Below the pieces are notes generated by a model. The model was not told the origin of the DNA, made no database searches, and worked only from the letters and a program-made list of their open reading frames with translations. From the IMG/VR virus record IMGVR_UViG_3300038406_000196, positions 55,207-119,206 of that record: a stretch of 64,000 nucleotides of DNA; one strand, 5' to 3'. How positions within the stretch are numbered: position 1 is the stretch's first letter; each line of letters begins with the position of its first letter. Below, one piece after another: positions 1 through 64,000 of this stretch. The stretch comes from a virus. The translations under genes and the position numbers were made by a program.

Positions 1-189
1 ATGAATGCGGCGGTTGCTGAGGATCAGTTGCGCGAGTTGGGGTTCACGCGTATCGAGTTCGGCTCGGTCGACGCCGCCGACACGGTGGTAATCGTGCCGA
101 GTAACTGGACGGTGGTGTCGGTGGAGCCCGAGCCCGGCAGCGAGATCAGCGCAGACTCACTCGTGGTGCTGACCTGCACAAAGCAGTAG
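1..189 (+). CDS. PASTA-domain-like protein, C-terminal part (truncated by window start)
   Basis: NAAVAEDQLRELGF...WTVVSVEPEPGSEISADSLVVLTCTK resembles a PASTA repeat; convergent with the integrase. Confidence 0.6.
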   Translation: MNAAVAEDQLRELGFTRIEFGSVDAADTVVIVPSNWTVVSVEPEPGSEISADSLVVLTCTKQ

Positions 190-195
190 GCGGCG

Positions 196-1641
196 TTACC
201 GCCCGCGCCACTCGATGGCGATCCGGTTGTCCACGGTGCCGTCGTAGGGTGGCTTGGCCCGGTGGACCACCACCTGCTTGACGAACATCCCCACGAACTC
301 CCGCCGCTCGCCGAGGTCCATCGCCGAGACCACCCGCGCGTCTGTGAGCACAGCCGGGTCGACATCCCCGACCGGCTGCGGTACCTCCGCCAGCTCACCC
401 CGGAGCCGGGCGTCGTCGGCGGCCAGGCTGTCGCGGGCGGTACGCCACTCGTCGTCGGTCAGGTCCCGGCGCCCCCACGCACCGGCCAGGGCTGTCCGGC
501 GCCGCTCGATCTCCGCCAGGTCGACGTTGATCTGGTCGCGCTGCTCCGCGTGGTCGTCGGAGGTGAACTGGGCCAGGAACTGCGGGTTCGCCAGCGCGGC
601 CATCAGCACGGCGAGGACGTGCCGTTCCGCCGGGCCGGCCATGATGCCGACGCAGCCGCGACCGCCGTACTTCACCCCGCAGACGTAGTACGGCACCTTC
701 GACCCGTCGCGGGCGGTCGGCCGCAGCGTGCCGACCATCCGGGCGCCACACACCCCGCATACCGAGAGCCCGCCGGTGAGGAGGTGCCGGCGGGCACTGC
801 GCCGGCCGGGCGCCGGCACCGGGTAGGCGCCGGCGAGACCGTTGACCACCCGGGCAGCGCCGAGCTTGGCGCAGACCGCCTTCCACGTCGCCTCGTCCAA
901 GATCCCGGACCAGTTGCCGGCTCCGACCACTGCGCCCTGATGCAGCCGCAGCCCGGCCACCGCCGGAGTGGTGACCATGTCCTTGATCGAGGTGCTGGTG
1001 AGTGCGCCGCCCCGGCTGCCGGTGACGCCGCGGCGGGCCAGGTCCCGCGCAACGTTGGTCAGCGACCAGCCGGCGAGCACGCGGTCGGCGACCTCGCAGA
1101 CCACGGCGGCCTGCTCAGGGTCGTGCGCGTAGGTCTTGACGCCGTCGACCACCACTCGGCGGAACCCGTACGGGCAGGTGGGCGGCGGGATGCCGGCGGC
1201 GGCGTTGCCGTCGAGCTTGTCGTGGACGCGCCTTTTCAGCTTCCGCACCTCCGCGGCCGCGATCACGGCCTTGATTCCGGCTACCTCGTCGACGACCCGC
1301 ACGATCCCGTCACGGTTGGTGTGGACCTCCTCGATGCCAGCGGCGTCCAGCTCGGCGGCGAGCGCGAACCAGCCGACCTCGGTACGCTCCAAGCGGGTCT
1401 GCTCAACGGTCCACAGCTGGGCGACGTGGCCGGCCCGGATCTGCTCGCGCAGCGCGTCGAACTGCGGCCGGGGTCCTCCGTTGGCGGCGGACAGTCCGGG
1501 GTCGGCGAACACGCGCACGGGCAGCCCTGGCCACCTGGCGGCGGCGTACTCGCGCCCCCATCGCTGCTGGCTGTCGACGCCCTCGTAGTTGCCGTCGGGC
1601 CGTGGGGACAGCCGGCAGTAGAGTGCTACGCACCTGGTCAT
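196..1641 (-). CDS. int: Large serine recombinase (phage integrase)
   Basis: N-terminal ALYCRLS catalytic motif, FADPGLSA and RPQFDAL motifs, PYGF recombinase domain, CGVCG...YYVC zinc ribbon, coiled coil. Confidence 0.95.
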   Translation of the reverse strand: MTRCVALYCRLSPRPDGNYEGVDSQQRWGREYAAARWPGLPVRVFADPGLSAANGGPRPQFDALREQIRAGHVAQLWTVEQTRLERTEVGWFALAAELDAAGIEEVHTNRDGIVRVVDEVAGIKAVIAAAEVRKLKRRVHDKLDGNAAAGIPPPTCPYGFRRVVVDGVKTYAHDPEQAAVVCEVADRVLAGWSLTNVARDLARRGVTGSRGGALTSTSIKDMVTTPAVAGLRLHQGAVVGAGNWSGILDEATWKAVCAKLGAARVVNGLAGAYPVPAPGRRSARRHLLTGGLSVCGVCGARMVGTLRPTARDGSKVPYYVCGVKYGGRGCVGIMAGPAERHVLAVLMAALANPQFLAQFTSDDHAEQRDQINVDLAEIERRRTALAGAWGRRDLTDDEWRTARDSLAADDARLRGELAEVPQPVGDVDPAVLTDARVVSAMDLGERREFVGMFVKQVVVHRAKPPYDGTVDNRIAIEWRGR

Positions 1642-1647
1642 CCGGGC

Positions 1648-1676
1648 AGCGTATCGGGCCGCTTATCACTTTACAA
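1648..1676 (-). promoter_or_regulatory. Probable leaderless int promoter
   Basis: TTGTAA-N17-TACGCT on the minus strand, 6 nt before the ATG. Confidence 0.5.
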
Positions 1677-1714
1677 GGAGCGTCGGTCCATGCGCCGTGC
1701 CAAGTGACAAGCGG
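1659..1714. other. Candidate attP of the serine integrase
   Basis: Imperfect inverted repeat ccgcttatcactt (1659-1671) / aagtgacaagcgg (1702-1714) with partial inner symmetry around GT at 1686-1687, immediately upstream of int. Confidence 0.65.
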
Positions 1715-1725
1715 TCGGACTATCT

Positions 1726-2163
1726 CTACCGCGGCCGGAGCTGGTGGACCTGCCCGCCGCGATGCCCGGTCGCTCGGGCCACGATCGCCTCGGCAGTAGC
1801 CGTCTGGTCCACCTTCTCCTGCAGGTCGTCAACTCGCTGCTCCATGCGGTCGAGCCGGTCGACCGCCACCTGCCCCACCAGGCCGGTCCGGGCTGACAGC
1901 TGCTCCAACAGCACGCCAACGCGACCGATCTCCTGCCGGAGGGTGGCATGTTCCTCCCGTATCGCGGCGACGACTTCAGCGGTGGCGAGCCGCAGCCGGC
2001 GGCCGGATGCCCGGTACCGCCAGGCGAACAGCCCAGTGACCGCGGCGGTGGCCAGCGAGGCGCTGGACGAACCGATCAGCAGCCCCCGGTCCCCGCCGGT
2101 CAACAGGTAGCCGCCAGCGAGCACCACGGCGGCGACAGCGAGGGCGACGGCGGTGGCGGTCAT
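1726..2163 (-). CDS. Membrane protein with C-terminal coiled coil
   Basis: Two hydrophobic helices followed by a heptad-rich tail; start codon uncertain. Confidence 0.55.
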   Translation of the reverse strand: MTATAVALAVAAVVLAGGYLLTGGDRGLLIGSSSASLATAAVTGLFAWRYRASGRRLRLATAEVVAAIREEHATLRQEIGRVGVLLEQLSARTGLVGQVAVDRLDRMEQRVDDLQEKVDQTATAEAIVARATGHRGGQVHQLRPR

Positions 2164-2829
2164 GACTCCGGCGCTGACCCGCCGGGGGCTGGGCGGCGGG
2201 TCGGGTTGCCGGGGCTTGTCGGGGGGGTGCTGCGGTGGGACGTGGATGGTCCGGAGCTGGATGGTCGGCCAGTCGTGGCTCCACACGGACGCTCGGCCGA
2301 CAGCTGGCCGTGTGGCGGTGGTGCGGTAGTGATGCATGGCGAAGCAGGCCCCCCACTGCTCGTGGTGATCTGGTCGCCGCCTCATGCTCATCCGCATCCG
2401 GGTTTCTCCCCCGAGACCCGGGTTGCTCGTGATTGCCCCATGCAGGGCGGTATCGCCGCATGCTACCCAGAGTTAGCTACATCACGCAATAGGAGCGATT
2501 GTCACCCGATCGGGTCATATCCGGACAGCCTGTGGTGGCCGTTGTACAGGCAGTAGCCGTATTGGCCGTTCGGTCGATGCCGGGCCACCGAACCAGCGGC
2601 CAAGAGTAGGGCCCACCCCCGGCAAAGCCCCAGACCCAGGGGGCAAACCAGAGCCGGGGTGGCCCGGGGGTGGGCCGCCTGTGCTCCGGCGCCGGAACCG
2701 GAGTCATCACGATCAACGACCCGCCGCCGCATCGGGCTATGGGTCTCCCGTCACACAACGGCTCGCCCGTGAAGATCAGCTTTGGGTGCGCCCGATTGCG
2801 ATCTTGACGGTCGCTCGTACCGTCCATAC

Positions 2830-3234
2830 GTGATCGACTCCGGCGACGACCCCGCCTACGTGCGGGTTGCTCGCATGCTGGAGTCGTGGATACGCGCCCG
2901 AGAACCCGGCTACGGACCCGGCTGGGTGCTGCCCACCGAAGACCGGCTCGCCCGGGAGCTTGGCCTCGGCCGCCGCACCGTAGGCGCCGCGTACCGGCTG
3001 CTGGCCAACATGGGCGTCCTGACGATCCGCTCCGGCTACGGTGCCACAGTGCGAGCGGAGCCCCAGCGGGAGATCATCACCGTGCCACCTGGCACTGTGG
3101 TCCACGCGCGGATGCCCACATTCGCCGAGTTGGACGAGTGGCAGCTTGATCCGGGCACTCCGGTGCTGGTCGTCGGCGAGGCGGTGTACCCGGCGGACAG
3201 GTTCGAGATCCGGTCGGACGACCCCGAGGGTTGA
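2830..3234 (+). CDS. GntR-family winged-helix regulator
   Basis: PAYVRVARML...LPTEDRLARELGLGRRTVGAAYRLLANMG...GYGATV. Confidence 0.85.
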   Translation: MIDSGDDPAYVRVARMLESWIRAREPGYGPGWVLPTEDRLARELGLGRRTVGAAYRLLANMGVLTIRSGYGATVRAEPQREIITVPPGTVVHARMPTFAELDEWQLDPGTPVLVVGEAVYPADRFEIRSDDPEG

Positions 3235-3259
3235 CAGCTCCGTAACTCTGTCCCATGAT
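3231..3259 (+). promoter_or_regulatory. HrdB/sigma70-like promoter
   Basis: TTGACA-N17-CATGAT upstream of the 3294 ORF. Confidence 0.5.
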
Positions 3260-3293
3260 GCGGGAGGTATCCGCGCAGCGTCCAACGGAAAGG

Positions 3294-3509
3294 ATGGACG
3301 TGGCGACACACCTCATGTGGCAACCAGGCCAGTTCAACGGACCCGCACCCCACACGCGGGGCCGGCTGGACCTCCAGGTGACGGCAGTCGGCGACCCGGT
3401 CAACGGCTGGGCGCCGGTGGAGGGCTGGTGGCATCCCGCAGACGAACCCGAGCCGATCCGGGCCACCGGGGTCTGGGTACGGGCCGAACTGCTGGACGAG
3501 GCGGGCTGA
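3294..3509 (+). CDS. Hypothetical protein
   Basis: RBS ggaaagg before ATG; high-GC codon pattern. Confidence 0.55.
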   Translation: MDVATHLMWQPGQFNGPAPHTRGRLDLQVTAVGDPVNGWAPVEGWWHPADEPEPIRATGVWVRAELLDEAG

Positions 3510-3523
3510 TCCGGGGAGTCAGC

Positions 3524-3687
3524 TCACGGGGCCGGGCTCGGCTGCGTGAGCTGGCACTCGATCTCCCGGCGCACCTGCCGTGCCTCGACGCGCCTGGCCT
3601 GCCGGCGGTTGCGGCCCTTGTCCGGGCAGTCCGGCCCCGGAGGGAGCTTGCACACCGGGCAGTGGGGCAGCCGAGCATGCGGGCCAT
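3524..3687 (-). pseudogene. Small Cys/Arg-rich ORF broken by an apparent 1-nt deletion
   Basis: MARMLG continues in another frame as LPHCPVCKLPPGPDCPDKGRNRRQARRVEARQVRREIEC; start-to-stop span is 164 nt. Confidence 0.4.
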
Positions 3688-3870
3688 GAGCCGGACGCTA
3701 CCCGGCGGGTACGACAGAGGCCGGGCGTACCTACACGCCGGACAGGCAGCGTGCAACGTCGGCTGATCGGACAATACCGGCGACGTGACCCGTGAGCGTA
3801 CTGTCCGGAGGTTCCTGCACGCCAGGGGCGTCACGGGGGATCAAGGTCAACTCAATCAAGGAGCGAGTTA

Positions 3871-4329
3871 GTGATCACCCGGAAATGGGGAGCCGCTGTC
3901 GTCCTGGGCCTCGCCGTTGGCGCGCTGGCGCTGGTGGCACCGGCCAACGCTGACCACAACCCGGCCGTCGGTGGCCAGTTCTGCGGCAACAGCCACGAAG
4001 GCGACGTCCACCAGTCCGAAGACGGCGACTGGTACGTGTGCGAGGAGCAGGGCGACGACACCCAGCCACGCTGGTACCCGACCTCCGAACCGGAGCCTGA
4101 GCCCACCGTCACCGCCGAACCCACGGAGGACCCGACCGAAGCACCGACGGAGGATCCCACCACGGCACCACCGGCCGACGACGAGGACCCGGCGGACGGC
4201 GACGCAGCCGGCCTGCCCGAAACCGGGGCGTCCACCGGTCTGATCGTCGGCGGCGCCGTGGCCCTGCTCGCGCTCGGTGGCGGCCTGTTCCTGGTGGCCC
4301 GCAAGCGGAGGCTCCGCTTCACCGCATAG
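3871..4329 (+). CDS. LPXTG cell-wall-anchored protein
   Basis: Signal peptide, PT/E-rich linker, LPETG followed by TM helix and RKRR tail. Confidence 0.9.
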   Translation: MITRKWGAAVVLGLAVGALALVAPANADHNPAVGGQFCGNSHEGDVHQSEDGDWYVCEEQGDDTQPRWYPTSEPEPEPTVTAEPTEDPTEAPTEDPTTAPPADDEDPADGDAAGLPETGASTGLIVGGAVALLALGGGLFLVARKRRLRFTA

Positions 4330-4342
4330 CCCCGATACGACG

Positions 4343-4382
4343 ACAGCGGCCCCGGACTCGCTATGGAGTCCGGGGCCGCTGT
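4343..4382. terminator. Bidirectional terminator hairpin
   Basis: Perfect 17-bp stem acagcggccccggactc/gagtccggggccgctgt between convergent genes. Confidence 0.8.
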
Positions 4383-4395
4383 GTTGTTGCTGCGG

Positions 4396-4620
4396 TCAGG
4401 CGACGGGCGTGGCGATGTCCACCCGCTGCCGCAGCTCGGCGTTGACTTGCTCCAGCAGGATCGTCATCAGCCACCCGGACGCCGCCGGCGGGGTATGTGC
4501 CCCGTCGGCGATGACGTGGAGGGTGCCAGCGGCGGCGTGCGGGGCGAGCTGGTCGAGCCCGTGGAGCAGGTTGCCGCGGATCGCGAGCAGGTCCTCCCGG
4601 TCGGCGTCAGCGAACCCCAT
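4396..4620 (-). CDS. Hypothetical protein
   Basis: Overlaps the end of the upstream gene; gaggtgg RBS. Confidence 0.5.
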   Translation of the reverse strand: MGFADADREDLLAIRGNLLHGLDQLAPHAAAGTLHVIADGAHTPPAASGWLMTILLEQVNAELRQRVDIATPVA

Positions 4621-5311
4621 CCAGCACCACCTCGCGCGGCAGGTGGGCGCGACGTACGGCCAGCAGCCACCGCTCCACGGCCGCCTCGTCCGGCCGGTCC
4701 GGCAGGACGCCCGGCTCGCGGTCGAACGCATCCTCGGCGTCCGCGAGCAGTGACCGAGCCACCTCAACGTCTCCACCGGCGACCCGCTGCCCGAAGTCGT
4801 GGTACCACCGCGGATCGTTGAGACACACTGTGAGTCGGCCGGTGCGGTGCAGCTCCAGCCCTTGATGGATCAACCTGGCAAGGTGTCTCGCGTGTTTTGC
4901 CGTCCGCTTCCGGGTGTCCGCGCTGAACGACCCGTCGCCGCGAGCCTCTAGCTTCCGGAACTGCTGTGTTGCGTACCCGAGGTGCGCGTCCTTCGTGCGG
5001 CCGGCCGAGTAGAACGCGGTACGGATCCTGATCAGCTCCTCGCCCCACTCGGTGCGCACCTCGTAGAGGGCTTCGGGAAGCCATAGGACCTCCGTGACCG
5101 TTGGGTTTCCGCCGAGCATGAGTGTGCACGCCTTGCGAGCCTCGTGGTAGGTCACATCGGGTTTGGTCGTCACGTGCGACTCGGCCGGGAAGTTCAGCCC
5201 GTGGAACGCCTCAGTGGGCGCGGCGAAGATTCCTAGCCTGTCCACGTCCGAGTCCGGGCCGGCCAGCCCGTAAGCGGTCGACCCGACGACACCCGACAGC
5301 AGCACGTGCAC
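4607..5311 (-). CDS. Pol-beta superfamily nucleotidyltransferase (RlaP/Nuc-transf-like)
   Basis: GSTAYGLAGPDSDVD motif, GNPTVTEVL, KHARHLARL. Confidence 0.85.
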   Translation of the reverse strand: MHVLLSGVVGSTAYGLAGPDSDVDRLGIFAAPTEAFHGLNFPAESHVTTKPDVTYHEARKACTLMLGGNPTVTEVLWLPEALYEVRTEWGEELIRIRTAFYSAGRTKDAHLGYATQQFRKLEARGDGSFSADTRKRTAKHARHLARLIHQGLELHRTGRLTVCLNDPRWYHDFGQRVAGGDVEVARSLLADAEDAFDREPGVLPDRPDEAAVERWLLAVRRAHLPREVVLDGVR

Positions 5312-5758
5312 CTAGAAAGCCCCCTCCGCGACTTGCAAGACGGTCAGGCCAAGCTCCCGCCTCCACATCGACACGACCTGATCCCGGTCGTCCAAGATCC
5401 ATGCGACGGCGTACCGGCCAGCGACGTGAGCCTCGTACAGCTCCCGCTTCACGATCGAGTCCTTCCGGTTGTCCCGCTCCGCCCGCATCCACAGCTCGTC
5501 GTACGGAACCTTGTGCTCGGCCAGCCACGCCTCCGTCTCCGGGCGGCACACCCCGTCGCGGCCGGACATGAGCACGATCCGGTGCCGGCCGGCGTCGGCG
5601 ACCAGCCGCACCAGCTCCACCACCGGCGGGTTCGGGGCGTCCTCCCCTACCCGTTGCCAGTCGTAGAACCGGCGCACACCCGGTCCGTCACCTCGGAGGG
5701 CCAGAGTGCCGTCGATGTCTACAAGGATGGCGCGGGGTAGGTCGGTCACGTCGTCCAT
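5312..5758 (-). CDS. HAD phosphatase, PseT/polynucleotide kinase C-terminal type
   Basis: DIDGTLA, SGR, MR...RKDSIVK, LDDRDQVVSMWR motifs. Confidence 0.9.
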   Translation of the reverse strand: MDDVTDLPRAILVDIDGTLALRGDGPGVRRFYDWQRVGEDAPNPPVVELVRLVADAGRHRIVLMSGRDGVCRPETEAWLAEHKVPYDELWMRAERDNRKDSIVKRELYEAHVAGRYAVAWILDDRDQVVSMWRRELGLTVLQVAEGAF

Positions 5759-5812
5759 GATGCGCTGGCGGTGCGACAGCCGGGTTGGTGATCCCCCCGC
5801 CCAGCCCCGCGC

Positions 5813-6013
5813 TCACTCCTCACCCCCGTTGGCTAGCCACTTGTCCAGGGTCGAACGCTTCCACACCGGCAGGGCGTGACCGCTGGCGAACTCCCGGCGG
5901 TCTGGCTCGGGTGCGCTGCCTCGGTAGGCGCGGGACCGCCACGTGTTGGGGTTCATGCCTACGTAGGCGGCGGCGGCATCGTTGCCCACGATCTCCTCGT
6001 CGTCGTCTGTCAC
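5813..6013 (-). CDS. AlpA/Xis-like HTH DNA-binding protein
   Basis: AAAYVGMNPNTWRS...APEPD...PVWKRSTLDKW. Confidence 0.75.
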   Translation of the reverse strand: MTDDDEEIVGNDAAAAYVGMNPNTWRSRAYRGSAPEPDRREFASGHALPVWKRSTLDKWLANGGEE

Positions 6014-6025
6014 GCCGACAGCATA

Positions 6026-6115
6026 GCAACACGTGTCGCACCCATGCAACGCGCGTTGTGGCGTCGGTCACATTCCCAATTCCAGCTTGCGCGATGCAAC
6101 GCGCGTTGCTATCGT
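6026..6115. promoter_or_regulatory. Three palindromic operators and a rightward early promoter
   Basis: GCAACACGTGTCGC 6026-6039, GCAACGCGCGTTGT 6046-6059, GCAACGCGCGTTGC 6096-6109; TTGCGC(6087)-N17-TATCGT(6110). Confidence 0.75.
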
Positions 6116-6134
6116 TGGTCTCACAAGCAGCACC

Positions 6135-6149
6135 GTACCTTGAGAACTC
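6135..6149 (+). promoter_or_regulatory. boxA-like antitermination element
   Basis: GTACCTTGAGAACTC shortly after the promoter resembles the TTGAGAAC core of actinobacterial rrn leader boxA. Confidence 0.5.
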
Positions 6150-6235
6150 CAAAGAGGGATCCAGGGGAGCCAGAGATCAGCCCCGGCCACCCCCCAGATC
6201 CAGCACCACCAACCCCGCCTCAACGGCGGGACAGA

Positions 6236-6444
6236 GATCCTGCAACCACGAAGTTGGCCGGACGGCCAGGCACTGGAGAAACGCGGCAGAGATGCCGCCG
6301 CACACGCCACCCATTGCGGTGGCCACCTGACGAGGGTAGTGCCGAGTAACCCGTCCGTCACGAGACCAGTACCCACCCGGGCCGCCGGGCAGGGCCTGCT
6401 CGGGAAGCGAGCGCCTCGCCGGCCAGCTACGTGGATGCAGGATC
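6236..6444 (+). ncRNA. Candidate structured leader RNA/ncRNA
   Basis: 26-bp closing stem (6236-6261 with 6419-6444) enclosing several hairpins including gcggca-GAGA-tgccgc; no convincing ORF. Confidence 0.55.
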
Positions 6445-6462
6445 AACGACAGGGAGCACGAC

Positions 6463-6684
6463 ATGAACGAGATCATCCCGACAGCCAACGTGCACGGCCT
6501 GGTCAGCCTGATGCGTGACGCAGGCGACGACGGCTCGCACACCCACCAGCCGGACCCGGCGGTCGCCAAGTGGAACCCGGACGCCCAGCCCTGCACACAC
6601 CCCGGCTGCCGGTGCCTGGTGCGGTGGCTGACTCGCGACGGCCAGGAATCCTGGCTGGCGGTAGCCACCCAGCGCAAAGCCTGA
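6463..6684 (+). CDS. Hypothetical early protein
   Basis: agggag RBS; CxxxxCxC motif. Confidence 0.55.
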   Translation: MNEIIPTANVHGLVSLMRDAGDDGSHTHQPDPAVAKWNPDAQPCTHPGCRCLVRWLTRDGQESWLAVATQRKA

Positions 6685-6829
6685 CCAGCCCGGTGATGCT
6701 TCGGAACCCCCGGAGCTTTGCCGAGTCGGCCAGTAACTGACACAGATTCGCCCCGACCCTCAGCCGACCACAGACGCGGCAGGGGGTCGGGTGCACAACC
6801 CCAGCAACGACAAGGGAACGGAGATCGAG

Positions 6830-6949
6830 ATGGACGAGTGCATCAAGCATGACCCGGTGGAGATCGACCGGGACGAGGACTCCGTTCACTGGCGGTGCGA
6901 CGAATGCGGCGCCGAGGACTGGGACGCCGTCGAGGATTGGGGCGCCTGA
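6830..6949 (+). CDS. Small acidic zinc-finger-like peptide (39 aa, not in the ORF track)
   Basis: MDECIKHD...WRCDECGAEDW; ggag RBS. Confidence 0.55.
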   Translation: MDECIKHDPVEIDRDEDSVHWRCDECGAEDWDAVEDWGA

Positions 6950-6996
6950 CCGGGCAGGCTACCCCGGCCTACCCGAACCCTACCGAAGGGACAGAC

Positions 6997-7110
6997 ATGA
7001 AACTCAAGCCGTTCGAGGACCGGACCGTGCGTATGCGGAAGCTCCGCAACCGGGTGCTCGTGATCGTGCTGGTGGCGGTCATCGTGCTGCTGGTGGTGGC
7101 CAACCGCTGA
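6997..7110 (+). CDS. Small membrane peptide
   Basis: gaaggga RBS; single C-terminal TM helix. Confidence 0.55.
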   Translation: MKLKPFEDRTVRMRKLRNRVLVIVLVAVIVLLVVANR

Positions 7111-7196
7111 CCGGACGACCACCGTCCGACCGAGTGACCGCCAGCCAGGCGGCGGTCCGGGCGGCGGCCGTCTGGCCCACGAGAGGAGATCACGAA

Positions 7197-7439
7197 ATGC
7201 TGGTCACCATCAGCACCACCCCCGACGGACGAATCACGGTCCACCGACGCGGCTGCGCGGACCTTGCACGCGAGCCGTTCGTGGCGCGGTGGGAGGCGGA
7301 TGTCTCAAGCCAGAGGGAGGCCGCGCTGAGCGTCTACCCACCCGCAGGCGACGACTACGACCCTGCGGGGCAGTGGGAGCAGTACGACGACCTTGACTTC
7401 AAGCCGTGCGTGAGGAGCCTTCCCCGCCAGGAGCCCTGA
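7197..7439 (+). CDS. Hypothetical early protein
   Basis: gaggag RBS; VHRRGCADL...KPCV. Confidence 0.65.
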   Translation: MLVTISTTPDGRITVHRRGCADLAREPFVARWEADVSSQREAALSVYPPAGDDYDPAGQWEQYDDLDFKPCVRSLPRQEP

Positions 7440-7576
7440 CGGGGACTCGGCGGGACGGGTCTTGTACCTGTCCTGGCCGTGGCCAATCAAGGGCCAACGC
7501 AAGAAGCCGGGGAGCGGGATTGCACCCCACTCCCCGGCCTGCATACCGATCGCCGTGATCGAGAAGGAGTCTACAG

Positions 7577-7735
7577 ATGTACGCGAGCACCAGCTACCAG
7601 CCGATGCGCACCGGCGTCCTGATCCCCCGGCAGCGGCCGGGCAAGCCCCGCGAGCTTGGGTGTGTCCACCCGCAGCGTCCCGGCCGCAGCAACGACCGGC
7701 GCAAGGCGATCGCCGAGTCCGCGGGCACCCGCTGA
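7577..7735 (+). CDS. Small basic hypothetical protein (not in the ORF track)
   Basis: gaaggag RBS; MYASTSYQPMRTGVLIPRQRPG. Confidence 0.55.
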   Translation: MYASTSYQPMRTGVLIPRQRPGKPRELGCVHPQRPGRSNDRRKAIAESAGTR

Positions 7736-7817
7736 TCCGGGCCGCTTCCGCGAGGGCCGAGCACACACGCTCGGTCTTGGCGGTGGCCACCCGGCCAAAT
7801 CGAGAACGGAGACGAGC

Positions 7818-8066
7818 ATGAGCGACACCAAGGACCGTGCCGTGCGGGCACTGATCGCCGACGCATGGCTCGGCGAGTGGGAACGGCCGGTAGACGGCCA
7901 CGACCTGAGCAACGCCGTGGCGCTGGTGCTGCGGACCATCCGCGACGACCTGGTGATGGCCGAGCAGCGCGGCGAGATCCGGCGCCTGTCCGACGTGGAA
8001 GAGGCGCTGAACGAGCGGATCTTCAACCTGACCGGCCGGCAGACCGTCACCGGCGACACGACCTGA
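7818..8066 (+). CDS. Hypothetical protein
   Basis: ggag RBS, codon pattern. Confidence 0.6.
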   Translation: MSDTKDRAVRALIADAWLGEWERPVDGHDLSNAVALVLRTIRDDLVMAEQRGEIRRLSDVEEALNERIFNLTGRQTVTGDTT

Positions 8067-8160
8067 CCGGACCGCTTCCGTCGAGACCGAGCCACCCTTG
8101 GTCGGTCCCGGCGGAAGATGCCCGGCAACCAACATCAACGATCTTGGAAGGACGGTCGTC

Positions 8161-8319
8161 ATGACCCAGATCTTGCGCGACCAGGGTCCACGTGCGGCCC
8201 TCGCCGCCATCCAGGCCCTGATCGGCGCGTTGGTCCCACCGTGGGAGCGGCCTGCCGTGGACCCGTGGTCGGACGGCGTGACGCTGATGTTCGGGGCGGT
8301 GCCGGCATGGCTGGCCTGA
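8161..8319 (+). CDS. Hypothetical protein
   Basis: ggaagga RBS. Confidence 0.45.
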   Translation: MTQILRDQGPRAALAAIQALIGALVPPWERPAVDPWSDGVTLMFGAVPAWLA

Positions 8320-8531
8320 TCGCGGACCCGTGCCGGGACCATGTGGCCGGCACGGACCCGCTGCCCTGCGACACCCCGGGCGGGTTCCGGGTGGTGCACC
8401 TTGACGAGGCCGGCGAGGTGGAGCAGGTGGTGGAGCCGTACTGCGGCCACCACGCCAAGATGGCAGTCCAACAGGCGGAGCACGGCGGCGCGACCGCCGT
8501 TGACTACGAGCCGATCCCAACCGAGGAGTGA
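8307..8531 (+). CDS. Hypothetical protein
   Basis: Coupled to neighbours; Cys/His residues. Confidence 0.5.
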   Translation: MAGLIADPCRDHVAGTDPLPCDTPGGFRVVHLDEAGEVEQVVEPYCGHHAKMAVQQAEHGGATAVDYEPIPTEE

Positions 8532-9025
8532 TGACCATGGCATTCGACCTGAGCAGGTACCTGGCCGACCAGCACCACACCGGCTCCACCTGGTGGCTGT
8601 ACCGGTTCCCATCCGGCCGGTCCGCCTCGGTGGAACCTGACGCACGTCCGGAGCACCCGTTCCGGTTCGAGGTGCAGGTCGACGACCAGCAGCCCATGTC
8701 GGGGCTGACCTCCGATCAGGTGGAGGCGAAGCTGGCCGAGGTGTACGCCCTACCGAAGCCGGAGTTGATCGTGGCTTGGGTGAACGTGGACGAGCGGGGC
8801 CACCTGATCCCGTGGGGCGAGCGCATGAACGGCTCCACGGTCACGGTCGGCGACGACACGTGGTCGGTGCCGAACAAGGTGGAGCACGGCGGGGTGCTGT
8901 GGATGTCCCGTGTCAGCTACGCCCTGCGGGAGTTCGGCTGGCGGCCGGCGAACGGAGCAGACCATGACTTCACCCGGCCCGGCGTCATCGGGGTGCCGGT
9001 CGAGCGGATCGACACCAAGGAGTGA
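8528..9025 (+). CDS. Hypothetical protein
   Basis: GTGA overlap with upstream stop; gaggag RBS. Confidence 0.65.
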   Translation: MMTMAFDLSRYLADQHHTGSTWWLYRFPSGRSASVEPDARPEHPFRFEVQVDDQQPMSGLTSDQVEAKLAEVYALPKPELIVAWVNVDERGHLIPWGERMNGSTVTVGDDTWSVPNKVEHGGVLWMSRVSYALREFGWRPANGADHDFTRPGVIGVPVERIDTKE

Positions 9026-9035
9026 CCGAACAGGT

Positions 9036-9065
9036 ATAGCCGGTACCGGCAGTACCGGCTATGCT
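9036..9065 (+). promoter_or_regulatory. Operator inverted repeat overlapping the -10 of a leaderless XRE gene
   Basis: atagccggtac-N5-gtaccggctat; TATGCT 6 nt before ATG 9072. Confidence 0.6.
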
Positions 9066-9071
9066 CAGGTC

Positions 9072-9404
9072 ATGAGCACACCGCTAGGCGATCTGATCCG
9101 CCATAAGCGCAAGGACAAGGGCTGGACCCAAACCCAGCTCGCCGAACGCCTCCGCGTCCAACAGGTCACCGTCTCCGAGTGGGAGACCGGCAAAAACCAG
9201 CCGAGGGACATCACCGCCGTGATGAAGATCCTCGGCATCACCCACGACGAGTTCATGGCCGCAGTGGCGGCGATGGTCTACGACGACCCGGTGGTCATCC
9301 ACCTGTCGGCGACCACCGCGGTCAGCGCCGAGGTACGGGACGCACTGCTCACCCTGTACCGGGAAGCCGTCCAGGCGCACCGGACCAAGAACGACAAGGA
9401 GTGA
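9072..9404 (+). CDS. XRE/Cro-like HTH regulator
   Basis: LIRHKRKDKGWTQTQLAERLRVQQVTVSEWETG. Confidence 0.9.
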   Translation: MSTPLGDLIRHKRKDKGWTQTQLAERLRVQQVTVSEWETGKNQPRDITAVMKILGITHDEFMAAVAAMVYDDPVVIHLSATTAVSAEVRDALLTLYREAVQAHRTKNDKE

Positions 9405-9883
9405 TGACCATGACCACCACGCACGACCAGCCGCCGTTCATGAGCGAGAGCCTGCCCGGCACCAAGCCCGACCTGGAGGGCCTGGCCGTGGGCTCGGATG
9501 TCCTGGTGGTCCAGGCCAGCTACCACCGCCGAGCGATCAAGGGCGACGTGCAGCCGATCCGGGCCACGGTGACCAGCAAGGCCCGGGTGTGGATCGAGGC
9601 CCAGCAGGTCGACGGCGACCAGCGCTACCGGCGGTCCTGGCGGTTCCGGATGGACAACCAGACGGACGGCTCGGACAGCCACTACGCCGACCGGTTCTAC
9701 ACCCCCGACCAGTACCGGTTCCGCCAGGCATCGATCAGTGCCAGCGACTACCTGGCCGGCCAGGGTATCCGGATCGACTGGGACTCGCCCTGGAAAGACG
9801 AGGCCCGCACCATCGAGCTGGCCCGGATGATCTGGACCGCCGCCGCCATCGAGGCCAACGAACAGCAGGAAGGGAGGCGCTAA
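9404..9883 (+). CDS. Hypothetical protein
   Basis: TGATG coupling, aaggag RBS. Confidence 0.65.
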   Translation: MTMTTTHDQPPFMSESLPGTKPDLEGLAVGSDVLVVQASYHRRAIKGDVQPIRATVTSKARVWIEAQQVDGDQRYRRSWRFRMDNQTDGSDSHYADRFYTPDQYRFRQASISASDYLAGQGIRIDWDSPWKDEARTIELARMIWTAAAIEANEQQEGRR

Positions 9884-9885
9884 CC

Positions 9886-10173
9886 ATGGCGCAGAACGAG
9901 GAGACAGTGGAACTGGTGCGGCGGGCGCTGTCCAGGTGCGCCACCTCCCGCGGCTACCGGCTGCGGGACGAACGCGACCCGCTGGCCCGGGCAGTGGTGG
10001 GCGCGCTAGGCGAGACCGGCAAGCTTCGGCCCGAACCGGACCCGCTGCGGGAGCTGGCCGAATGGCTGGTGTCCCTCGACGACTGCCGGGATCTCGGCAC
10101 CGTCGAGAAGCGCACCGCCGCCATGGGCGAGGCGATTGCCCGTGCCCGGCAGGCACTGGGGAAGGAGGACTGA
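9886..10173 (+). CDS. Hypothetical protein
   Basis: gggagg RBS. Confidence 0.6.
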   Translation: MAQNEETVELVRRALSRCATSRGYRLRDERDPLARAVVGALGETGKLRPEPDPLRELAEWLVSLDDCRDLGTVEKRTAAMGEAIARARQALGKED

Positions 10174-10176
10174 CCG

Positions 10177-10368
10177 GTGGCGTGGGAGGACCGAACCCCA
10201 GCGCAGAAGCGTCAGGCCCGCCGCGAGGCGCGCGAGTACGCCCGCACCGACGACGACGTGAACTACATCGTCGTCACCGAGAAGGGCACCCGTATCCGGG
10301 TGCATGGCCGGAACAGCGCCAAGGCTGTAGCCGGCAAGCACGGAACGTACAAGCCCGAGGAGGACTGA
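10177..10368 (+). CDS. Hypothetical protein
   Basis: ggagg RBS, tight packing. Confidence 0.6.
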   Translation: MAWEDRTPAQKRQARREAREYARTDDDVNYIVVTEKGTRIRVHGRNSAKAVAGKHGTYKPEED

Positions 10369-10371
10369 GGG

Positions 10372-10626
10372 ATGCCCCAGAGCGACAAGGTACAGATCAA
10401 CGTCCAGGTGGAGACCAAGTCCACCACCGAGTACTGTGCTGCTGACCTTCCCGAGGGCAGCGTGGTGGCCACCGAGGGCAAGGCGTATGTACGGGCCACG
10501 GACGGCGCCCCGGAAGGTGCCCCGTGGCGCGGCACCAACGGCGGCTACTTCGGCGACTGGAAGGTAGACGAGGAGCTGGCCAACGGCGCGCAGGTGCTCA
10601 GGGTGGGCACCGGAGCGGGGGGCTGA
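10372..10626 (+). CDS. Hypothetical protein
   Basis: Tight packing, codon pattern. Confidence 0.6.
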   Translation: MPQSDKVQINVQVETKSTTEYCAADLPEGSVVATEGKAYVRATDGAPEGAPWRGTNGGYFGDWKVDEELANGAQVLRVGTGAGG

Positions 10627-10629
10627 GGG

Positions 10630-10785
10630 ATGAAGCGACAGAAGCGCCAGGACCCAGAGCGGTCGCTGGTGGCCGCAGTTGGAGAGCAGGTTGTCACGGT
10701 CCTGGTCTACGCAGTTGTGACTGGAGTGGCTGTGCTGGTGGTCGTGTACGTGGGGTCCGCCCTGGTGTCGCTGGTGGGGGGCTGA
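10630..10785 (+). CDS. Small membrane protein (not in the ORF track)
   Basis: MKRQKRQDPERSLVAAVGEQ followed by a Val-rich TM segment; fills the gap exactly. Confidence 0.55.
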   Translation: MKRQKRQDPERSLVAAVGEQVVTVLVYAVVTGVAVLVVVYVGSALVSLVGG

Positions 10786-10788
10786 GCG

Positions 10789-11091
10789 GTGGAGATGACC
10801 ACCGACCAGGTTCGGCTCCGGGTGGCGATCCGGGGGGACCTGCTACGCACCCTCGAACGCGCCGCCAGCCAGCGCAATCAGCGGGAGGACCTGGTAGACG
10901 GCCAACCCGGCTGGGTCGGCCACGAGCGGCGGGCGATGCACGAGGCGGTGAACCGGTGGCGGCACAGGCTGGCGCTGCCGCCGGTGCCGCTGGTCGAGAT
11001 CGAGCGTGTCGAGCGCGCCGCGGAGGGTCACATCGACTACGCGTGGAAGTCCGCGCTCCGCTGCGCCGACCTTGCCGCCGGGGAGGGCTGA
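10789..11091 (+). CDS. Hypothetical protein
   Basis: Tight packing; AEGHIDYAWKSALRCA. Confidence 0.65.
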   Translation: MEMTTDQVRLRVAIRGDLLRTLERAASQRNQREDLVDGQPGWVGHERRAMHEAVNRWRHRLALPPVPLVEIERVERAAEGHIDYAWKSALRCADLAAGEG

Positions 11092-11094
11092 GGG

Positions 11095-11379
11095 GTGGTC
11101 CTGACCAAGCGTCACATGTCCGTGCTGGAGTTGGTGGCCAGGGGTGCGATCACCCAACGGTTCCTGGCCATCTCGCTACGGCTACGTCCGGAAGGGCGCG
11201 GCTACGAGCAAGCCGTGGCGGCGAGGGAGCTTGCCGAGGCGGGCTATCTTCGACCGCCGGTGCGGTTCGCCCGACTGCTGCACCGCCGCTGCCCGGCTGT
11301 GTTCACCGCGCGCGGCTGGCACGCGTTCAACGACGCCAAGCTCCGCGAGGGCCAGGCGCTACCGCAGCGGGAGGGCTGA
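11095..11379 (+). CDS. Hypothetical protein (possible winged helix)
   Basis: LTKRHMSVLELVA...FTARG. Confidence 0.5.
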   Translation: MVLTKRHMSVLELVARGAITQRFLAISLRLRPEGRGYEQAVAARELAEAGYLRPPVRFARLLHRRCPAVFTARGWHAFNDAKLREGQALPQREG

Positions 11380-11382
11380 ACT

Positions 11383-11598
11383 GTGCTCGGGCGACTGATC
11401 GAGACGGTGGCGTACTACGCGCACCCAGCGAGGCTGGCATGCCGGATCTCGGGCACCGAGTGGTCCGAGAACTGGCGTTCGTGGCCCCACTGCAACACCC
11501 AGGGCGGCTGCTGGATGCACGTCTCGGCGAGGTGGTGCCGCTGCGCGTGTCGCTGGTGTCGGTTGGCGAGGAAGATCCGGCGGCATCTGCCGTGCTAG
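11383..11598 (+). CDS. Cys/Trp-rich hypothetical protein
   Basis: gggagg RBS; several Cys. Confidence 0.45.
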   Translation: MLGRLIETVAYYAHPARLACRISGTEWSENWRSWPHCNTQGGCWMHVSARWCRCACRWCRLARKIRRHLPC

Positions 11599-12327
11599 CC
11601 CGCGGTCATGCGATCTCCGGTGCGGCGGGCGGCTGGGCCTCGTTGCCCAGCCGGCCCGCTGCTCGGTTTCGACCCGACACCGTTGCAGATCGTGGCCGGG
11701 ACGGTCGTAGCCACCGGGGCGAGCCTGGTACCCGACATCGACCATCCCAGCTCGACGGCGGCCCGGTCGCTGGGCCCGGTGACCCGCATCGCCGCGCGCT
11801 TCGTGTCCTACCTCAGCGATGCGGTGCGGGATGGCACCTGCGGATGCTGCGACACCCCCGGAACCCACGGACATCGCACGTTGACCCACACCGCGCTGTT
11901 CGCAGTCGCTGCCGGTGCCGGCATCTCGGCCGCCGGCTGGCGTTGGGGCACCACCGCCGCCGCGATCGTCGTCGGAGTGGCGGCCGGTTTGGCGGTGCTC
12001 GGGCTGTTGGCCCGGCGCGGGGTGTGGCTCACCGCCGCCCTCGCCGGGACCGCGGCCGGCCTGTCCGTCCACTGGCTGGGCGGGGACGGCTGGTGGTGGC
12101 TCGGCGTGCCGGCGGGCTGGGGTGTGCTCTGCCATGCGGTGGGCGACGGGCTGACCGAGAGCGGTGTCCCGCTGTGGTGGCCGCTGCGGATCTCCGGCTG
12201 CCGGTGGAAGCGGGTGGGCTCCCCCAAGTGGCTCCGGTTCAAGACCGGCGGCTGGTTCGAGAGGCTGCTGTCGGTGGCGATGGTGGCCGGTGGCGGGTTC
12301 GCCGGCTGGGTGCTGTTGACCGGCTGA
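11592..12327 (+). pseudogene. YdjM-like membrane metal-dependent hydrolase with a frameshift near 11640-11660
   Basis: N-terminal VLARGHAISG lies in one frame; PDIDH, HRTLTHT and HAVGDGLTESGVP motifs lie in another. Confidence 0.7.
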
Positions 12328-12367
12328 GCACTGCGGGCCGGGCTGTCGGCGGTGCAATTGCCTCCTA

Positions 12368-12430
12368 AAACCTGTCTAGAACCCTTGCGCATTTCCGTGG
12401 ACTATGGTTTCATTGGTTGTAGACAGGTTT
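12368..12430. promoter_or_regulatory. AT-rich promoter region bracketed by a 16-bp inverted repeat
   Basis: aaacctgtctagaacc / ggttgtagacaggttt (1 mismatch). Confidence 0.5.
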
Positions 12431-12441
12431 CAGGAGGAGCG

Positions 12442-12798
12442 ATGACCACCACCACCGAAATCCCCCCGGCGATCCGCCACTGGCTCGACAAGCGCACCAT
12501 CTGCACCGTCCACTGGATCACCCAGGACGGCCAGGAACACCACGTACTCGCCCCCACCAAAGGCTGGGGACGCACCCCCAACGGCACGCCGATGCTGGTC
12601 CTCGGCACCAAGCCGAAGCCGACCCACGTCCCCGCCGCCGCACTGCAGCGGTGGCTTGACCGCCAGACCGTCGCCACCCGGCCCGCGCTCCCGGCGACCG
12701 AGCGGTGCCAGGACTGCGGCAAGCCGCTGGGCACCGGCCCGAACGGCCACATGGACGAGCATGCGAGCGCTCCCGGCTACTGCTACGACTGCGTGTGA
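12442..12798 (+). CDS. Hypothetical protein with C-terminal CxxC...CxxC
   Basis: aggaggag RBS. Confidence 0.65.
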   Translation: MTTTTEIPPAIRHWLDKRTICTVHWITQDGQEHHVLAPTKGWGRTPNGTPMLVLGTKPKPTHVPAAALQRWLDRQTVATRPALPATERCQDCGKPLGTGPNGHMDEHASAPGYCYDCV

Positions 12799-12806
12799 GG
12801 GGGACC

Positions 12807-13337
12807 ATGACGATCAAGGAGTACCTGAGCATGGCCGACATCGCCGAGGCGGAGGGTGTGGACGTGGCCACGGTGTCGAAGTGGCGCGACCGGTTCGCCG
12901 ACTTTCCGGCTCCGGACATCCGCCTCGGCAGGCGGGGCCAGTGGCCCGGCTGGGACGAGTCCCGGCTGCCCGAGATCTCCGCCTGGCGGGAGAACCGCCA
13001 CGGGCAGGGCGGCCGGCCCCGGCACATCACCGTGGACGAAGCCCACGCCATCGGCCTGCCGCTGGCCGAGTGGATCGCCGCGGGCTCGACCCCCACCGAG
13101 CGGACCCGCCGCCTCGAACGGCTCCACCAGGCGACCGACCAACCGGCGGCACTGGCCGCCATCCTGGACGCCGCCAAGGTGCAGCCGCCGAACCAGCACG
13201 TGGCACTCGTGCTGACCAAGCCCGCCGGCAACCAGGCCGGTGACTACGCCCGTGGTCTCGTCCTGACCGCCACGCTGGAGCACATCGCGCAGTTTCGTCC
13301 CTACCCGCAGTTCGCCGTACCCACCACCGAGGAGTGA
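12807..13337 (+). CDS. AlpA/MerR-like HTH protein
   Basis: YLSMADIAEAEGVDVATVSKWRDRFADFPAPD. Confidence 0.75.
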   Translation: MTIKEYLSMADIAEAEGVDVATVSKWRDRFADFPAPDIRLGRRGQWPGWDESRLPEISAWRENRHGQGGRPRHITVDEAHAIGLPLAEWIAAGSTPTERTRRLERLHQATDQPAALAAILDAAKVQPPNQHVALVLTKPAGNQAGDYARGLVLTATLEHIAQFRPYPQFAVPTTEE

Positions 13338-13783
13338 TTTTGATGGTACGAAGCCCCGAGTCCGCCAGCACGCCGATCAGCGGCTGGAAGTACCAGCACG
13401 GCAACCCGCAAGACCGTAACGACTTTCAGGACTACACCGCTGGCGAGCTGCGAGAGCTGGAGCGCGAGGGCGACCTCGACTTCGCCGACCACCCGGCGCT
13501 GCAGCCGGCCCGTCCACCGACAGCCAAGCTGCGCGAGCTGGCCCGCCTTGCCCTGGTCTACGACGACGACGAGGGGCCGTACCGCGGGTACCTCCACGCC
13601 ACGTACCCCCGGCTGCACGGCCTCTACAACGCCGCACGCTGGCTTGGCCAGGCGTGGCGGACGCCGGAGACGGAGGACCTGGACGACCTGCACCTGGACA
13701 AGGTCGAGCCCGCGGATCTGCTGATGGACGAGTGGCGCAAGGCGGTGCAGCGGATCGCCGACGGCCAGCTGCCGGAGGGGTGA
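13334..13783 (+). CDS. Hypothetical protein
   Basis: GTGA overlap, gaggag RBS. Confidence 0.6.
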   Translation: MILMVRSPESASTPISGWKYQHGNPQDRNDFQDYTAGELRELEREGDLDFADHPALQPARPPTAKLRELARLALVYDDDEGPYRGYLHATYPRLHGLYNAARWLGQAWRTPETEDLDDLHLDKVEPADLLMDEWRKAVQRIADGQLPEG

Positions 13784-13873
13784 CACTGCCTGACTGCTCA
13801 ACTCTGCTGGCCCCGCGCCCCGTCTGGGTTGTTCACCCAGGCGGGGCGCTCCCGTCTCCGATGCCGTTGTGTC

Positions 13874-14059
13874 TTACCGCTGCCCCTGGGGACGCTCGAC
13901 CAGCGCCGCATCAGCCACCGGCACGGGAACGACTGCGGCCACTCGACGACCGCGATGAGTCACGTAGGTGGTCCGCCCGTACACCGCTGCCTCGTTGATT
14001 ACATCGGCCAGGCTGGCGCGTATCTCTCGGGTGCTCATCTCGGCGGGAGGCTGGGGCAT
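13874..14059 (-). CDS. Phd/YefM-family antitoxin-like protein
   Basis: STREIRASLADVINEA...TYVTHRGRRVAAVVP. Confidence 0.85.
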   Translation of the reverse strand: MPQPPAEMSTREIRASLADVINEAAVYGRTTYVTHRGRRVAAVVPVPVADAALVERPQGQR

Positions 14060-14096
14060 GACACCAAGGGTACTACGTGTACACTGGTGTCATGCC
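14055..14096. promoter_or_regulatory. Symmetric divergent promoter/operator
   Basis: Perfect 12-bp IR ggcatgacacca/tggtgtcatgcc containing both divergent ATGs. Confidence 0.55.
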
Positions 14097-14424
14097 TTGC
14101 GACGCCGTCCAGCCGATGACCGTCTACGTGTTCAGGGTTGGCTGCTACGCGAAGATCGGGCGAACCAACGACATACGGCGCCGCCTCGCCGAGGTGAGCG
14201 CACGCACGCCGGGGTGCCTATACCCATCTGACCTTGACGCTGGCGACGCCACGCTCGAAGGCTTCATGTACGGCGACGAAGAGGTCGAACGCGCCATCCA
14301 GGACGCTTTCAGCGATCTGCACGTCATGGGTGAGTGGTTCCGTTACGACGAACGTCTCGGGAAGTGGGCTCAACGGCGGAGGCAGACTCTCCCGCCGTTA
14401 CCGGGGCAACCGATCCGATTCTGA
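14092..14424 (+). CDS. GIY-YIG superfamily (T5orf172-like) protein
   Basis: VYVF...KIGRTNDIRRRL...ERAIQDAF...GEWF; start may be 14116. Confidence 0.8.
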   Translation: MPCDAVQPMTVYVFRVGCYAKIGRTNDIRRRLAEVSARTPGCLYPSDLDAGDATLEGFMYGDEEVERAIQDAFSDLHVMGEWFRYDERLGKWAQRRRQTLPPLPGQPIRF

Positions 14425-14437
14425 GAGAGGTTCTTTC

Positions 14438-14617
14438 ATGCCACGCACTGGACCGCGGAAGCCACTGGTCGCCTTCCGCATGAGCGATGAGGGGCGTGCG
14501 TGGGCGGATCACCGAGCCCGCGAGGAGGGCGTGGACCGGTCGGAGTTGGTGCGGATCGCGATCGAGTACGCACAGCGAAACATGCCGGCCGGCTGGCGCC
14601 CTGATGGCGATCAGTGA
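14438..14617 (+). CDS. Ribbon-helix-helix (CopG-like) protein
   Basis: VAFRMSDE...AREEGVDRSELVRIAIEY. Confidence 0.75.
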   Translation: MPRTGPRKPLVAFRMSDEGRAWADHRAREEGVDRSELVRIAIEYAQRNMPAGWRPDGDQ

Positions 14618-14696
14618 GCCCAACCGGTCGGAGATGATCCGGATCGCGCTGGCCTACGCCGCCCGGCACATGCCGAAGGGATGGCGACCAGAGTGA
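14604..14696 (+). pseudogene. Remnant copy of the C-terminal half of the RHH gene
   Basis: NRSEMIRIALAYAARHMPKGWRP vs DRSELVRIAIEYAQRNMPAGWRP. Confidence 0.6.
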
Positions 14697-15397
14697 CGAC
14701 AACATCCGGTGATTCCATCGCGGATCTGATCCACCGAGACATTGAGGCCGTCATCAGGCCAGTGATCAACCACGCCCTGCGGAAGCAGCAGCGGTGGAAC
14801 GAACTGCTGCCCGATCCTGCATTCCACACTTACGCTCGGGTCAAGTGGTGGAGTCTCGGCTGCCTGATCGGTTGCGCCGTATTGCTACTCGTTGGCCTCG
14901 TGGCCGACCTGTGGTTGGCGGTAGTCCTCGCCGCCGGAACCGGCGTTGTTGTGGCCGCGGCCGTCTTCCTCCTCTCGGCTGGCTGCCTGTGGGGCTATAT
15001 ACGTGGTTTCAAGGAACGCGAACTGATCGAGTCGAGGAGCCGCATAGAGGCGGACCTACGGACGTGGCTCGACCTGCCTAGGGCGCCCGACGGCCACGGT
15101 CACCTGTACGTGATCCAGTTCTCCAACTACGTGATCAAGGTTGGGCAGACCAACCACATCGCCCGGCGCCTACCCGAGCACCGCCACGACGCCCGGACCT
15201 TCGACCTGACGATCACCAAGGTCTGGACCTCGCCGGCCCATGCGGACTACCTCGGCAATGAGACTCGCCTGCTTGTAGCGGTTGCGAAGATGCACGACGC
15301 AGGCAGGGCCAAGCGCGAGTACTTCCACGACGCGGAGTTCGACAAGGTAGTCACGCTGGCCGAGTCTCTAGTCGGTGCCGCGGTTCCGGCGACGTAG
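14693..15397 (+). CDS. Two-TM protein fused to a GIY-YIG/T5orf172-like domain
   Basis: Hydrophobic pair then GHLYVIQF...IKVGQT...RRLPEH...REYF. Confidence 0.7.
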   Translation: MTTTSGDSIADLIHRDIEAVIRPVINHALRKQQRWNELLPDPAFHTYARVKWWSLGCLIGCAVLLLVGLVADLWLAVVLAAGTGVVVAAAVFLLSAGCLWGYIRGFKERELIESRSRIEADLRTWLDLPRAPDGHGHLYVIQFSNYVIKVGQTNHIARRLPEHRHDARTFDLTITKVWTSPAHADYLGNETRLLVAVAKMHDAGRAKREYFHDAEFDKVVTLAESLVGAAVPAT

Positions 15398-15619
15398 CTC
15401 CTCCAGCGCGGCTTCTCTCGCATCGCCGGCCGGCATGGCCAGCACGGCGGCTAGGGCTTGCACGGAGTCCTCGGCAACCCGCCGATGCCCTTTGGCCATC
15501 CGGTATGAGCGGAGCAGGCCCTCGTCGGCGTAACGGCGGACCGTCTCTGTGTGGACGCCGCCGAGGATGCGGGCGGCAGCCCCGACCGTGAGCCACCTCG
15601 TGCCGCCGTCGCTCACCAC
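15368..15619 (-). CDS. MerR-like/Xis (BldC-like) HTH protein
   Basis: WLTVGAAARILGGVHTETVRRYADEGLL...GHRRV; gaggagg RBS. Confidence 0.85.
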   Translation of the reverse strand: MVSDGGTRWLTVGAAARILGGVHTETVRRYADEGLLRSYRMAKGHRRVAEDSVQALAAVLAMPAGDAREAALEELRRRNRGTD

Positions 15620-15633
15620 CCGACGTGATCCTC

Positions 15634-15765
15634 CTCGCAGGTCTCGCGAGTCTCGCGAGTTGCCCAATGATCGCAGACCTCGCTCTCCTGCGCGAGCACC
15701 GGCATGTCCAACCGAGCTGGAATCCTCACACGCCTCGCGGCTCTCACTAGACTCGCAATCCTCAC
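15634..15765. repeat. Two arrays of CTCRC with exact 9-bp period
   Basis: CTCGC at 15634/15643/15652; CTCRC at 15725/15734/15743/15752/15761. Confidence 0.75.
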
Positions 15766-15776
15766 TATCTTCTGCC

Positions 15777-16826
15777 ATGATGGTCAACGTGACTGACCCC
15801 CGACCGGATACCCGAACCGGACACCCGACCGCCGCCGCCCCGGATAGCCGGCCCGGTGTCCGGATGCTGCGCTTCACCCCACCCGGCGCCGCACTCGCCG
15901 TGGCGTTCGTCCTCCAGGTCGTCCTCATCACAGACCTGGTCGGCACCCAGCTGGCGGATAGGCAGGCGGATACCGGGCCGCCGTGGATCTGGTACACGCT
16001 CGCCGGGACGCTCGGGGTGGCCGTCGCGACCTCCATCGAGATGGCCGCCGCCTATCTGATGTGGCTGTACGACCAGCACCTGCGCAAGCGCGACAGCGTG
16101 TGGCAGCTGCGCCTCGGGATGGTCGGCTACGTGGCCGTATCCGCCATGGCCATCCACTGGTGGCTCGGATACCGCGGCCTGCCGGAACTGATCGCCTGGG
16201 TCCTGGCCGGCATGTCCGGCTCGTCGCTGTGGCTGTGGTCTCGCGGGTCTCGCTGGTCGCAGCGGCAGGAGATGCTTTCCGCAGGTCAGATCGACCCCGC
16301 CCTACCCCGGCTCCCCACCGCGGCGAAGCTGCTGCACCCTATCCGGTCGGTCATCACCACGTTCCTGATCTCGTGGGAGCCGGTATCCACCGTTGATGAG
16401 GCTCGGGCGCGGTACGAGTCGTGGCGGATAGGGCCGCACTGGTGGCTCCGGACACCCGCCGTACCCACCGAGGCGGATAGGCAAGCCCAGCGCAACGGTG
16501 ATGCGGTCACCGTCCGGCCGGATACCGACGCCGGACAGGAGCCGGACTCCCCCCTGGCTCCTGTCCGGAGCATCAACAGCCGGACAGGCCGGAACCGGCC
16601 GCGCCGGGCGGCCCGTGAGGTATCCGACGAGGAGCTGGCGCGCGAGCTGGATAGGAGTTTCCCGGACAGGGTGCCCGGTGTGCCGACGGCTATGCCGCAT
16701 CTCCGGAAGGTCTTCGGTTCGTGTTCCCGTGACCGGGCATCGGCGGCTGTCCGGCGGCTATCCGGTTGGCGTGACAGCGGACAGGTCGACACAGACGACG
16801 AGGAGCCTGAGGTGGTAGCGGCATGA
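15777..16826 (+). CDS. SpdB/DUF2637-like membrane protein with C-terminal HTH-like domain
   Basis: Four TM helices, Pro/Arg linker, helical C-terminal domain; first gene of the FtsK operon. Confidence 0.65.
   Translation: MMVNVTDPRPDTRTGHPTAAAPDSRPGVRMLRFTPPGAALAVAFVLQVVLITDLVGTQLADRQADTGPPWIWYTLAGTLGVAVATSIEMAAAYLMWLYDQHLRKRDSVWQLRLGMVGYVAVSAMAIHWWLGYRGLPELIAWVLAGMSGSSLWLWSRGSRWSQRQEMLSAGQIDPALPRLPTAAKLLHPIRSVITTFLISWEPVSTVDEARARYESWRIGPHWWLRTPAVPTEADRQAQRNGDAVTVRPDTDAGQEPDSPLAPVRSINSRTGRNRPRRAAREVSDEELARELDRSFPDRVPGVPTAMPHLRKVFGSCSRDRASAAVRRLSGWRDSGQVDTDDEEPEVVAA
15804..16784. repeat. About 24 dispersed SCGGAYAS-type octamers within the coding sequence
   Basis: e.g. 15804, 15817, 15840, 15954, 15966, 16424, 16448, 16473, 16518, 16531, 16580, 16662, 16777 forward; 15856, 16137, 16339, 16561, 16747, 16758 reverse. 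Confidence 0.75.
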
Positions 16827-16936
16827 ACATCTGGCGATCCCGCAAGTCCAAGGAGCCTGTCAACCGGCGGCTCCAGTGGCTGGGCACTGCCCTGCTGGTG
16901 GCCGGGGTCATCGGCCTGCTGGCGGAGTTGACGTGA
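16823..16936 (+). CDS. Small membrane peptide (37 aa, not in the ORF track)
   Basis: ATGA/GTGA coupling at both ends; one TM helix. Confidence 0.6.
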   Translation: MNIWRSRKSKEPVNRRLQWLGTALLVAGVIGLLAELT

Positions 16937-19900
16937 GCGAGTACGAGGTGCAGCCTCCGCGCGAGGACTTTGACGCCAAGCCACTGCCGGCGTGGAGGCG
17001 CAGCGGGTTGGCGGTTGGGCGGACGCTGGTGTGGCTGAGGCTGGTCCGGCCGGCTGGCGAGCCTGTGACCAGGGGAAACGGCCGCGGGTTGGTGCGGCGG
17101 GCCGGTCGGTGGCTGGTTGTGCGGGGGCTGGCGAGTGCGGCGTTCCGGCCGGGCCGGTGGGCTGCCGGGGGAGCCGCTCTGCTGCTGATTTCGCCTCTGC
17201 CGTGGCAGTCAATCCTGATTACTCTCAGTGCCTACGGCCTAACTCCTGTTGCGGCGACCTGTGATCGCTACGCGTCAAGGTCGACAACTATCCTATCGGC
17301 CGTGTCAAGGCGGGTCAAGAGCCTCAGGCTCGCCCGTCGACTCAAGAACGGCTGGCTGCCGGAGATGGGGCGGCTCGGTCTGACGCAACGCCGGGAGCGA
17401 CGGAACGAGACCATCACCATCGCCCCGAACCTCGGCACCATCACTCTCACCGACTGGGGCGTGCGGTGCGACCGCATCAGCCTCCAGGATCTCGGCCTGC
17501 CGGTGTCCGAACTCGCGAAGTACCGCGGGCACCTCGCGTCCCGGTTCCGGGTGCCGTGGTGCGCCATCGAGGAGGTCACCTCCGGCGTAGCCCAGATGGA
17601 GATGCGCCACTCCGACCCGCTGGCCGAGCCCGTCCGGGTGGAAGACCTGCCCGCGCCCAAGCGGCAGCTGCACGTGGTGACCCGAGTGACCGAGGAAGGC
17701 GACGGGCTGGAGCAGGAAGTGGTGCTCCCCCACTTGGTGATAGGCGGGCAAGGCTCGGGCAAGGCGCTGGCCCTGGATACTCCGATCCCCACCCCCAACG
17801 GCTGGACGACGATGGGGGCGCTACAGACCGGCGACCGCGTGTTCGACGAGCGCGGCCAGGCGTGCAAGGTCACCAAGGCGTACCCCGTCCTGCACGGCCG
17901 CCCCTGCTACGAGGTGGAGTTCTCCGACGGCACCGTGATCGTTGCCGACGCTGACCACCAGTGGATCACCGAGACCCGAGCCGAACGGGTACGTGCCGGG
18001 CGAGGCGGCTACAGCGGTCGTGCGCCGTACTCCGACGAACAGCTCGCGCTAGTGAGGTCCCGCGCTGCGGCTGCGATGGTCGAGCCGGACCGGCTGGTAA
18101 CCCTGCCCGAGATAGCGGCAGAGGTCGGGCTGCATCCCACCTCTGGGGTGCTTCACCGAGTAGGTCGGCAGATCGGCGTCGCGGGCGTGGTGCTGCGGCC
18201 GAACACGACACCCCGGGGGAAGCCCTGCCAGTCACCCAAGCAGGGCTACCCCCGCCAACTGCTGTTCAAAGCACTCCTTGAGGCGATGTCGACGCCGAAG
18301 AACTCGCATCGAATTGCGAGGCACGGCGGGACCGTGACCACAGCTGAGATCGCAAGCACCCTGCGTGAGGTCGGTGGCGCGGCAAGGCATGCCGTTCTGG
18401 TGGCTGGGCCTCTTGACTACCCGGAAGCCGAACTCCCGGTTCCCCCGTACGTGCTCGGGGCGTGGCTTGGGGACGGTACCTCGGCGTCGGCAACGTTCAC
18501 CACGGCCGATCCGGAGATCATCGACCACATCAGGGCCGAAGGCGTGGTGGCCAAGCACTACGGTCGCTATCTCTACGGGCTTTCGCTGCCCTTTGTCGTT
18601 GACGAGCGGCAGCGGCGGTGCCCCTGCGGGAATTGGGCGCTGCCGCGGCTGGACCGTTGTGGGCTATGCGCTTCACGAAACGCAGCCACCTGCGTCGTGT
18701 GTGGCGCACGTTGCCGGGGTGTTCGGTGTGGTTCCTGCGTGAACGCCACCCGTACCCTGACCGGGACTCTCCGCACGCTCGGCGTTCTGCCTGGCAAGCA
18801 CATTCCCCGGGCGTACCTGCAAGCATCCGTCCAGCAACGCCGTGCCCTCCTGGCCGGGCTACTGGACACCGACGGCAGCTGCACGGTTCGCGGTACCGTG
18901 GAGTTCTATTCCACGAACGAACGCCTAGCCCGCGGCGTTCTTGAGCTGTCCATCGGCCTTGGCTACAAGGCAACGCTGAGGAGTAAGACGGCCAGGCTTG
19001 AGGGTCGAGACTGCGGCGTCGCCTGGACCGTAGCTTTCACCGCGCACGAGCCGGTGTTCCGTCTGGCGAGAAAGGCGGAACGACAGCGCTTCGTGACCCA
19101 GCGTTCGCGGAGCCGGCGGCGGTACATCATCTCCGCCGGTCCGGTGCCGTCCGTCCCGGTGCGGTGCATCCAGGTCGACAGCCCGAGTCACCTCTACCTG
19201 GCCAGCGAGGGCTGCGTAGCTACTCATAACAGCACGGACCTGTGGACATACTTCCACCAGCTCCAGGAAGCCGAGATCCCGTTCCGGGCCCGGGTGTTCG
19301 ACCCGAAGGGCGGCATGGAGCTGGGCGAGCTGCGTCACGCCGCGTACGTCTACGAGTCGAAGGCGACCGCGTGGCCGGACTTCCTCGGGAAGGGGTTGAC
19401 GGCGCTGGAGGGCCGCCAGAGGAGCCTGGCTCGGCGTGGTTGGCAGAAGCTGTACCGCTTCACCGAGCACGACCCGCTGGACGTGATGGTGATCGACGAA
19501 CTGCTCGCGGTGCTGGCGATGCGGAACAAGGACGTGCAGATCGGCAAGACCGGCACGCTGAAGGCGGGTGACGCGTTCGACCTGTACCTGAGCCAGGCCC
19601 GCGCGGCCGGGTTCACCGTCATCGCCCTGTCCCAGCTCGGGCAGAAGGAGCTGATCGGTCATGCGCGGGGCCTGTTCCCGCACCTCACCGTGCTGCGGGT
19701 TCCCCAGTCGGAGAAGGAGATCGTGGACCGGCTGCTCGGGTCGGCCGACCGGTATCCGGCGCACCTGATCCCGGCTACGCGGTGGAGCGCCGGTATCGGC
19801 TACTCGCGCATGGAGTCAGGTCGGATCGTCCGTACCCGCGGAGCGCGGCTGTCCGAGGACCAGCGGGAGCTAGTGGTCGAGCGGATGGAGTCCGCGAAGC

Positions 19901-19950
19901 GGGGCCGGGCGAAAGACCAAGACCATGAGATGGCGGAGGCGGCAGCATGA
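16933..19950 (+). CDS. FtsK/SpoIIIE (TraB-like) ATPase interrupted by an intein
   Basis: PHLVIGGQGSGK|S Walker A, FDPKGGMEL, VMVIDE Walker B, ARAAGF...LSQ. Confidence 0.9.
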   Translation: MSEYEVQPPREDFDAKPLPAWRRSGLAVGRTLVWLRLVRPAGEPVTRGNGRGLVRRAGRWLVVRGLASAAFRPGRWAAGGAALLLISPLPWQSILITLSAYGLTPVAATCDRYASRSTTILSAVSRRVKSLRLARRLKNGWLPEMGRLGLTQRRERRNETITIAPNLGTITLTDWGVRCDRISLQDLGLPVSELAKYRGHLASRFRVPWCAIEEVTSGVAQMEMRHSDPLAEPVRVEDLPAPKRQLHVVTRVTEEGDGLEQEVVLPHLVIGGQGSGKALALDTPIPTPNGWTTMGALQTGDRVFDERGQACKVTKAYPVLHGRPCYEVEFSDGTVIVADADHQWITETRAERVRAGRGGYSGRAPYSDEQLALVRSRAAAAMVEPDRLVTLPEIAAEVGLHPTSGVLHRVGRQIGVAGVVLRPNTTPRGKPCQSPKQGYPRQLLFKALLEAMSTPKNSHRIARHGGTVTTAEIASTLREVGGAARHAVLVAGPLDYPEAELPVPPYVLGAWLGDGTSASATFTTADPEIIDHIRAEGVVAKHYGRYLYGLSLPFVVDERQRRCPCGNWALPRLDRCGLCASRNAATCVVCGARCRGVRCGSCVNATRTLTGTLRTLGVLPGKHIPRAYLQASVQQRRALLAGLLDTDGSCTVRGTVEFYSTNERLARGVLELSIGLGYKATLRSKTARLEGRDCGVAWTVAFTAHEPVFRLARKAERQRFVTQRSRSRRRYIISAGPVPSVPVRCIQVDSPSHLYLASEGCVATHNSTDLWTYFHQLQEAEIPFRARVFDPKGGMELGELRHAAYVYESKATAWPDFLGKGLTALEGRQRSLARRGWQKLYRFTEHDPLDVMVIDELLAVLAMRNKDVQIGKTGTLKAGDAFDLYLSQARAAGFTVIALSQLGQKELIGHARGLFPHLTVLRVPQSEKEIVDRLLGSADRYPAHLIPATRWSAGIGYSRMESGRIVRTRGARLSEDQRELVVERMESAKRGRAKDQDHEMAEAAA
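17290..17318 (-). promoter_or_regulatory. Antisense promoter candidate inside the FtsK gene
   Basis: TTGACC-N17-TAGGAT on the minus strand in a locally AT-richer patch. Confidence 0.45.
17764..19230 (+). mobile_element. Class 3 intein (489 aa) with LAGLIDADG homing endonuclease
   Basis: Starts ALALDTPIPTP, ends ATHN|S; W (ADHQW), C (VRCIQV), T (THN) triad; LGAWLGDG and LLAGLLDTDG motifs. Confidence 0.92.
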
Positions 19951-20324
19951 CCACCGCGGGCCGACGCAACCTCGGCGGTGGACTGATGCTGACCGCGGTA
20001 GGCGATGCGGACCTGGCGCCGCTCGGCGTGATCGAGGGTGTCGAGCTGGACGAGTGCGTCTTCGTGATCGACAACGGGCGCCTGGACGTGGCCGGCGAGC
20101 GGATGGTCCGGACCAGCGCCGAGCGCGCCGCCGTTTGGGTGGTGTTCACCCGTCATCGACTCACGTGCCCCGGCGGGGTCGATCCGGTGCTGTGTGGCTG
20201 CACGCCCGACCCGGAGGACTTCCACGTCTACGAAGCCGAGCCCGGCGCGGAGGGCGCGATACCGGTTCGGCCAGACGAGCCAGCCGGCCCGCGGCGGCGC
20301 GAGAAGGCGGGAGCGGCGGCATGA
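19947..20324 (+). CDS. Hypothetical protein
   Basis: ATGA coupling. Confidence 0.6.
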   Translation: MTTAGRRNLGGGLMLTAVGDADLAPLGVIEGVELDECVFVIDNGRLDVAGERMVRTSAERAAVWVVFTRHRLTCPGGVDPVLCGCTPDPEDFHVYEAEPGAEGAIPVRPDEPAGPRRREKAGAAA

Positions 20325-20866
20325 CCGAGCGGGAACACTACGAGTTCCTGACCGGCCCACCCGAGTGGGTGCAGCGGCAGGTCGAGCAGCGGTGGCGCAC
20401 CGGGAAACTGCTCGGCGTCACCCAGGCCAGGCCGGACCCTGAGGGCTGCCGGGTTCGGCTGCGGCTGGCCGGCCCCGCACCGGTCCAGCCTGCCCGGCAG
20501 ACGACACCTGCCCGACGCTCCGCTGCGGATCCGGCCGCGGTGTGGCCTCGGACGACCCTGCTGGGACAGACCCGGCCGGTGGCGGCGAGGGACTGGAGCC
20601 CCGCAGTGCGGCCGGTGCTACTGGCCGTAGGCGGGCTGGCCCTGCTGGTTGGGGTGCTGTGGCTGGTCGTGGCCGCGGTGACCGGTGCCGTCCGGGCTGC
20701 CACGCAGAACGTGCCGGTGTTGCTGCTGGCCCTGATCGCTGCGGGCATCGCCGGCCGGCTGTGGCTGCGGTGGTGGCTGCGGAACCGGGGCCGCTCCAGT
20801 GGCGGCAGTGGCGGGGCGTGCTCCGGGCTGGTGCAGCACTGCAACGGCTGCTCGGAGCACCGCTGA
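20321..20866 (+). CDS. Membrane protein (Spd-like) with C-terminal C...HCxxC
   Basis: Two TM helices; CSGLVQHCNGC. Confidence 0.65.
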   Translation: MTEREHYEFLTGPPEWVQRQVEQRWRTGKLLGVTQARPDPEGCRVRLRLAGPAPVQPARQTTPARRSAADPAAVWPRTTLLGQTRPVAARDWSPAVRPVLLAVGGLALLVGVLWLVVAAVTGAVRAATQNVPVLLLALIAAGIAGRLWLRWWLRNRGRSSGGSGGACSGLVQHCNGCSEHR

Positions 20867-21039
20867 TGGCGTTCATGTTCGTACCCGCGCTGATGGCGGC
20901 ACTGACCCCGGACTGCCCGATAGAGGAGCTGTTGATGGACCTTTGGATCTTGGTAGCCGGCGGGGTGGTCGCCGTCCTTGTGTTCTACGGCTTCGTGGCG
21001 CTGCACCTCAAGCGGCAATACCAGCGGCGGAGGAGGTGA
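20866..21039 (+). CDS. Small membrane protein
   Basis: TM helix plus basic tail; start may be 20935. Confidence 0.5.
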   Translation: MAFMFVPALMAALTPDCPIEELLMDLWILVAGGVVAVLVFYGFVALHLKRQYQRRRR

Positions 21040-21155
21040 CGGTGGTGAGCCGTGCCAGGACGAGAGCCAGGACACGACGACGCCGAGCCACGCGTCGCGA
21101 CCGTCACGACCGGCGCACCCGCCGGCCCATGACCCGCAGAAAGGGGGTGAGAAAC

Positions 21156-21341
21156 ATGAAGGAGACCTTCTGGGTTTTCGTCTCTTGGGTTGCAGCAACC
21201 GGCGGCCTGGCCTACGTGACCATGAACGCCGTTCCCGAGTCTGACCCGATGCTGATGGTGGGTGGCAGCGCCGCCCTGTCGGGGCTCGTGGTCGGCGTTG
21301 TCGCCCACATGGTGGTGCCGAAGCGGAAGAAGCGGGCGTGA
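21156..21341 (+). CDS. Small two-TM protein
   Basis: RBS, two hydrophobic segments. Confidence 0.6.
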   Translation: MKETFWVFVSWVAATGGLAYVTMNAVPESDPMLMVGGSAALSGLVVGVVAHMVVPKRKKRA

Positions 21342-21559
21342 ACTTCGTCCCGGTCCAGCCGCGCCGCCAGCCACGCAGGTCCGGCTGGCGGCTGTGGCTG
21401 CTGTTCGCCTGGCGGTGGGCGGTCGTCGGCTTCCTGGCCTCAGCCACCGTCTGGGCGACGGTGCAGTGGGCCACCGAACCCGACGTGCCCGCCTCTGCTG
21501 TTCCGGTGGTGGCCGGGCTGTACGTGCTGATGGTGTTCGCTGCGGCGGCACCCCGATGA
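21338..21559 (+). CDS. Small two-TM protein
   Basis: GTGA coupling. Confidence 0.6.
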   Translation: MNFVPVQPRRQPRRSGWRLWLLFAWRWAVVGFLASATVWATVQWATEPDVPASAVPVVAGLYVLMVFAAAAPR

Positions 21560-21631
21560 CCGGGAGGGAGGTGAGGACATGACGACTGCGGCACAGGGCC
21601 TGCGTAAGCGCTGACCGGTAGGAGGAGCGAC

Positions 21632-21727
21632 ATGGCACGGGACAACACGCCGCGGTGCCCCCACTGCGGTGCTCGCAACCCGCACGGCACCGCCTGCCAG
21701 GCCAAGCCGCGCGACAACAGCAAGTAG
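21632..21727 (+). CDS. 31-aa zinc-finger-like peptide (not in the ORF track)
   Basis: aggaggag RBS; CPHCGARNPHGTAC. Confidence 0.5.
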   Translation: MARDNTPRCPHCGARNPHGTACQAKPRDNSK

Positions 21728-21823
21728 CGCCGGGCGGTGAACGCCTGTCCGGCGCGCGTCCCCGTCCCGGACAGGTCTTGACCGGCCGGAACCGGCACCA
21801 ACGATGGAGAGAGGCAGACAGCA

Positions 21824-22099
21824 GTGGACCACGAGTGGTTCGGCGCGCTGGTCGACCAGTATCCGATCGCCCTCATCATCTGGGGCGCGATCGGGCTGAT
21901 CCTGGGCGGCTTCTTTCCGGGCTGGCCCGGTAAACGCTCGTACCCGACGATCGCGATCGTGATGTTGGCGGGCTCTGTTGCCGTGCTGGCCGGGTGGGCT
22001 GGCTGGCCGTTCGATCTCGCGTTCATCGCCGGCTGGCTCGTCCTGACCGGCTGGTGCGTGATCGGCGCCCTGCTCGCGCCGGCCGGCGGGCGCCGATGA
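21824..22099 (+). CDS. Three-TM membrane protein
   Basis: Hydrophobic segments. Confidence 0.65.
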   Translation: MDHEWFGALVDQYPIALIIWGAIGLILGGFFPGWPGKRSYPTIAIVMLAGSVAVLAGWAGWPFDLAFIAGWLVLTGWCVIGALLAPAGGRR

Positions 22100-22629
22100 G
22101 CGGGCGGGTGCTGGGCCCGGCGATCCTGGTGGTCTGCCTGGTCGCTGGCGTGTATGTGATGGAAAACCGCGCCGAGCAGGCGGGCGCCGACCCTGCGGGT
22201 TCGAGCTCGAACCGGGGCTGCCCGGCGGAGGTGGCCGGCTGGGACCGGAAGCAGACCGCCAACGCCAAGGTCATCGTCCGGGTGGCCGGCGAGCTGGACA
22301 TGCCCGACCGGGCCGTGGTGGTGGCTCTGGCAACGGCGATGCAGGAGTCCAACGTGCGCAACGTTGACCACGGCCCACCCGGTGAGGACTCGGCGGGCGT
22401 GTTCCAGCAGCGGCCGAGCCAGGGGTGGGGGAGCCGTGCCCAGGTGATGGACGTCGAGCACGCCGCGACGTCGTTCTTCCTGTCGCTGCGGAAGGTTGAC
22501 GGCTGGGAGGACATGCGGGTCACCGACGCCGCCCAGCGGGTACAGCGGTCAGCGTTCCCGGAGGCGTACCAGAAGCATGTCCCAGCGGCGCGGAAGCTGG
22601 CGAAGAAGCTGCGGGGCTGCCGGCGCTGA
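22096..22629 (+). CDS. Secreted lysozyme-like (peptidoglycan-acting) domain protein
   Basis: Signal/TM then ALATAMQES...DSAGVFQQRPSQGWG...AAQRVQRSAFP, a domain often paired with NlpC/P60 or M23 in actinobacteria. Confidence 0.75.
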   Translation: MSGRVLGPAILVVCLVAGVYVMENRAEQAGADPAGSSSNRGCPAEVAGWDRKQTANAKVIVRVAGELDMPDRAVVVALATAMQESNVRNVDHGPPGEDSAGVFQQRPSQGWGSRAQVMDVEHAATSFFLSLRKVDGWEDMRVTDAAQRVQRSAFPEAYQKHVPAARKLAKKLRGCRR

Positions 22630-22666
22630 TCGCCCCGTGACCCGCAGCCTGAGCGCTGGGGCCTGC

Positions 22667-23155
22667 TCACGGGATGCGGTCAAGTGCATCGACTGGCCAG
22701 CGGGCCTTAGCCCACTGTGCGGCGTCGGCGATCATCGCGGGAAGCTCCGCCGGCGTGTCCAGGGCGGACACTTCGCCGAGTGATACCCAGCGAGCGGCGC
22801 CGACTTCATCGAGCTGTGCGGAGAGGTCTCCCGAGGACGCCCGCAGCACGTAGACAAGGTCGATGTGGCGGTGGAACCCGACCTTGGTGTCGGTGACGTC
22901 CATCTCGACGATCGCGTAGGGCGGGGCGTGGGTGGTGACTGCGGGGTGGGTGAACAGCGGGTCGCTGATGACCTGCGTCTGCAGGCTTGTCTCCTCCAGC
23001 ACTTCACGCTGGGCGGCCTGGGCCGGGTCTTCGTTGGGGTCGATGTGCCCGCCGGGGTAGAGCCATTGGCCGAGCTTGTTGTGGTGCACCAGCAGCACCT
23101 GCCCGTGGTCGTCGAAGACGATCGCTGAGGCGGTGAAGTGGCGGATGCCGGTCAT
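22667..23155 (-). CDS. Nudix hydrolase
   Basis: PGGHIDPNEDPAQAAQREVLEETSL Nudix box. Confidence 0.92.
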   Translation of the reverse strand: MTGIRHFTASAIVFDDHGQVLLVHHNKLGQWLYPGGHIDPNEDPAQAAQREVLEETSLQTQVISDPLFTHPAVTTHAPPYAIVEMDVTDTKVGFHRHIDLVYVLRASSGDLSAQLDEVGAARWVSLGEVSALDTPAELPAMIADAAQWAKARWPVDALDRIP

Positions 23156-23215
23156 GGTGTAGTTCCTCCGCGGGCGATAGAGGCAACGCGTGGCGCCGCC
23201 GACCAGTTGGGATCG

Positions 23216-23776
23216 CTAGAACAACGACGGGGCTTCCTGACCCTGCAGTGCCTCGACGGTCCCCGCAGACGTGGCGAGGTGCACGAACAGCCGAGCGGTG
23301 ACCAGAGCGTCGTACGTCGCCCGGTGGGGCTTCAGGTTAGGCGCGAGGTCGGCGTCCAGGTTCAGGTCGGCGACCAGTGCGCCGAGCCGGTAGCTGGGCC
23401 GGCCCGGCATCAGCCGGCGAGCAAGCTTCAGGGTGTCGAGCACCGTCGGTGGCTGCCAATCGGTGAGCTTGCTCCGTAGGACGCCGACGTCGACGTGGGC
23501 TGCGTGGGCTACAAGGACGTCCACCGCGAGGGCGTCGCGTACCTCGCTCTCGACGGCGGCGAAGTCGGGAGCGTCTGCCACGTCCTGGTTGGTGATCCCG
23601 TGGACCTTGGTCGCCATGTAGGCGATCTTCGACGCGGGGCGCAACAGCCACGACGACGGATCTCCGACGTTCCCGCCGACGATGGGGGCCACGGCCAACT
23701 CGACCAGGTCGGGTGGCTGCTGGCCGTTGCCCTCCACGTCAACCACTGCGTATCGGCAGCCCGTCAAGTCGATCAT
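23216..23776 (-). CDS. DEDDh 3'-5' exonuclease (DnaQ-like)
   Basis: VVDVEG, AHAAHVD, LDTL, HRATYDA. Confidence 0.9.
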   Translation of the reverse strand: MIDLTGCRYAVVDVEGNGQQPPDLVELAVAPIVGGNVGDPSSWLLRPASKIAYMATKVHGITNQDVADAPDFAAVESEVRDALAVDVLVAHAAHVDVGVLRSKLTDWQPPTVLDTLKLARRLMPGRPSYRLGALVADLNLDADLAPNLKPHRATYDALVTARLFVHLATSAGTVEALQGQEAPSLF

Positions 23777-23916
23777 CCGATGCAGCCTATGTCAGCGCGG
23801 CCGTGCCTCGGGGCATGATGCGGGTGGCTGATGCTAGGGCGGCGGGAACCCAGTAGCGCCCGCGCGCGGACGCGTTGTGCACCTGCCTGACCAGCGCCTC
23901 TCGAACGTTGGTGCCG

Positions 23917-24093
23917 CTAGTCGCCCTGCGGGTCGTGACGAGGGCAGCCCGGGACGCCGCACCGGCTCCGGTGGCCGGGCCGGCACAGCTGTTCCAGTTC
24001 CTCGCGGCTCATGTCCCGCAGGTCGGCGGTGGCCTCCATGATCCGCTGCTCCCGGTCCGGGTCATCCGGTGGCATCTGGCGTGGGCGGGTCAT
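23917..24093 (-). CDS. Small hypothetical protein
   Basis: ATGA coupling to the XRE gene. Confidence 0.5.
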   Translation of the reverse strand: MTRPRQMPPDDPDREQRIMEATADLRDMSREELEQLCRPGHRSRCGVPGCPRHDPQGD

Positions 24094-25292
24094 ACCGCCA
24101 GTGTCTCCCACGGATGCGGACCGGGAGCGGCGTACCCCCGCAGCTCGTCCAGCTCGTCGGAGCGGTGGCCGGCGGGGACCACTGCGAGCAGGTCGGCAAC
24201 GCCGAGGCCGACGATCCGTACGTCGCCGGGAAGGGTCCGGGCCGCCAGAAGGGCGTAGCGGATGCCGTCGGCAACGTCGCCTGCCCGGACCATCGCCAAC
24301 CCGTAGTAGATCTTGGCGTCGGCGTGCCACACCGGCAAGCCACGCAGCAGCGGCTCGGCGTCGGCCCACACCCGCTGCACCGCAGGCCACGGGCCGGTGC
24401 GGCACTCCAGGTAGTGGGCGAACTGCATGGTCCGCTGCACCGCCCCGCCGGGGGTTTCGGCGTCGGGGAGGTGCTCGGCGAGGTCACGCATCCCACCGAC
24501 CGCCTGCCGGCCGGCGGCAAGGTCGCCGGTGAGGGCGTGGACGTGCACCAGCGCCGAGTACGCCTCCACCGCGCCCAAGCTGGCGAGTCGGCTGAGTGTC
24601 AGCGCCTCGTCGGCGCGGGTCACCGTCTCGGTCACCGTGGCACCTTCGTACAGGCTGCGGGATGCGGTCCGGCCGCGGGTCCACACCTGCACCGGCTTGT
24701 CTCCAGCCCGGTCGGCCAGCGCAGTGGCGGTGCGGTACCAGCCCCATGCGTCGGGGATGTCGCCGGCGTTGCCGCGCCACAGCCCGTACAGCTGCCCCAG
24801 CTGGGCTGCGGCGCGGGTGATCTCGGGGGTGGGCTTGTCGGCGAGCTGCTGGCGGGCGACCATCAGCTGCCCGACGAGCGACTGGCCGTAGGCGGGCGAC
24901 GGGTCGACGGCGAGCCGGCGGGCATAGTCGCCGACCACCGCGTCCCAGTCGGTTGGCTGGTCGGCGTTGTCGAGTAGCCCGTTGCGGACGATGCCTGCCA
25001 GCGCTTCCAGGCCGGGGAGTCCAGCTCCACCTGCGGTGGTGATCCCGGCCAGTAGTGTCCTGCGCCTCATGACGTCTCCCTCCATCTCCAGCCCCACCAG
25101 CGTGGTCAGCAGCGGGGTAGTACCGAGCGCGCGGTCACACGCTGCGGCGAGTTCGGGTGTGGCTCGTCGCTTCCCGGTCTCCACGTAGCTGATCAACTGC
25201 TTGGTCGTGTATGCGCGTGCTGCCAGGGCTGCCGTGCTGAGTCGCGCGGCAACCCGAATTGATCTCAACACGTCGCCGACGGATTCCGCCAT
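24090..25292 (-). CDS. XRE-family HTH regulator with helical-repeat C-terminus
   Basis: LRSIR...QLISYVETGKRRAT; MRRRTLL linker; TPR-like tail. Confidence 0.85.
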   Translation of the reverse strand: MAESVGDVLRSIRVAARLSTAALAARAYTTKQLISYVETGKRRATPELAAACDRALGTTPLLTTLVGLEMEGDVMRRRTLLAGITTAGGAGLPGLEALAGIVRNGLLDNADQPTDWDAVVGDYARRLAVDPSPAYGQSLVGQLMVARQQLADKPTPEITRAAAQLGQLYGLWRGNAGDIPDAWGWYRTATALADRAGDKPVQVWTRGRTASRSLYEGATVTETVTRADEALTLSRLASLGAVEAYSALVHVHALTGDLAAGRQAVGGMRDLAEHLPDAETPGGAVQRTMQFAHYLECRTGPWPAVQRVWADAEPLLRGLPVWHADAKIYYGLAMVRAGDVADGIRYALLAARTLPGDVRIVGLGVADLLAVVPAGHRSDELDELRGYAAPGPHPWETLAV

Positions 25293-25598
25293 GATCGGAC
25301 CTCTTTGTTGACCGCTGTTGACGGTTGGGGTCTTTGTCCCACGATAGGTGAGCGGCAGGCTACCAGGTAGAGGTGATGGCCGTCACGAACGGCGTCCGTA
25401 GGGCTCCGGCCCGGCCATCACCTCGGGGCCTGGACCTTCCCGCCCGCGCCGGCTGCCTCCCCCAGGGGCCGGAGCGACAGCGGCCTCACAAGCTGCGGGG
25501 TTCAGTCCTCCGCCAGAGACGGGGGTGCGGGCGATCCGGCCGGATTGTCCCCGCACCCCCGTCCCCAGACGCGAGAGGTGGAACCGTTGAGCGCGAAG

Positions 25599-25931
25599 CT
25601 ATCTCACGACGTGCACGTATGCCCTCACGAAGAACGACTCCACCATCGCCGCGTGCAGATGACCGGCCACGGCGACATCGCCCTCGATCCCACACACCAC
25701 GTGCACGTGGACCTGGCCGTCCACGACCTCCCCGGTGCCGGTCAGCTCGCCCGGCTGGTCGTAGACGGTCACGATGTCCCGGGTGGCGTCGTGCGCGGCC
25801 ATGGTGGAGATCACGAACGAGTCGACACCGCCGACCAGCTGCATGCCCGCGTTGCGGATCCCGCGTTCGGCGACCGCCTTCCGCAGCTCCTCCACCACAT
25901 CACCTTCGCGGATGTCAATCAGAATCGTCAC
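25599..25931 (-). CDS. PPC (DUF296) domain protein
   Basis: ELTGTG...VHVHVVCG...AGHL. Confidence 0.8.
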   Translation of the reverse strand: MTILIDIREGDVVEELRKAVAERGIRNAGMQLVGGVDSFVISTMAAHDATRDIVTVYDQPGELTGTGEVVDGQVHVHVVCGIEGDVAVAGHLHAAMVESFFVRAYVHVVR

Positions 25932-26649
25932 GTAGCGCTCCCGTCACGGCTAGGGCCATGGCTCTGATGTTCTCCTTGGACTGCTCCACACGCATCGCCT
26001 CGACGATCGCGGCCGAGTGCTCGGTGCCTGACATCAGCCACGCCGCGCACCAGCGGGCCCCGGAGTCGGCCGGGTTGGTCAGCTCGGCCACCAGGTGCAG
26101 CGGGTCGACCCCGACCCGCTGGCGGACCGCAGCCAGGTACAGCCGCCGCGTGTCCGCGTCGCGTAGCAGGGCAAGGGCCACCTCGTCGGCCAGCTCCGGC
26201 GAGCCCGTCTTCGCCAAGATCCCGGCAGCGTTCACCCGCAGCACCGCGCTGGAACCGTCGTGGAGCCAGGACAGCAACTGGGCGACCGACTTGGTTTCCC
26301 GGACGGCGAGCCGCTGGATCGCGTGGTCGACCGCGTGTGTCGTCTGGACGGTCGCCAACGGTCCGTCGTCACCGGCGGCGACCGTCGAATACATGTCACG
26401 GGCGGTGGATGCCTCGTCGGCGCCGACGGCGATAGAGCCGACGAGGGAGACAGCGGCGAACTGGAACAGGTGGCGTCGATGCATGGACAGAGCCCTCTCG
26501 TATGCCTGGATCACGGCGGGTGATGCGGTGCGCCTGCCGGCTTCCACGTTGTGGAGGTGCCCCTTGGAGATGTGGCCGATCGCAGCCACGTCGCCGAGGG
26601 ACATACCGGCAGCATCGCGAGCCTGCCTCAGTAGGTCGCCTACGGCCAT
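25915..26649 (-). CDS. XRE-family HTH regulator with HEAT-like C-terminus
   Basis: LRQARDAAGMSL...SKGHLHNVEAGRR; LRVNAAGILAK. Confidence 0.85.
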   Translation of the reverse strand: MAVGDLLRQARDAAGMSLGDVAAIGHISKGHLHNVEAGRRTASPAVIQAYERALSMHRRHLFQFAAVSLVGSIAVGADEASTARDMYSTVAAGDDGPLATVQTTHAVDHAIQRLAVRETKSVAQLLSWLHDGSSAVLRVNAAGILAKTGSPELADEVALALLRDADTRRLYLAAVRQRVGVDPLHLVAELTNPADSGARWCAAWLMSGTEHSAAIVEAMRVEQSKENIRAMALAVTGALRDDSD

Positions 26650-26847
26650 GATCCGCTCCGATCTGAATACGCCTGAATACGCCGAGAGTCTTCAGGTCTT
26701 GAGAGCTGCGTCACAGACTACCGGCATGGCCGGTACGGCGCCGGGACGTTCCTTACGGCGAGGAAGTCCGTACCGGCCAACCCCAGACCGGGGGTGCGGC
26801 ACCCGCCCGATGCCGCACCCCCACCCCCCCCGGACGGAAGGTGGACC

Positions 26848-27213
26848 GTGAGCGCGAAGCGCCCCCGTGGCGAGACATACATCGCATCCGGTGCCGACAT
26901 CACCCTGCTCCAGCACAGCGCCCTGCAACATGCACCAGAGGAGCTGGTGTCCATGGTGCTCCGGGAGGCTAACCGGGTGCCGCTGTACGCGATGGGCATC
27001 AGGGGTCAGCAGCTCGGCGGCAAGATCGTCACCCATTCGATCGTGGCGGACGGACGCAGCCTCGGCTTCCTGGTCGGGCTCATCGACGCCCGCATCCACG
27101 AGGCGGAGGCCCGCAGGTCCGGTGAGCTAGCCCGCTACATCTCCGGCAAGGACCAGGCCAGCGGAGCGGTCCGGATGGTGCCCGGCGCTGCCACGGTGGA
27201 GTGGACGCAGTGA
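26848..27213 (+). CDS. Hypothetical protein
   Basis: gaaggtgg RBS, GTG start. Confidence 0.6.
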   Translation: MSAKRPRGETYIASGADITLLQHSALQHAPEELVSMVLREANRVPLYAMGIRGQQLGGKIVTHSIVADGRSLGFLVGLIDARIHEAEARRSGELARYISGKDQASGAVRMVPGAATVEWTQ

Positions 27214-27500
27214 GCGCGATAGGCCCTTACCCGAAGGTCACCGAGGTCTGGAAGATCCCCGAGTTCGACCCCCGTAGCGGCAACCACTTCTGGCTCACCT
27301 ATGCCGGCTATGCGGTCGATCCCTCCACTTGGGCACACGGGGAGCAGGCGGTCCTCAGTGAGGAGACCCTCGTCATGCTGTCCGGCCCTGCCTGCTGGTA
27401 CTGCAACGCCCCCTACGACCGCCGCCACCCCACCAGACGCTGCAAAGGCAAGCCACAGCACCCAGATCCCCTGACCCCCACCACCGGAGCACGGCCATGA
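27210..27500 (+). CDS. Hypothetical protein with CxxC
   Basis: GTGA coupling; ACWYC. Confidence 0.6.
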   Translation: MSAIGPYPKVTEVWKIPEFDPRSGNHFWLTYAGYAVDPSTWAHGEQAVLSEETLVMLSGPACWYCNAPYDRRHPTRRCKGKPQHPDPLTPTTGARP

Positions 27501-27724
27501 CAATCCGCACGATTACCTGGTGGTGGCCGTGGAGGCGTGCCGAGCCGCTGCGGGAGACCAACCACGTCGCCCGGATCCCCGACGGGGACCGGGTGCTCGC
27601 ACCGGGCCAGCGGCCGTGGGCGGATCTGCTGTGGCCGTCCGCGCTCACCGAAGCCACCCAGCCGCTGCCGGTGATCGCACCGCCGATGACGCCGCTTGCC
27701 CGGTGGCGAGGAGGTCTGCGTTGA
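27497..27724 (+). CDS. Hypothetical protein
   Basis: ATGA coupling. Confidence 0.5.
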   Translation: MTIRTITWWWPWRRAEPLRETNHVARIPDGDRVLAPGQRPWADLLWPSALTEATQPLPVIAPPMTPLARWRGGLR

Positions 27725-28626
27725 GCGACCAGGAGCAGGCAGGCGACGCCCGCCGGGAGCGCGACACGCCACGGCCGCGGACCATCGACGGGGCGACGCT
27801 GCGGTCCGTGCGGACCAGCCAGCGCGTGTCCCTGCGGCGCATCGCCCGCGCGACGGGCATGTCTCACGGCCATCTGTCCGCAGTCGAACGCGGCGTGTAC
27901 GGCCGGCTGGTCACCCCGGCGATCATCAACGCCTACGAGAAGACTCTCGGGGTGAAGCTGGCCGAGGTCGCAGCCGGTGAGATCCAGCCAGCTGCCGGCA
28001 AACCGAGACGGCTGCCGTGGCAGTCCGGCCAGATGACCCACGCCGAGCGGCGGCAGCTGATGGTGGAGATCGCGGCCACCTCAGCCGGCGCCGGGGATGG
28101 TACCGCGGCAACACGCCGCCGCCTGGCCCACGCCGGTGCGATGCCGGTCGACCTTGACAATCCGGGGGGCCTTGACGTCCTGGAGCGGGTCGTGGACACG
28201 CTGGACCAGCTTGCCGAGCCGGCTGGTGCGGTGGCGCACCTCCTGCTGAACTGGGCGCTGACACTGCCCGACCTGCTGGTAAACGATCGGCTGCACGGTG
28301 TCGTGTTCCCCCCGGAGGTGCAGGCTCGGGTGCAGGCGGTGATCTCCCGGCTTGCCAGACGCGCCGCGCACGGGGCGCAGGCCGGCGGCCGGCAGGAGGC
28401 TGCCCGCAGCCTCTACCTGCTCGCGCTGGCGGCGGCGGCCGACGACCCGGACCTGCGCGGCGAGGCACTGGCAGACCTGGCCCAGCAGCACGTGACAGTG
28501 GGCTACCCGGAGGATGCTCTGGGCGTGATCCGCCTGGCCGAAGGTGACGAGCGGATCGGCGAGACGACCCGAGCCCGGCTGAAGGCGGTCAGGTCCGAGG
28601 CTGAGGGGACGGAGGAGCCCAGCTGA
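27721..28626 (+). CDS. XRE-family HTH regulator
   Basis: LRSVRTSQRVSLRRIARATGMSHGHLSAVERG. Confidence 0.85.
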   Translation: MSDQEQAGDARRERDTPRPRTIDGATLRSVRTSQRVSLRRIARATGMSHGHLSAVERGVYGRLVTPAIINAYEKTLGVKLAEVAAGEIQPAAGKPRRLPWQSGQMTHAERRQLMVEIAATSAGAGDGTAATRRRLAHAGAMPVDLDNPGGLDVLERVVDTLDQLAEPAGAVAHLLLNWALTLPDLLVNDRLHGVVFPPEVQARVQAVISRLARRAAHGAQAGGRQEAARSLYLLALAAAADDPDLRGEALADLAQQHVTVGYPEDALGVIRLAEGDERIGETTRARLKAVRSEAEGTEEPS

Positions 28627-28958
28627 TGGCGATCTACATGGGTAGCGACGGAACTATGGTCATCTCCTCTGGTGGCCAGGTGATCGTCAGCGACGAGAGC
28701 AGGCCGCACCCGGCCGTCCGCCACGCCGAGGCCCGTCCGGACTGGACCTGCATCGGCTGTGGTGAGCCGTACCCGTGCGAGCAGGGTCGGACTCAGCTGA
28801 TCGCCGCCTACGGCGGGTTCACCGATGCGCTGGCGGTCCGGGGTGTGGAGCTGATGGAGCAGGCGATCGTGGACTTGGACGAGGTGCCGCCAGACGAGTT
28901 GTGGCGTCGGTTCCTGGCGTGGACCGCGCCGCTCAACGCCCCGGTGGTGCCGGGGTGA
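28626..28958 (+). CDS. Small Cys/His protein (H..RP.W.C..CG..YPC family)
   Basis: HAEARPDWTCIGCGEPYPC...LWRRFLAW. Confidence 0.7.
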   Translation: MAIYMGSDGTMVISSGGQVIVSDESRPHPAVRHAEARPDWTCIGCGEPYPCEQGRTQLIAAYGGFTDALAVRGVELMEQAIVDLDEVPPDELWRRFLAWTAPLNAPVVPG

Positions 28959-29251
28959 GCGCGCCAACGGTGGACCCGCACAAGCGTGTCGACGTGGCCG
29001 CCCCGGACTCGTACCGGCTGGACGAGCCCGTGTGGGTGTGGCGGCCGGATCCTGACCCGTCACGGCCGGGCCGGTCGCGGACGGGCCGATGGCGCGAGGG
29101 GACCGTGCGGGACAGCGGCTGGCTTGCGGTGCAGGTGGACTTCTGCCCGGCGGGCGGCGGCACCGCAACGGACGCGGTGCGGGCCGAGTACGTGATGCGC
29201 CGGGAGCCGGCCGAGAGCAGTGCATCAAGCGATGCGGATCAGGCGGGGTGA
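28955..29251 (+). CDS. Hypothetical protein (possible SH3-like fold)
   Basis: GTGA coupling; PVWVW...WREGTV. Confidence 0.6.
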   Translation: MSAPTVDPHKRVDVAAPDSYRLDEPVWVWRPDPDPSRPGRSRTGRWREGTVRDSGWLAVQVDFCPAGGGTATDAVRAEYVMRREPAESSASSDADQAG

Positions 29252-29478
29252 TCCTCGCGAACCCGCACACCGACGCCCTGCTCGCCGTCGTGAATCCAGC
29301 CCTCGGCGCGGAGTTGCCGCATGGCGGCCAGCACGGTGCCGTAGCTGACATCATGCTGGTCGCCGAGTTTCGCGTAAGACGGCAGCCAGCGGCTCCCGTC
29401 TTTCTCGACCCGCAGCCCTTTCCCGGTACGGATCTGATCGCGGATGGCCTCGGCCACCCGCTCCCACCTGGTAGCCAT
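29239..29478 (-). CDS. GntR-family winged-helix regulator (HTH only)
   Basis: WERVAEAIRDQI...LPSYAKL...VSYGTV...GVGVRV. Confidence 0.85.
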   Translation of the reverse strand: MATRWERVAEAIRDQIRTGKGLRVEKDGSRWLPSYAKLGDQHDVSYGTVLAAMRQLRAEGWIHDGEQGVGVRVREDHPA

Positions 29479-29569
29479 CGTTGTCTCCCTGCGTCGCAAC
29501 AGGGATTTGACCATGCGCACCGCCTCTGTGTCTACCGGGTCGATCGTGTCAGCCATGCACGCAGGATTG

Positions 29570-29605
29570 ACTATGTTGACATAGTAGCTGTGACGGCGGT
29601 AACGT
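29570..29605 (+). promoter_or_regulatory. GntR-type operator overlapping a promoter
   Basis: Palindrome ACTATGT-TG-ACATAGT (29570-29585); TTGACA-N18-TAACGT. Confidence 0.7.
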
Positions 29606-29859
29606 CCCGCGTGTCCCCTTGCGTCGCAGCTTGGGAGACACGCGGGCCGCCGCGGTGGGGAACGACTGCGGCGGCCGGCCCAACACCACACACAGACCCC
29701 GACCCGGGGTGTCTAGCGCCCTCCCCGCCCCATGGGGAGTGCTGTGCGGCCCCGGGTCGGGCCCATCCCGACAAGCGCCTGGCCGCTGCGGCGGACCGCG
29801 AGAGCCGGAGTTCTCTGCAGGTCACCGCAGCGGCCAGGCCCCTCACCCCCGGAGGGACC

Positions 29860-30129
29860 GTGGCCGAGCAGCTGACGATCAGCCTGGAAGACGCGCAGGA
29901 GACCTGCGATCGGGTGTACGCGACCGAGGCGCTGGCTGCGGTAGCCGGTGAGCGGCTACGCCGGGCTGGTTACCGCGTCAACCGGATCGTCGCCCAGCGG
30001 CTCCGCGAGGACGGCATGCGGCGGGTTGCTGTGGTGCTGCACCCCGACGGTAGCCCGCTTGGTGAGCTGGTTGCGGTGCCGAAGCCGGTCCCGCCGCAGC
30101 GGCGGGCCGACCCTGGCGAGCCACGGTGA
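29860..30129 (+). CDS. Hypothetical protein
   Basis: ggaggg RBS. Confidence 0.6.
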   Translation: MAEQLTISLEDAQETCDRVYATEALAAVAGERLRRAGYRVNRIVAQRLREDGMRRVAVVLHPDGSPLGELVAVPKPVPPQRRADPGEPR

Positions 30130-30350
30130 CCCCCGCCGCCGACGCTCCCCGTCGGTACCGGGCCTACGTCGTCGGGTACGCCGAACACGACGGTGGGCCC
30201 CGCGTCTACCGGGTGGACATCACCGACACCGACGGCACGCCGACGGAGATCGCAAGCCTGACGCCGGACGAGGCGCGGGCGTTGGCGGCGGAGCTGGTCG
30301 ACGAGGCGGCCCGCGCCGATCGGCTGCAGGCCGGCGATCCCAGCGAGTAA
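30126..30350 (+). CDS. Hypothetical protein
   Basis: GTGA coupling; LTPDEARALAAEL. Confidence 0.6.
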   Translation: MTPAADAPRRYRAYVVGYAEHDGGPRVYRVDITDTDGTPTEIASLTPDEARALAAELVDEAARADRLQAGDPSE

Positions 30351-30439
30351 CCCCCTTGAGCCCCCCGGCCGGTGCGCACAGTCCCCGCGAAAGGCAGCAC
30401 ACCGGTCGGGGATCCACCCCCTACTAGGAGGTAACCCCG

Positions 30440-31510
30440 ATGATCTCACCTGATGTCCGGCTGCACCGCCGGACCCTGCTCGGCGCGGCTGCGGCAGCCC
30501 CAGCGGCCATCGCCCTAGCCGCGTGCTCCGACGACGAGCCCGCCACCGCCAGCGGACCACCGGACAAGGTCACGTACACCACCAACTTCGGGCAGCTCGG
30601 CCGCGACGCCTACGCCTATGTGGCCCTGGACAAGGGGTTCTTCGCCGAGGCCAACCTGGACGTGACCATCGAACCCGGCGCCGGGACGAACCCGAACCTG
30701 GTCGCGCTCCTGTCCGGCCGCGCGCAGTTCACCGTGATCGACATGGCGGGTGCGATCATCTCCCACGGCAACACGGTCGAAGACCGTGAGGGCGGGTCGG
30801 CGGAGGCCGAAGGCTATGCGGCCCTGGCGGCAATCCAGCAGCTACCGCTGGCGGCGGTCATGGCCTACGACGACTCGGGGATCGCCTCTGTGCACGATCT
30901 GCCGGGCCGCCGCGTCGGGTTCCCGGCAGGGGCGGTGACGGAGCTGCTGTTCCCGGCGTACGTGCAGATCGCCGGGGTCGACCTCGGCGAGGTGGAGTTG
31001 GTGTCGTTGGACCCGCCGCAGCTGGTGCCGGCGCTGGCGGCCGGGCGGGTCGACGCGATCGGCCAGTTCGTGGTGGGTGAGTCGCTGGTCGCCGCCGCTG
31101 GGGACGGCCGCGAGGTGGTGGTGCTGCCGTACAGCGAGTACGTGACCGACCTGTATGGAGTGACCCTGTTCACCACCACCGCACTGGCCGAACAGGAACC
31201 GGACCTGTGTGTCCGGTTCCGCACGGCGCTGCTGCGCGGGCTGGAGTACGCGATGGCCAACCCGTCCGAGGCCGGGCAAATTCTCGCCGAGCACAACCCC
31301 GAGGCCGACCCCGAGGTAGCCGCCAGCGAGGTGGCCGCCATGATCCCCTACGCGCAGGTGCTGGAGCCCAACCGGCAGCTGGGCGACCTGGATGAGGTCC
31401 GGATGGTGCTCAGTCTGGGCATCATGCAGGGGGCTGGGCTGTCCCGGCCAGGCATGCACCCGGACGACCTGGTCGCGTGGGAGCTGACCCTACGTCCCGA
31501 CCAGGACTGA
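30440..31510 (+). CDS. ABC substrate-binding lipoprotein, NMT1/THI5 (NitT/TauT) type
   Basis: Tat RRTLL plus LAAC lipobox; YVALDKGFFAEANLDV, GI.S..DL.GRRVG, ALAAGRVDAI. Confidence 0.9.
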   Translation: MISPDVRLHRRTLLGAAAAAPAAIALAACSDDEPATASGPPDKVTYTTNFGQLGRDAYAYVALDKGFFAEANLDVTIEPGAGTNPNLVALLSGRAQFTVIDMAGAIISHGNTVEDREGGSAEAEGYAALAAIQQLPLAAVMAYDDSGIASVHDLPGRRVGFPAGAVTELLFPAYVQIAGVDLGEVELVSLDPPQLVPALAAGRVDAIGQFVVGESLVAAAGDGREVVVLPYSEYVTDLYGVTLFTTTALAEQEPDLCVRFRTALLRGLEYAMANPSEAGQILAEHNPEADPEVAASEVAAMIPYAQVLEPNRQLGDLDEVRMVLSLGIMQGAGLSRPGMHPDDLVAWELTLRPDQD

Positions 31511-31570
31511 CCTTGCTCCCATGTGGGACGTGCCGCGACCGGGGTCCGGGTCAGCGACAGCCGCACGACC

Positions 31571-31615
31571 CACGGCTCCACCCCGGCCGGACACGTCCGG
31601 CCGGGTGGAGCCGTG
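31571..31615. terminator. Strong hairpin between binding-protein and permease genes
   Basis: About 21-bp stem cacggctccacccc-ggccggac / gtccggcc-gggtggagccgtg. Confidence 0.6.
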
Positions 31616-31631
31616 ACCCGGAGGTGCTTCG

Positions 31632-32429
31632 ATGGACGTAACCGCTGTCTCGCGCCGCCGGCCGCGACGCCGGCAGGTGATGCCGCGCCCGCTGCGGCCA
31701 GTGGTCGCCGCCGCCGTGGCCCTCGGCGCCTGGCAGGCATACGTGGTCGGCAGGGACATTCCGGCGTTCTTCCTTCCCGGCCCGCTCGCCGTTGGCGGTG
31801 CCCTGGGTGACCGGCTGCCCTATCTGGCGCAGCAGTCCGCCGTCACCGCCGGTCACACCCTCGCCGGACTCGCCATAGCTGCCGCGGCGGGCATCGCCGT
31901 AGCGGTCCCGCTTGCCGCGACGGAGTGGCTGAGGGACGCTATCCTGCCGCTGCTCGTCGCCGTCCAAGCCGTCCCGAAGGTGGCGCTGGCGCCCCTGCTG
32001 CTGATCTGGATCGGCTACGGCCACACCCCCAAGGTCGCGCTTACGGCGATGATGTGCTTCTTCCCGATCGTCATCGCCACCCTGACCGGGCTCACCTCCA
32101 CCCCAGCCGATCTGGTCGAGATGGCCAAGGCGAACACCGCCCCCCGCTGGCGGATCTTCCTGCAGGTGCGGGCACCGTGGGCGTTGCCGCAGATGTTCTC
32201 CGGGTTCAAGGTGGCCGCCTCGCTGGCGCTGATCGGGGCGGTGGTGGCGCAGATGTCCCAGCCGGATGTGGGACTCGGGGCGGTGGTGGCGCGGTCCGCG
32301 CAGATCGGCAACACCACCGCCGCGTTCGCCGCGATCTGGTGTCTGTCCGCCATCGGCGTCACCCTGTTCGCCGCCCTGGTTGTGGCGGAGCGGCTGCTGC
32401 TGCCCTGGGCTCGGGTGGTGACCGCATGA
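31632..32429 (+). CDS. ABC permease, NitT/TauT type
   Basis: QAVPKVALAPLLLIWIG, FFPIVI, ALPQMFSGFKV. Confidence 0.92.
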   Translation: MDVTAVSRRRPRRRQVMPRPLRPVVAAAVALGAWQAYVVGRDIPAFFLPGPLAVGGALGDRLPYLAQQSAVTAGHTLAGLAIAAAAGIAVAVPLAATEWLRDAILPLLVAVQAVPKVALAPLLLIWIGYGHTPKVALTAMMCFFPIVIATLTGLTSTPADLVEMAKANTAPRWRIFLQVRAPWALPQMFSGFKVAASLALIGAVVAQMSQPDVGLGAVVARSAQIGNTTAAFAAIWCLSAIGVTLFAALVVAERLLLPWARVVTA

Positions 32430-32620
32430 CCGGACGCGAACGGCTTCAGTGGACGCTCGCCGTCGGGGCGCTGCTGGCCGCGCTCGCCGCCGTGGTCGCA
32501 TACGAGTATCACGGCAACCAGCGGCCCGACCATCCGCAAGACTGCACCCCTCACACGGGGCCGCCGGGTCCGAGCCACCCGGCGGCCCCCCTACCCCCAG
32601 AGGAGGACCCGCGTGGATGA
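32426..32620 (+). CDS. Small membrane-anchored protein
   Basis: ATGA coupling; TM helix. Confidence 0.5.
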   Translation: MTGRERLQWTLAVGALLAALAAVVAYEYHGNQRPDHPQDCTPHTGPPGPSHPAAPLPPEEDPRG

Positions 32621-32888
32621 TGGCAGTCGACCGGCGCCGGCAGGTGTCGCGGTCGCCGCTGCGGCAGTGCACCTGGCACGGGCCCACCGAGTGCTCCTGG
32701 CCGCCGAGCCCGACCCGGCGACCAGTGCCGAACTGGCCCGAGGGATGGTGGCCGTGCTGCGCTGGGTGGCTGCGGTTGGGTTCATGCTGAGCGAAGATCA
32801 TCCGACCGGATCAACGGCGTACGGGGCCTGGTTTGAGGTGGCCGCCAAGGCGGCCGAGGCGGGCCAGCAGTTGGAACAGCTGCCGTGA
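32613..32888 (+). CDS. Hypothetical protein
   Basis: gaggag RBS. Confidence 0.5.
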   Translation: MDDGSRPAPAGVAVAAAAVHLARAHRVLLAAEPDPATSAELARGMVAVLRWVAAVGFMLSEDHPTGSTAYGAWFEVAAKAAEAGQQLEQLP

Positions 32889-33298
32889 CCGTCGAACCGG
32901 AAACCCACGAAGCCCAGGACGTGGATGATCCCGACCCGGGCGTGGCAGGGCTCGCGGGCCTGTACGGGGTGGGTGTCACCATCCGAGACCTGGCCGCAGC
33001 CACTGGCCGTAGCTACGGGTGGGTGCGGCAGCGGCTGGACGATGCGGGTGTGACGTTGCGGGAGCGGGGTTGGCCCCAGGGCCCCCTCGACCCGCCGCCG
33101 GAGCTGCCGCCTGCAGGCAAGCGGCTACGCGGCGCCGCGCGGACAAGGGTGGCCAAGCAGATGCTGGAGTACCGCGAGATGGGCTACACGGTGCGTCGGA
33201 TCGCAGCCGGTTATGGCCTCAACCGCGCGACAGTCGACAGGCTGCTGGGCGAGGCGTCAGTCCTCGACCAGCTGAACGACAACGAGAGGAAGGTATGA
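32885..33298 (+). CDS. Tandem HTH protein
   Basis: TIRDLAAATGRSYGWVRQRL...GVTLR and TVRRIAAGYGLNRATVDRLL. Confidence 0.75.
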   Translation: MTVEPETHEAQDVDDPDPGVAGLAGLYGVGVTIRDLAAATGRSYGWVRQRLDDAGVTLRERGWPQGPLDPPPELPPAGKRLRGAARTRVAKQMLEYREMGYTVRRIAAGYGLNRATVDRLLGEASVLDQLNDNERKV

Positions 33299-33960
33299 CC
33301 AGCAACATGACGACCCCCCAGAGAGGATTGAGGTTGAGGACCAGACTTGCGGCCATCGGTGTGACGGTTGGACTGCTAGCCGGTGCGTGTGGTGCCGACG
33401 AGCCCGACAGCAACATCCCGCAGGCCGACGGTGGCGGAGGCGGCTGCGAGGAGTCGGGTAGCGACGACAACGCCCGGTCGGGCGACCACCAGCCGGACAG
33501 CGGCGCCTGGGAGGCAGTGGCGCAGACCGGCGGCTGGGAACCCGCGACAGAGCCGTACGCCGTCGGCGAGCAGTTCACCGTCGGCGACTGGGAGCTTTCG
33601 GTGATCCGGATCGACTACGACGCGACGGAACTGATCGCCTCCACCGGCGCGGTGGGAGACAGCTACAACGGCAAGCCGGTTGAAGCCTGGCAGTGGGTGC
33701 TGGTTGAGGCGGTAATGACCTACGGCGGGCCGGAAGAGTCGTCGGCACCGACCGTCGACCTTGAAAGCGGCTTCGTCGACCGCAACGGCGAGCTGCATCC
33801 CGGCTATCAGTGCCCCACCGAAAGCCACACCGAGATGCCCCGTGGCGAGAGCGCTGCCGGGATCTCGCTCGTACCGGTGCCGCCTGAGCAGGTCGTCGGC
33901 GGCCTTTGGGGGGTTGGCCCAGCCGACCCCGCAATCGATGACCTGATCTTCGTCCGCTAG
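33295..33960 (+). CDS. Lipoprotein
   Basis: Signal with LAGAC lipobox; beta-rich domain. Confidence 0.7.
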   Translation: MTSNMTTPQRGLRLRTRLAAIGVTVGLLAGACGADEPDSNIPQADGGGGGCEESGSDDNARSGDHQPDSGAWEAVAQTGGWEPATEPYAVGEQFTVGDWELSVIRIDYDATELIASTGAVGDSYNGKPVEAWQWVLVEAVMTYGGPEESSAPTVDLESGFVDRNGELHPGYQCPTESHTEMPRGESAAGISLVPVPPEQVVGGLWGVGPADPAIDDLIFVR

Positions 33961-33999
33961 GCATCACTGACGAGCACCTGAGCCACTGAGGAGGAGACC

Positions 34000-34650
34000 T
34001 TGACCGACAACACTGCGCCATTCGACTACTCGCCCTACCGCGACGTACTCAAACCCGAGTTCGCCGACTACCTGAAGCACGAGCCCGACGCCTCTCGGGT
34101 GTGGAGTTTCTCCCCGGCCGTGGTCGCCGGCTGGCTGCAAACCGACGACTACATGCTGGCGCTCAACCGTGGCACCGGCGACCCGGAGACACCCGACGAG
34201 GTCCGCGCCCGGCGCGTGAAGGTCCGACAGGCCCGGCGTCGGCTGCTGGAAACCGCCACCGAGGTGCGCATCGTGATGGCCGAGATGGTGTTCTGGCGGC
34301 AGGTCGCCCCGGACTGCCCGAGTGACGCGATCATGCGGGAGCAGCTGGACCGGATCAGGCAGGCCGACACCGCGCCGAACGTGACCGTGCAGGTGCTGCC
34401 GATGGGTCGCAGCCTGCTCCGGGGCGCGTCCGCCACCTTCACCGTGCTCGGGTTCCCGGACCGGGGCGGGCTGGCGGGTGGGCTGGTGTACCGGGAAGGG
34501 TTCGACTCGGAGGCGCTGTCCTTCGACCCGGAGCGGGTTGAGCTGTACGAGGACCACTTCCAGCGGCTCAGTGCCGCATCGGTCGACATCGAAACCTACC
34601 TAGCAATGGCAGCCGAGCGCACGCCGCCGTCTTGGCTCAGGGGCGCCTGA
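34000..34650 (+). CDS. Stand-alone DUF5753 (Scr1-like C-terminal) domain protein
   Basis: VVAGWLQTDDY, R...RQ, MREQLDRI, NVTVQVLP, LVYRE; no N-terminal HTH. Confidence 0.8.
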   Translation: MTDNTAPFDYSPYRDVLKPEFADYLKHEPDASRVWSFSPAVVAGWLQTDDYMLALNRGTGDPETPDEVRARRVKVRQARRRLLETATEVRIVMAEMVFWRQVAPDCPSDAIMREQLDRIRQADTAPNVTVQVLPMGRSLLRGASATFTVLGFPDRGGLAGGLVYREGFDSEALSFDPERVELYEDHFQRLSAASVDIETYLAMAAERTPPSWLRGA

Positions 34651-34667
34651 CCCTGGAGACGACGAAG

Positions 34668-34716
34668 GACGCCGCCCGCACCCCGGCCCCGGAGGGCAAG
34701 AGGTGCGGGCGGCGTC
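34668..34716. terminator. Hairpin at the convergence of the two genome arms
   Basis: 15-bp stem gacgccgcccgcacc/ggtgcgggcggcgtc. Confidence 0.7.
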
Positions 34717-34748
34717 AGGGTGGGAGGAATGAAGCTGCGGGGGTGCTG

Positions 34749-35087
34749 CTACTGGCGCTGCCGGACCACCATCGGCTGGTTCGGGATGGCCCAGACGAAC
34801 ACCACGGCGCCGACGGCAAGCGCGAAGTTGATCCACTCGGCGTTGGTCATCCCGTCGGTGACCGCACCGGCGAGGAAGTTCAGCCCGGCGAGCAGCGCAG
34901 CGATGATCGTCTTGGCGTGCCGGTAGCCGGCCACGTTCGCCGTGATCCACACGGCGGCGGCGGTCAGCCCCGCGATCCCGACCTCGATCCACTCCACGTC
35001 GGTGATGATGTTGTCGGTCAGCGCCGACGCAAGGAACGTAGCGGCTGCGAACAGGAACGCGACGATCGCCTTCGCATACTGAGACAC
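34749..35087 (-). CDS. Holin-like membrane protein (internal tandem repeat)
   Basis: AKAIVA...ITDVEWI / AKTIIA...MTNAEWI; four TM segments; downstream of endolysin. Confidence 0.75.
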   Translation of the reverse strand: MSQYAKAIVAFLFAAATFLASALTDNIITDVEWIEVGIAGLTAAAVWITANVAGYRHAKTIIAALLAGLNFLAGAVTDGMTNAEWINFALAVGAVVFVWAIPNQPMVVRQRQ

Positions 35088-35149
35088 GGTGCCCCTCCTT
35101 GGGCCTGTTCCCGACCACCATGGCCGGGGGTTCTCGCGGCGGTGGGCCA

Positions 35150-35440
35150 TCAGACCCGCGGCGGCCAGCACCAGGAGCCGGGTGGGATTTCGCCGTCGCC
35201 CGGCAGCCCCTGCGGCACGTTGAACTCGGGGAACCCGCCGGTGCCGGCGTTGATGCCGGAGGCGGCCGGGGTGAACACCCACAGGTGGACGTGGGACTCA
35301 TCGGTGAGCGCGGGAACCTGCCCGGCTTCGACGCCGCGCGGGTCGAGCGTGTCGACCGTGGCGGTGACGATGGCGGCGCGCATGGTGTGCAGTCCCTGCC
35401 TGCCCCGGTAGTGGATGATCCTTCCGAGCGTCGGCTTCAC
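35150..35440 (-). CDS. Hypothetical phage protein
   Basis: KPTLGRIIHY...RAAIVT...WCWPPRV. Confidence 0.7.
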   Translation of the reverse strand: MKPTLGRIIHYRGRQGLHTMRAAIVTATVDTLDPRGVEAGQVPALTDESHVHLWVFTPAASGINAGTGGFPEFNVPQGLPGDGEIPPGSWCWPPRV

Positions 35441-35568
35441 CCTGGCTCCTTTCGTACGGCTGTGCTAGGTTGACGCGTACAGCGTCGACTGGGACCATGG
35501 ACTGCGACGGCGCGCAGATCCTCGGCAAGGGATACCCGAGGTACACCACCACCGGGTGGTGAACTCGG

Positions 35569-35817
35569 CTAGCCGCCGTCCTTGCCCGGCGTGGGTGGCA
35601 CGTCTGTGTCCGACCCGCGCAGCGCCTGCTCCAGCTGCTCGATCCTCGCGGTCATCACGTCACGCTGCCGGTTGACCATCACGTGCACTTCCTGTACCTG
35701 GACCTGCGTCTGCTGCACCTGGGCCTGCGCCTGTTGCACCTGCCGGCGGGTGCGCCACGTCGTCACCGCGGTGACCAGCACCACCACTGCGGTCACGAAC
35801 GCCAACACCTCGGTCAC
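35569..35817 (-). CDS. Membrane-anchored coiled-coil lysis-region protein
   Basis: TM helix then EVHVMVN. Confidence 0.65.
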   Translation of the reverse strand: MTEVLAFVTAVVVLVTAVTTWRTRRQVQQAQAQVQQTQVQVQEVHVMVNRQRDVMTARIEQLEQALRGSDTDVPPTPGKDGG

Positions 35818-36134
35818 GATCCACCACCTCGGTCAGCAGTCGAAGCCCTCGACCCTCCGGAGACGCCGTGGCGGGCACGCCACAGCAGCAGCAGCCACCC
35901 CACCACCACCGCATCCATCGCCCCATACACCAGCGCGTACATCCACAGCGGCGGCGTATGCCCGGTGCCCAACAAAACCAGCCCCACCGCCTCCAACATG
36001 GACACCACGGTCATGGCGAGCAGCTGCCAGCTCACCGCGTTGCGGCGCCGCAACATGCCCCGCACGTGCGCCGCCAAGAACACACCCAACAGGACGAACA
36101 GCGCCACGATCTCGCCGACGATCAGCCCCACCAT
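35814..36134 (-). CDS. Putative holin/membrane protein
   Basis: Three TM segments in the lysis cassette. Confidence 0.65.
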   Translation of the reverse strand: MVGLIVGEIVALFVLLGVFLAAHVRGMLRRRNAVSWQLLAMTVVSMLEAVGLVLLGTGHTPPLWMYALVYGAMDAVVVGWLLLLWRARHGVSGGSRASTADRGGGS

Positions 36135-36322
36135 CAGGCACCGCCCCTCAGCGCCGCCTCAATCCACGCCGACAGCACATCCCGTGCCTGGTTGACCTCG
36201 GGCCAGTCGCTGCGGGCCTCATGCAGCCGCCGCTCCTGCTCCCGGCGGGCCCGCACGGCAGCCTCCCGCCCCGCCGCCACGTAGTCGGCCCGCCTGCGGC
36301 GCCGCCGCCACGGCCACCTCAT
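36134..36322 (-). CDS. Small basic lysis-region protein
   Basis: MRWPWRRR; coupled to neighbours. Confidence 0.6.
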   Translation of the reverse strand: MRWPWRRRRRRADYVAAGREAAVRARREQERRLHEARSDWPEVNQARDVLSAWIEAALRGGA

Positions 36323-36603
36323 GGCGTACCAGCCGAACCCTTGACCGCGGACAGCACAGTCCACAGCTGCCGGTCCCGCTCGTCTGCGCGGGCGTTGGCC
36401 AGCTCGGCGGAAACCCGCCAGTCGTCGGCCCGCCGCCGCTCCGCCGCCACCGCCTCCGCCTTGGCACGTTCAGCTGCCCGGTGCAAGATCCCGAACACGG
36501 CGGCGATGCCACCGACCAGCCCGCTTTGCACCACCCACAGCACCAGCGTTGGGGGACCGTCGGCGAGGGCCTGCTGCGCGATCAGCAGATGGTATCCGGT
36601 CAC
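36319..36603 (-). CDS. Membrane-anchored lysis-region protein
   Basis: TM plus coiled coil. Confidence 0.6.
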   Translation of the reverse strand: MTGYHLLIAQQALADGPPTLVLWVVQSGLVGGIAAVFGILHRAAERAKAEAVAAERRRADDWRVSAELANARADERDRQLWTVLSAVKGSAGTP

Positions 36604-36609
36604 CGCAGG

Positions 36610-37614
36610 TCAACCCTCGGTGTCGCCCGCATCTGTGGCCGTGCCGAGCCGGCGGCCGATCTCGTCCACCACCTCGGTCGCATTCAGCTCCCCGGACTGG
36701 GCCCGCCCGACCAGCTCCGCCAGCTCGGCACGCTCCCGTGACGCCTCCGCGAGCAGGTCCTGCAGCTCACCCAGCTCGGCGCGGCGTTCGGCCCGCTCCC
36801 GCTGCGCGGCCTTGTCCAGCTCGGCACGCACCGCAGCCGTCACGTCCTGGCCGCCGAGCTTGGCCAGGATAGCCGCCTGCCCGGCGAGGATTTCCTTGCC
36901 GTACTTGGTGATCCGGTCCTTGCCGAGCCGGCTGTGGCCGTAGCCGGACGCCCACGCGGTCTCGGCGGTCATCGTGCCACGGTTGCTACCACCGATCTCC
37001 GGGTACTCCTCCATGACCCACGCCGGCACCTTCAGTCGATCTTTCGGGTCCACGTCGTCGTCCTCACTTCCGTCTGCGATCTGCTTGGCACGCTTGACAA
37101 TGGCGGCCTTAGCGCCAATGACTCCCGAGCCGGGGCATTCGTCGTGGCCCCAGTTCTCGCCCAGCCACTCGCGGTCCATTGCGTGATGCCCCAGACCGCG
37201 TTCGCCCGGATGGTCAGCGATGGCGATCGGATGCCCGTAGACACGCGCCGACCAGGCCAGCAGCTGCGCGCACGCCTCCACCTGCCATGCGGTCGGCTTC
37301 GCCGGGGCGAAACCGGCCAACTCGATCGACAGCCAGGTACGGGAGCCGTCCCGTTGCGTCCAGGCGACCGCGTCGGTGTCGACCATCTGCGCCCACTCGC
37401 CCGGCTCCTTGCCCACCACCCACGTCGAGGAGGTGGTGACCCTCGTGCCGTCGGCGTACCGCTGGTTCGGGTTCATCTGCCACCCGATCGTGCCCCGGTA
37501 GCTGCCCTGGGCGATGTGCAGCACGACACCCCGGTGAGCGGACATCGTCCCGCCGTGGTTGGGTGAGGTGTGCTGCTCGATCACCCGCCCGGCAAGCTGT
37601 TTCACGCGCGCCAT
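36610..37614 (-). CDS. Endolysin, N-acetylmuramoyl-L-alanine amidase
   Basis: VVLHIA, QMVD...AW, LSIE, LGHH, HDECPG. Confidence 0.9.
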   Translation of the reverse strand: MARVKQLAGRVIEQHTSPNHGGTMSAHRGVVLHIAQGSYRGTIGWQMNPNQRYADGTRVTTSSTWVVGKEPGEWAQMVDTDAVAWTQRDGSRTWLSIELAGFAPAKPTAWQVEACAQLLAWSARVYGHPIAIADHPGERGLGHHAMDREWLGENWGHDECPGSGVIGAKAAIVKRAKQIADGSEDDDVDPKDRLKVPAWVMEEYPEIGGSNRGTMTAETAWASGYGHSRLGKDRITKYGKEILAGQAAILAKLGGQDVTAAVRAELDKAAQRERAERRAELGELQDLLAEASRERAELAELVGRAQSGELNATEVVDEIGRRLGTATDAGDTEG

Positions 37615-37659
37615 CGGACCCTCCCTCGGGTGAGTGGCTGTACCCGGCGCACACCGGGA

Positions 37660-38190
37660 CTACGGCGGCCCGACGTATTTGATCCCCACGCTTGACCGCA
37701 GTGAGGCCGTGGTGGCGGTGTTCAGCGCTCCGCCGCTGCTCTGCCAACCACCCAGCTCCACATAGTCTGTGGTGCCGTTCAGCAGCACCGACACGGTCCG
37801 CATCGGGATGGTCGGCTGGGCACTGACCACCGTCGAGTTGGTGACGACGACAGTGCGCCCGGATGCCAGTAGGCTGCCGTTGAGCCACCACGCCCCGCCG
37901 CGGCGGGTGCCGCCGGAACTGGACGCGTAGCCGACGGCGCCGGACAGCTCGTACCAGCCGGCTGCGGTGGGCGTGTACCGGCTGGGGTTGACGCCGGAGT
38001 TCCAGCCGCCGAGCAGGTCGAGGTCGGCCGTGTCCCACACCAGCGCGTCGGCGACGACCGGGGTGGTGGTCTGCTGGGAGATGGACTGGGCCACCGTCTG
38101 GTGCAGTTGCAGTACCAGCCGGCCGATCATCTGCCCGGTGTTGAGACGTTCCTCAGTGAGCCGGTTGCCCGGCAGAAACGGTGTGGTCAT
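37660..38190 (-). CDS. Minor tail / receptor-binding protein (C1q/TNF-like)
   Basis: SRYTPTAAGWYELSG...LNGTTDYVEL...QSSGGALN. Confidence 0.75.
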   Translation of the reverse strand: MTTPFLPGNRLTEERLNTGQMIGRLVLQLHQTVAQSISQQTTTPVVADALVWDTADLDLLGGWNSGVNPSRYTPTAAGWYELSGAVGYASSSGGTRRGGAWWLNGSLLASGRTVVVTNSTVVSAQPTIPMRTVSVLLNGTTDYVELGGWQSSGGALNTATTASLRSSVGIKYVGPP

Positions 38191-40994
38191 CAGAGTCCCA
38201 CTCTCGCCGGGTGTGCAACGTGGACTGCCGAGCCCGCGTCGTGGGCGCGGACGATCCCGTTGGCGGCACGGACGACGGTGAACGTCTGCGGCGACGACGC
38301 GCCGGTGATGTCAGTGACTTGCATCCACTCTCCGTTGATGTCAATCACCAGCGGCCCGCCGTGCAGGTCGTCGTCCCAGTCGTCCGGGTCGACAGTCCAC
38401 AACCCCCGCAGCGGGCTGCTGGTGTCGGTGGCCACCGACAGAGTGGTGTCATCAGAGTCGATCCCCGAGGCGAGGGTGGACCAGTCGGTGTCGACAGCCT
38501 GCCCGCGTGCATCCTCGGAGCCGTCTGCGGCTGCCACCTGGCCGATCTCGTACGGCCCGTACGGGGAGCAGTTGACCTCTGTCTCCCAGGCGGTGGGGCG
38601 GATCGTCTCCGCATAGCCCTGCAGGATCAGTGTCACGTCGTTTGGTGGGTGCTGGGGTGGCAGGTTGGTGACGTCGATGCGGTCGCCCGCATCCAGCGGC
38701 AGCCAGCCGGTTATCAGCCCCGGCCTCGCGTTCAGCGCAGGTGTGACGGCCGGGTAGCGCATCCCCGGCCAGGTGCCAAGGTGCAGCCGCCACGTGGCCT
38801 GGCCGGGCAGCTGGTCGTCGGAGGCGACGTTCAGCTCCACCTCGACGTTCCGCAGCCCCCGCCGGTCGATGTCGGACGGGTCGGTGGCGCGGGCAGATGA
38901 TCCGTCGGTGCGGGTGACGGTCACGTCGTTGGTCGCGGCCTGGTCGTCCAGCACGGGCGCGAACGGGTTGACGATGTCGCCCTGGTTGTCCGCATCCGCG
39001 TCCAGGGTGAGCGCCGGGTCCTGGTTGTACAGACTCACCAACGGCCGGTAGGACAGGCCCAGCGCGTCACGGGACTCGAACAGGATCCCGCCGTCGGCGT
39101 CGGCGGCGACCTGCAAAATCTCCACGAGGGTGGCGATCTGCTGCGGGCCAAGCGCCGCGCTCGCCGGGACTGCCTGCACGGCGAAGTCGTCGAAGTCGAT
39201 CGGGTTGACGGTGGTGTCGAAGGAGAACCCAGCACAGCCTGCCAGTGCGGTTTCGGTGTGGGAGTGGTCGAACGCCTCGGCCATCCACTCCGACGGCTCC
39301 TCGGTCCCGGCCGGCCACACCTTGGCCCGAAGCCGGGTGCCCGCAACCTGGCCGACCAGCTGGTACCGGTCGTTGGCCGCGAAAGCCAGGTCGAGGCGGG
39401 TCGAGGTCAGCAGTTCATACACGGTGGCGACGCGCCGCCACACGTCCAGGTGCATGACCTGGCTCCCGTCGCCGGTCGTCACGTTGATCGCGAACTCGTA
39501 GTAGTTCCCGGTGTCGGTGTACCGGGCGAGGAGGCTGGCGTCGTACTCGCCGTCCTCGTCCGGAGCTGCGGTAAACGCCACCGACGCCGCGACCTCCACG
39601 TCCGGCTCGTCGACGGGCAGGGTGATCCACCGTCCGGAGTCGAGGCCGTCGATCACCCCGACACCGCCGGCCACGGTGAAGTCGGCCGCATCGTCGTCCG
39701 GGGTCCAGGTTTGGCCGCTGTCGGCTGTCCCCCAGCCGCCGGTGACGCTGCGGGTGAACGTGTCGGCGGCCAGCTCAGGTCGGGCCACCTGGAGAGGCAG
39801 CCGCACCTCCAGGGCCAGCCGGCGGAACCGGTCCAGCGTGCTCTCGCCGGCGAAGCCAGTGACCGCAGGCCATGTCGGCAGCGGCTGGACGAGGGCGTTG
39901 TCGTAGGCGGCCACGTGCCCCACCCGCAGCTCGTTGCCCAGGATCGCGATCGACCGTGGCCAGTCGGTCTGTGGGGCGAACGACTGGGTACCGTCGTCCA
40001 CCTCCACACCGTCGACGTCGAGGGTCCAGGCCACGCCGCTTGGCGCTGGTGCCGCGTACAGGCGCACCTGGTGGTATGTGCCTCGGTCGACCGCCTCGGT
40101 CGTCAGGCTGGTGGGTGAAGTTTCGTCGTCCGGCGCCCACGTGAGTTCGATGGTGAGGGTTTCACCAGCCAGCGTGGCGTCGACGATCCACACAGCACCC
40201 TCGCCGTCGGTTACGGTCATACTCCAGACAGCCCCGCCGGGGGTGTCATCCTCTACCGCGAACACGCTCTCCACAACCCAGGACGATGACCCGGACAGCG
40301 GCAGCGTGCACCGCAGCTCCCCGGCAGAGGTCACGCCAGCGGTGAGCCGGATGCTTGGACCTGAGCCGGGCGAGACGGGTTCCTGCCCAAGGTCCACCAG
40401 CGCCGTGCCGGTCAGCCGTGCCGGCTTCACTCCCGGTATCGGGGAGGCCACGAATGAGGCATCTTCGGCGTCCTCCAGCGGCCAGTAGGCCACCACGCTG
40501 GGGCGGGACATCGTGGCCCGGAAGATCGCTGATTGCAGTGGCGCGGAGGTGGTTTGGAGGCGTTGCAGGATGCCAGCGCATCGGATGGTCACCAGGGCGT
40601 GGCCGCGTAGCGCCTCCTCGTCCTCCAACTGGGACAGGTCGGCGAGGTCCGACAGGTCCCCTTCGGGCCACACCGGCTCCCACGATGCGACCTGGCCGAC
40701 GAACCGGACCGAACCCTGCACGGTGATCCGCACCGGTATACCGGTGACCACATCCGGGTAGTGCGATGACATCGGATGGTCTGGGGTGTAGGCACCGGAG
40801 ATGTTGTCCAGGACGATGGTGCAGTCGCCCGGCTGGGCTTCGGACTGCTCATCCTGCCGGCCCCGGTTGATGGTGATGGCCTGGGCGGGCAGGTCGGCGG
40901 TGACATCCGTCCACGTCCACGAGTCGGGGTCGGCGATGTCGGCGCCGAACGCCAGCTCCACGACCGTGGTCGACTGCGGATCGGGGAAGGTCAC
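38190..40994 (-). CDS. Large minor tail (baseplate hub) protein
   Basis: Follows tape measure; WTDVT, INRGR, LDN, YWPLED, FTVVRAANG; lectin-like inserts. Confidence 0.85.
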   Translation of the reverse strand: MTFPDPQSTTVVELAFGADIADPDSWTWTDVTADLPAQAITINRGRQDEQSEAQPGDCTIVLDNISGAYTPDHPMSSHYPDVVTGIPVRITVQGSVRFVGQVASWEPVWPEGDLSDLADLSQLEDEEALRGHALVTIRCAGILQRLQTTSAPLQSAIFRATMSRPSVVAYWPLEDAEDASFVASPIPGVKPARLTGTALVDLGQEPVSPGSGPSIRLTAGVTSAGELRCTLPLSGSSSWVVESVFAVEDDTPGGAVWSMTVTDGEGAVWIVDATLAGETLTIELTWAPDDETSPTSLTTEAVDRGTYHQVRLYAAPAPSGVAWTLDVDGVEVDDGTQSFAPQTDWPRSIAILGNELRVGHVAAYDNALVQPLPTWPAVTGFAGESTLDRFRRLALEVRLPLQVARPELAADTFTRSVTGGWGTADSGQTWTPDDDAADFTVAGGVGVIDGLDSGRWITLPVDEPDVEVAASVAFTAAPDEDGEYDASLLARYTDTGNYYEFAINVTTGDGSQVMHLDVWRRVATVYELLTSTRLDLAFAANDRYQLVGQVAGTRLRAKVWPAGTEEPSEWMAEAFDHSHTETALAGCAGFSFDTTVNPIDFDDFAVQAVPASAALGPQQIATLVEILQVAADADGGILFESRDALGLSYRPLVSLYNQDPALTLDADADNQGDIVNPFAPVLDDQAATNDVTVTRTDGSSARATDPSDIDRRGLRNVEVELNVASDDQLPGQATWRLHLGTWPGMRYPAVTPALNARPGLITGWLPLDAGDRIDVTNLPPQHPPNDVTLILQGYAETIRPTAWETEVNCSPYGPYEIGQVAAADGSEDARGQAVDTDWSTLASGIDSDDTTLSVATDTSSPLRGLWTVDPDDWDDDLHGGPLVIDINGEWMQVTDITGASSPQTFTVVRAANGIVRAHDAGSAVHVAHPARVGL

Positions 40995-43900
40995 GCCCGC
41001 GCTCCGATGAACCGCTGCACGTTGCCGCCGCCCTTGGTCCTGACGGCGTAGGTGAGCCACGTCTGCAACGCACGGGGAAGCCCGGTGGCGTCGATGACCA
41101 CCGGCTGCTGCGGTTCGGGCGCGGTCGAGTCGAACCGGCCCAACCCGGACATCACGTCATGGCGGACCGCGAAGTTGCCGGCGATGTCGTCGGTGACTCC
41201 CGTCAGGGTGGACCGAACCGCCGGGATCTGCGCCTGGAGACCGCGCTGGAACCCCTGCAGCACCGCCCGGCCTGAGCCGTATAGCAGCTTGAGGTCCCGC
41301 TGCATCGGACCCTTCCACGACGGCAGCAGGTCGGTCAGGTCACCCAGCAGGTCCCGGACCGCCTGGAACTTGGAGTTGATGCCGTCCAGCAGCCCCTGGA
41401 TCAGGTCACGGCCGGCTGACCACAGCTTCGAGCCGAGGTTCCCGACGGCGGACACCACCCGGTCCTTGAGGCCACGCAGCCAGTCACGCACCGACCTGTA
41501 CCGGTCGGTGATGCCGTTACGCAACCCGGAGAGCAGGCTGCGGCCCCGCGACTTCAGGGTGTTGGCGAGACTGCCGATGGCGGACGCCACCCGGCGACCC
41601 AACCCGACGAACCAGGTACGGACCGCCTTGAACCCGTTCGTCACCGCCCGGAAGAAGCCCTTGATGACATCGATGCCCTTCTTGCGAAGGGTCGCGCTGG
41701 TGTTGCCCACCCAGGATGCGATATTGCCTGGCAGGGCACCAAACCAGGCGCCGATGGCAGAGAAGAAGGATGCCACTGCCTCCCAGGCGGTCACGAACGC
41801 GCCACCGATCGCCGACCCGATGCCGCCCCAGTCGATGCCGGACAGTAGGTCGATGATCCACCCCAGCGGCGCGGCCACCGCAGGCAGAATCTCAGACAGC
41901 AGGTACATGGAAGCGGCCACCGACTGCACCAGGAATGTGAGGGACGCGAGCGCACCAGGGGTGGCCAGCCGTAGCACGAGTAGCAGCAGCTGGGAGATCA
42001 TCGGCACGAGCGGCACCAGCTCGGTGACCAGGTCTGCCAGGGCCAGGGCCAGCTGCAGCCCAGCGTCCACAAGGGTGGGTAGCTGCGGTGCGAGCTGGAT
42101 GAACGCGTCGACCAGCGCTTGCAGCAAACCGGTCTCGTGATCGGTGATCGCCTCGAACAGCAGTACGAACGCGTCCACCAGATCGGGTAGGGCGTCGGCG
42201 AGTTGCCCGGCCATCTGCTCCGCAAGCTCGGCCACGACAGGGATCAGTGGCTCGAACGCCTCGAAGATCGCCACACCGGCATCGGCGAAAACGGGCAGCA
42301 GCTTCTCGGTCAAATCCAGCAGAAGCGGCAGGAAACGGGTGGAGAACTCCAGCGCCAGCGCGGAGAAGACCTCAATCAGCGACCCCAGGATGGGGGCGAC
42401 CGCCTGGATGACCCCTGACAGCTCCACGAAAATCGTTGCCAGCGCCGCGCCGAGCAGCGGCAGCAGCGGGGCTACCGCCTCCAGGATCGCCCCGAGCGCC
42501 TCGCCGACAGGTTTCGCGGCCGGTGCCAGTAGGGCCAGCCCATCGGCGAGGGCGAGGAGGAACGTCTCGACGCCGGGTGCGATCCCCACCACCAGATCGG
42601 AGAGGATCTCGGCCAGCGGCAGCAGTGCCTTGCCTAGCGCCACTGTGGATGGTCCGAGGGCGATGAACCCCGGCGCCAGCGCCGCGAGGGCATCGGCAAG
42701 ATCTTCGATGAACACTTCGAGGAACGGGGCGGTCTGCTCGGCGATGTCGGCGAGTGCCCCAGCTACCACACCGATGCCACGGCCAAGGGCCAGCAGGACG
42801 GGCATCAGTGCGTCGCCGATGCGGTTCAGCTCAACGAAGAAGTCGGTGATCGCCGACTGGCCTTCGGTCGAGTTGACCAGCTCGTTGAGCCGGTCCAGGA
42901 ACCCGAATACGCCAGCCCCGCCTGCGGCACCAGCGGCGCCGAAGACGCCCTTGATGATCCCGCCAATGTCCACAAGGGCCGACCCGAGCAGCTTCAGGGC
43001 GTCGAACCCGTCGAGGATCAGCTGCCGCAGCTCACCGGAGCGGGCCATGTCGGAGATCCGGTCGGCCAGCTCCACGATCTTCTCGCCGAGCCCGGCCGAA
43101 ATGTCCGCCAGAACATCCGCACCGACCGCAGCCGTGTCGAGCAGGGCACGCAGCACCGGACCCACGGCCACGGCGAGCCCGCCCAGGGCACGCCTTGCCG
43201 CGTCAAGGATCTCCGCCAGCCGGATCTGGCTGGCTTCAGTGGCCAACGTGCGCAGCCCGGTCTTGATGACCCCGTTCAGCACCCCGGCAACACCGACCAG
43301 GCCACGGCGCAGCACCGGCAGCTGCGCCTCGGCCAGCGCGGTCACCTCGGCCGCGACACCCTCCCACAGGGCCTGCTGCACATCCAGCTTGAGCGCGTCC
43401 CAGGCGGGTTTGAGTGCGATCAGCGCCCGCACCAGCTCCTGAGCGGCCGGCGCCAGCTTCGACATGGCACTCGCGGCGCCGCCACCGGAGGCTGCGGCGG
43501 CGTTCTGGCTGTCGGCAAGATCCTGCTGCGCCTGCGCCAGGTCGTAGTGGGCGTCCGCGATCCGGATCTCCGCCTGGCGTAGCTCGTAGTGCGCGTCGGC
43601 GAGCCGGACCTCCGACTGCCGCAGGTCGTAGTTGGCGTCCGCCAGCCCGAGCTGCGACTGCCGCAGGTCGTAGTTGGCCTGCTCCAGTTCCCGGCCGGCG
43701 GACTCCTGCCGGCGCAGCGCGTCCTGGACCAGGTCGGAGCCCTCGACACCCTTGCGGGAGGCTTCTTCCTGCTCGTCGCCAAGATCTTCGAGCCGGTCCC
43801 GGACTTCGGCGAGGGTTTGCTGCGCCTGCCGGAACCGCAGGTCGGCCCGTTCGATCGCCTCCGGGTCTGCCAGCCTCGCCGACTGCAGGTTGCGTAGCTC

Positions 43901-45040
43901 CCGCTCCGCATCCCGGAGCCCGATGACGGCAGCCTCTTCGTCGAGCTGGGCACCGGCCAGGGCGAGGGTGAGGTCTTCGAGCCGTTCCTTCGCTTCCTTG
44001 CGGGCCCGGTTGAGGTCCTGCTGCGCAAACCGGGACTCTTTCTGCGCGTCACCGAGTCGCCGCTCCGCCAGCGCCACCCCGCGGGATGCCTCTTCCACCC
44101 CACGGGCGGACAGCCGCACCTGCCGGTTGGCCTCGGCCACCCCACGCTGGGCCAGCTCCCGCCCGCGCAGCGCATCGGTGACGGCGCGTTCGGCCAGCTC
44201 GACCTGCCGGGCGGCCCGTTCCATCTGCCGGCCCATGTCCGTCGCTGCCCCGCCTGCACCACCGGCGGCGGAACCGGTTTCCTTCAGCGCCGCACCCAGC
44301 CCCGACGAGCCGATGACCAGGGCGCCGATGCCGGCCCCGGCAATGGCCAGGCCGCCGGGGATCGCCGCGAGGGCACCGGCGGCGGTGACCGCCACCGAGC
44401 CGAGGGCGCCGAGGATCTGGATCAGCCCACCAGCCGCGGCGGCGATACCGGCCAGTGCAGCCGACACGCCTTGGCCGATGGCGCCGATCGCGGCCAGGCC
44501 ACCGGACACGGCCACTGCGGCGATACCGACCCGGCCGAGGATGCCCGCCACCCTGGCCAGGGCGTTGCGGTCTACATCGGCCTTGAGCTTGATCGGCGGC
44601 GCCGCACGGGTGGCGGTGTCGGACGCCTGCCGGCCGGCCCGTACCGAGTCGCGCGTGGACGCCTGCGGCTTGAGGGCGATCGGACCGGCTGCCCGAGTGG
44701 CGGTGGTGGACGCCCGCCGCCCTTCCCGCGCCGCGTCTGGCTCAGATGCGGAAACCGGCAGCCGGATCGGACCACCAGCACGCATCTCCGCATTGGCCAA
44801 GGCTCTGGCCTGCCGCACCGCCCGCTGCACACTGGCCGGGTCGACCTCGACCCCGATGCGGATCTTCTGGTCCCGACCAAGTTCCTTCGACAGCGCCCGG
44901 TCGAGGGCCTTCCCCGCACCGCGAAACGCGCCCTCGACCTCACGGCGCAGCGACCGGGCGAACCCACGAGCCGATGCGGTGACCTCAACTGAAACGCTGC
45001 CAACAGAGACGTCGCCGCCGGGGGAGGTCACAACGACCAC
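40991..45040 (-). CDS. Tape measure protein
   Basis: 1349 aa, Ala/Leu-rich helical with coiled-coil and W/F-periodic repeats; LPSWKGP near the end. Confidence 0.93.
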   Translation of the reverse strand: MVVVTSPGGDVSVGSVSVEVTASARGFARSLRREVEGAFRGAGKALDRALSKELGRDQKIRIGVEVDPASVQRAVRQARALANAEMRAGGPIRLPVSASEPDAAREGRRASTTATRAAGPIALKPQASTRDSVRAGRQASDTATRAAPPIKLKADVDRNALARVAGILGRVGIAAVAVSGGLAAIGAIGQGVSAALAGIAAAAGGLIQILGALGSVAVTAAGALAAIPGGLAIAGAGIGALVIGSSGLGAALKETGSAAGGAGGAATDMGRQMERAARQVELAERAVTDALRGRELAQRGVAEANRQVRLSARGVEEASRGVALAERRLGDAQKESRFAQQDLNRARKEAKERLEDLTLALAGAQLDEEAAVIGLRDAERELRNLQSARLADPEAIERADLRFRQAQQTLAEVRDRLEDLGDEQEEASRKGVEGSDLVQDALRRQESAGRELEQANYDLRQSQLGLADANYDLRQSEVRLADAHYELRQAEIRIADAHYDLAQAQQDLADSQNAAAASGGGAASAMSKLAPAAQELVRALIALKPAWDALKLDVQQALWEGVAAEVTALAEAQLPVLRRGLVGVAGVLNGVIKTGLRTLATEASQIRLAEILDAARRALGGLAVAVGPVLRALLDTAAVGADVLADISAGLGEKIVELADRISDMARSGELRQLILDGFDALKLLGSALVDIGGIIKGVFGAAGAAGGAGVFGFLDRLNELVNSTEGQSAITDFFVELNRIGDALMPVLLALGRGIGVVAGALADIAEQTAPFLEVFIEDLADALAALAPGFIALGPSTVALGKALLPLAEILSDLVVGIAPGVETFLLALADGLALLAPAAKPVGEALGAILEAVAPLLPLLGAALATIFVELSGVIQAVAPILGSLIEVFSALALEFSTRFLPLLLDLTEKLLPVFADAGVAIFEAFEPLIPVVAELAEQMAGQLADALPDLVDAFVLLFEAITDHETGLLQALVDAFIQLAPQLPTLVDAGLQLALALADLVTELVPLVPMISQLLLLVLRLATPGALASLTFLVQSVAASMYLLSEILPAVAAPLGWIIDLLSGIDWGGIGSAIGGAFVTAWEAVASFFSAIGAWFGALPGNIASWVGNTSATLRKKGIDVIKGFFRAVTNGFKAVRTWFVGLGRRVASAIGSLANTLKSRGRSLLSGLRNGITDRYRSVRDWLRGLKDRVVSAVGNLGSKLWSAGRDLIQGLLDGINSKFQAVRDLLGDLTDLLPSWKGPMQRDLKLLYGSGRAVLQGFQRGLQAQIPAVRSTLTGVTDDIAGNFAVRHDVMSGLGRFDSTAPEPQQPVVIDATGLPRALQTWLTYAVRTKGGGNVQRFIGARA

Positions 45041-45052
45041 CCCCGCCCGCAG

Positions 45053-45924
45053 CTACTCGGCTTGCTCCGGTGGTGGTTTGGCCCGTGCTTGTTCGATCGC
45101 CGCCGCCAACGCCTGCTCCGCCACGGTCAGCGGACGTGGCGGCGGCTTCTGGTGGCCGGGTAGCAGCCCCAGGTTCCGCAGCCTCCTCGCCGTGTCCGCC
45201 CCCCGTTCGGCGCGGGACTTCGTCGACCGCCGCTTCCGCCCGTCAGGGACCTTGATCGGCTTCGGCTTCGGGCCTTTCCCGCCACTGCGTTGCCAGTTCG
45301 CCCCGGCGGCGAGGTGAGCGATGCGGGCCAGCAGGTAGTCGCCCACCGACCAGTCCACGGAGTCGCCCAGCACCTCACGCGCGAACGCCGAAGTGCGGGG
45401 CAGCCGTTCGATCAGGCCGAGGAGCTTGCGCGGCGAGACCCGGTCTTCCGGCCGGCCGTAGACCGCCTTGCCGAGGTCGATGCCGTACCGCCACTGGAGG
45501 TCCGCTTCGATCGCCCCGCCGTACCGTTTGAGGAGGCGGCGGAGCTCGAAGCTTCCCCCACGTCCACCCCGCACCACTTCAGCCAGCGGTTGAACAGGTC
45601 AACGGTGGCGCGGATCGGCAACGGGCGCTCCGCTTGGATGGCCTTCCACTGCTCAGGTCCGAACGCCGACTCCAGGGTGCGGCGGATGTCGGACGTGTCC
45701 AGGTCGGCCTTGCCCATCACGTCGAGGATGTTGGTGGGCAGGTCGTACACGTTCGGCAGTTCCCACCGCTGGCCAGCCCAGCGGAACGGGTACGGGTCGG
45801 CGCGGGTTTCGGCGTACAGCCGATCGAGGTCGAACTCGCCGTCGAGGTCGTAGTCGTCTACTGCGGCGCCGATGGTGTCGTCGGTGTCGGGTTCGGGGTC
45901 GCCCCCGATGCGCGGGTCGGTCAT
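45053..45924 (-). CDS. Tail assembly chaperone G (45412-45924) and GT via -1 frameshift (to 45053)
   Basis: Overlapping ORFs before the tape measure; slippery GGGGGAA at 45553-45559 links VG to GSFELRRLL. Confidence 0.85.
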
Positions 45925-46280
45925 TGCGGGTCCTCCAGTGGTGGTTTGCCACCCCACACGCGGGCGAGTTTGCCTTCGGTGGTGTTGGCTGGCGGCAGTT
46001 GCGGCTTCTTCGGCTCGGCGGCCGGCGGGAAGACGGGCGTGGCGAGGGCTTCCGTCAGCAGGCCGCCCAGCGCCTCGGTGGTGCCGCCGTCGTCGTTGGC
46101 CCGATGTACGTCCAGGGGCCCGGAGACGACGACACAGCCCTGCCCGCCCGCCGATACGGCGAAGGCGGACAGGGCTTCACGGTCAGCCAGCGACAGGTCT
46201 GCGGCGCCGTCGATGACGAAGGCGAACCGGCCGGGCTCGTCCAGCCGCGATGGCAGGTAGACGACCTGAAGGCGGGCCAT
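45921..46280 (-). CDS. Hypothetical protein in tail module
   Basis: Coupled to neighbours. Confidence 0.6.
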   Translation of the reverse strand: MARLQVVYLPSRLDEPGRFAFVIDGAADLSLADREALSAFAVSAGGQGCVVVSGPLDVHRANDDGGTTEALGGLLTEALATPVFPPAAEPKKPQLPPANTTEGKLARVWGGKPPLEDPQ

Positions 46281-46705
46281 CAGGACTCGCCGCCAGCCGG
46301 CTCTGTGTCCGGGATCAGGCCGCGGCTGGCCAGCTTCTCCCGGTACTCCTCGTTACGCTCGGCCTGCCTGACCTCCTCCTCATCCGGGTACTCGGCGCCG
46401 ATGACAACTCGCTTCGCCACCACGGTCAGCGTGACCAGGACGACTCCCCGGTCCTGCATCTCCATCTCGTGGACCGTCACCGGCACACCGGTTGGGATGA
46501 GCAGCGGCTGCCCGTTGATGCGGATCTCGTCGGGCACGATTACGTCGTCGCCGACGCTGCCGTCGGGCGGCGTGTTGCGGCGCTCCACCACCTCGATGAC
46601 CGCGCCCGTGGGCCGACTCGCGCGACGCGGGGTGCGCTTCATCAGCTCCCCGTCGCCGAACTTCTGCACGTCGGTGACGTGCGGGTTTCCAGCCTTGCTG
46701 TGCAT
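46280..46705 (-). CDS. Hypothetical protein in tail module
   Basis: ggag RBS; VPDEIRINGQPLL. Confidence 0.6.
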   Translation of the reverse strand: MHSKAGNPHVTDVQKFGDGELMKRTPRRASRPTGAVIEVVERRNTPPDGSVGDDVIVPDEIRINGQPLLIPTGVPVTVHEMEMQDRGVVLVTLTVVAKRVVIGAEYPDEEEVRQAERNEEYREKLASRGLIPDTEPAGGES

Positions 46706-46827
46706 TGCGGGTCTCCTTGCTGTTGCGGGTCGTGTTGCGCGGGTCTGTTGGGTGGTACTCGCCGGCCGACCCGACCCGCAGTGAGCCCCTGGGGGCCCGG
46801 AAAAGCCGGCCGGCGAGGATCAGGGGC

Positions 46828-47394
46828 CTACGAGCCGGAGGCCAGGGACGCGTCCAAGTAATAACGGTACATAACGTTGCCGCTTGGGTCCACATAGCAG
46901 GACAGGGTCCACTCGTAGACGGTCACGTTCTCGCCGGACCACACCACGTCGCCGCGCTCGGTGACCTCACCGCGAGGCGCCACCAGACGCAGGGCGCGGT
47001 TGCCGTCGACACCGTGCAGCACCCAGTTGCGGGTGTCGGACACCGGAGGCTTCTCGGCGATCGACACACCCTCAGCGGTCTGGGTGATCGTCGACCCTGG
47101 GTAGTTGACGCCGAGCACCACCAGGCTGGTTTCGGCGGCTGCGAACGTCAGGGTCTTGACGAACTGGCCCGGCACCCTGCGCGCCAAGGCGTTGTTCTGC
47201 CAGATGAAGAAGTCGGTGCGGTCCTGGCTGGTGGCCTCGGTGATGCCATCCGACGAGATAGCCCCGATCTCGCTGAAGCCGCCGGCGAGCGCGGCGGAGG
47301 CGTTGGTCGGCAGGGTGCCGTTGATGACCTGGAATGCCGTGCAGGCGACAAGTCCGTCGGTGTAGGCACGGATGAGATCGACGTCGACCGCCAT
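46828..47394 (-). CDS. Major tail protein
   Basis: IGAISSDGITE...WQ...LTFAAAET...GEVTERGDVVW...YEWTL. Confidence 0.88.
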   Translation of the reverse strand: MAVDVDLIRAYTDGLVACTAFQVINGTLPTNASAALAGGFSEIGAISSDGITEATSQDRTDFFIWQNNALARRVPGQFVKTLTFAAAETSLVVLGVNYPGSTITQTAEGVSIAEKPPVSDTRNWVLHGVDGNRALRLVAPRGEVTERGDVVWSGENVTVYEWTLSCYVDPSGNVMYRYYLDASLASGS

Positions 47395-47475
47395 GATCGG
47401 TCACACTCCTTATTGCATAGTGAGGACCCGGCGGTCGCCGGGTTGCGGGTACTTGGTCTGCGCGGATCGGTTGGT

Positions 47476-47907
47476 CTACAGCGGCGAGTGGTGAATCCAC
47501 AGCCGCGCCGAGGCGCGGAAGCGGGCGAACATCGCCGTGTCGGAGGGCACGAGGGTTGGCACCGACAGCCAGCGGACCTGCTTCACGAAGGCGCCGGTGG
47601 TGGCGTCGGTTGACTTCTCGAACTGGTACCGCATCGCCACGCGGATCACGTCGGTGATCGCCTTCACCCGGTCGGGACTCCGGGCGTAGCAGTTGATCTC
47701 AAGGTCGGCGATGTCCAGCGTTGGCACCGCATCGCCGGGGCTGGACGGCAGCAGCTTGACCCGCACCAGCCGCTGCGAGTGCTGGATGTTCTGGTCGCTG
47801 GGGTTCGGCTCGCCGGTGGTGACCAGTACCCGGTCGGTGCCGGCGCCGGGGAACACGTTGGCGATCAGCCACCGTTGAACGATCTGCTCCGGGTCGGCGT
47901 ACGGCAT
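47476..47907 (-). CDS. Tail terminator
   Basis: Position upstream of major tail protein; LDIADLEINCYA. Confidence 0.75.
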   Translation of the reverse strand: MPYADPEQIVQRWLIANVFPGAGTDRVLVTTGEPNPSDQNIQHSQRLVRVKLLPSSPGDAVPTLDIADLEINCYARSPDRVKAITDVIRVAMRYQFEKSTDATTGAFVKQVRWLSVPTLVPSDTAMFARFRASARLWIHHSPL

Positions 47908-47922
47908 CGTCGCCTCCCGTGC

Positions 47923-48267
47923 TCAGCCCTTGACTGCCGCGTGGAGCGCGGTTTCCAGCGTGTGGTGGGCGTTGACGTGCTCGTTGCCGACCTCGACAGC
48001 CTCGGCGTACATGAACCCCTCGTCCGAGGTGGCGTCGTTCGACAGCCGGGCGAACGCCACGCCACGCTCGTTGACACCGGTCTCGATCGCACCGGGGCGC
48101 TCAAAGCGGCCCTTGTAGCGGCCGGACAGGACGGGCGCGATCGCCATCGCCAGCAGCCGTACCCGCTCCATGCGCCGTTCCATCTCGTCCTGCATGTACT
48201 GGGCGGCGAGCATCCGCCGCACGCCGGCCTGGTTGACCCGTACCCTGGTCACGCGGAGAGCGGTCAC
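47923..48267 (-). CDS. HK97 gp10-like tail completion protein
   Basis: APVLSGRYK...YAEAVEVG...HHTL. Confidence 0.8.
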   Translation of the reverse strand: MTALRVTRVRVNQAGVRRMLAAQYMQDEMERRMERVRLLAMAIAPVLSGRYKGRFERPGAIETGVNERGVAFARLSNDATSDEGFMYAEAVEVGNEHVNAHHTLETALHAAVKG

Positions 48268-48287
48268 AGCTAACCCCCACTCAGGGC

Positions 48288-49199
48288 TCAGCCGAACAGC
48301 GCCTCTTGCTCGCAGCCACTCAGCCTGGTTCGACTCCGCCGGACGTTGCATCGCAGGTGTGTCGCCCGCGTGTTCGCTCGCGTATGAGGCCCGCCCAGCG
48401 ACAGGGGGATGATGTGGTCGAGGCTCACGCACAGCGAGTCAGGCCACCGACGCTTCTTGCTAATGCGCCTCCGGCAGATGCCGCACACCCAGCCATCGCG
48501 CTCGAACACCTCGATGGCCTCGAACACCTCGGACTCGGCCGCGCGCTTTCTCGCTCGCCGCCTATGGGTTGAGTTACGTTCGAGTTCCCGGCTCTTCTCC
48601 AGGTTCACTAGGCGCCATTGCTCGGCTTTCCGCTTCTTGTGTGCAATACCACACCGAACGCACCGCTTCCGGGTCCATCCATAGAACGGCACGGGAACTA
48701 GTTCGCCGCAGTCTGCGCAGGCTATAGCCTCGGGCACTATCTTCGGCTCGTACTCCTCGATGTGCCTACGGTCGAGGCGACACCGCCGGCAACGCTTCGG
48801 CGCGGGGCCATACCTTGCGCAGTCGACCGACTTCCCGCAGCCGAAGCAGATTGTTGTCCGACCTTCCGTCTGGTACTTCGCCAGCTGCCGAGCCGAGAGC
48901 CTCTTGGCCTCGCGCCGCGAAAACCACGTAGTGCGCGTAGCGACACAGGTCGGGCACCGCCTCGGCGGCGGCCCCATTAGTTTCGTCCTCGGGAACACGC
49001 CACCGCAGCCCTGGCAGGTGTACTCCACGACTTGCGGTATGCCGTGGTACCGCCGACGAAGCGAGGCGTTCCGGCTAGCGCGATCCGCCGCCTTGCGACA
49101 GCCCGCGCACATGGTGGGCGCGCGTCCAGTCGCCGTCTTCCGGAATATCGGAATGCCGCAGTCGCGACAGACCAGCCCAGCACTGTTAACCTCTGCCAC
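48288..49199 (-). CDS. HNH homing endonuclease with several zinc ribbons
   Basis: Repeated CxxC pairs; ERDGWVCGIC...SLDHIIPLSLGGPHTRANTRATHLRCN. Confidence 0.9.
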   Translation of the reverse strand: MAEVNSAGLVCRDCGIPIFRKTATGRAPTMCAGCRKAADRASRNASLRRRYHGIPQVVEYTCQGCGGVFPRTKLMGPPPRRCPTCVATRTTWFSRREAKRLSARQLAKYQTEGRTTICFGCGKSVDCARYGPAPKRCRRCRLDRRHIEEYEPKIVPEAIACADCGELVPVPFYGWTRKRCVRCGIAHKKRKAEQWRLVNLEKSRELERNSTHRRRARKRAAESEVFEAIEVFERDGWVCGICRRRISKKRRWPDSLCVSLDHIIPLSLGGPHTRANTRATHLRCNVRRSRTRLSGCEQEALFG

Positions 49200-49302
49200 G
49201 TCGGGACCTCTCACACAGGTTCTGACCATGCCCCGGGGGTGTTTGCGCACCCGCCGGGGTCTCGCTGCCAGTCTACACGATCAGCTGTACGACCTAGGCC
49301 GC

Positions 49303-50031
49303 CTAGATGAACGTTTCGTCGCCCCATGAAACGGGTGCCGGGAACGACCACAGTGGTAAGAGCGCTGAAGCTGGGTCTGTCGGGTCCGTGCCGGTTGCTG
49401 CCTCGTTGGCCCGCGCCAGGTCCTCGCGTGCAGCCGTTGCCTGGGCGCACAGCTCCTTGGCTCGCGGTAGCGACTGTTCCTGCTGCTGAGCCGGGTAGGC
49501 CAATTCGATGCTGCACGCAGCCCGCATCGCCGCCACGACCGAGGCCATATCGAACAGCGACTCGTCGATATCGCCGGTTCGGGACAGTACCCACGCCACC
49601 GCGTCGGCGATCAGGCGGTCAGCTTGGACTCCGGTCGGCATCGTAGTCGAATCGAACGTATAGACATGCGTCTCTACGTCGCGCGCCAGAGTCCGGCCGA
49701 AGATGTAGTTCGCCACCCGGCTACGGCCCGGTCGCCACAGCGGGCCGCCTGCCACCGGCGACGGGACGACGTACACCTCGACGTCCTCGGCACCCGCGCC
49801 GGTCCCGGTGACAGTCCAGTTCAGCACCCACAGCCCGGCTGCGTCGTAGGTGATCGCAGCGGAGGTCAGGCGCACCACCCCAGCCAGCACCGCCCCGGCG
49901 GCGACAGCGGGGGTTTGGTCGGTGCCACCCGGCGGGGCGGTGACGGTCAGCGTGCCGTCGGTGGTGCCGTCGGCCGGCTGCACGTCCAAATATGCAGATT
50001 CCCGATCACCGATCCCGGCGTCGGATGCCAT
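49303..50031 (-). CDS. Head-tail adaptor-like protein with N-terminal beta domain
   Basis: Position in neck module; helical C-terminal domain. Confidence 0.6.
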   Translation of the reverse strand: MASDAGIGDRESAYLDVQPADGTTDGTLTVTAPPGGTDQTPAVAAGAVLAGVVRLTSAAITYDAAGLWVLNWTVTGTGAGAEDVEVYVVPSPVAGGPLWRPGRSRVANYIFGRTLARDVETHVYTFDSTTMPTGVQADRLIADAVAWVLSRTGDIDESLFDMASVVAAMRAACSIELAYPAQQQEQSLPRAKELCAQATAAREDLARANEAATGTDPTDPASALLPLWSFPAPVSWGDETFI

Positions 50032-50049
50032 CCGGCCACCTCCCTGCGG

Positions 50050-53000
50050 TCAGAACGGGCGGGTGAAGCTCGGTGTCAGGGACGGGCGGGTCCCACCCGG
50101 GGTGAGTACGTGGGGCAGGAGCGGCGTCTCGTCGGTCACCACCGTGCCGTCGGCCGTGTGCCCGTGCGAGGCGTCCGCAGCGGCGACCAGCTGGTGCAGT
50201 TGCGTCAACGCCGCCAGCTCGGCGGCCTGTCCGTGGACGGCGGCGTCGACCGCGATGGTGTGGACCTGCGTCAACGCCGGCTGGCCAGCGGTGTGGGCAT
50301 GGCTGGTGTCGGCGGCGGCAAGCGTGGGCCCGTCGGTCAGGGCCGGCTGGTCGGCTACCTGGCCGTGGCTGGCGGACAGTGTTTCCACGTCGTGGACCGA
50401 CGTGATGCCAGCGCCTCCGGTATCCTGCACGTGCGTCATGTTGTCCGGCGCAAGGTCATGGACCTGGTCGAGCACCGGCGCGTCGGCGGTCTGCCCGTGG
50501 CTGTCGCCCTCGGCGGCCACCTGGTGGGCTTGCTTAACATCCGGGGCGGTGGCGGTGTGGCCGTGCTGGGCGTCGGCGGCCGTGAGTTGCTGGCCTTGGC
50601 TCACCGTAGGCTGACCGGCCGTGTGTCCGTGGGCGGCGGCGTCTGGTGTCAGCTCGTGAAGCTGGGTGATCGGCGGCAGGTCGGCCGTCTGGGTGTGTGC
50701 CGTATCGGCCGCCGCGACGGCATGCTGCTGGGCCAGAGTCGGCGACCCGGCGGTCTGCCCGTGGGAGGCGTCGGCCGGGTCGAGCCCGTGGACCTGGACC
50801 ACCGTTGCACTGTCGGCGGTCTGGGTGTGGGTCGTGTCCGCCGTGGCCAGGTCGTGGGCCTGGGTCATGGCCGGGCTGGCTGCGGTGTGGCCGTGGGTAG
50901 CGTCGTCGGTGAGGATGTCCCCGGCGCCGGATAGCGTCGGCTGATCCGCCGCGTGGCCGTGCGTCGAGTCGGCAGCAGCCAATGCGTGGAGCTGGGTGAG
51001 CGTCGGCGCGTCGGCGACCTGCTGGTGCGAGGCGTCCGCGGCGGCGATGCCGTGGACCTGGGTGAGAGCCGGTTCGACTGCCGTCTGCCCGTGGCTTGTG
51101 CCGTCGGCGGCCAGGTCATGGACCTGGGTCAGTGTGGACGCGTCCGCCGTCTGCCCGTGGGCGGTGTCCTCGGCGGCGAGTTGATGCGCCTGCGTCACGA
51201 CCGGTTCGGTCGCGGTGTGCCCGTGCGAGGTGTCGTCGGCGAGGATGTCGCCAGCGCCGGTCAGGGCCGGCTCGTCGGCGCTCTGCGCGTGCGAGGCGTC
51301 GTCGGCGGCCAGCGCGTGGACCTGGGTCACTGCAGGTTCGGCGGCGGTGTGCTGGTGGCTGGCCCCGTCTGGCGCCAGGTCGTGCGCCTGCGTGAGAGCT
51401 GGGGTCACGGCAGTGTGGCCGTGGCTGGCGTCGTCGGCCGCCAGCTGATGTGCCTGGCTCAGGTCGGCCGCTGCGGCGGTGTGGCCGTGCGAAGCGTCGT
51501 CCGGGGCTACGGCGTGGGCCTGGGTGAGCGTCGGCTGGTCCGCTGCTTGTCCGTGGCTGGCGTCGTCGGCCGCAACCTGGTGGGACTGAGTGAGCGCCGC
51601 CGGCTCGGCGGTGTGGCCGTGGGTGGCGGAGTCCACTGTGATGCCGTGGGCCTGCGTCAACGTCGGCTGGTCGGCAGTGTGGGCATGGGCGGCGTCGGCC
51701 GCGGCAATCTCGTGGGCCTGGGTCAGGGCGGGCGCATCCGCCGTCTGCTCGTGGGCCGAGTCGGCCGCCGCGAGCCCATGCGCCTGGGTGAGTGCCGGGC
51801 TGGCTGCGGTGTGGCCGTGGGTCGAACCGTCGCCGGCCACCGTGTGCGCCTGGCCGAGCACCGGCGCGTCCGCCGTGTGCCCGTGGCCGGCGTCGGCCGC
51901 CGTCAGGCCGTGGGCCTGGGTGAGAGCCGGTTCGGCTGCCGCAGTTGCGTGGGTGGCATCGGCTGCCGCTACCGCATGGGCCTGGGTCAGGGCCGGCTGG
52001 GTGGAGGTGTGGCCGTGGGAGGTGTCGGCGGCTGCCAGCTGGTGGATGTGCGCAACGGTGGTCCCGTCGGCCGTCTGACCGTGGGTGGTGTCATCCGGGG
52101 TGAGGCTGTGGACCTGACCCAGGGCCGGCCCGTCGGCGGTGTGCGCGTGCGTCGCGCCTGCTGCCGCAACCTCGTGCTGCGCCTCGACCGTCGACGCCTC
52201 GGCCGTGTGACCATGCGAGGCGTCGTCGGCAGCGAGGATATGCGTCTGTGTCAGCAGCGGCCCGCGGCCCGCCCGGAAGTCGTCGACCACCCAGGCGTAG
52301 GCGGACGAGTGACCGGCGGAAGGCGTGCCGAAGTCCAGCCGGAAGTTGGTGTACAGCCCGCTCGTGAGCCCGGCAACCCCGGCTGTGAGGTAGGTGCTGT
52401 CGGTGACCTCGTGCGTCCAGGCGGAGGGTTCTGGGTCGGCCAGCTTCCACGCCTTGAACTTCAGCTGGTCGCCGATTGCTTGCAGCCGCAGCCGGATCGG
52501 TGTGCCGTCAAGTCCGGTCAGCACGTTGGCTGCCGTTGCGAGCAGGCTGGCGGATCCCGATGTGTAGCGGTGGATGACCAGCGTCAGGGTTCCCGTAGTG
52601 GTGACCACGTAACGGAACCGGTAGCCGGTGTCGGTCAGCCCGGCCGCCTGAAGCCGCACGAGAATGTTCGCGCCGAGCGCCAGTGCACTCGGGACGACGG
52701 TGGTTCCGCCCGTGAACGTGATGTCCAGGTCTGCTGGCATGTCGGGGTAGCTGACTGACGTGGGGTCAGTGCCAGAGCTGGCGAGGCCCTGGGTGCCGTT
52801 GACGCTGAGCTGGGTGGGCTCCCGCGTCGCCACCCAGCTGCCACCCCAACCGCCGGTGACGCTGCGGGTGAACGTGTCGGCGAAGTCTTCATCCTGCGTC
52901 AGGACGGCGCCGATTGCGTGGCTGGCCGAGTCGGCGGCCAGGTTGTGCGCCTGCGTCGCCGTCGGCGAGTCGGCGGTGTGGCCGTGGCTGGCCGAGTCCA

Positions 53001-53715
53001 CCGCCAGGTTGTGGGCCTGGGTCAGCGCCGGTGCATCAGCCGCATGCCCGTGGTCGGTGTCCGCCGCAACCACATCGACGGTGGGTATCCCGGCACCCAC
53101 CAGCGCCACCGTGCACGACCTGGGAACGAAGGAGGACCCTGCCGAAAACGACCAGGTGGCGGTACCCGTCGAGCCGGTCGTCGCCCGGGACACCCCGGCG
53201 AACGCGGCCAGCGACCCGCCCTCGCTGGAGTCTGCGGAGGCGTTCTGGGTGAACACCTGCGCACCGTCGGAGGTTCCCGACGGGTAGTTCGCCACCGGGG
53301 CGGCATGGTTCCACGCGTTGTTGGTCATCACCCGGCAGACCCGGGTGCCGGCAACAGTTGTGGTGACCGAGGGGCTGGTCAGGTTAGTCGAGAAGGCGGC
53401 GGAGACATCAACCGAGGTGTCTTGGTCGAACCCGATGACGAGGACGCTGGCCGAGCGGGTGTTCGACGGCGCAGTCCACGACGTACCAGGTGTTGCCGTG
53501 TTGGACAGGTACACAGCGGTGGCGTTGTCGACGTCGGTAGCTTCGGACCGCACCACAGTCCACCCAGAAGGGGGGGTGACCAGCGCCCCGCCGCCGGATG
53601 AGCGCCGGCACGAGGAGATTGCCAGCCATGACACACCAGTCGGCAGGCTGGCGGTGAACGCGCCAGCGCTGTTGCGTCCGCCCGAGGCGGAGCCGGAGAC
53701 GTCGGGGATAGCCAT
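50050..53715 (-). CDS. Large virion fibre-like protein with His-rich 22-aa repeats and lectin-like insert
   Basis: About 35 repeats TQAHxLAADDASHGHTAxxPxL; located in the head module. Confidence 0.75.
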   Translation of the reverse strand: MAIPDVSGSASGGRNSAGAFTASLPTGVSWLAISSCRRSSGGGALVTPPSGWTVVRSEATDVDNATAVYLSNTATPGTSWTAPSNTRSASVLVIGFDQDTSVDVSAAFSTNLTSPSVTTTVAGTRVCRVMTNNAWNHAAPVANYPSGTSDGAQVFTQNASADSSEGGSLAAFAGVSRATTGSTGTATWSFSAGSSFVPRSCTVALVGAGIPTVDVVAADTDHGHAADAPALTQAHNLAVDSASHGHTADSPTATQAHNLAADSASHAIGAVLTQDEDFADTFTRSVTGGWGGSWVATREPTQLSVNGTQGLASSGTDPTSVSYPDMPADLDITFTGGTTVVPSALALGANILVRLQAAGLTDTGYRFRYVVTTTGTLTLVIHRYTSGSASLLATAANVLTGLDGTPIRLRLQAIGDQLKFKAWKLADPEPSAWTHEVTDSTYLTAGVAGLTSGLYTNFRLDFGTPSAGHSSAYAWVVDDFRAGRGPLLTQTHILAADDASHGHTAEASTVEAQHEVAAAGATHAHTADGPALGQVHSLTPDDTTHGQTADGTTVAHIHQLAAADTSHGHTSTQPALTQAHAVAAADATHATAAAEPALTQAHGLTAADAGHGHTADAPVLGQAHTVAGDGSTHGHTAASPALTQAHGLAAADSAHEQTADAPALTQAHEIAAADAAHAHTADQPTLTQAHGITVDSATHGHTAEPAALTQSHQVAADDASHGQAADQPTLTQAHAVAPDDASHGHTAAAADLSQAHQLAADDASHGHTAVTPALTQAHDLAPDGASHQHTAAEPAVTQVHALAADDASHAQSADEPALTGAGDILADDTSHGHTATEPVVTQAHQLAAEDTAHGQTADASTLTQVHDLAADGTSHGQTAVEPALTQVHGIAAADASHQQVADAPTLTQLHALAAADSTHGHAADQPTLSGAGDILTDDATHGHTAASPAMTQAHDLATADTTHTQTADSATVVQVHGLDPADASHGQTAGSPTLAQQHAVAAADTAHTQTADLPPITQLHELTPDAAAHGHTAGQPTVSQGQQLTAADAQHGHTATAPDVKQAHQVAAEGDSHGQTADAPVLDQVHDLAPDNMTHVQDTGGAGITSVHDVETLSASHGQVADQPALTDGPTLAAADTSHAHTAGQPALTQVHTIAVDAAVHGQAAELAALTQLHQLVAAADASHGHTADGTVVTDETPLLPHVLTPGGTRPSLTPSFTRPF
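50138..52251 (-). repeat. 32 tandem 66-bp coding repeats
   Basis: Counted from the translation, TQTHIL to TQLHQL. Confidence 0.85.
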
Positions 53716-53755
53716 GGCGTCTCCTCACGTCTTCCGCGCTCCGTCTACGGTCAGG

Positions 53756-53863
53756 TCAGGTAGGAGATTCGATCTCGATGTCCCATGCGCCGACGTTGGC
53801 GGTGTTGCCGGAGGTCAGCGCCTGGCTTGAGCAGGTGGTGATGTAGCGGATCAAGTCGCCCAC
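53756..53863 (-). pseudogene. Duplicated 3' remnant of the 54224-54616 gene
   Basis: DLIRYITTCSSQALTSGNTANVGAWDIEIESPT vs DLLRYVTTCTSQAVTSGNTANVGAWDIEIEDPT. Confidence 0.8.
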
Positions 53864-53865
53864 AC

Positions 53866-54204
53866 CTAGGACTCGCATATCGCGAATACCTCTAGGTCAA
53901 CGTCAAGAGTGTGATCGTTCTTGACGTCGACGTTCCAGCGCGCTGGAACGGTGGTGGGGATGTAACCGGTTGGAAACGAGCCGACCACCCGGTAAGGAAG
54001 ACTGGGGGAAGACAGCGCACGATATCCGCCACCCGTGACCACATCTCCCAGGTCGCACTCAACGAATTCGCTAGTGTTTAATCCTGCTGTAAACGTGCGC
54101 GTGTCCAACACAATATACGTGTTTGCGGGACCAGCGCTTGCCGGGAGCGCAAATGTCATTGCGCCCAATACCGCACCGAGGATTAGGAGTGCTATGGGTC
54201 TCAC
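53866..54204 (-). CDS. Low-GC secreted protein (moron)
   Basis: Signal peptide ending ASA; C..G.VVTGGG...VFAIC; many A/T-ending codons. Confidence 0.75.
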   Translation of the reverse strand: MRPIALLILGAVLGAMTFALPASAGPANTYIVLDTRTFTAGLNTSEFVECDLGDVVTGGGYRALSSPSLPYRVVGSFPTGYIPTTVPARWNVDVKNDHTLDVDLEVFAICES

Positions 54205-54223
54205 TGGATCTCCTTCCGAGTTT

Positions 54224-54616
54224 CTACGGCGTTGGGTCCTCGATCTCGATGTCCCACGCACCCACGTTGGCTGTGTTGCCGGACGTGACGGCCTGGCTGG
54301 TGCAGGTGGTGACGTACCGGAGCAGGTCTGTGGCGCCGCCGGTGGCGAGCACCACGTGGGTGGCCGTGCCCGAGGCGTCCACTGTGGCACCGTTCTGCGC
54401 GGCAACGGTGACTTTCCGGCCGGACACATCCCCCGCGCCGACCGTGAAGTCGCCGTTGCCGTCGCCGGGCGTCAACGTCACCGGACCGACCAGGGTCACG
54501 GCGGCGATGCCGGCATAGTTGGCCGGCTCTGCCGAGCACACGTACAGTTCGTCGGCCAGCGCCGCCTGCGCCAGGCTGCCGGAGTCGTAGAAGGTGTCCG
54601 GAGCTGCCTTGCCCAT
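54224..54616 (-). CDS. Virion structural protein
   Basis: Gly/Thr/Ala-rich beta protein in the head module. Confidence 0.7.
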   Translation of the reverse strand: MGKAAPDTFYDSGSLAQAALADELYVCSAEPANYAGIAAVTLVGPVTLTPGDGNGDFTVGAGDVSGRKVTVAAQNGATVDASGTATHVVLATGGATDLLRYVTTCTSQAVTSGNTANVGAWDIEIEDPTP

Positions 54617-54617
54617 G

Positions 54618-54842
54618 TCATGCCCCCTTCGGGTTGCTGGTCTGCGCCTTGTGGACCGCGTTGTCCGGCTTGACCTTCACCGGCCCAGATGCGGGCGCGG
54701 CACCGGGCAGGGTGTAGTCGGGGGATGTGGCCCAGCCGTGCCCGACGAACCTCGCCCCGTCGAAGTCGGGCACGTCGTACTCGGTGCCCGGTTCGTAGGT
54801 CTTGGTGCCGTCGCGGAACAGCTGCGTTGGTGTGATCTTCAC
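54618..54842 (-). CDS. Small head-module protein
   Basis: ggagg RBS, GTGA coupling; YEPGTEYDVPDFDGARFVGHGWA. Confidence 0.65.
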   Translation of the reverse strand: MKITPTQLFRDGTKTYEPGTEYDVPDFDGARFVGHGWATSPDYTLPGAAPASGPVKVKPDNAVHKAQTSNPKGA

Positions 54843-55705
54843 ATTGCCTCCATTGGTGCGGGTTGAGGATTCGGTGCGGGCTCGATCAGCCCGACGGACA
54901 TCAGGTGCTGCACCTCCACAACAGGCACGCCGGTGAGGATCGCGCCCCGGAAATGCATCTGCCGGGCGCGGCCGGTACCCGTCACCACGGAGACATTTGC
55001 GGCAGTACCGACCACCACCCACGAACCGGGGGCGATCTGATCCGGCGGCAGACCCGGATCGAGTCTGGGCACGGACACGACCCGCCCCGACCAGTCCTGG
55101 TCGAGTGCGGAACGGTCGACACCCAGAAACCGGTGTGCCCGCCTCCCCGCCGGGGTGCGACCGGGCACCAGCGACGGGGACTCGCGATGGTCTACCAGCG
55201 ACGGCCACGGGTAATAGACGGTCAGACCCCGGTTGGCGACCCAGGCGGAGATCCGCAGGTCATAGTTGTCGATCTCCGGGTGCTTGTCGCACCAGGCGAT
55301 CATGTCGTCGATGGCGGCCGTGGGGAGGACGATGCCGACACCCCAGTGGATCTGGCCCATGGACAGCCATGACGTGCCCGGCCCGGCGGCCCTGACCAGG
55401 CCCTGGACCAGCTCACGGTTGGGGCGCACCCGGCCGCAGTACAGGCACAGCGGCGACCCGTCGGGTACGTGCTGGAGTGCCTTCTCCACACCGGCGACGA
55501 GGTCGCGGCATACCAGCGCGTCATCCTGGATCACGAGTCCGTGGGATGCCGAGCGGCCCACGGCCTGCCAGGACCGGCGGCCGGTGTCCCAGCGGTCGCC
55601 TCTTCGGTCGAAGACTACCTCCGCCGGCCGGTCAAGCCACCCAAGCAGCTCGTCCACCATGCGACGGCGGGACGGGTGCGCCATGACAACGGCGCTGACT
55701 GTCAC
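54839..55705 (-). CDS. Glycosyltransferase-like protein with C-terminal capsid-operon-type domain
   Basis: VMAHPSR, LVIQDDALVC, YPWPSLVDH; original start separated by the IS insertion. Confidence 0.75.
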   Translation of the reverse strand: MTVSAVVMAHPSRRRMVDELLGWLDRPAEVVFDRRGDRWDTGRRSWQAVGRSASHGLVIQDDALVCRDLVAGVEKALQHVPDGSPLCLYCGRVRPNRELVQGLVRAAGPGTSWLSMGQIHWGVGIVLPTAAIDDMIAWCDKHPEIDNYDLRISAWVANRGLTVYYPWPSLVDHRESPSLVPGRTPAGRRAHRFLGVDRSALDQDWSGRVVSVPRLDPGLPPDQIAPGSWVVVGTAANVSVVTGTGRARQMHFRGAILTGVPVVEVQHLMSVGLIEPAPNPQPAPMEAM

Positions 55706-55706
55706 G

Positions 55707-57007
55707 TTGACTTCCTCCCCACGCCTGAAGGCGGGGGATTCCAACCTCACAGTTGGATCTTCCTGGTTCATCGACGGTCGCCCTCCCGCGCTAGACGCGG
55801 GCTGGTCTCACACCATCTCCGCAGGCTGCAACGGCCAGCCCGGCCGCCAAGATCACTCTTGCCGCGTTCACGTCCCGGTCGTGGACCGCGCCGCAACGGC
55901 ACGTCCACTCCCGCACGTTCAGCGGCAACTTCTCCACGACCGCCCCGCACGCCGAACACGTCTTGGACGACGGGTAGAACCGGTCGATCGCGATGACGGT
56001 CCGGCCGTACCAGTCGGCCTTGTACTCCAACTGCCGCCGCAGCTCCGACCAGCTCGCGTCTGAAATGGCGCGGGCGAGGTTGTGGTTGCGGACCATGTTG
56101 CGGACCGACAGGTCCTCGATGACCACCGTTTGGTTCTCGCGGATGATCCTCGTGGACAGCTTGTGCAGGTGGTCCCGGCGTCGATCCGTGATGCGGGCGT
56201 GCACGCGCGCTACCTTGAGCCGGGCTTTGGCCCGGTTGGCGGAGCCTTTCGCCTTGCGGGACAGCCGACGCTGGACCAGGGCGAGGCGCGCCCGGTCGCG
56301 TTGCTCGTGTCGCGGGTTGATGACCTTCTCCCCGGTGGACAGGGCGAGCAGGGATGTGATCCCCGCGTCGATCCCCACCACGTCCCGGTTCGGTGGCAGG
56401 GCCTCGATCATCGCCTCGACCAGGATTGAGATGTGCCACCGGCCCGCGCTGTCGCGGGACACGGTGACCGTGGACGGCTCCGCGCCCTCGGGCAACGGCC
56501 GCGACCACACGATGTTCAGCGGCTCATCGCACTTCGCCAGCTTGATTTGGCCGTCGCGCCAGGAGAACCCCATCCGGGTGAACGTGGCCGACGCCCGACT
56601 GCGGCGCTTCGACTTGAACGTCGGGTAGCGCGCCCGCTTGGCCCAGAAGTTGACGTAGGCGTTCTGAAGATGCTGCAACCCCTGCTGCAAGGCGACGTTG
56701 GACACCTCGTACAGCCACGCGGTGTCCGGCTCGTTTTTCCAGGTGGTGAGCATCCGGCAGGTTTCGGCGAAGCTGATCCGCCGCTGCTCCTGTGTCCACG
56801 CCCTCGACCGCTCCGCGAGCGCCCGGTTGTAGACGTAGCGGACGCAGCCGAACGTGCGGTTGAGCAGGTCTGCCTGCTGGTCGGTCGGGTAGAAGCGGTA
56901 CTTGTACGCCCGCTTCACCACCCGACTCATGCTGAAACACTAGCACGCCACTGTTGCAGGCGCCTAACCCCACAGCTAAAGCTGGGGGCCTGCGGCGCCC
57001 AAAACCG
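55707..57007 (-). mobile_element. IS200/IS605-family element, tnpB only
   Basis: Matching subterminal hairpins at 55716-55738 and 56968-56988; TGAC 5' of the left end, TCAA at the right end; no tnpA. Confidence 0.85.
55791..56930 (-). CDS. tnpB: RNA-guided endonuclease TnpB
   Basis: AYKYRFYPT, GCVRYVYN, RuvC GIDAG / IEDL / DRDVNAA, CSACG...C.CG zinc finger. Confidence 0.97.
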   Translation of the reverse strand: MSRVVKRAYKYRFYPTDQQADLLNRTFGCVRYVYNRALAERSRAWTQEQRRISFAETCRMLTTWKNEPDTAWLYEVSNVALQQGLQHLQNAYVNFWAKRARYPTFKSKRRSRASATFTRMGFSWRDGQIKLAKCDEPLNIVWSRPLPEGAEPSTVTVSRDSAGRWHISILVEAMIEALPPNRDVVGIDAGITSLLALSTGEKVINPRHEQRDRARLALVQRRLSRKAKGSANRAKARLKVARVHARITDRRRDHLHKLSTRIIRENQTVVIEDLSVRNMVRNHNLARAISDASWSELRRQLEYKADWYGRTVIAIDRFYPSSKTCSACGAVVEKLPLNVREWTCRCGAVHDRDVNAARVILAAGLAVAACGDGVRPARV

Positions 57008-57008
57008 G

Positions 57009-57617
57009 TCACAGGTAGCCGTACCTTTCCGCCAGCGCTCGCAGCCGCCTGGTCAGCCGGCACCGCGGCAGGTCCGACCACGACAGCGGGGTGACCCATC
57101 TGGCGTGGTTGACGTTTCGGGGGATCAGTTCCAGCGCCTGTGCGGCGCGGACCGGATCCACGGGACGACCACAACTGGTCAGTGTCTGCGCCACCTCGAC
57201 GGCGGTCAGGTCCTCCACCCGCCACCGATGCTGCGCAAAAGGTTCGACGAGCAGGTTCCACTCCACCCAGAACCGCATCACGCGTACCAGGTGGCCGTCA
57301 CTGTCGCGGATGATCGCCGGGTGCTGCCGGGCCGCCCAGCGGGCGGAGGGGCGCATCTTGCCGAGAAACGTCGACCGGGCCATGCACGACGCGATCACCG
57401 ACAGGGGGTGCCTGACCTGGTGGACCACGTAGGCGTCCATGTCGGGCAGGTGAGCGGCGGCGGCCCACGACGCCTCCACCGTCTCCGGCCGCAACACCGG
57501 CTGCCGCCGGTCGGAGAACACCCGCTCGTGTGAGCACCACCAGCCGCAGGCGGTGACCAGCGCCGCGGTGTAGGCGGTTCCGGAACGTTGGCAGCCGGTG
57601 ATGACCAGCGGCTTCAC
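57009..57617 (-). CDS. Sulfotransferase-like protein
   Basis: ITGCQRSGTAY 5'-PSB loop, HE, VRHPLSVIAS 3'-PB motif. Confidence 0.75.
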   Translation of the reverse strand: MKPLVITGCQRSGTAYTAALVTACGWWCSHERVFSDRRQPVLRPETVEASWAAAAHLPDMDAYVVHQVRHPLSVIASCMARSTFLGKMRPSARWAARQHPAIIRDSDGHLVRVMRFWVEWNLLVEPFAQHRWRVEDLTAVEVAQTLTSCGRPVDPVRAAQALELIPRNVNHARWVTPLSWSDLPRCRLTRRLRALAERYGYL

Positions 57618-58282
57618 GGCGTGCTGCGCGGTTCCCACCGTTGCTGATGCCACCGGAACCGGCGCGTCATCGTATAGCCGAGCGGCTTCAGCAGTTCACC
57701 GGTGGCAGCACTGTAGCCGTCGTCCCACGCCTCGGCGTAGATGACGGGCCGGTTGCGGCGGATCGTGTCGAGGCCGCCGCGGATCACCGCAGCTTCCATC
57801 CCCTCCACGTCGATCTTGAGGAGGGTGACGTCGTCCAGGTTGTAGCTGTCGAGGCGGCGCACCGGCACCTGCTTGCCCACGTACTCGCCACCACGGCGCG
57901 CAGGGCGTCCGCCGCCGGTGGTGAGGCACCCCTTGCCGTGACAGGTGGCCGTGCCCTGTTCGGCACCCAACGCCACCGGGTGGATCTGCACCTGTTCCTC
58001 GACGCTGTTGAGGGCCACGTTGGCGGTCAGCTCGGGCACCCGCAGCGGCTCGAACGCCACCACCCGCATACCGCACACGATCGCGAAGAACAGGCTGTGG
58101 TTGCCCCGGTTGGCACCGGCGTCGACCGCTACACCGGACAGGCCCAGGGAGGCGATGTCCCGCAGCACATCCACCTCGTACGGGGTGCCCGTCCGCTGGA
58201 TCTTCGCGACCCGGCCGCCACCACCAGGGTCGTACATCCGCCACGACACGCTGCCGTGGTGGAGCGTCAGGACTTCGGCCAT
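57614..58282 (-). CDS. FkbM-family methyltransferase
   Basis: VDAGANRGNHS, VAFEP, LLKIDVEGME, RPVIYAE. Confidence 0.93.
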   Translation of the reverse strand: MAEVLTLHHGSVSWRMYDPGGGGRVAKIQRTGTPYEVDVLRDIASLGLSGVAVDAGANRGNHSLFFAIVCGMRVVAFEPLRVPELTANVALNSVEEQVQIHPVALGAEQGTATCHGKGCLTTGGGRPARRGGEYVGKQVPVRRLDSYNLDDVTLLKIDVEGMEAAVIRGGLDTIRRNRPVIYAEAWDDGYSAATGELLKPLGYTMTRRFRWHQQRWEPRSTP

Positions 58283-58692
58283 TGCGCACCCCCCAGCCGC
58301 CGTTTCAGCTCGCTGGCGGAGATCCCCGGCGTGTACGGGACGAACACGAGGGTGATGCCCCGCACGTCGAGGGTGGCCTGGTCGACCTGCAGGCGGGCCA
58401 GCCAGTCATGTTGCGACCAGTCCGAGCCGATGGCCAGCACATCGGGACGGATCGCGTCCACCAGACCGCAGCCCGGTTCGACACTCTCGGTCACCTCGTA
58501 GCCGAGGGCGGCGACGATCGCTGCCCGCTCGGCGAACGTGAACACTGGCTTGTGGCCCCGCTGGCGCACCACCATGTCGTCGGACCGGATGGCCACAACC
58601 ACCCGGTCGGCGAACCGTTCGCAACGGCGCAGGAACGCCGCATGTCCCGCATGTGGACAGTCGAACGTTCCGAAGGTCAACAGGACCGTCAT
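58267..58692 (-). CDS. Cytidylyltransferase (TagD-like)
   Basis: TFGTFDCPHAGH, ERAAIV, IGSDW, YTPGISAS. Confidence 0.9.
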   Translation of the reverse strand: MTVLLTFGTFDCPHAGHAAFLRRCERFADRVVVAIRSDDMVVRQRGHKPVFTFAERAAIVAALGYEVTESVEPGCGLVDAIRPDVLAIGSDWSQHDWLARLQVDQATLDVRGITLVFVPYTPGISASELKRRLGGAQWPKS

Positions 58693-59825
58693 AGCCGGGT
58701 GATGTTTCTCGGGCTGCTGTCCCACTGCCACTGCCGTACCGGGGTCAGCCAGTCCGGCCCGTACTGGTGCTCCAGGTACTCCTCGGGCGGGGAGGGCATC
58801 AGGCAGCGCCGCAGGTAGTAGATCGTGGGCTGCATATGCTCGAACAGCTTCGCCGGGTAGTCCATGCGCAGGTTCTGCCGCTTGCCGTGCAGCTTGAACA
58901 CCGTGTCGCCGTCGGCGTAGTGCGTATGCAGGTCGATCTTCGTCGTGCCGTGAACTGGCCACATCTGCGAGTCGTGGTCCCGCCGGAATGACCACCCGGC
59001 CGCCTTGAACGCGGACCGGACCCGGTCAACGTCCTCGGGCCAGATCCCCAAGTCCACGTCGAGGTCCCACGGAATCCAGGCACCGTCGCGGATATGCCCC
59101 AGCAGCACGCCGGAGGTGAGCCACCATTTCACCCCGGCCCCGTCGAGCACGTCAGCGGCGGCCCGGAACGCGGCAACCTGCTCCCGGCCGGACCGCTGCC
59201 GGGCGGTGTTGTCATACCGGTGCCACACGTAGCACCGGGACAGGTCCGGGGTCTCACCCCGGTCCCGCGCCTTGATGGACTGGCCGGCGAACATCCACCA
59301 CGGATGCACCGTCACGTCAGCCGGCCTCAGCCGCTGATACTCCCGGTCCACAAACCTGGTCCCCACCATGTCGTGGATCCGCCCGCCCCGGTTGGCCTTC
59401 ACGCTGCCCGCCATGCCGTCGAGCAGGTGGGCGAGGAACGGGTGGCCGGGGACGGCGGCGAACACGGCCTGCGTCAGGCCGTCGGGCCGGTTCGGGGAGG
59501 TGGGGAACCAGGCCGGGTCGTCGAGCAGCGGGTCCAGTGGCTGCAGGCACTCGGCATCGGTGTCGGCGTACACCCCGCCATGCCGGTGCAGGATCTCCAG
59601 CCGGGCGATGTCGGCGCGGAACCGCAGCCAGTCCTTCGGCGCCAGCTTCTCGGCCTGGTCGTACAGCCCGCCGTTCACCATGTCCAGCACTTCGATCTCG
59701 GCCGGGGTCCACAGCCGGTGCTCCCAGTCGGGATGGTGCTGCAGCCACGTGTCGGCGTGCCGGCGGAACCGGTACGGGATGGGATCTTCGCCCGGCCACA
59801 CGCGGTGGACGATGCGGGGAATCAT
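58689..59825 (-). CDS. GT32-like glycosyltransferase fused to a LicD/fukutin-like phosphotransferase
   Basis: IPRIVHRVW, ADIARLEILHRHGGVYADTD; then SGVLLGHIRDG..IPWDLDVDLG and YLEHQYGPDW.TP. Confidence 0.9.
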   Translation of the reverse strand: MIPRIVHRVWPGEDPIPYRFRRHADTWLQHHPDWEHRLWTPAEIEVLDMVNGGLYDQAEKLAPKDWLRFRADIARLEILHRHGGVYADTDAECLQPLDPLLDDPAWFPTSPNRPDGLTQAVFAAVPGHPFLAHLLDGMAGSVKANRGGRIHDMVGTRFVDREYQRLRPADVTVHPWWMFAGQSIKARDRGETPDLSRCYVWHRYDNTARQRSGREQVAAFRAAADVLDGAGVKWWLTSGVLLGHIRDGAWIPWDLDVDLGIWPEDVDRVRSAFKAAGWSFRRDHDSQMWPVHGTTKIDLHTHYADGDTVFKLHGKRQNLRMDYPAKLFEHMQPTIYYLRRCLMPSPPEEYLEHQYGPDWLTPVRQWQWDSSPRNITRL

Positions 59826-60508
59826 GCTGCTGCCCGGGAAGCCTCAACCACCAGCTCCGCCAGGGGATGATCCAGCAGCGCCATGCTCGGGACGATGCAG
59901 TGGCCGCCGATCGGGCCGGGCATGTGCTCCAGCACCGGCTGCACGAACTTGGGGTGACCCATGGCGATGTAGCCGTCGTTGTACGTCTCGCGGAACGCGG
60001 TGTACACCGTGGCGAAGTTCAGCCCATGCTCCGCGCACCAGCCGTGGATGGCCTTCTCGAAGACGATCGACAGCCCGTAGGAGCACAGCTCTGCCAGCTT
60101 GCCTGCCTCCGTCTCGGCTGCCCGGTCGTGGACCATCACCTCGCAGCCGGCGGCCTCGAACAGCTTCGCCGCCTCGTCTGCCCGCCCGCCACCGAAGTGC
60201 TTGACGAACGTGAGCAGCGAGTCCAGCAGATCCGGATGCCGCCCGCGGACCGGACTGTGGACCCAGCCCTCCGGGTCACAGACCCCCACCGGCACCGTGG
60301 AGTGGACGACGGTCAACCCGGTTCCGTGCTCGGCCTCGTACTGCTGCACGGTTTCCACGAACCGGGCCGACCAGGGGAAGCAGACGTGCAGCACCTCAGC
60401 GTGCACGTCCACCGGTTCCACATCCCGGATCGCAGTGTGGTGGGCGCGGCCCAGCACCGCATGCACTGCGGTACCGACCTCACCCGCGCCCACCACCAGC
60501 TGCGTCAC
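59822..60508 (-). CDS. Compact UDP-glucose/GDP-mannose dehydrogenase-family protein
   Basis: GAGEVG, HSTVPVG, HSP.RG, EAGKL, GGHC; lacks the usual C-terminal domain. Confidence 0.8.
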   Translation of the reverse strand: MTQLVVGAGEVGTAVHAVLGRAHHTAIRDVEPVDVHAEVLHVCFPWSARFVETVQQYEAEHGTGLTVVHSTVPVGVCDPEGWVHSPVRGRHPDLLDSLLTFVKHFGGGRADEAAKLFEAAGCEVMVHDRAAETEAGKLAELCSYGLSIVFEKAIHGWCAEHGLNFATVYTAFRETYNDGYIAMGHPKFVQPVLEHMPGPIGGHCIVPSMALLDHPLAELVVEASRAAA

Positions 60509-61026
60509 TGGTTGACGCTGCCCACGAGGTCGAGCAGGTCCTTCTTCTCGGCCTTCTCCACCGCAGCCCGGTCATAGCCCTTGCCGACCAGGTACGCGGC
60601 GATCACCAGCGGGTTGGAGCGGCCGTCCGGCTTGGAACCGGAAGCGGTCAGCGCCTCGGCCTTGCCCACCGCATCGGCCCACTTCTGCTCCGCGTCGGCG
60701 TCCGGGTTGTCGGCCAGCGGCAGGGCATTGCCCTCGCCGTCGGGCTGGCCGTTGCCGGCCGACACCGGCGACTCGCCGTTGTCGCCGTCTCCGGCCGGTG
60801 GGACGACCGGCCCGTCTCCGGCTTCCTCGCCGGTCACGACCGGTTCGGGCGCCCCCACCTGGACCGGTGCGATCGCCTGCACCGACAGCAGATGCTCGAT
60901 CTGGGTGGGCTTCGTCCCCTCCGGCAGCAGCGACCCCCGGTAGTAGGCCAGCTTCGTCGGCCCGGTCGCGGTGTCCGTTGTGGCGTACGCGATCGGCGCC
61001 ACCACCTGGTACTGGGTCTGGGTCAC
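60505..61026 (-). CDS. Capsid-associated protein downstream of MCP
   Basis: Small N-terminal domain, acidic linker, C-terminal helical motif. Confidence 0.65.
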   Translation of the reverse strand: MTQTQYQVVAPIAYATTDTATGPTKLAYYRGSLLPEGTKPTQIEHLLSVQAIAPVQVGAPEPVVTGEEAGDGPVVPPAGDGDNGESPVSAGNGQPDGEGNALPLADNPDADAEQKWADAVGKAEALTASGSKPDGRSNPLVIAAYLVGKGYDRAAVEKAEKKDLLDLVGSVNQ

Positions 61027-61028
61027 GG

Positions 61029-61961
61029 TCAGCTCCCCGAAGTGCCGGTGATGCGGATCGCGGCGCCGGTCTCCTGCACCACGGGCACAGTCAGCCGGCG
61101 AGCCTGGAGGTCCCAGGCGTCTTTGTTGTCGAGCAGGATCGTCTTGATCTGCACGGCCTGCTCGGCCACCGCATACCCTGGGTCCACGCCGATCTCGTCG
61201 GCCATCGAACCCAGCTGGGTCGAGTCGAGCAGGAACACGTCGTCGGACGGCAGGTTCTGCTCGATTGTGGACAGGATCTTGTACGGGCCGACCATGTCCA
61301 GCTCGCCGGAGTAGATCGGGTTGTCGCTGGTCTCCCGCCGACGCAGCTGCGCGATGATGTCGTCCGAGGCCATCAGCGCAGCCTTGGTGTCGGACATCAG
61401 CAGCGTGTCCGGCCTATAGCCCTGGTTGAGACCCTTGATCTGCGCCGCGGCCAGCGCGACATCCCGCCAGATCTTGGCGGTGGCGCCGTCCCATGGGGCG
61501 ATCGCCGCGTGGGTGGCGGTCACCTCGGAGGCGACCGCGGCGATGGTGACCGCGTCCACCTGGGCGATGACCGAGTTGAGCGCCTTCCGCAGCGCCCGGT
61601 CGATCACGTCGCCGGGGAACCGGTCCCGGCGCACCTTCTCGAACGTGATCCGGGTGGCCAGACCCCACTTCTGCACCGCGGCCAGGCCGGGCGTGGGGAT
61701 GCCGGGGACGTCCCTCGGATATTCCGAACCGGGGGACACGGCCCGCACGGTGCGCGGCAGGGTGATCGACTCGTTCTGCTCGAACAAGACCGCGCCGCCT
61801 TCGGTGCGGGCGCGGCCGGTGAGGACCTGGTCGGACACGAACCGCAGCTCGGCCAGGGTACGCAGCCGGCGGCGGATGTACGCCGGCTCCTGAAGCATGA
61901 AGTGGACGTTCAGCACGTCCCCGGTGAGGGTCGGTGCGGCCGGTGGATATGTGCCGGGCAT
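61029..61961 (-). CDS. Major capsid protein
   Basis: Position after scaffold and decoration genes; VSPGSEYP, KWGL, YRPDTLLM, VPVVQETGAAIRITG. Confidence 0.88.
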   Translation of the reverse strand: MPGTYPPAAPTLTGDVLNVHFMLQEPAYIRRRLRTLAELRFVSDQVLTGRARTEGGAVLFEQNESITLPRTVRAVSPGSEYPRDVPGIPTPGLAAVQKWGLATRITFEKVRRDRFPGDVIDRALRKALNSVIAQVDAVTIAAVASEVTATHAAIAPWDGATAKIWRDVALAAAQIKGLNQGYRPDTLLMSDTKAALMASDDIIAQLRRRETSDNPIYSGELDMVGPYKILSTIEQNLPSDDVFLLDSTQLGSMADEIGVDPGYAVAEQAVQIKTILLDNKDAWDLQARRLTVPVVQETGAAIRITGTSGS

Positions 61962-62007
61962 GAGTGGTGCTCCTTCCAGGGTTGCCCGGCGGTTTCCGGG
62001 CATGGGA

Positions 62008-62037
62008 AAGCCCCGCCACGGACCCGCGACGGGGCTT
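62008..62037 (-). terminator. Hairpin between decoration and capsid genes
   Basis: aagccccg...cggggctt stem with a short U run on the minus strand. Confidence 0.45.
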
Positions 62038-62075
62038 ATCGACGTCTATGGAATTGGGTGTGGTGTGCGGGTAGG

Positions 62076-62429
62076 TCAGGTGCCGAGGACCTCGATCAGC
62101 ACACTCGTGCCGCCGGTGACGGCGATCCCGACCGGGTTCGTCGCCCCAGCGGCCACCCCGCCGGAGGCGGCAGCCTCCACCACCTGGCCAGCGGTCACCG
62201 CACCAACTGCCAGCAGCAGGTGCCGCACCCCCGGCAGCGAGATCACGGTCACCAGCGCACCGGTGGCGGCGTCGTTCGCCGCCACCCCCACCACGTCGGC
62301 CACCGTCGCCGATGTGGGCGCCACAGTGTTGTTGCCGGTGACCTGCACCAGCTGCCCGCCGGTGATCGTCGCCGAGGCGACGTACGTCTGCGTTGTGCCC
62401 GGCTCGAAAACCGCCGCGTAGTCGGCCAT
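62076..62429 (-). CDS. Capsid decoration/cement protein
   Basis: TYVASATITGGQLV...VGVAANDAATG...VGIA. Confidence 0.8.
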   Translation of the reverse strand: MADYAAVFEPGTTQTYVASATITGGQLVQVTGNNTVAPTSATVADVVGVAANDAATGALVTVISLPGVRHLLLAVGAVTAGQVVEAAASGGVAAGATNPVGIAVTGGTSVLIEVLGT

Positions 62430-62433
62430 GTTG

Positions 62434-64000
62434 TCAGCCCTCCTTCGAGTTCGTGTCGGCCATGGCGGGCGCCGAGAACATCCGGTCCCACTCCGCCCAC
62501 TGCGGGTTGCTGCCCTGGTCGGCCTCGCCGGGTGCACCGGCCGAACCCTGCACCTCCACCGGCACCAGGCCCTTCTCCAGCCGGCCCAGGTTGTCCCTGG
62601 TGCCGTCCGGGTCGATCTCCCACGCCTGGGTCCAGTGCTCGACCCGGCTGGGGGCGATCCGCCCGTCGCCGACCGCTGCCTGGATGGTGCGGTCCCGGTC
62701 GTCGACCCGCTGCCGCTCGGCGGCCTTCGCACCCAGGGTGGCGTTGGTCCGCAGCTCGTCCAGCACGGACGCCTCGATGGTCACCACCCCCTCGGGCAGT
62801 GATGCGGCCACCGTCTGCGGCGGCTGCTCAGCCTTGGCCTTCAGCTCGTCGATCGCGGCATACACCGCGGTCTCGTCTGCGTCTTCGGCCAGGCCGAGCC
62901 TCTGACGCACCTCCATCGGGAACATGTCGTTCTCCTCGATCGTTGGGTTTCCCGGCTCGGCGGCCGGCGTCTGGGTTGGCGGGTCTGCGCTGGCGGACAT
63001 CGAGTGGCCGGCCATCTCGTGGAGGCTGTCCGGCGGCTCGTCGCCGATCTCGCCGTACAGCCGCACCAGCTTGCGGGCGGCGGAGCGGCGCATCTCGTCG
63101 GAGATGCCCTTGACGGCGCCGATGCCATGGCCGCCCGCTGCGGCGTGGACGGCGTTGCGGTTCAGCGTCCCGTCCGGCTCTCGGACCGGCAAGCCGTAGC
63201 GTTCCTTTGTGGACGCGTCGCCGTGCTCCGGCCCACGGTCGAGCAGCGTCGCCCGCCGCCACTCGGCGGGCGTGTAGTCGGCCTGCGTGTAGTCCGACCA
63301 CGGCCGGTCCGACACCTCGGCTGCCTGCACCTCGCTCGGCTCGCTCGGCTCCACGGGCTCGGGGTCCTCGGCCGGCTCGGCGGGCTCGAACCCCGGCGGC
63401 GGTGGTGGGTCGGTGACGATCGACGGGCGGGACTCGGCCGCGGATGCGTACACCATCCGTGACGCGGCCACCTTCTCGTCTTCCTCGTCCTCGACGTACT
63501 TCACCCGCACCGCCACCGGCTGGCTGAACCGGACCTCGCCGTCGTCGCCGACCTCGAAGTCGACGCGGGCCACGGTGCCGTCAGCGTCGTTGGCGACGAT
63601 CAGCCGCTTGGGCTGGGTGTGGAACTCGCGGATCCACGCCTGCTGCGGCGCCTGCCGATAGTAGGCGGTGCGCACGTCGTCCACGGACACCTGCGCGGCG
63701 GCGTGGATGATCGTCGGGTTGGGGTTCGGCAAGATGATCGCCTCCTGGTCAGGTGCGGATGCTGTCCGGCGGCCGACGTTGCGGCGATCTCCCGGATAGA
63801 CGCCCGTCGCTTCCCGGTGAAGCACCGAGCAGTACCCCTTGGGGTCGCGGAGGTGCTTCCGTAGCAATCGGACACACCTGGTCCAGTCACCGGGAGTATT
63901 CCAGCGAATACGGAGGGCGCCTTTCCCCGTGAGCCAGTACCTCCGAAGCGGGCGGTCCGAGCGGGTGATCCGACGGGACTCCTGCGCCACCACCTCGCTG
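62434..64000 (-). CDS. Multidomain capsid maturation protease/scaffold (5' end outside window)
   Basis: Position; C-terminal AVGDGRIAPS...W scaffold resembling Mu-type protease I; extra inserted domains. Confidence 0.7.
   Translation of the reverse strand, partial: SEVVAQESRRITRSDRPLRRYWLTGKGALRIRWNTPGDWTRCVRLLRKHLRDPKGYCSVLHREATGVYPGDRRNVGRRTASAPDQEAIILPNPNPTIIHAAAQVSVDDVRTAYYRQAPQQAWIREFHTQPKRLIVANDADGTVARVDFEVGDDGEVRFSQPVAVRVKYVEDEEDEKVAASRMVYASAAESRPSIVTDPPPPPGFEPAEPAEDPEPVEPSEPSEVQAAEVSDRPWSDYTQADYTPAEWRRATLLDRGPEHGDASTKERYGLPVREPDGTLNRNAVHAAAGGHGIGAVKGISDEMRRSAARKLVRLYGEIGDEPPDSLHEMAGHSMSASADPPTQTPAAEPGNPTIEENDMFPMEVRQRLGLAEDADETAVYAAIDELKAKAEQPPQTVAASLPEGVVTIEASVLDELRTNATLGAKAAERQRVDDRDRTIQAAVGDGRIAPSRVEHWTQAWEIDPDGTRDNLGRLEKGLVPVEVQGSAGAPGEADQGSNPQWAEWDRMFSAPAMADTNSKEG

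Follow-up and report, generated by a model that had tools for sequence, protein, structure and literature searches.

A conserved module with an intein-split FtsK-type ATPase in a large phage genome and its possible role in mycelial DNA transfer

INTRODUCTION

The TraB-Spd systems for dsDNA transfer and spreading of the Streptomyces plasmids pSVH1 and pIJ101 and of the AICEs pSAM2 and pMR2 combine a membrane-anchored FtsK-like translocase and small membrane "spread" proteins encoded in one operon, with a regulator close by, components that interact with peptidoglycan, and a cis-acting site made of short repeats (Thoma et al. 2015; pMR2 gene table). The known clt sites are direct 8-bp repeats that are read by TraB (Thoma et al. 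2015).

The suggestion that Spd/TraB-like genes serve phages in spreading DNA has already been published, and a few phages are known to carry such genes. The Streptomyces plasmid-phage φZL12 (pZL12; 90,435 bp, circular; NC_013420; relative, pSLE1) resembles the phage analyzed here in infecting actinomycetes and in its large genome, which measures about 90 kb. In pZL12 an FtsK/SpoIIIE-type gene adjoins genes for membrane proteins, a Nudix protein and a GntR regulator and lies near structural genes. A 2010 paper on pZL12 reportedly, going by its title, characterized replication, transfer and a plasmid/lytic phage cycle.

Here we describe a gene block of similar composition in the 119,206-bp record of an uncultured virus (G000). 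"The window" is the whole stretch of DNA that was analyzed, the last 64 kb of this record (positions 55207 to 119206). A first-pass annotation of the window had described an AICE/plasmid-type transfer module, and the parts of the block do parallel the tra/spd regions of actinomycete plasmids. By analogy, we give about even chances to the proposal that the module works like Streptomyces-type plasmid/AICE transfer sets and spreads phage DNA through mycelium.

RESULTS

Features of the block and its surroundings are collected in Table 1. The block at 15.4 to 22.6 kb is a native, conserved module of the phage genome. The head-tail-lysis genes that had been placed on the same DNA were located on the record. 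Of the genes shared with G001, a 94,928-bp (95-kb) relative whose record is closed by terminal repeats, 21 of 22 occur in the same order round the G001 record; among them are those for the serine recombinase (62%) and the membrane protein (69%), as well as the lysin and tail-region genes. Because of this collinearity, the record is read as a single phage genome and not as a prophage with a neighboring AICE. Terminase, portal, protease/capsid and tape measure are all encoded in both G001 and G003. The claim that there is only one integrase holds for the window but not for the record, which encodes a tyrosine integrase as well. The phage family is best explained as temperate siphoviruses with large genomes (95 to at least 119 kb) that infect mycelial actinomycetes. 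Relatives were found in Micromonospora, Dactylosporangium and Winogradskya, one of them being a prophage in Winogradskya humida, and the hosts, judged from these matches, are probably Micromonosporaceae.

Table 1. Coordinates of the block, its neighbors and other phage genes (window positions unless marked as record positions)
Feature	Position	Strand	Basis or description
Large serine recombinase	196-1641		sole integrase of the window
HTH_17/MerR-type (Xis-like) DNA-binding protein	15368-15778	-	Pfam, PHROG; divergent from module
CGGAYA array, 22 sites in 979 bp	15805-16783	.	candidate cis-acting site (operator and/or clt)
Polytopic membrane protein ("SpdB-like")	15864-16826	+	alignment A1; conserved helical C-terminal domain
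37-aa single-TM peptide gene	16823-16936	+	GC3-based gene call, hydropathy
ATPase N-extein	16876-17763	+	TM hairpin, helical region, beta domain; ends in Walker A GQGSGK
Intein, 489 aa	17764-19230	+	Ala1 ... THN, +1 Ser; DnaB-type splicing domain and LAGLIDADG homing endonuclease
ATPase C-extein	19231-19950	+	Walker B VMVIDE; lacks C-terminal winged-helix domain
112-aa soluble protein	19986-20324	+	gene call
Small membrane protein, 2 TM	20321-20866	+	gene call, hydropathy
Small membrane protein	20866-21039	+	gene call, hydropathy
Small membrane protein	21129-21341	+	gene call, hydropathy
Small membrane protein	21338-21559	+	gene call, hydropathy
Small membrane protein, 3 TM	21824-22099	+	gene call, hydropathy
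Signal-anchored muramidase (lysozyme-like peptidoglycan hydrolase)	22096-22629	+	final gene of plus-strand block
Nudix hydrolase	22667-23155	-	Pfam NUDIX, 74.1 bits
DEDDh/RNase T-type exonuclease	23216-23776	-	Pfam RNase_T, 74.9 bits
Lysin	36610-37614		same record as module
Tape measure	40991-45040		same record as module
Major head protein	61029-62003		same record as module
Protease	62434-63993		same record as module
Tyrosine integrase	record 7842-8885		second integrase of the record, outside the window

The record is metagenomic, and the contigs of a second assembler break at several branch points within 17 to 37 kb, as might be expected of an assembly chimera in which the module and the structural genes came from separate molecules. 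Those contigs nevertheless cover positions 17000 to 36999 without a gap and with zero differences, in a sample that is possibly the record's own source and so not independent, and single contigs span 17902-22237, 23025-29738, and 31228 to beyond 36999. Evidence independent of that sample is provided by the synteny with G001 to either side of the block and by the same linkage in G002, G003 and W. humida. We judge the probability of a chimera practically negligible.

The proposed search for the module in other phages found the same slot filled in G001, G002 and G003, so that each of the four related phage records has the block in this slot; terminal repeats close two of these records. The gene order in G000 to G003 is a divergent HTH gene, the membrane-protein gene, and then small TM genes and a TM/P-loop ATPase on the same strand. 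The ATPases of the slot form three lineages that are mutually unalignable by BLAST; one is common to G002 and G003, and G000 and G001 each have a different one. These comparisons indicate that the slot is retained while the ATPase gene is replaced. The G000 ATPase lineage had no match in 50,697 phage records, and its closest relatives are FtsK/SpoIIIE proteins of actinomycete plasmids such as pMR2; therefore, the ATPase cassette was probably acquired from an AICE/plasmid-type element. The same two observations would suit an independent AICE or plasmid fragment, inserted with its own ends into the phage or beside a prophage. However, neither an integrase nor Rep nor att-like repeats belonging to the block were found, which argues that it is not an inserted AICE, and it has no homologs of the integrase, Rep, Xis or DUF2637 protein of pMR2. 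No flanking direct repeat exceeded about 20 nt (imperfect), the slot is shared by four phage records, and the flanking HTH and membrane-protein genes are 51 to 69% conserved across them. We consider such an insertion highly improbable; the att ends that would mark it were sought and not found, and the block is part of a tailed-phage genome.

The Xis-like regulator of the first-pass annotation was borne out. Its C-terminal HTH_17 domain scored 31.6 bits in Pfam (cutoff, 27), and the protein matched PHROG 66 ("excisionase and transcriptional regulator"). The open frame covers 15368-16036(-); read by eye, 15778 is the likely ATG, and the real CDS is probably 15368-15778. G001 has a divergent HTH_17-type gene (h23; Pfam, 28.2 bits) in the equivalent position, and alignment placed such genes there in G002 and G003 also. 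The label "SpdB-like" for the next gene fared less well. The protein is a polytopic membrane protein, and in a language-model look-up its nearest clusters were DUF2637 (0.92/0.91/0.91), with a "Protein spdB" cluster at 0.90, but every HMM and profile test failed: Pfam has no family for the protein, DUF2637/SpdB models matched 0 of 14 family members at an E value of ≤1, and a profile comparison with the DUF2637 protein of pMR2 yielded a probability of 1%. It is possibly a remote DUF2637 relative, and "SpdB" is a lead rather than a membership. All 48 relatives are annotated as hypothetical; homologs are present in G001, G002, G003 and the W. humida prophage.

This gene and its promoter region carry the densest CGGAYA cluster of the record (the 1-kb interval with the highest density), holding 22 of the 108 CGGAYA sites in the window with a consensus of about SCGGAYASS. 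Four copies fall within the 85-bp divergent promoter region, three of them on the same strand and one on the opposite strand, and the remaining sites lie inside the membrane-protein gene, in either orientation and every codon phase. CGGATA was the top 6-mer of an unbiased scan, with 12 occurrences observed in the array versus 0.23 expected (P = 3.7e-17). In the homologs from G001 and G002 the same word ranked first, and the array is unique within each of G000, G001 and G002 when compared with control windows; the W. humida prophage copy of the gene has no CGGAYA array. The words differ between G002 and G003, whose ATPases are of one lineage, whereas G000, G001 and G002 share the word but differ in their ATPases. 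Because the array does not track the ATPase lineage, recognition of the TraB type is not its simplest reading.

The ATPase ORF (16876-19950; start codon position uncertain) is interrupted in its P-loop by an intein between GQGSGK and ST. The boundaries are corroborated by the intein-free ortholog P0051, which reads GQGSGKSTDLW and whose N part is 64% identical to the N-extein. As the intein splits the P-loop, the ATPase is predicted to be inactive unless spliced. The splicing domain is homologous to those of mycobacterial DnaB inteins (PDB 6rix, 6riy and 6bs8/6own; E values, 5.4e-32 to 2.7e-31), and PI-SceI matched at 8.5e-4. The host protein here is an FtsK-type translocase rather than a helicase, and, unlike the mycobacterial inteins, this one carries an inserted LAGLIDADG endonuclease (Pfam LAGLIDADG_3, 29.9 bits). 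The mycobacterial inteins also lie in the P-loop region of DnaB and belong to class 3. The present intein starts with Ala and, by eye, has W (DHQW), C (VRCIQVD) and T (ATHN) where the class 3 triplet would be expected, which makes it a candidate class 3 intein.

The description of the ATPase as FtsK/TraB-like was upheld by fold and by relatives. For the C-extein, 87 shorter relatives were found, of which most contain PF01580 and bear the name FtsK/SpoIIIE, and FtsK/SpoIIIE proteins of actinomycete plasmids matched it at 30 to 35%. Plasmid matches of the ATPase include the protein of the AICE-like plasmid pMR2. The window's own ATPase and its nearest ortholog, P0051, fall below the Pfam FtsK_SpoIIIE cutoff, and P0060 lies above it (28.4 versus 24 bits). 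A model of P0051 (pLDDT, 89.1) best matched FtsK motor domains (E value, 1.5e-16; TM score, 0.61 to 0.65), followed by TcpA, a coupling protein of conjugation; it terminates in a single helix, and the G000 lineage is without the clt-reading C-terminal winged-helix domain of TraB. The search also returned EccC/EssC ATPase domains (E values, 2.8e-12 to 1e-9), which, together with the several small membrane proteins and the wall hydrolase adjoining the ATPase, would fit a small type VII (EssC/EccC-like) apparatus that exports phage proteins through the membrane proteins. We regard this as quite improbable, since FtsK motors and TcpA outscore EccC/EssC, EccC/EssC carry several ATPase domains and the present protein one, and, among named proteins, its closest relatives are the FtsK/SpoIIIE proteins of plasmids and AICEs.

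The block encodes the predicted minimum of six small TM proteins (37, 181, 57, 70, 73 and 91 aa). Neither the 112-aa protein nor the five membrane proteins encoded at 20321-22099 matched a Pfam, PHROG or PADLOC family. The lysozyme-like secreted protein has a signal anchor and matched solved muramidases (PDB 8b2h, E value of 7e-13; 8b2e, 3.8e-12) and the hydrolase domains of PHROG tape-measure and endolysin families (1.3e-30 and 5.5e-15). In pSAM2, the Nudix protein Pif gives conjugal immunity, and the Nudix gene of the window had been read in that light. The gene is present, but the Pif-like reading is weak: the gene is of a generic kind, its strand is opposite to that of the block, and its partner is a gene for a DEDDh exonuclease. 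The pair converges on the block, and its membership in the module is doubtful; Nudix genes also occur inside the G003 block and the pZL12 transfer region.

DISCUSSION

We propose that the module, with its divergently transcribed HTH_17 regulator, the polytopic membrane protein whose gene and promoter bear the CGGAYA array, the ATPase, six small membrane proteins and an exported muramidase, most likely acts as such sets do on Streptomyces-type plasmids and AICEs. The membrane-anchored FtsK-fold ATPase would have to splice the DnaB-type intein from its P-loop before binding ATP and, as a hexamer, could then pump double-stranded phage DNA (replicating, excised or in plasmid form) across septal cross-walls or hyphal contacts. 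A passage would be formed and opened by the membrane proteins together with the wall hydrolase, the short-repeat array may mark DNA for movement or regulate the operon, and the phage genome would spread through the mycelium without virions. Weighing against this reading are the Pfam scores below the cutoff, the missing winged-helix domain, the failed SpdB/DUF2637 tests, an array that does not track the ATPase lineage and is absent from the W. humida copy, the other roles suggested for FtsK-like genes of isolated Streptomyces phages, and the dependence of the ATPase on splicing.

The module might instead serve the phage's own cycle within one cell or compartment: it might segregate or resolve genomes that have replicated or are in plasmid form (into spores, for instance), assist the genome in entering or leaving, or exclude superinfecting phage or conjugative DNA at the membrane. 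For FtsK-like genes annotated in isolated Streptomyces phages, the authors have suggested functions in replication or development; the array follows the membrane-protein gene and not the ATPase lineage, as an operator or partition-like site would; and neither a Rep nor a ParB of plasmid type, which would make a transferable replicon, was found. On the other hand, a membrane-anchored FtsK motor with many small TM proteins and an exported muramidase resembles tra/spd operons and exceeds the needs of segregation, and PADLOC defense families matched 0 of 7 core proteins. We judge a role in the phage's own cycle possible but somewhat unlikely.

The transfer reading can be set against the known systems. 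Unlike the TraB-Spd plasmids and AICEs, the block lacks its own Rep, Int/Xis pair and att, its membrane protein is not a detectable SpdB/DUF2637 member, and its ATPase lacks the clt-reading domain. Streptomyces clt consists of a few direct 8-bp repeats, whereas the array repeats a 6- to 9-nt word in both orientations over about 1 kb of coding sequence.

The G001 ATPase matched TraB/"DNA translocase FtsK" genes on 37 actinomycete plasmids (27 to 40%); it also had matches in 9 phage records, Hiyaa and φZL12 among them. Several actinophages (Streptomyces Hiyaa, Galactica, Spocter and Keanu; Thermobifida P1312; Saccharomonospora PIS136) encode a TM and FtsK-like ATPase that is 31 to 32% identical to that of G001, and isolated actinophages have a large membrane protein a few genes upstream of it. 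Hiyaa gp101-gp102 correspond to G001 h21-h20, the small gene upstream being thus conserved as well. No FtsK-like gene of these isolates, and none in the phage collection, matched the window's ATPase at an E value of ≤1e-5, and the A1 membrane-protein profile matched 0 of the 34 annotated Hiyaa/ZL12 proteins tested.

In pZL12, the product of gene 71 is 28.7% identical to the G001 ATPase, and ZL12-76 is a homolog of the window's Nudix protein. The window's ATPase belongs to a lineage other than that of pZL12, and no relative of the membrane-protein family could be detected in ZL12. ParB above the cutoff was not found in the window's phage, unlike pSLE1 and pZL12, which carry ParA/ParB. The intein and the CGGAYA array further set this phage apart from pZL12.

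Genome context and contiguity of the block

Genes in the window, whose DNA has a G+C content of about 70% and no tRNA genes, were called by third-position G+C, and the main features are collected in the table. In the 12-kb stretch 3' of the transfer-type block (15.4-22.6 kb), genes for a DEDDh exonuclease and XRE/DUF5753 regulators accompany those for the binding protein and permease of an ABC transporter. Outside the window, the first 55 kb of the 119,206-bp record (G000) has genes for DnaB, a helicase, a tyrosine integrase, a transposase and methyltransferases. The single integrase counted in the first-pass annotation holds for the window, where there is one recombinase, but not for the record, in which the tyrosine integrase is a second.

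Features of the window, with positions in nucleotides
Feature	Position	Strand	Remarks
Large serine recombinase	196-1641	-	Leftmost gene in window
GntR regulator, then plus-strand phage-type early genes	Left part of window	+	Strand is that of the early genes (PNKP phosphatase, RlaP, XRE regulator, phage ProQ-C-like protein)
T5orf172/MUG113-type genes (two)	14077-14424 and 14681-15397		Directly upstream of block; second with two TM helices
Polytopic membrane protein	15864-16826	+	48 relatives, all unnamed, mostly metagenomic
FtsK-type ATPase, including intein	16876-19950	+	
Amidase (lysis)	36610-37614	-	
Tape measure	40991-45040	-	
Major head protein	61029-62003	-	
Protease	62434-63993	-	Last gene before record end

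G001, a 94,928-bp IMG/VR record closed by a 91-bp terminal repeat, was reached by a search with the block's membrane protein. Of 22 G000 genes with homologs in G001, 21 are collinear, in inverted order, over the complete circle: the series starts at record gene g4, takes in the serine recombinase (62%), the membrane protein (69%) and the lysin, and continues past the G001 ends to the tail region. Also related are G003 (97,469 bp, 70-bp repeat), which is a second closed record, and G002, a 50.9-kb fragment. G001 and G003 each carry genes for terminase, portal, protease/capsid and tape measure. Because of this collinearity and the structural genes of the closed relatives, we conclude on sequence grounds that G000 is a single large phage genome short of a few kilobases. 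The relatives of its capsid are 45-kb siphoviruses of Gordonia, Mycobacterium and Arthrobacter, in which the capsid gene lies ~5 kb from the left genome end; this would explain why the portal and terminase, neither of which was found with the queries used, are missing from the G000 record.

The cell-like ABC genes suggested another arrangement, in which host DNA lies between an AICE and a prophage. This is countered by the collinearity with G001 and by the closed relatives; the ABC genes and regulators are cargo specific to G000. IMG/VR records of this size thus can be single phage genomes with cell-like cargo, here ABC-transporter genes, rather than a prophage plus host. The NMT1/THI5-type substrate-binding protein and permease genes (30440-32429) are missing from G001 and look cell-derived, and no adjoining ATPase component was noticed. 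Relatives of the binding protein, at 56 genome loci, reached only 35-54%, with the permease alone co-occurring (41 of 56), so no close host genome was found and an empty-site comparison was impossible.

The first-pass annotation had proposed that contiguity be confirmed. Contigs produced by a second assembler from the probable source sample tiled positions 17000-36999 with zero gaps and zero differences, in a comparison that is not independent of the source, and collinearity with the closed G001 points the same way. Single contigs bridged the ATPase and TM genes, the Nudix gene and regulators, and the permease and lysis/tail genes. A second sample gave short pieces nearly identical to G000. 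Sequencing runs X2 to X4 gave short pieces only, none of them bridging. Apparent 20- to 24-letter "joints" in the contig comparison were disregarded because their sides were <30 letters.

Several other features of the window were observed. Five consecutive small genes (10171-11097) share one reading frame and have similar junctions (purine-rich ...GGAGGAC/GGGGGC, TGA, one codon, GTG/ATG) that resemble a stereotyped translational-coupling joint. A 70-nt tandem duplication (14535-14692, 73% identity) gives two similar short peptides. A 1,221-amino-acid (aa) tail-region open reading frame (50050-53715) is very strongly skewed (G over C, T over A), lacks a PHROG match and shares 45% identity with h122 of G001 across about 360 aa. 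Two PHROG 506 transposase genes are present, at window 55791-56930 and record 33045-34502; one lies within the structural-gene region and adjoins a glycosyltransferase and other sugar-modifying genes.

The block occupies a conserved slot with a replaced ATPase

A search for the module in other phages, as the first-pass annotation had advised, found it in G001, G002 and G003. In all three, a divergent HTH gene lies 5' of the membrane-protein gene, and same-strand small TM genes and a large TM/P-loop ATPase lie 3'. The membrane-protein gene also was found in Winogradskya humida NBRC 14915, a mycelial species in culture, on a prophage contig (G005:C149) where it is linked with integrase, protease, capsid and tape-measure homologs. 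This relative is integrated, and G000 itself has two recombinases.

The ATPases fall into three lineages that are mutually unalignable by BLAST: that of G000, that of G001, and that of G002 and G003 (60% identical). The G001 ATPase matches TraB or "DNA translocase FtsK" genes on 37 actinomycete plasmids (27-40%) and nine phage records, including Hiyaa, Galactica, Spocter, Keanu, Thermobifida P1312, φZL12 and Saccharomonospora PIS136; the small gene upstream of it also is conserved with Hiyaa. For the G000 lineage, matches were to FtsK/SpoIIIE genes on replicons of Gordonia, Nonomuraea and Micromonospora, including the AICE-like plasmid pMR2; among 50,697 phage records it had none. Next to its FtsK-like gene, G001 encodes h18 (L066:14282-15226), an LPXTG-anchored protein with GmrSD_C nuclease and helix-hairpin-helix domains; a smaller LPXTG protein of the window (3871-4329) shares 51% over 53 aa with it.

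The ATPase is split by an intein and resembles FtsK motors

The Walker A motif of the window ATPase, GQGSGK, is interrupted immediately by a 489-aa insertion (17764-19230) that starts with ALALDT, ends with THN and is followed by a +1 Ser. The ortholog P0051 (502 aa) is without these 489 residues and reads GQGSGKSTDLW. Mycobacterial DnaB mini-inteins are homologs of the insertion (E value of 5.4e-32) and its closest solved relatives, and it carries a LAGLIDADG endonuclease (LAGLIDADG_3, 29.9 bits). It is in frame, lies in a conserved motif, is absent from the ortholog, has HINT homology, and has a C-terminal HN and a +1 nucleophile, which identifies it as an intein. Its first residue is Ala, and by eye it has W, C and T residues that we take to be the class-3 signature. 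Predicted splicing would restore Walker A (GQGSGK/ST). Walker B (VMVIDE) is present, and hydrophobic helices at about residues 85 to 125 of the N-extein form an N-terminal membrane anchor.

The Pfam FtsK_SpoIIIE model (PF01580) matched neither the window protein, its two extein halves, nor a six-frame scan of the record, because the intein cuts the domain. P0051 (85% to the C-extein and 64% to the N-extein) is intein-free and has no PF01580 match. Another relative, P0060 (61%), passes, with 28.4 bits against a cutoff of 24. Of 87 shorter relatives of the C-extein, most carry precomputed PF01580 annotation, and several from Micromonospora are named FtsK/SpoIIIE. A search of IMG/VR by peptide patterns returned no C-extein relatives. 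Among 401 sampled Micromonosporaceae genomes, a close C-extein relative occurred in one, as a frameshifted remnant that is uninformative on context. The remnant, in genome G134:C6 (L090:2413-3140), belongs to the G000 ATPase lineage (69% over 134 aa), and ~5 kb from it is an NMT1-type binding-protein gene with 38% to that of the window.

Since phmmer of P0051 against the PDB gave zero matches, a fold search was used. An AlphaFold2 model was built with 46 aligned relatives for P0051 rather than for the split protein of the window (pLDDT, 89.1; pTM, 0.80), and the N-terminal helices are present in it. The top 10 Foldseek matches in the PDB were all FtsK motor domains (E values of 1.5e-16 to 7.7e-15; TM score by target, 0.61 to 0.65). 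TcpA ranked second and EccC/EssC third, so an EccC-like reading of the ATPase, which the search did return, scores below an FtsK motor. The P0051 model thus shows the FtsK motor fold, with alpha and beta RecA-like domains. A C-terminal winged-helix (gamma-like) domain that would read clt, the TraB recognition site of Streptomyces plasmids, is missing: the model ends in one long helix (residues 470 to 501), and the C-extein terminates 239 aa past the P-loop. The ATPases of G001 to G003 are longer (677 to 897 aa) and, by eye, may include such a domain.

Other genes of the block

The genes listed in the first-pass annotation (regulator, membrane protein, FtsK-type ATPase, six small TM genes, muramidase and Nudix) all were recovered, and the observation was extended. 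The regulator matched HTH_17 with 31.6 bits (cutoff, 27). Some relatives of the membrane protein are on 95- to 127-kb contigs, and others are in Dactylosporangium and Winogradskya genomes. Its description as SpdB-like had mixed fortunes. Among 14 members of its family, none matched the Pfam models DUF2637 (PF10935), SpdB_N or HTH_SpdB_C at an E value of ≤1; hhalign against the DUF2637 protein of pMR2 gave a probability of 1%; and tblastn with the membrane protein against 72,556 plasmids at 1e-3 found no match. The learned-feature neighbors of the protein in the Atlas, however, are DUF2637 clusters in 18 of 30 cases (best, 0.92, with 202 of 256 features shared), with an SpdB cluster at 0.90. 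The best structural match also was to a DUF2637 cluster (TM score, 0.45), from a poor model (pLDDT, 0.60).

Five of the six small TM genes lie downstream of the ATPase, beside one soluble protein, and the sixth encodes a 37-aa TM peptide upstream of it. They are followed by a signal-anchored muramidase (matches to PDB 8b2h/8b2e). The Nudix and DEDDh exonuclease genes are on the opposite strand, converging on the block. The Nudix protein is generic, and a Pif-like role drew no support from similarity. In G003, the portal k35 (L074:7630-10011) carries a C-terminal Nudix domain (residues 613 to 738; PHROG 1198). PADLOC gave no match for the core block genes.

A CGGAYA repeat array in the membrane-protein gene

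An unbiased k-mer scan returned CGGATA as the top word in G000 (12 copies versus 0.23 expected), CGGACA in G001 (15 versus 1.17) and the same CGGAYA word in G002 (31 versus 1.45). G003 differs, its top word being CCGACC (26 versus 4.08). The word reaches its highest density per 1-kb window at the membrane-protein gene in G000, G001 and G002 alike; in G000, positions 15805-16783 hold 22 of the 108 CGGAYA sites of the window, with both orientations and every codon phase represented. At the 5' side the copies run along one strand with 13- to 14- or 7- to 8-bp spacing in the divergent promoter (in G002, at the gene start), and the spacing of the 3' copies is identical between G000 and G001. The promoter-proximal repeats of G000 lie at 15805-15862. 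In 40 random G000 windows used as controls, the best 6-mer P value never fell below 3.9e-6, one window excepted; that window, from record positions 1-55206, holds 10 CTCGAG sites (P value of 5.7e-17). The repeat array is real and is a candidate cis site.

The array is absent from the W. humida copy of the gene, and tandem- and direct-repeat scans found no classic direct 8-bp clt. Because the G000 ATPase lineage is without a clt-reading domain, and because the enriched word and the ATPase lineage do not go together across G000 to G003, the array may act as an operator or may be recognized by a protein other than the ATPase. The HTH_17 proteins were too divergent for their covariation with the motif to be judged.

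The block is not an AICE insertion

The first-pass annotation had set against its own reading the case that the block is an independent AICE insertion with its own att ends. The Tra-like ATPase, the TM proteins and the candidate repeat array may correspond to the Tra, Spd and clt of AICEs. No integrase was found between window positions 13 and 26 kb, and the two recombinases of the record are 14 kb and 62 kb from the block. No att-like repeats flank it; direct repeats there are ≤20 nt and imperfect. The Rep of pMR2, the sole Rep type queried, found nothing in G000 to G003 at an E value of ≤0.01, and there was no Rep family among the Pfam and PHROG matches for the block. The gene table of pMR2 is the classic AICE set, and of its 15 proteins the ATPase alone has a counterpart in the block; its integrase matches the distant tyrosine integrases of the phages, outside the block. 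An AICE insertion was rejected on Int, on att and on the Rep type queried.

Interpretation and relation to known systems

The gene content of the block and its conservation agree better with a TraB/Spd-type membrane DNA-translocation apparatus than with the alternatives examined, and from these we infer its function. The proposal of a phage carrying a transfer module is partly supported in that the module is native, in a slot conserved in G001 to G003, and in that the P0051 model has the FtsK motor fold; transfer itself we infer.

A more specific proposal, which we consider rather improbable, is that these are "conjugative phages" in which an intein-armed TraB-like pump and an array address move the phage genome as double-stranded DNA (dsDNA), with ATPase cassettes swapped. 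The CGGAYA array would serve, within the membrane-protein gene, as a clt-type address borne by the phage; the pump would read it, perhaps by way of the C-terminal helical domain of the membrane protein or of the HTH_17 protein instead of the ATPase. Splicing of the DnaB-type intein in the P-loop would be the switch that arms the pump. Together with the Spd-like membrane proteins and the muramidase, the pump would move the whole ~100-kb phage genome as dsDNA across septa or between mycelia. The slot would be retained while ATPase cassettes are exchanged among phages, plasmids and AICEs. 

In mycelial actinomycetes, phages meet a host whose compartments are connected. If a phage encodes a DNA pump together with spread proteins, it would gain a second, virion-free means of propagation, and the distinction between phage, plasmid and AICE would become less sharp. 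The G000 family adds a conserved slot with a replaced ATPase, a concrete candidate cis site and an intein-dependent putative pump.

Phage-borne Spd/TraB-like genes are already known as a kind. A TraB-Spd complex has been described, with clt as direct 8-bp repeats (Thoma et al. 2015). FtsK-like genes have been noted in several isolated Streptomyces phages, with replication or development suggested as their roles, and virion-free spread has been suggested briefly for SpdB2 homologues. The plasmid-phage pZL12/φZL12 is cited for characterized replication, transfer and lytic cycle, and virion-free transfer apparently has been shown for this one plasmid-phage. ParB_N gave no match above the cutoff in G000 to G003 (best, 20.3 bits, in G001). 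New with respect to the literature searched are this phage family, its intein-split ATPase lineage, the replacement of cassettes within a fixed slot, and the motif array. In the pZL12-type plasmid-phage, as here, tailed-phage structural genes and an FtsK-like transfer-type gene share one replicon.
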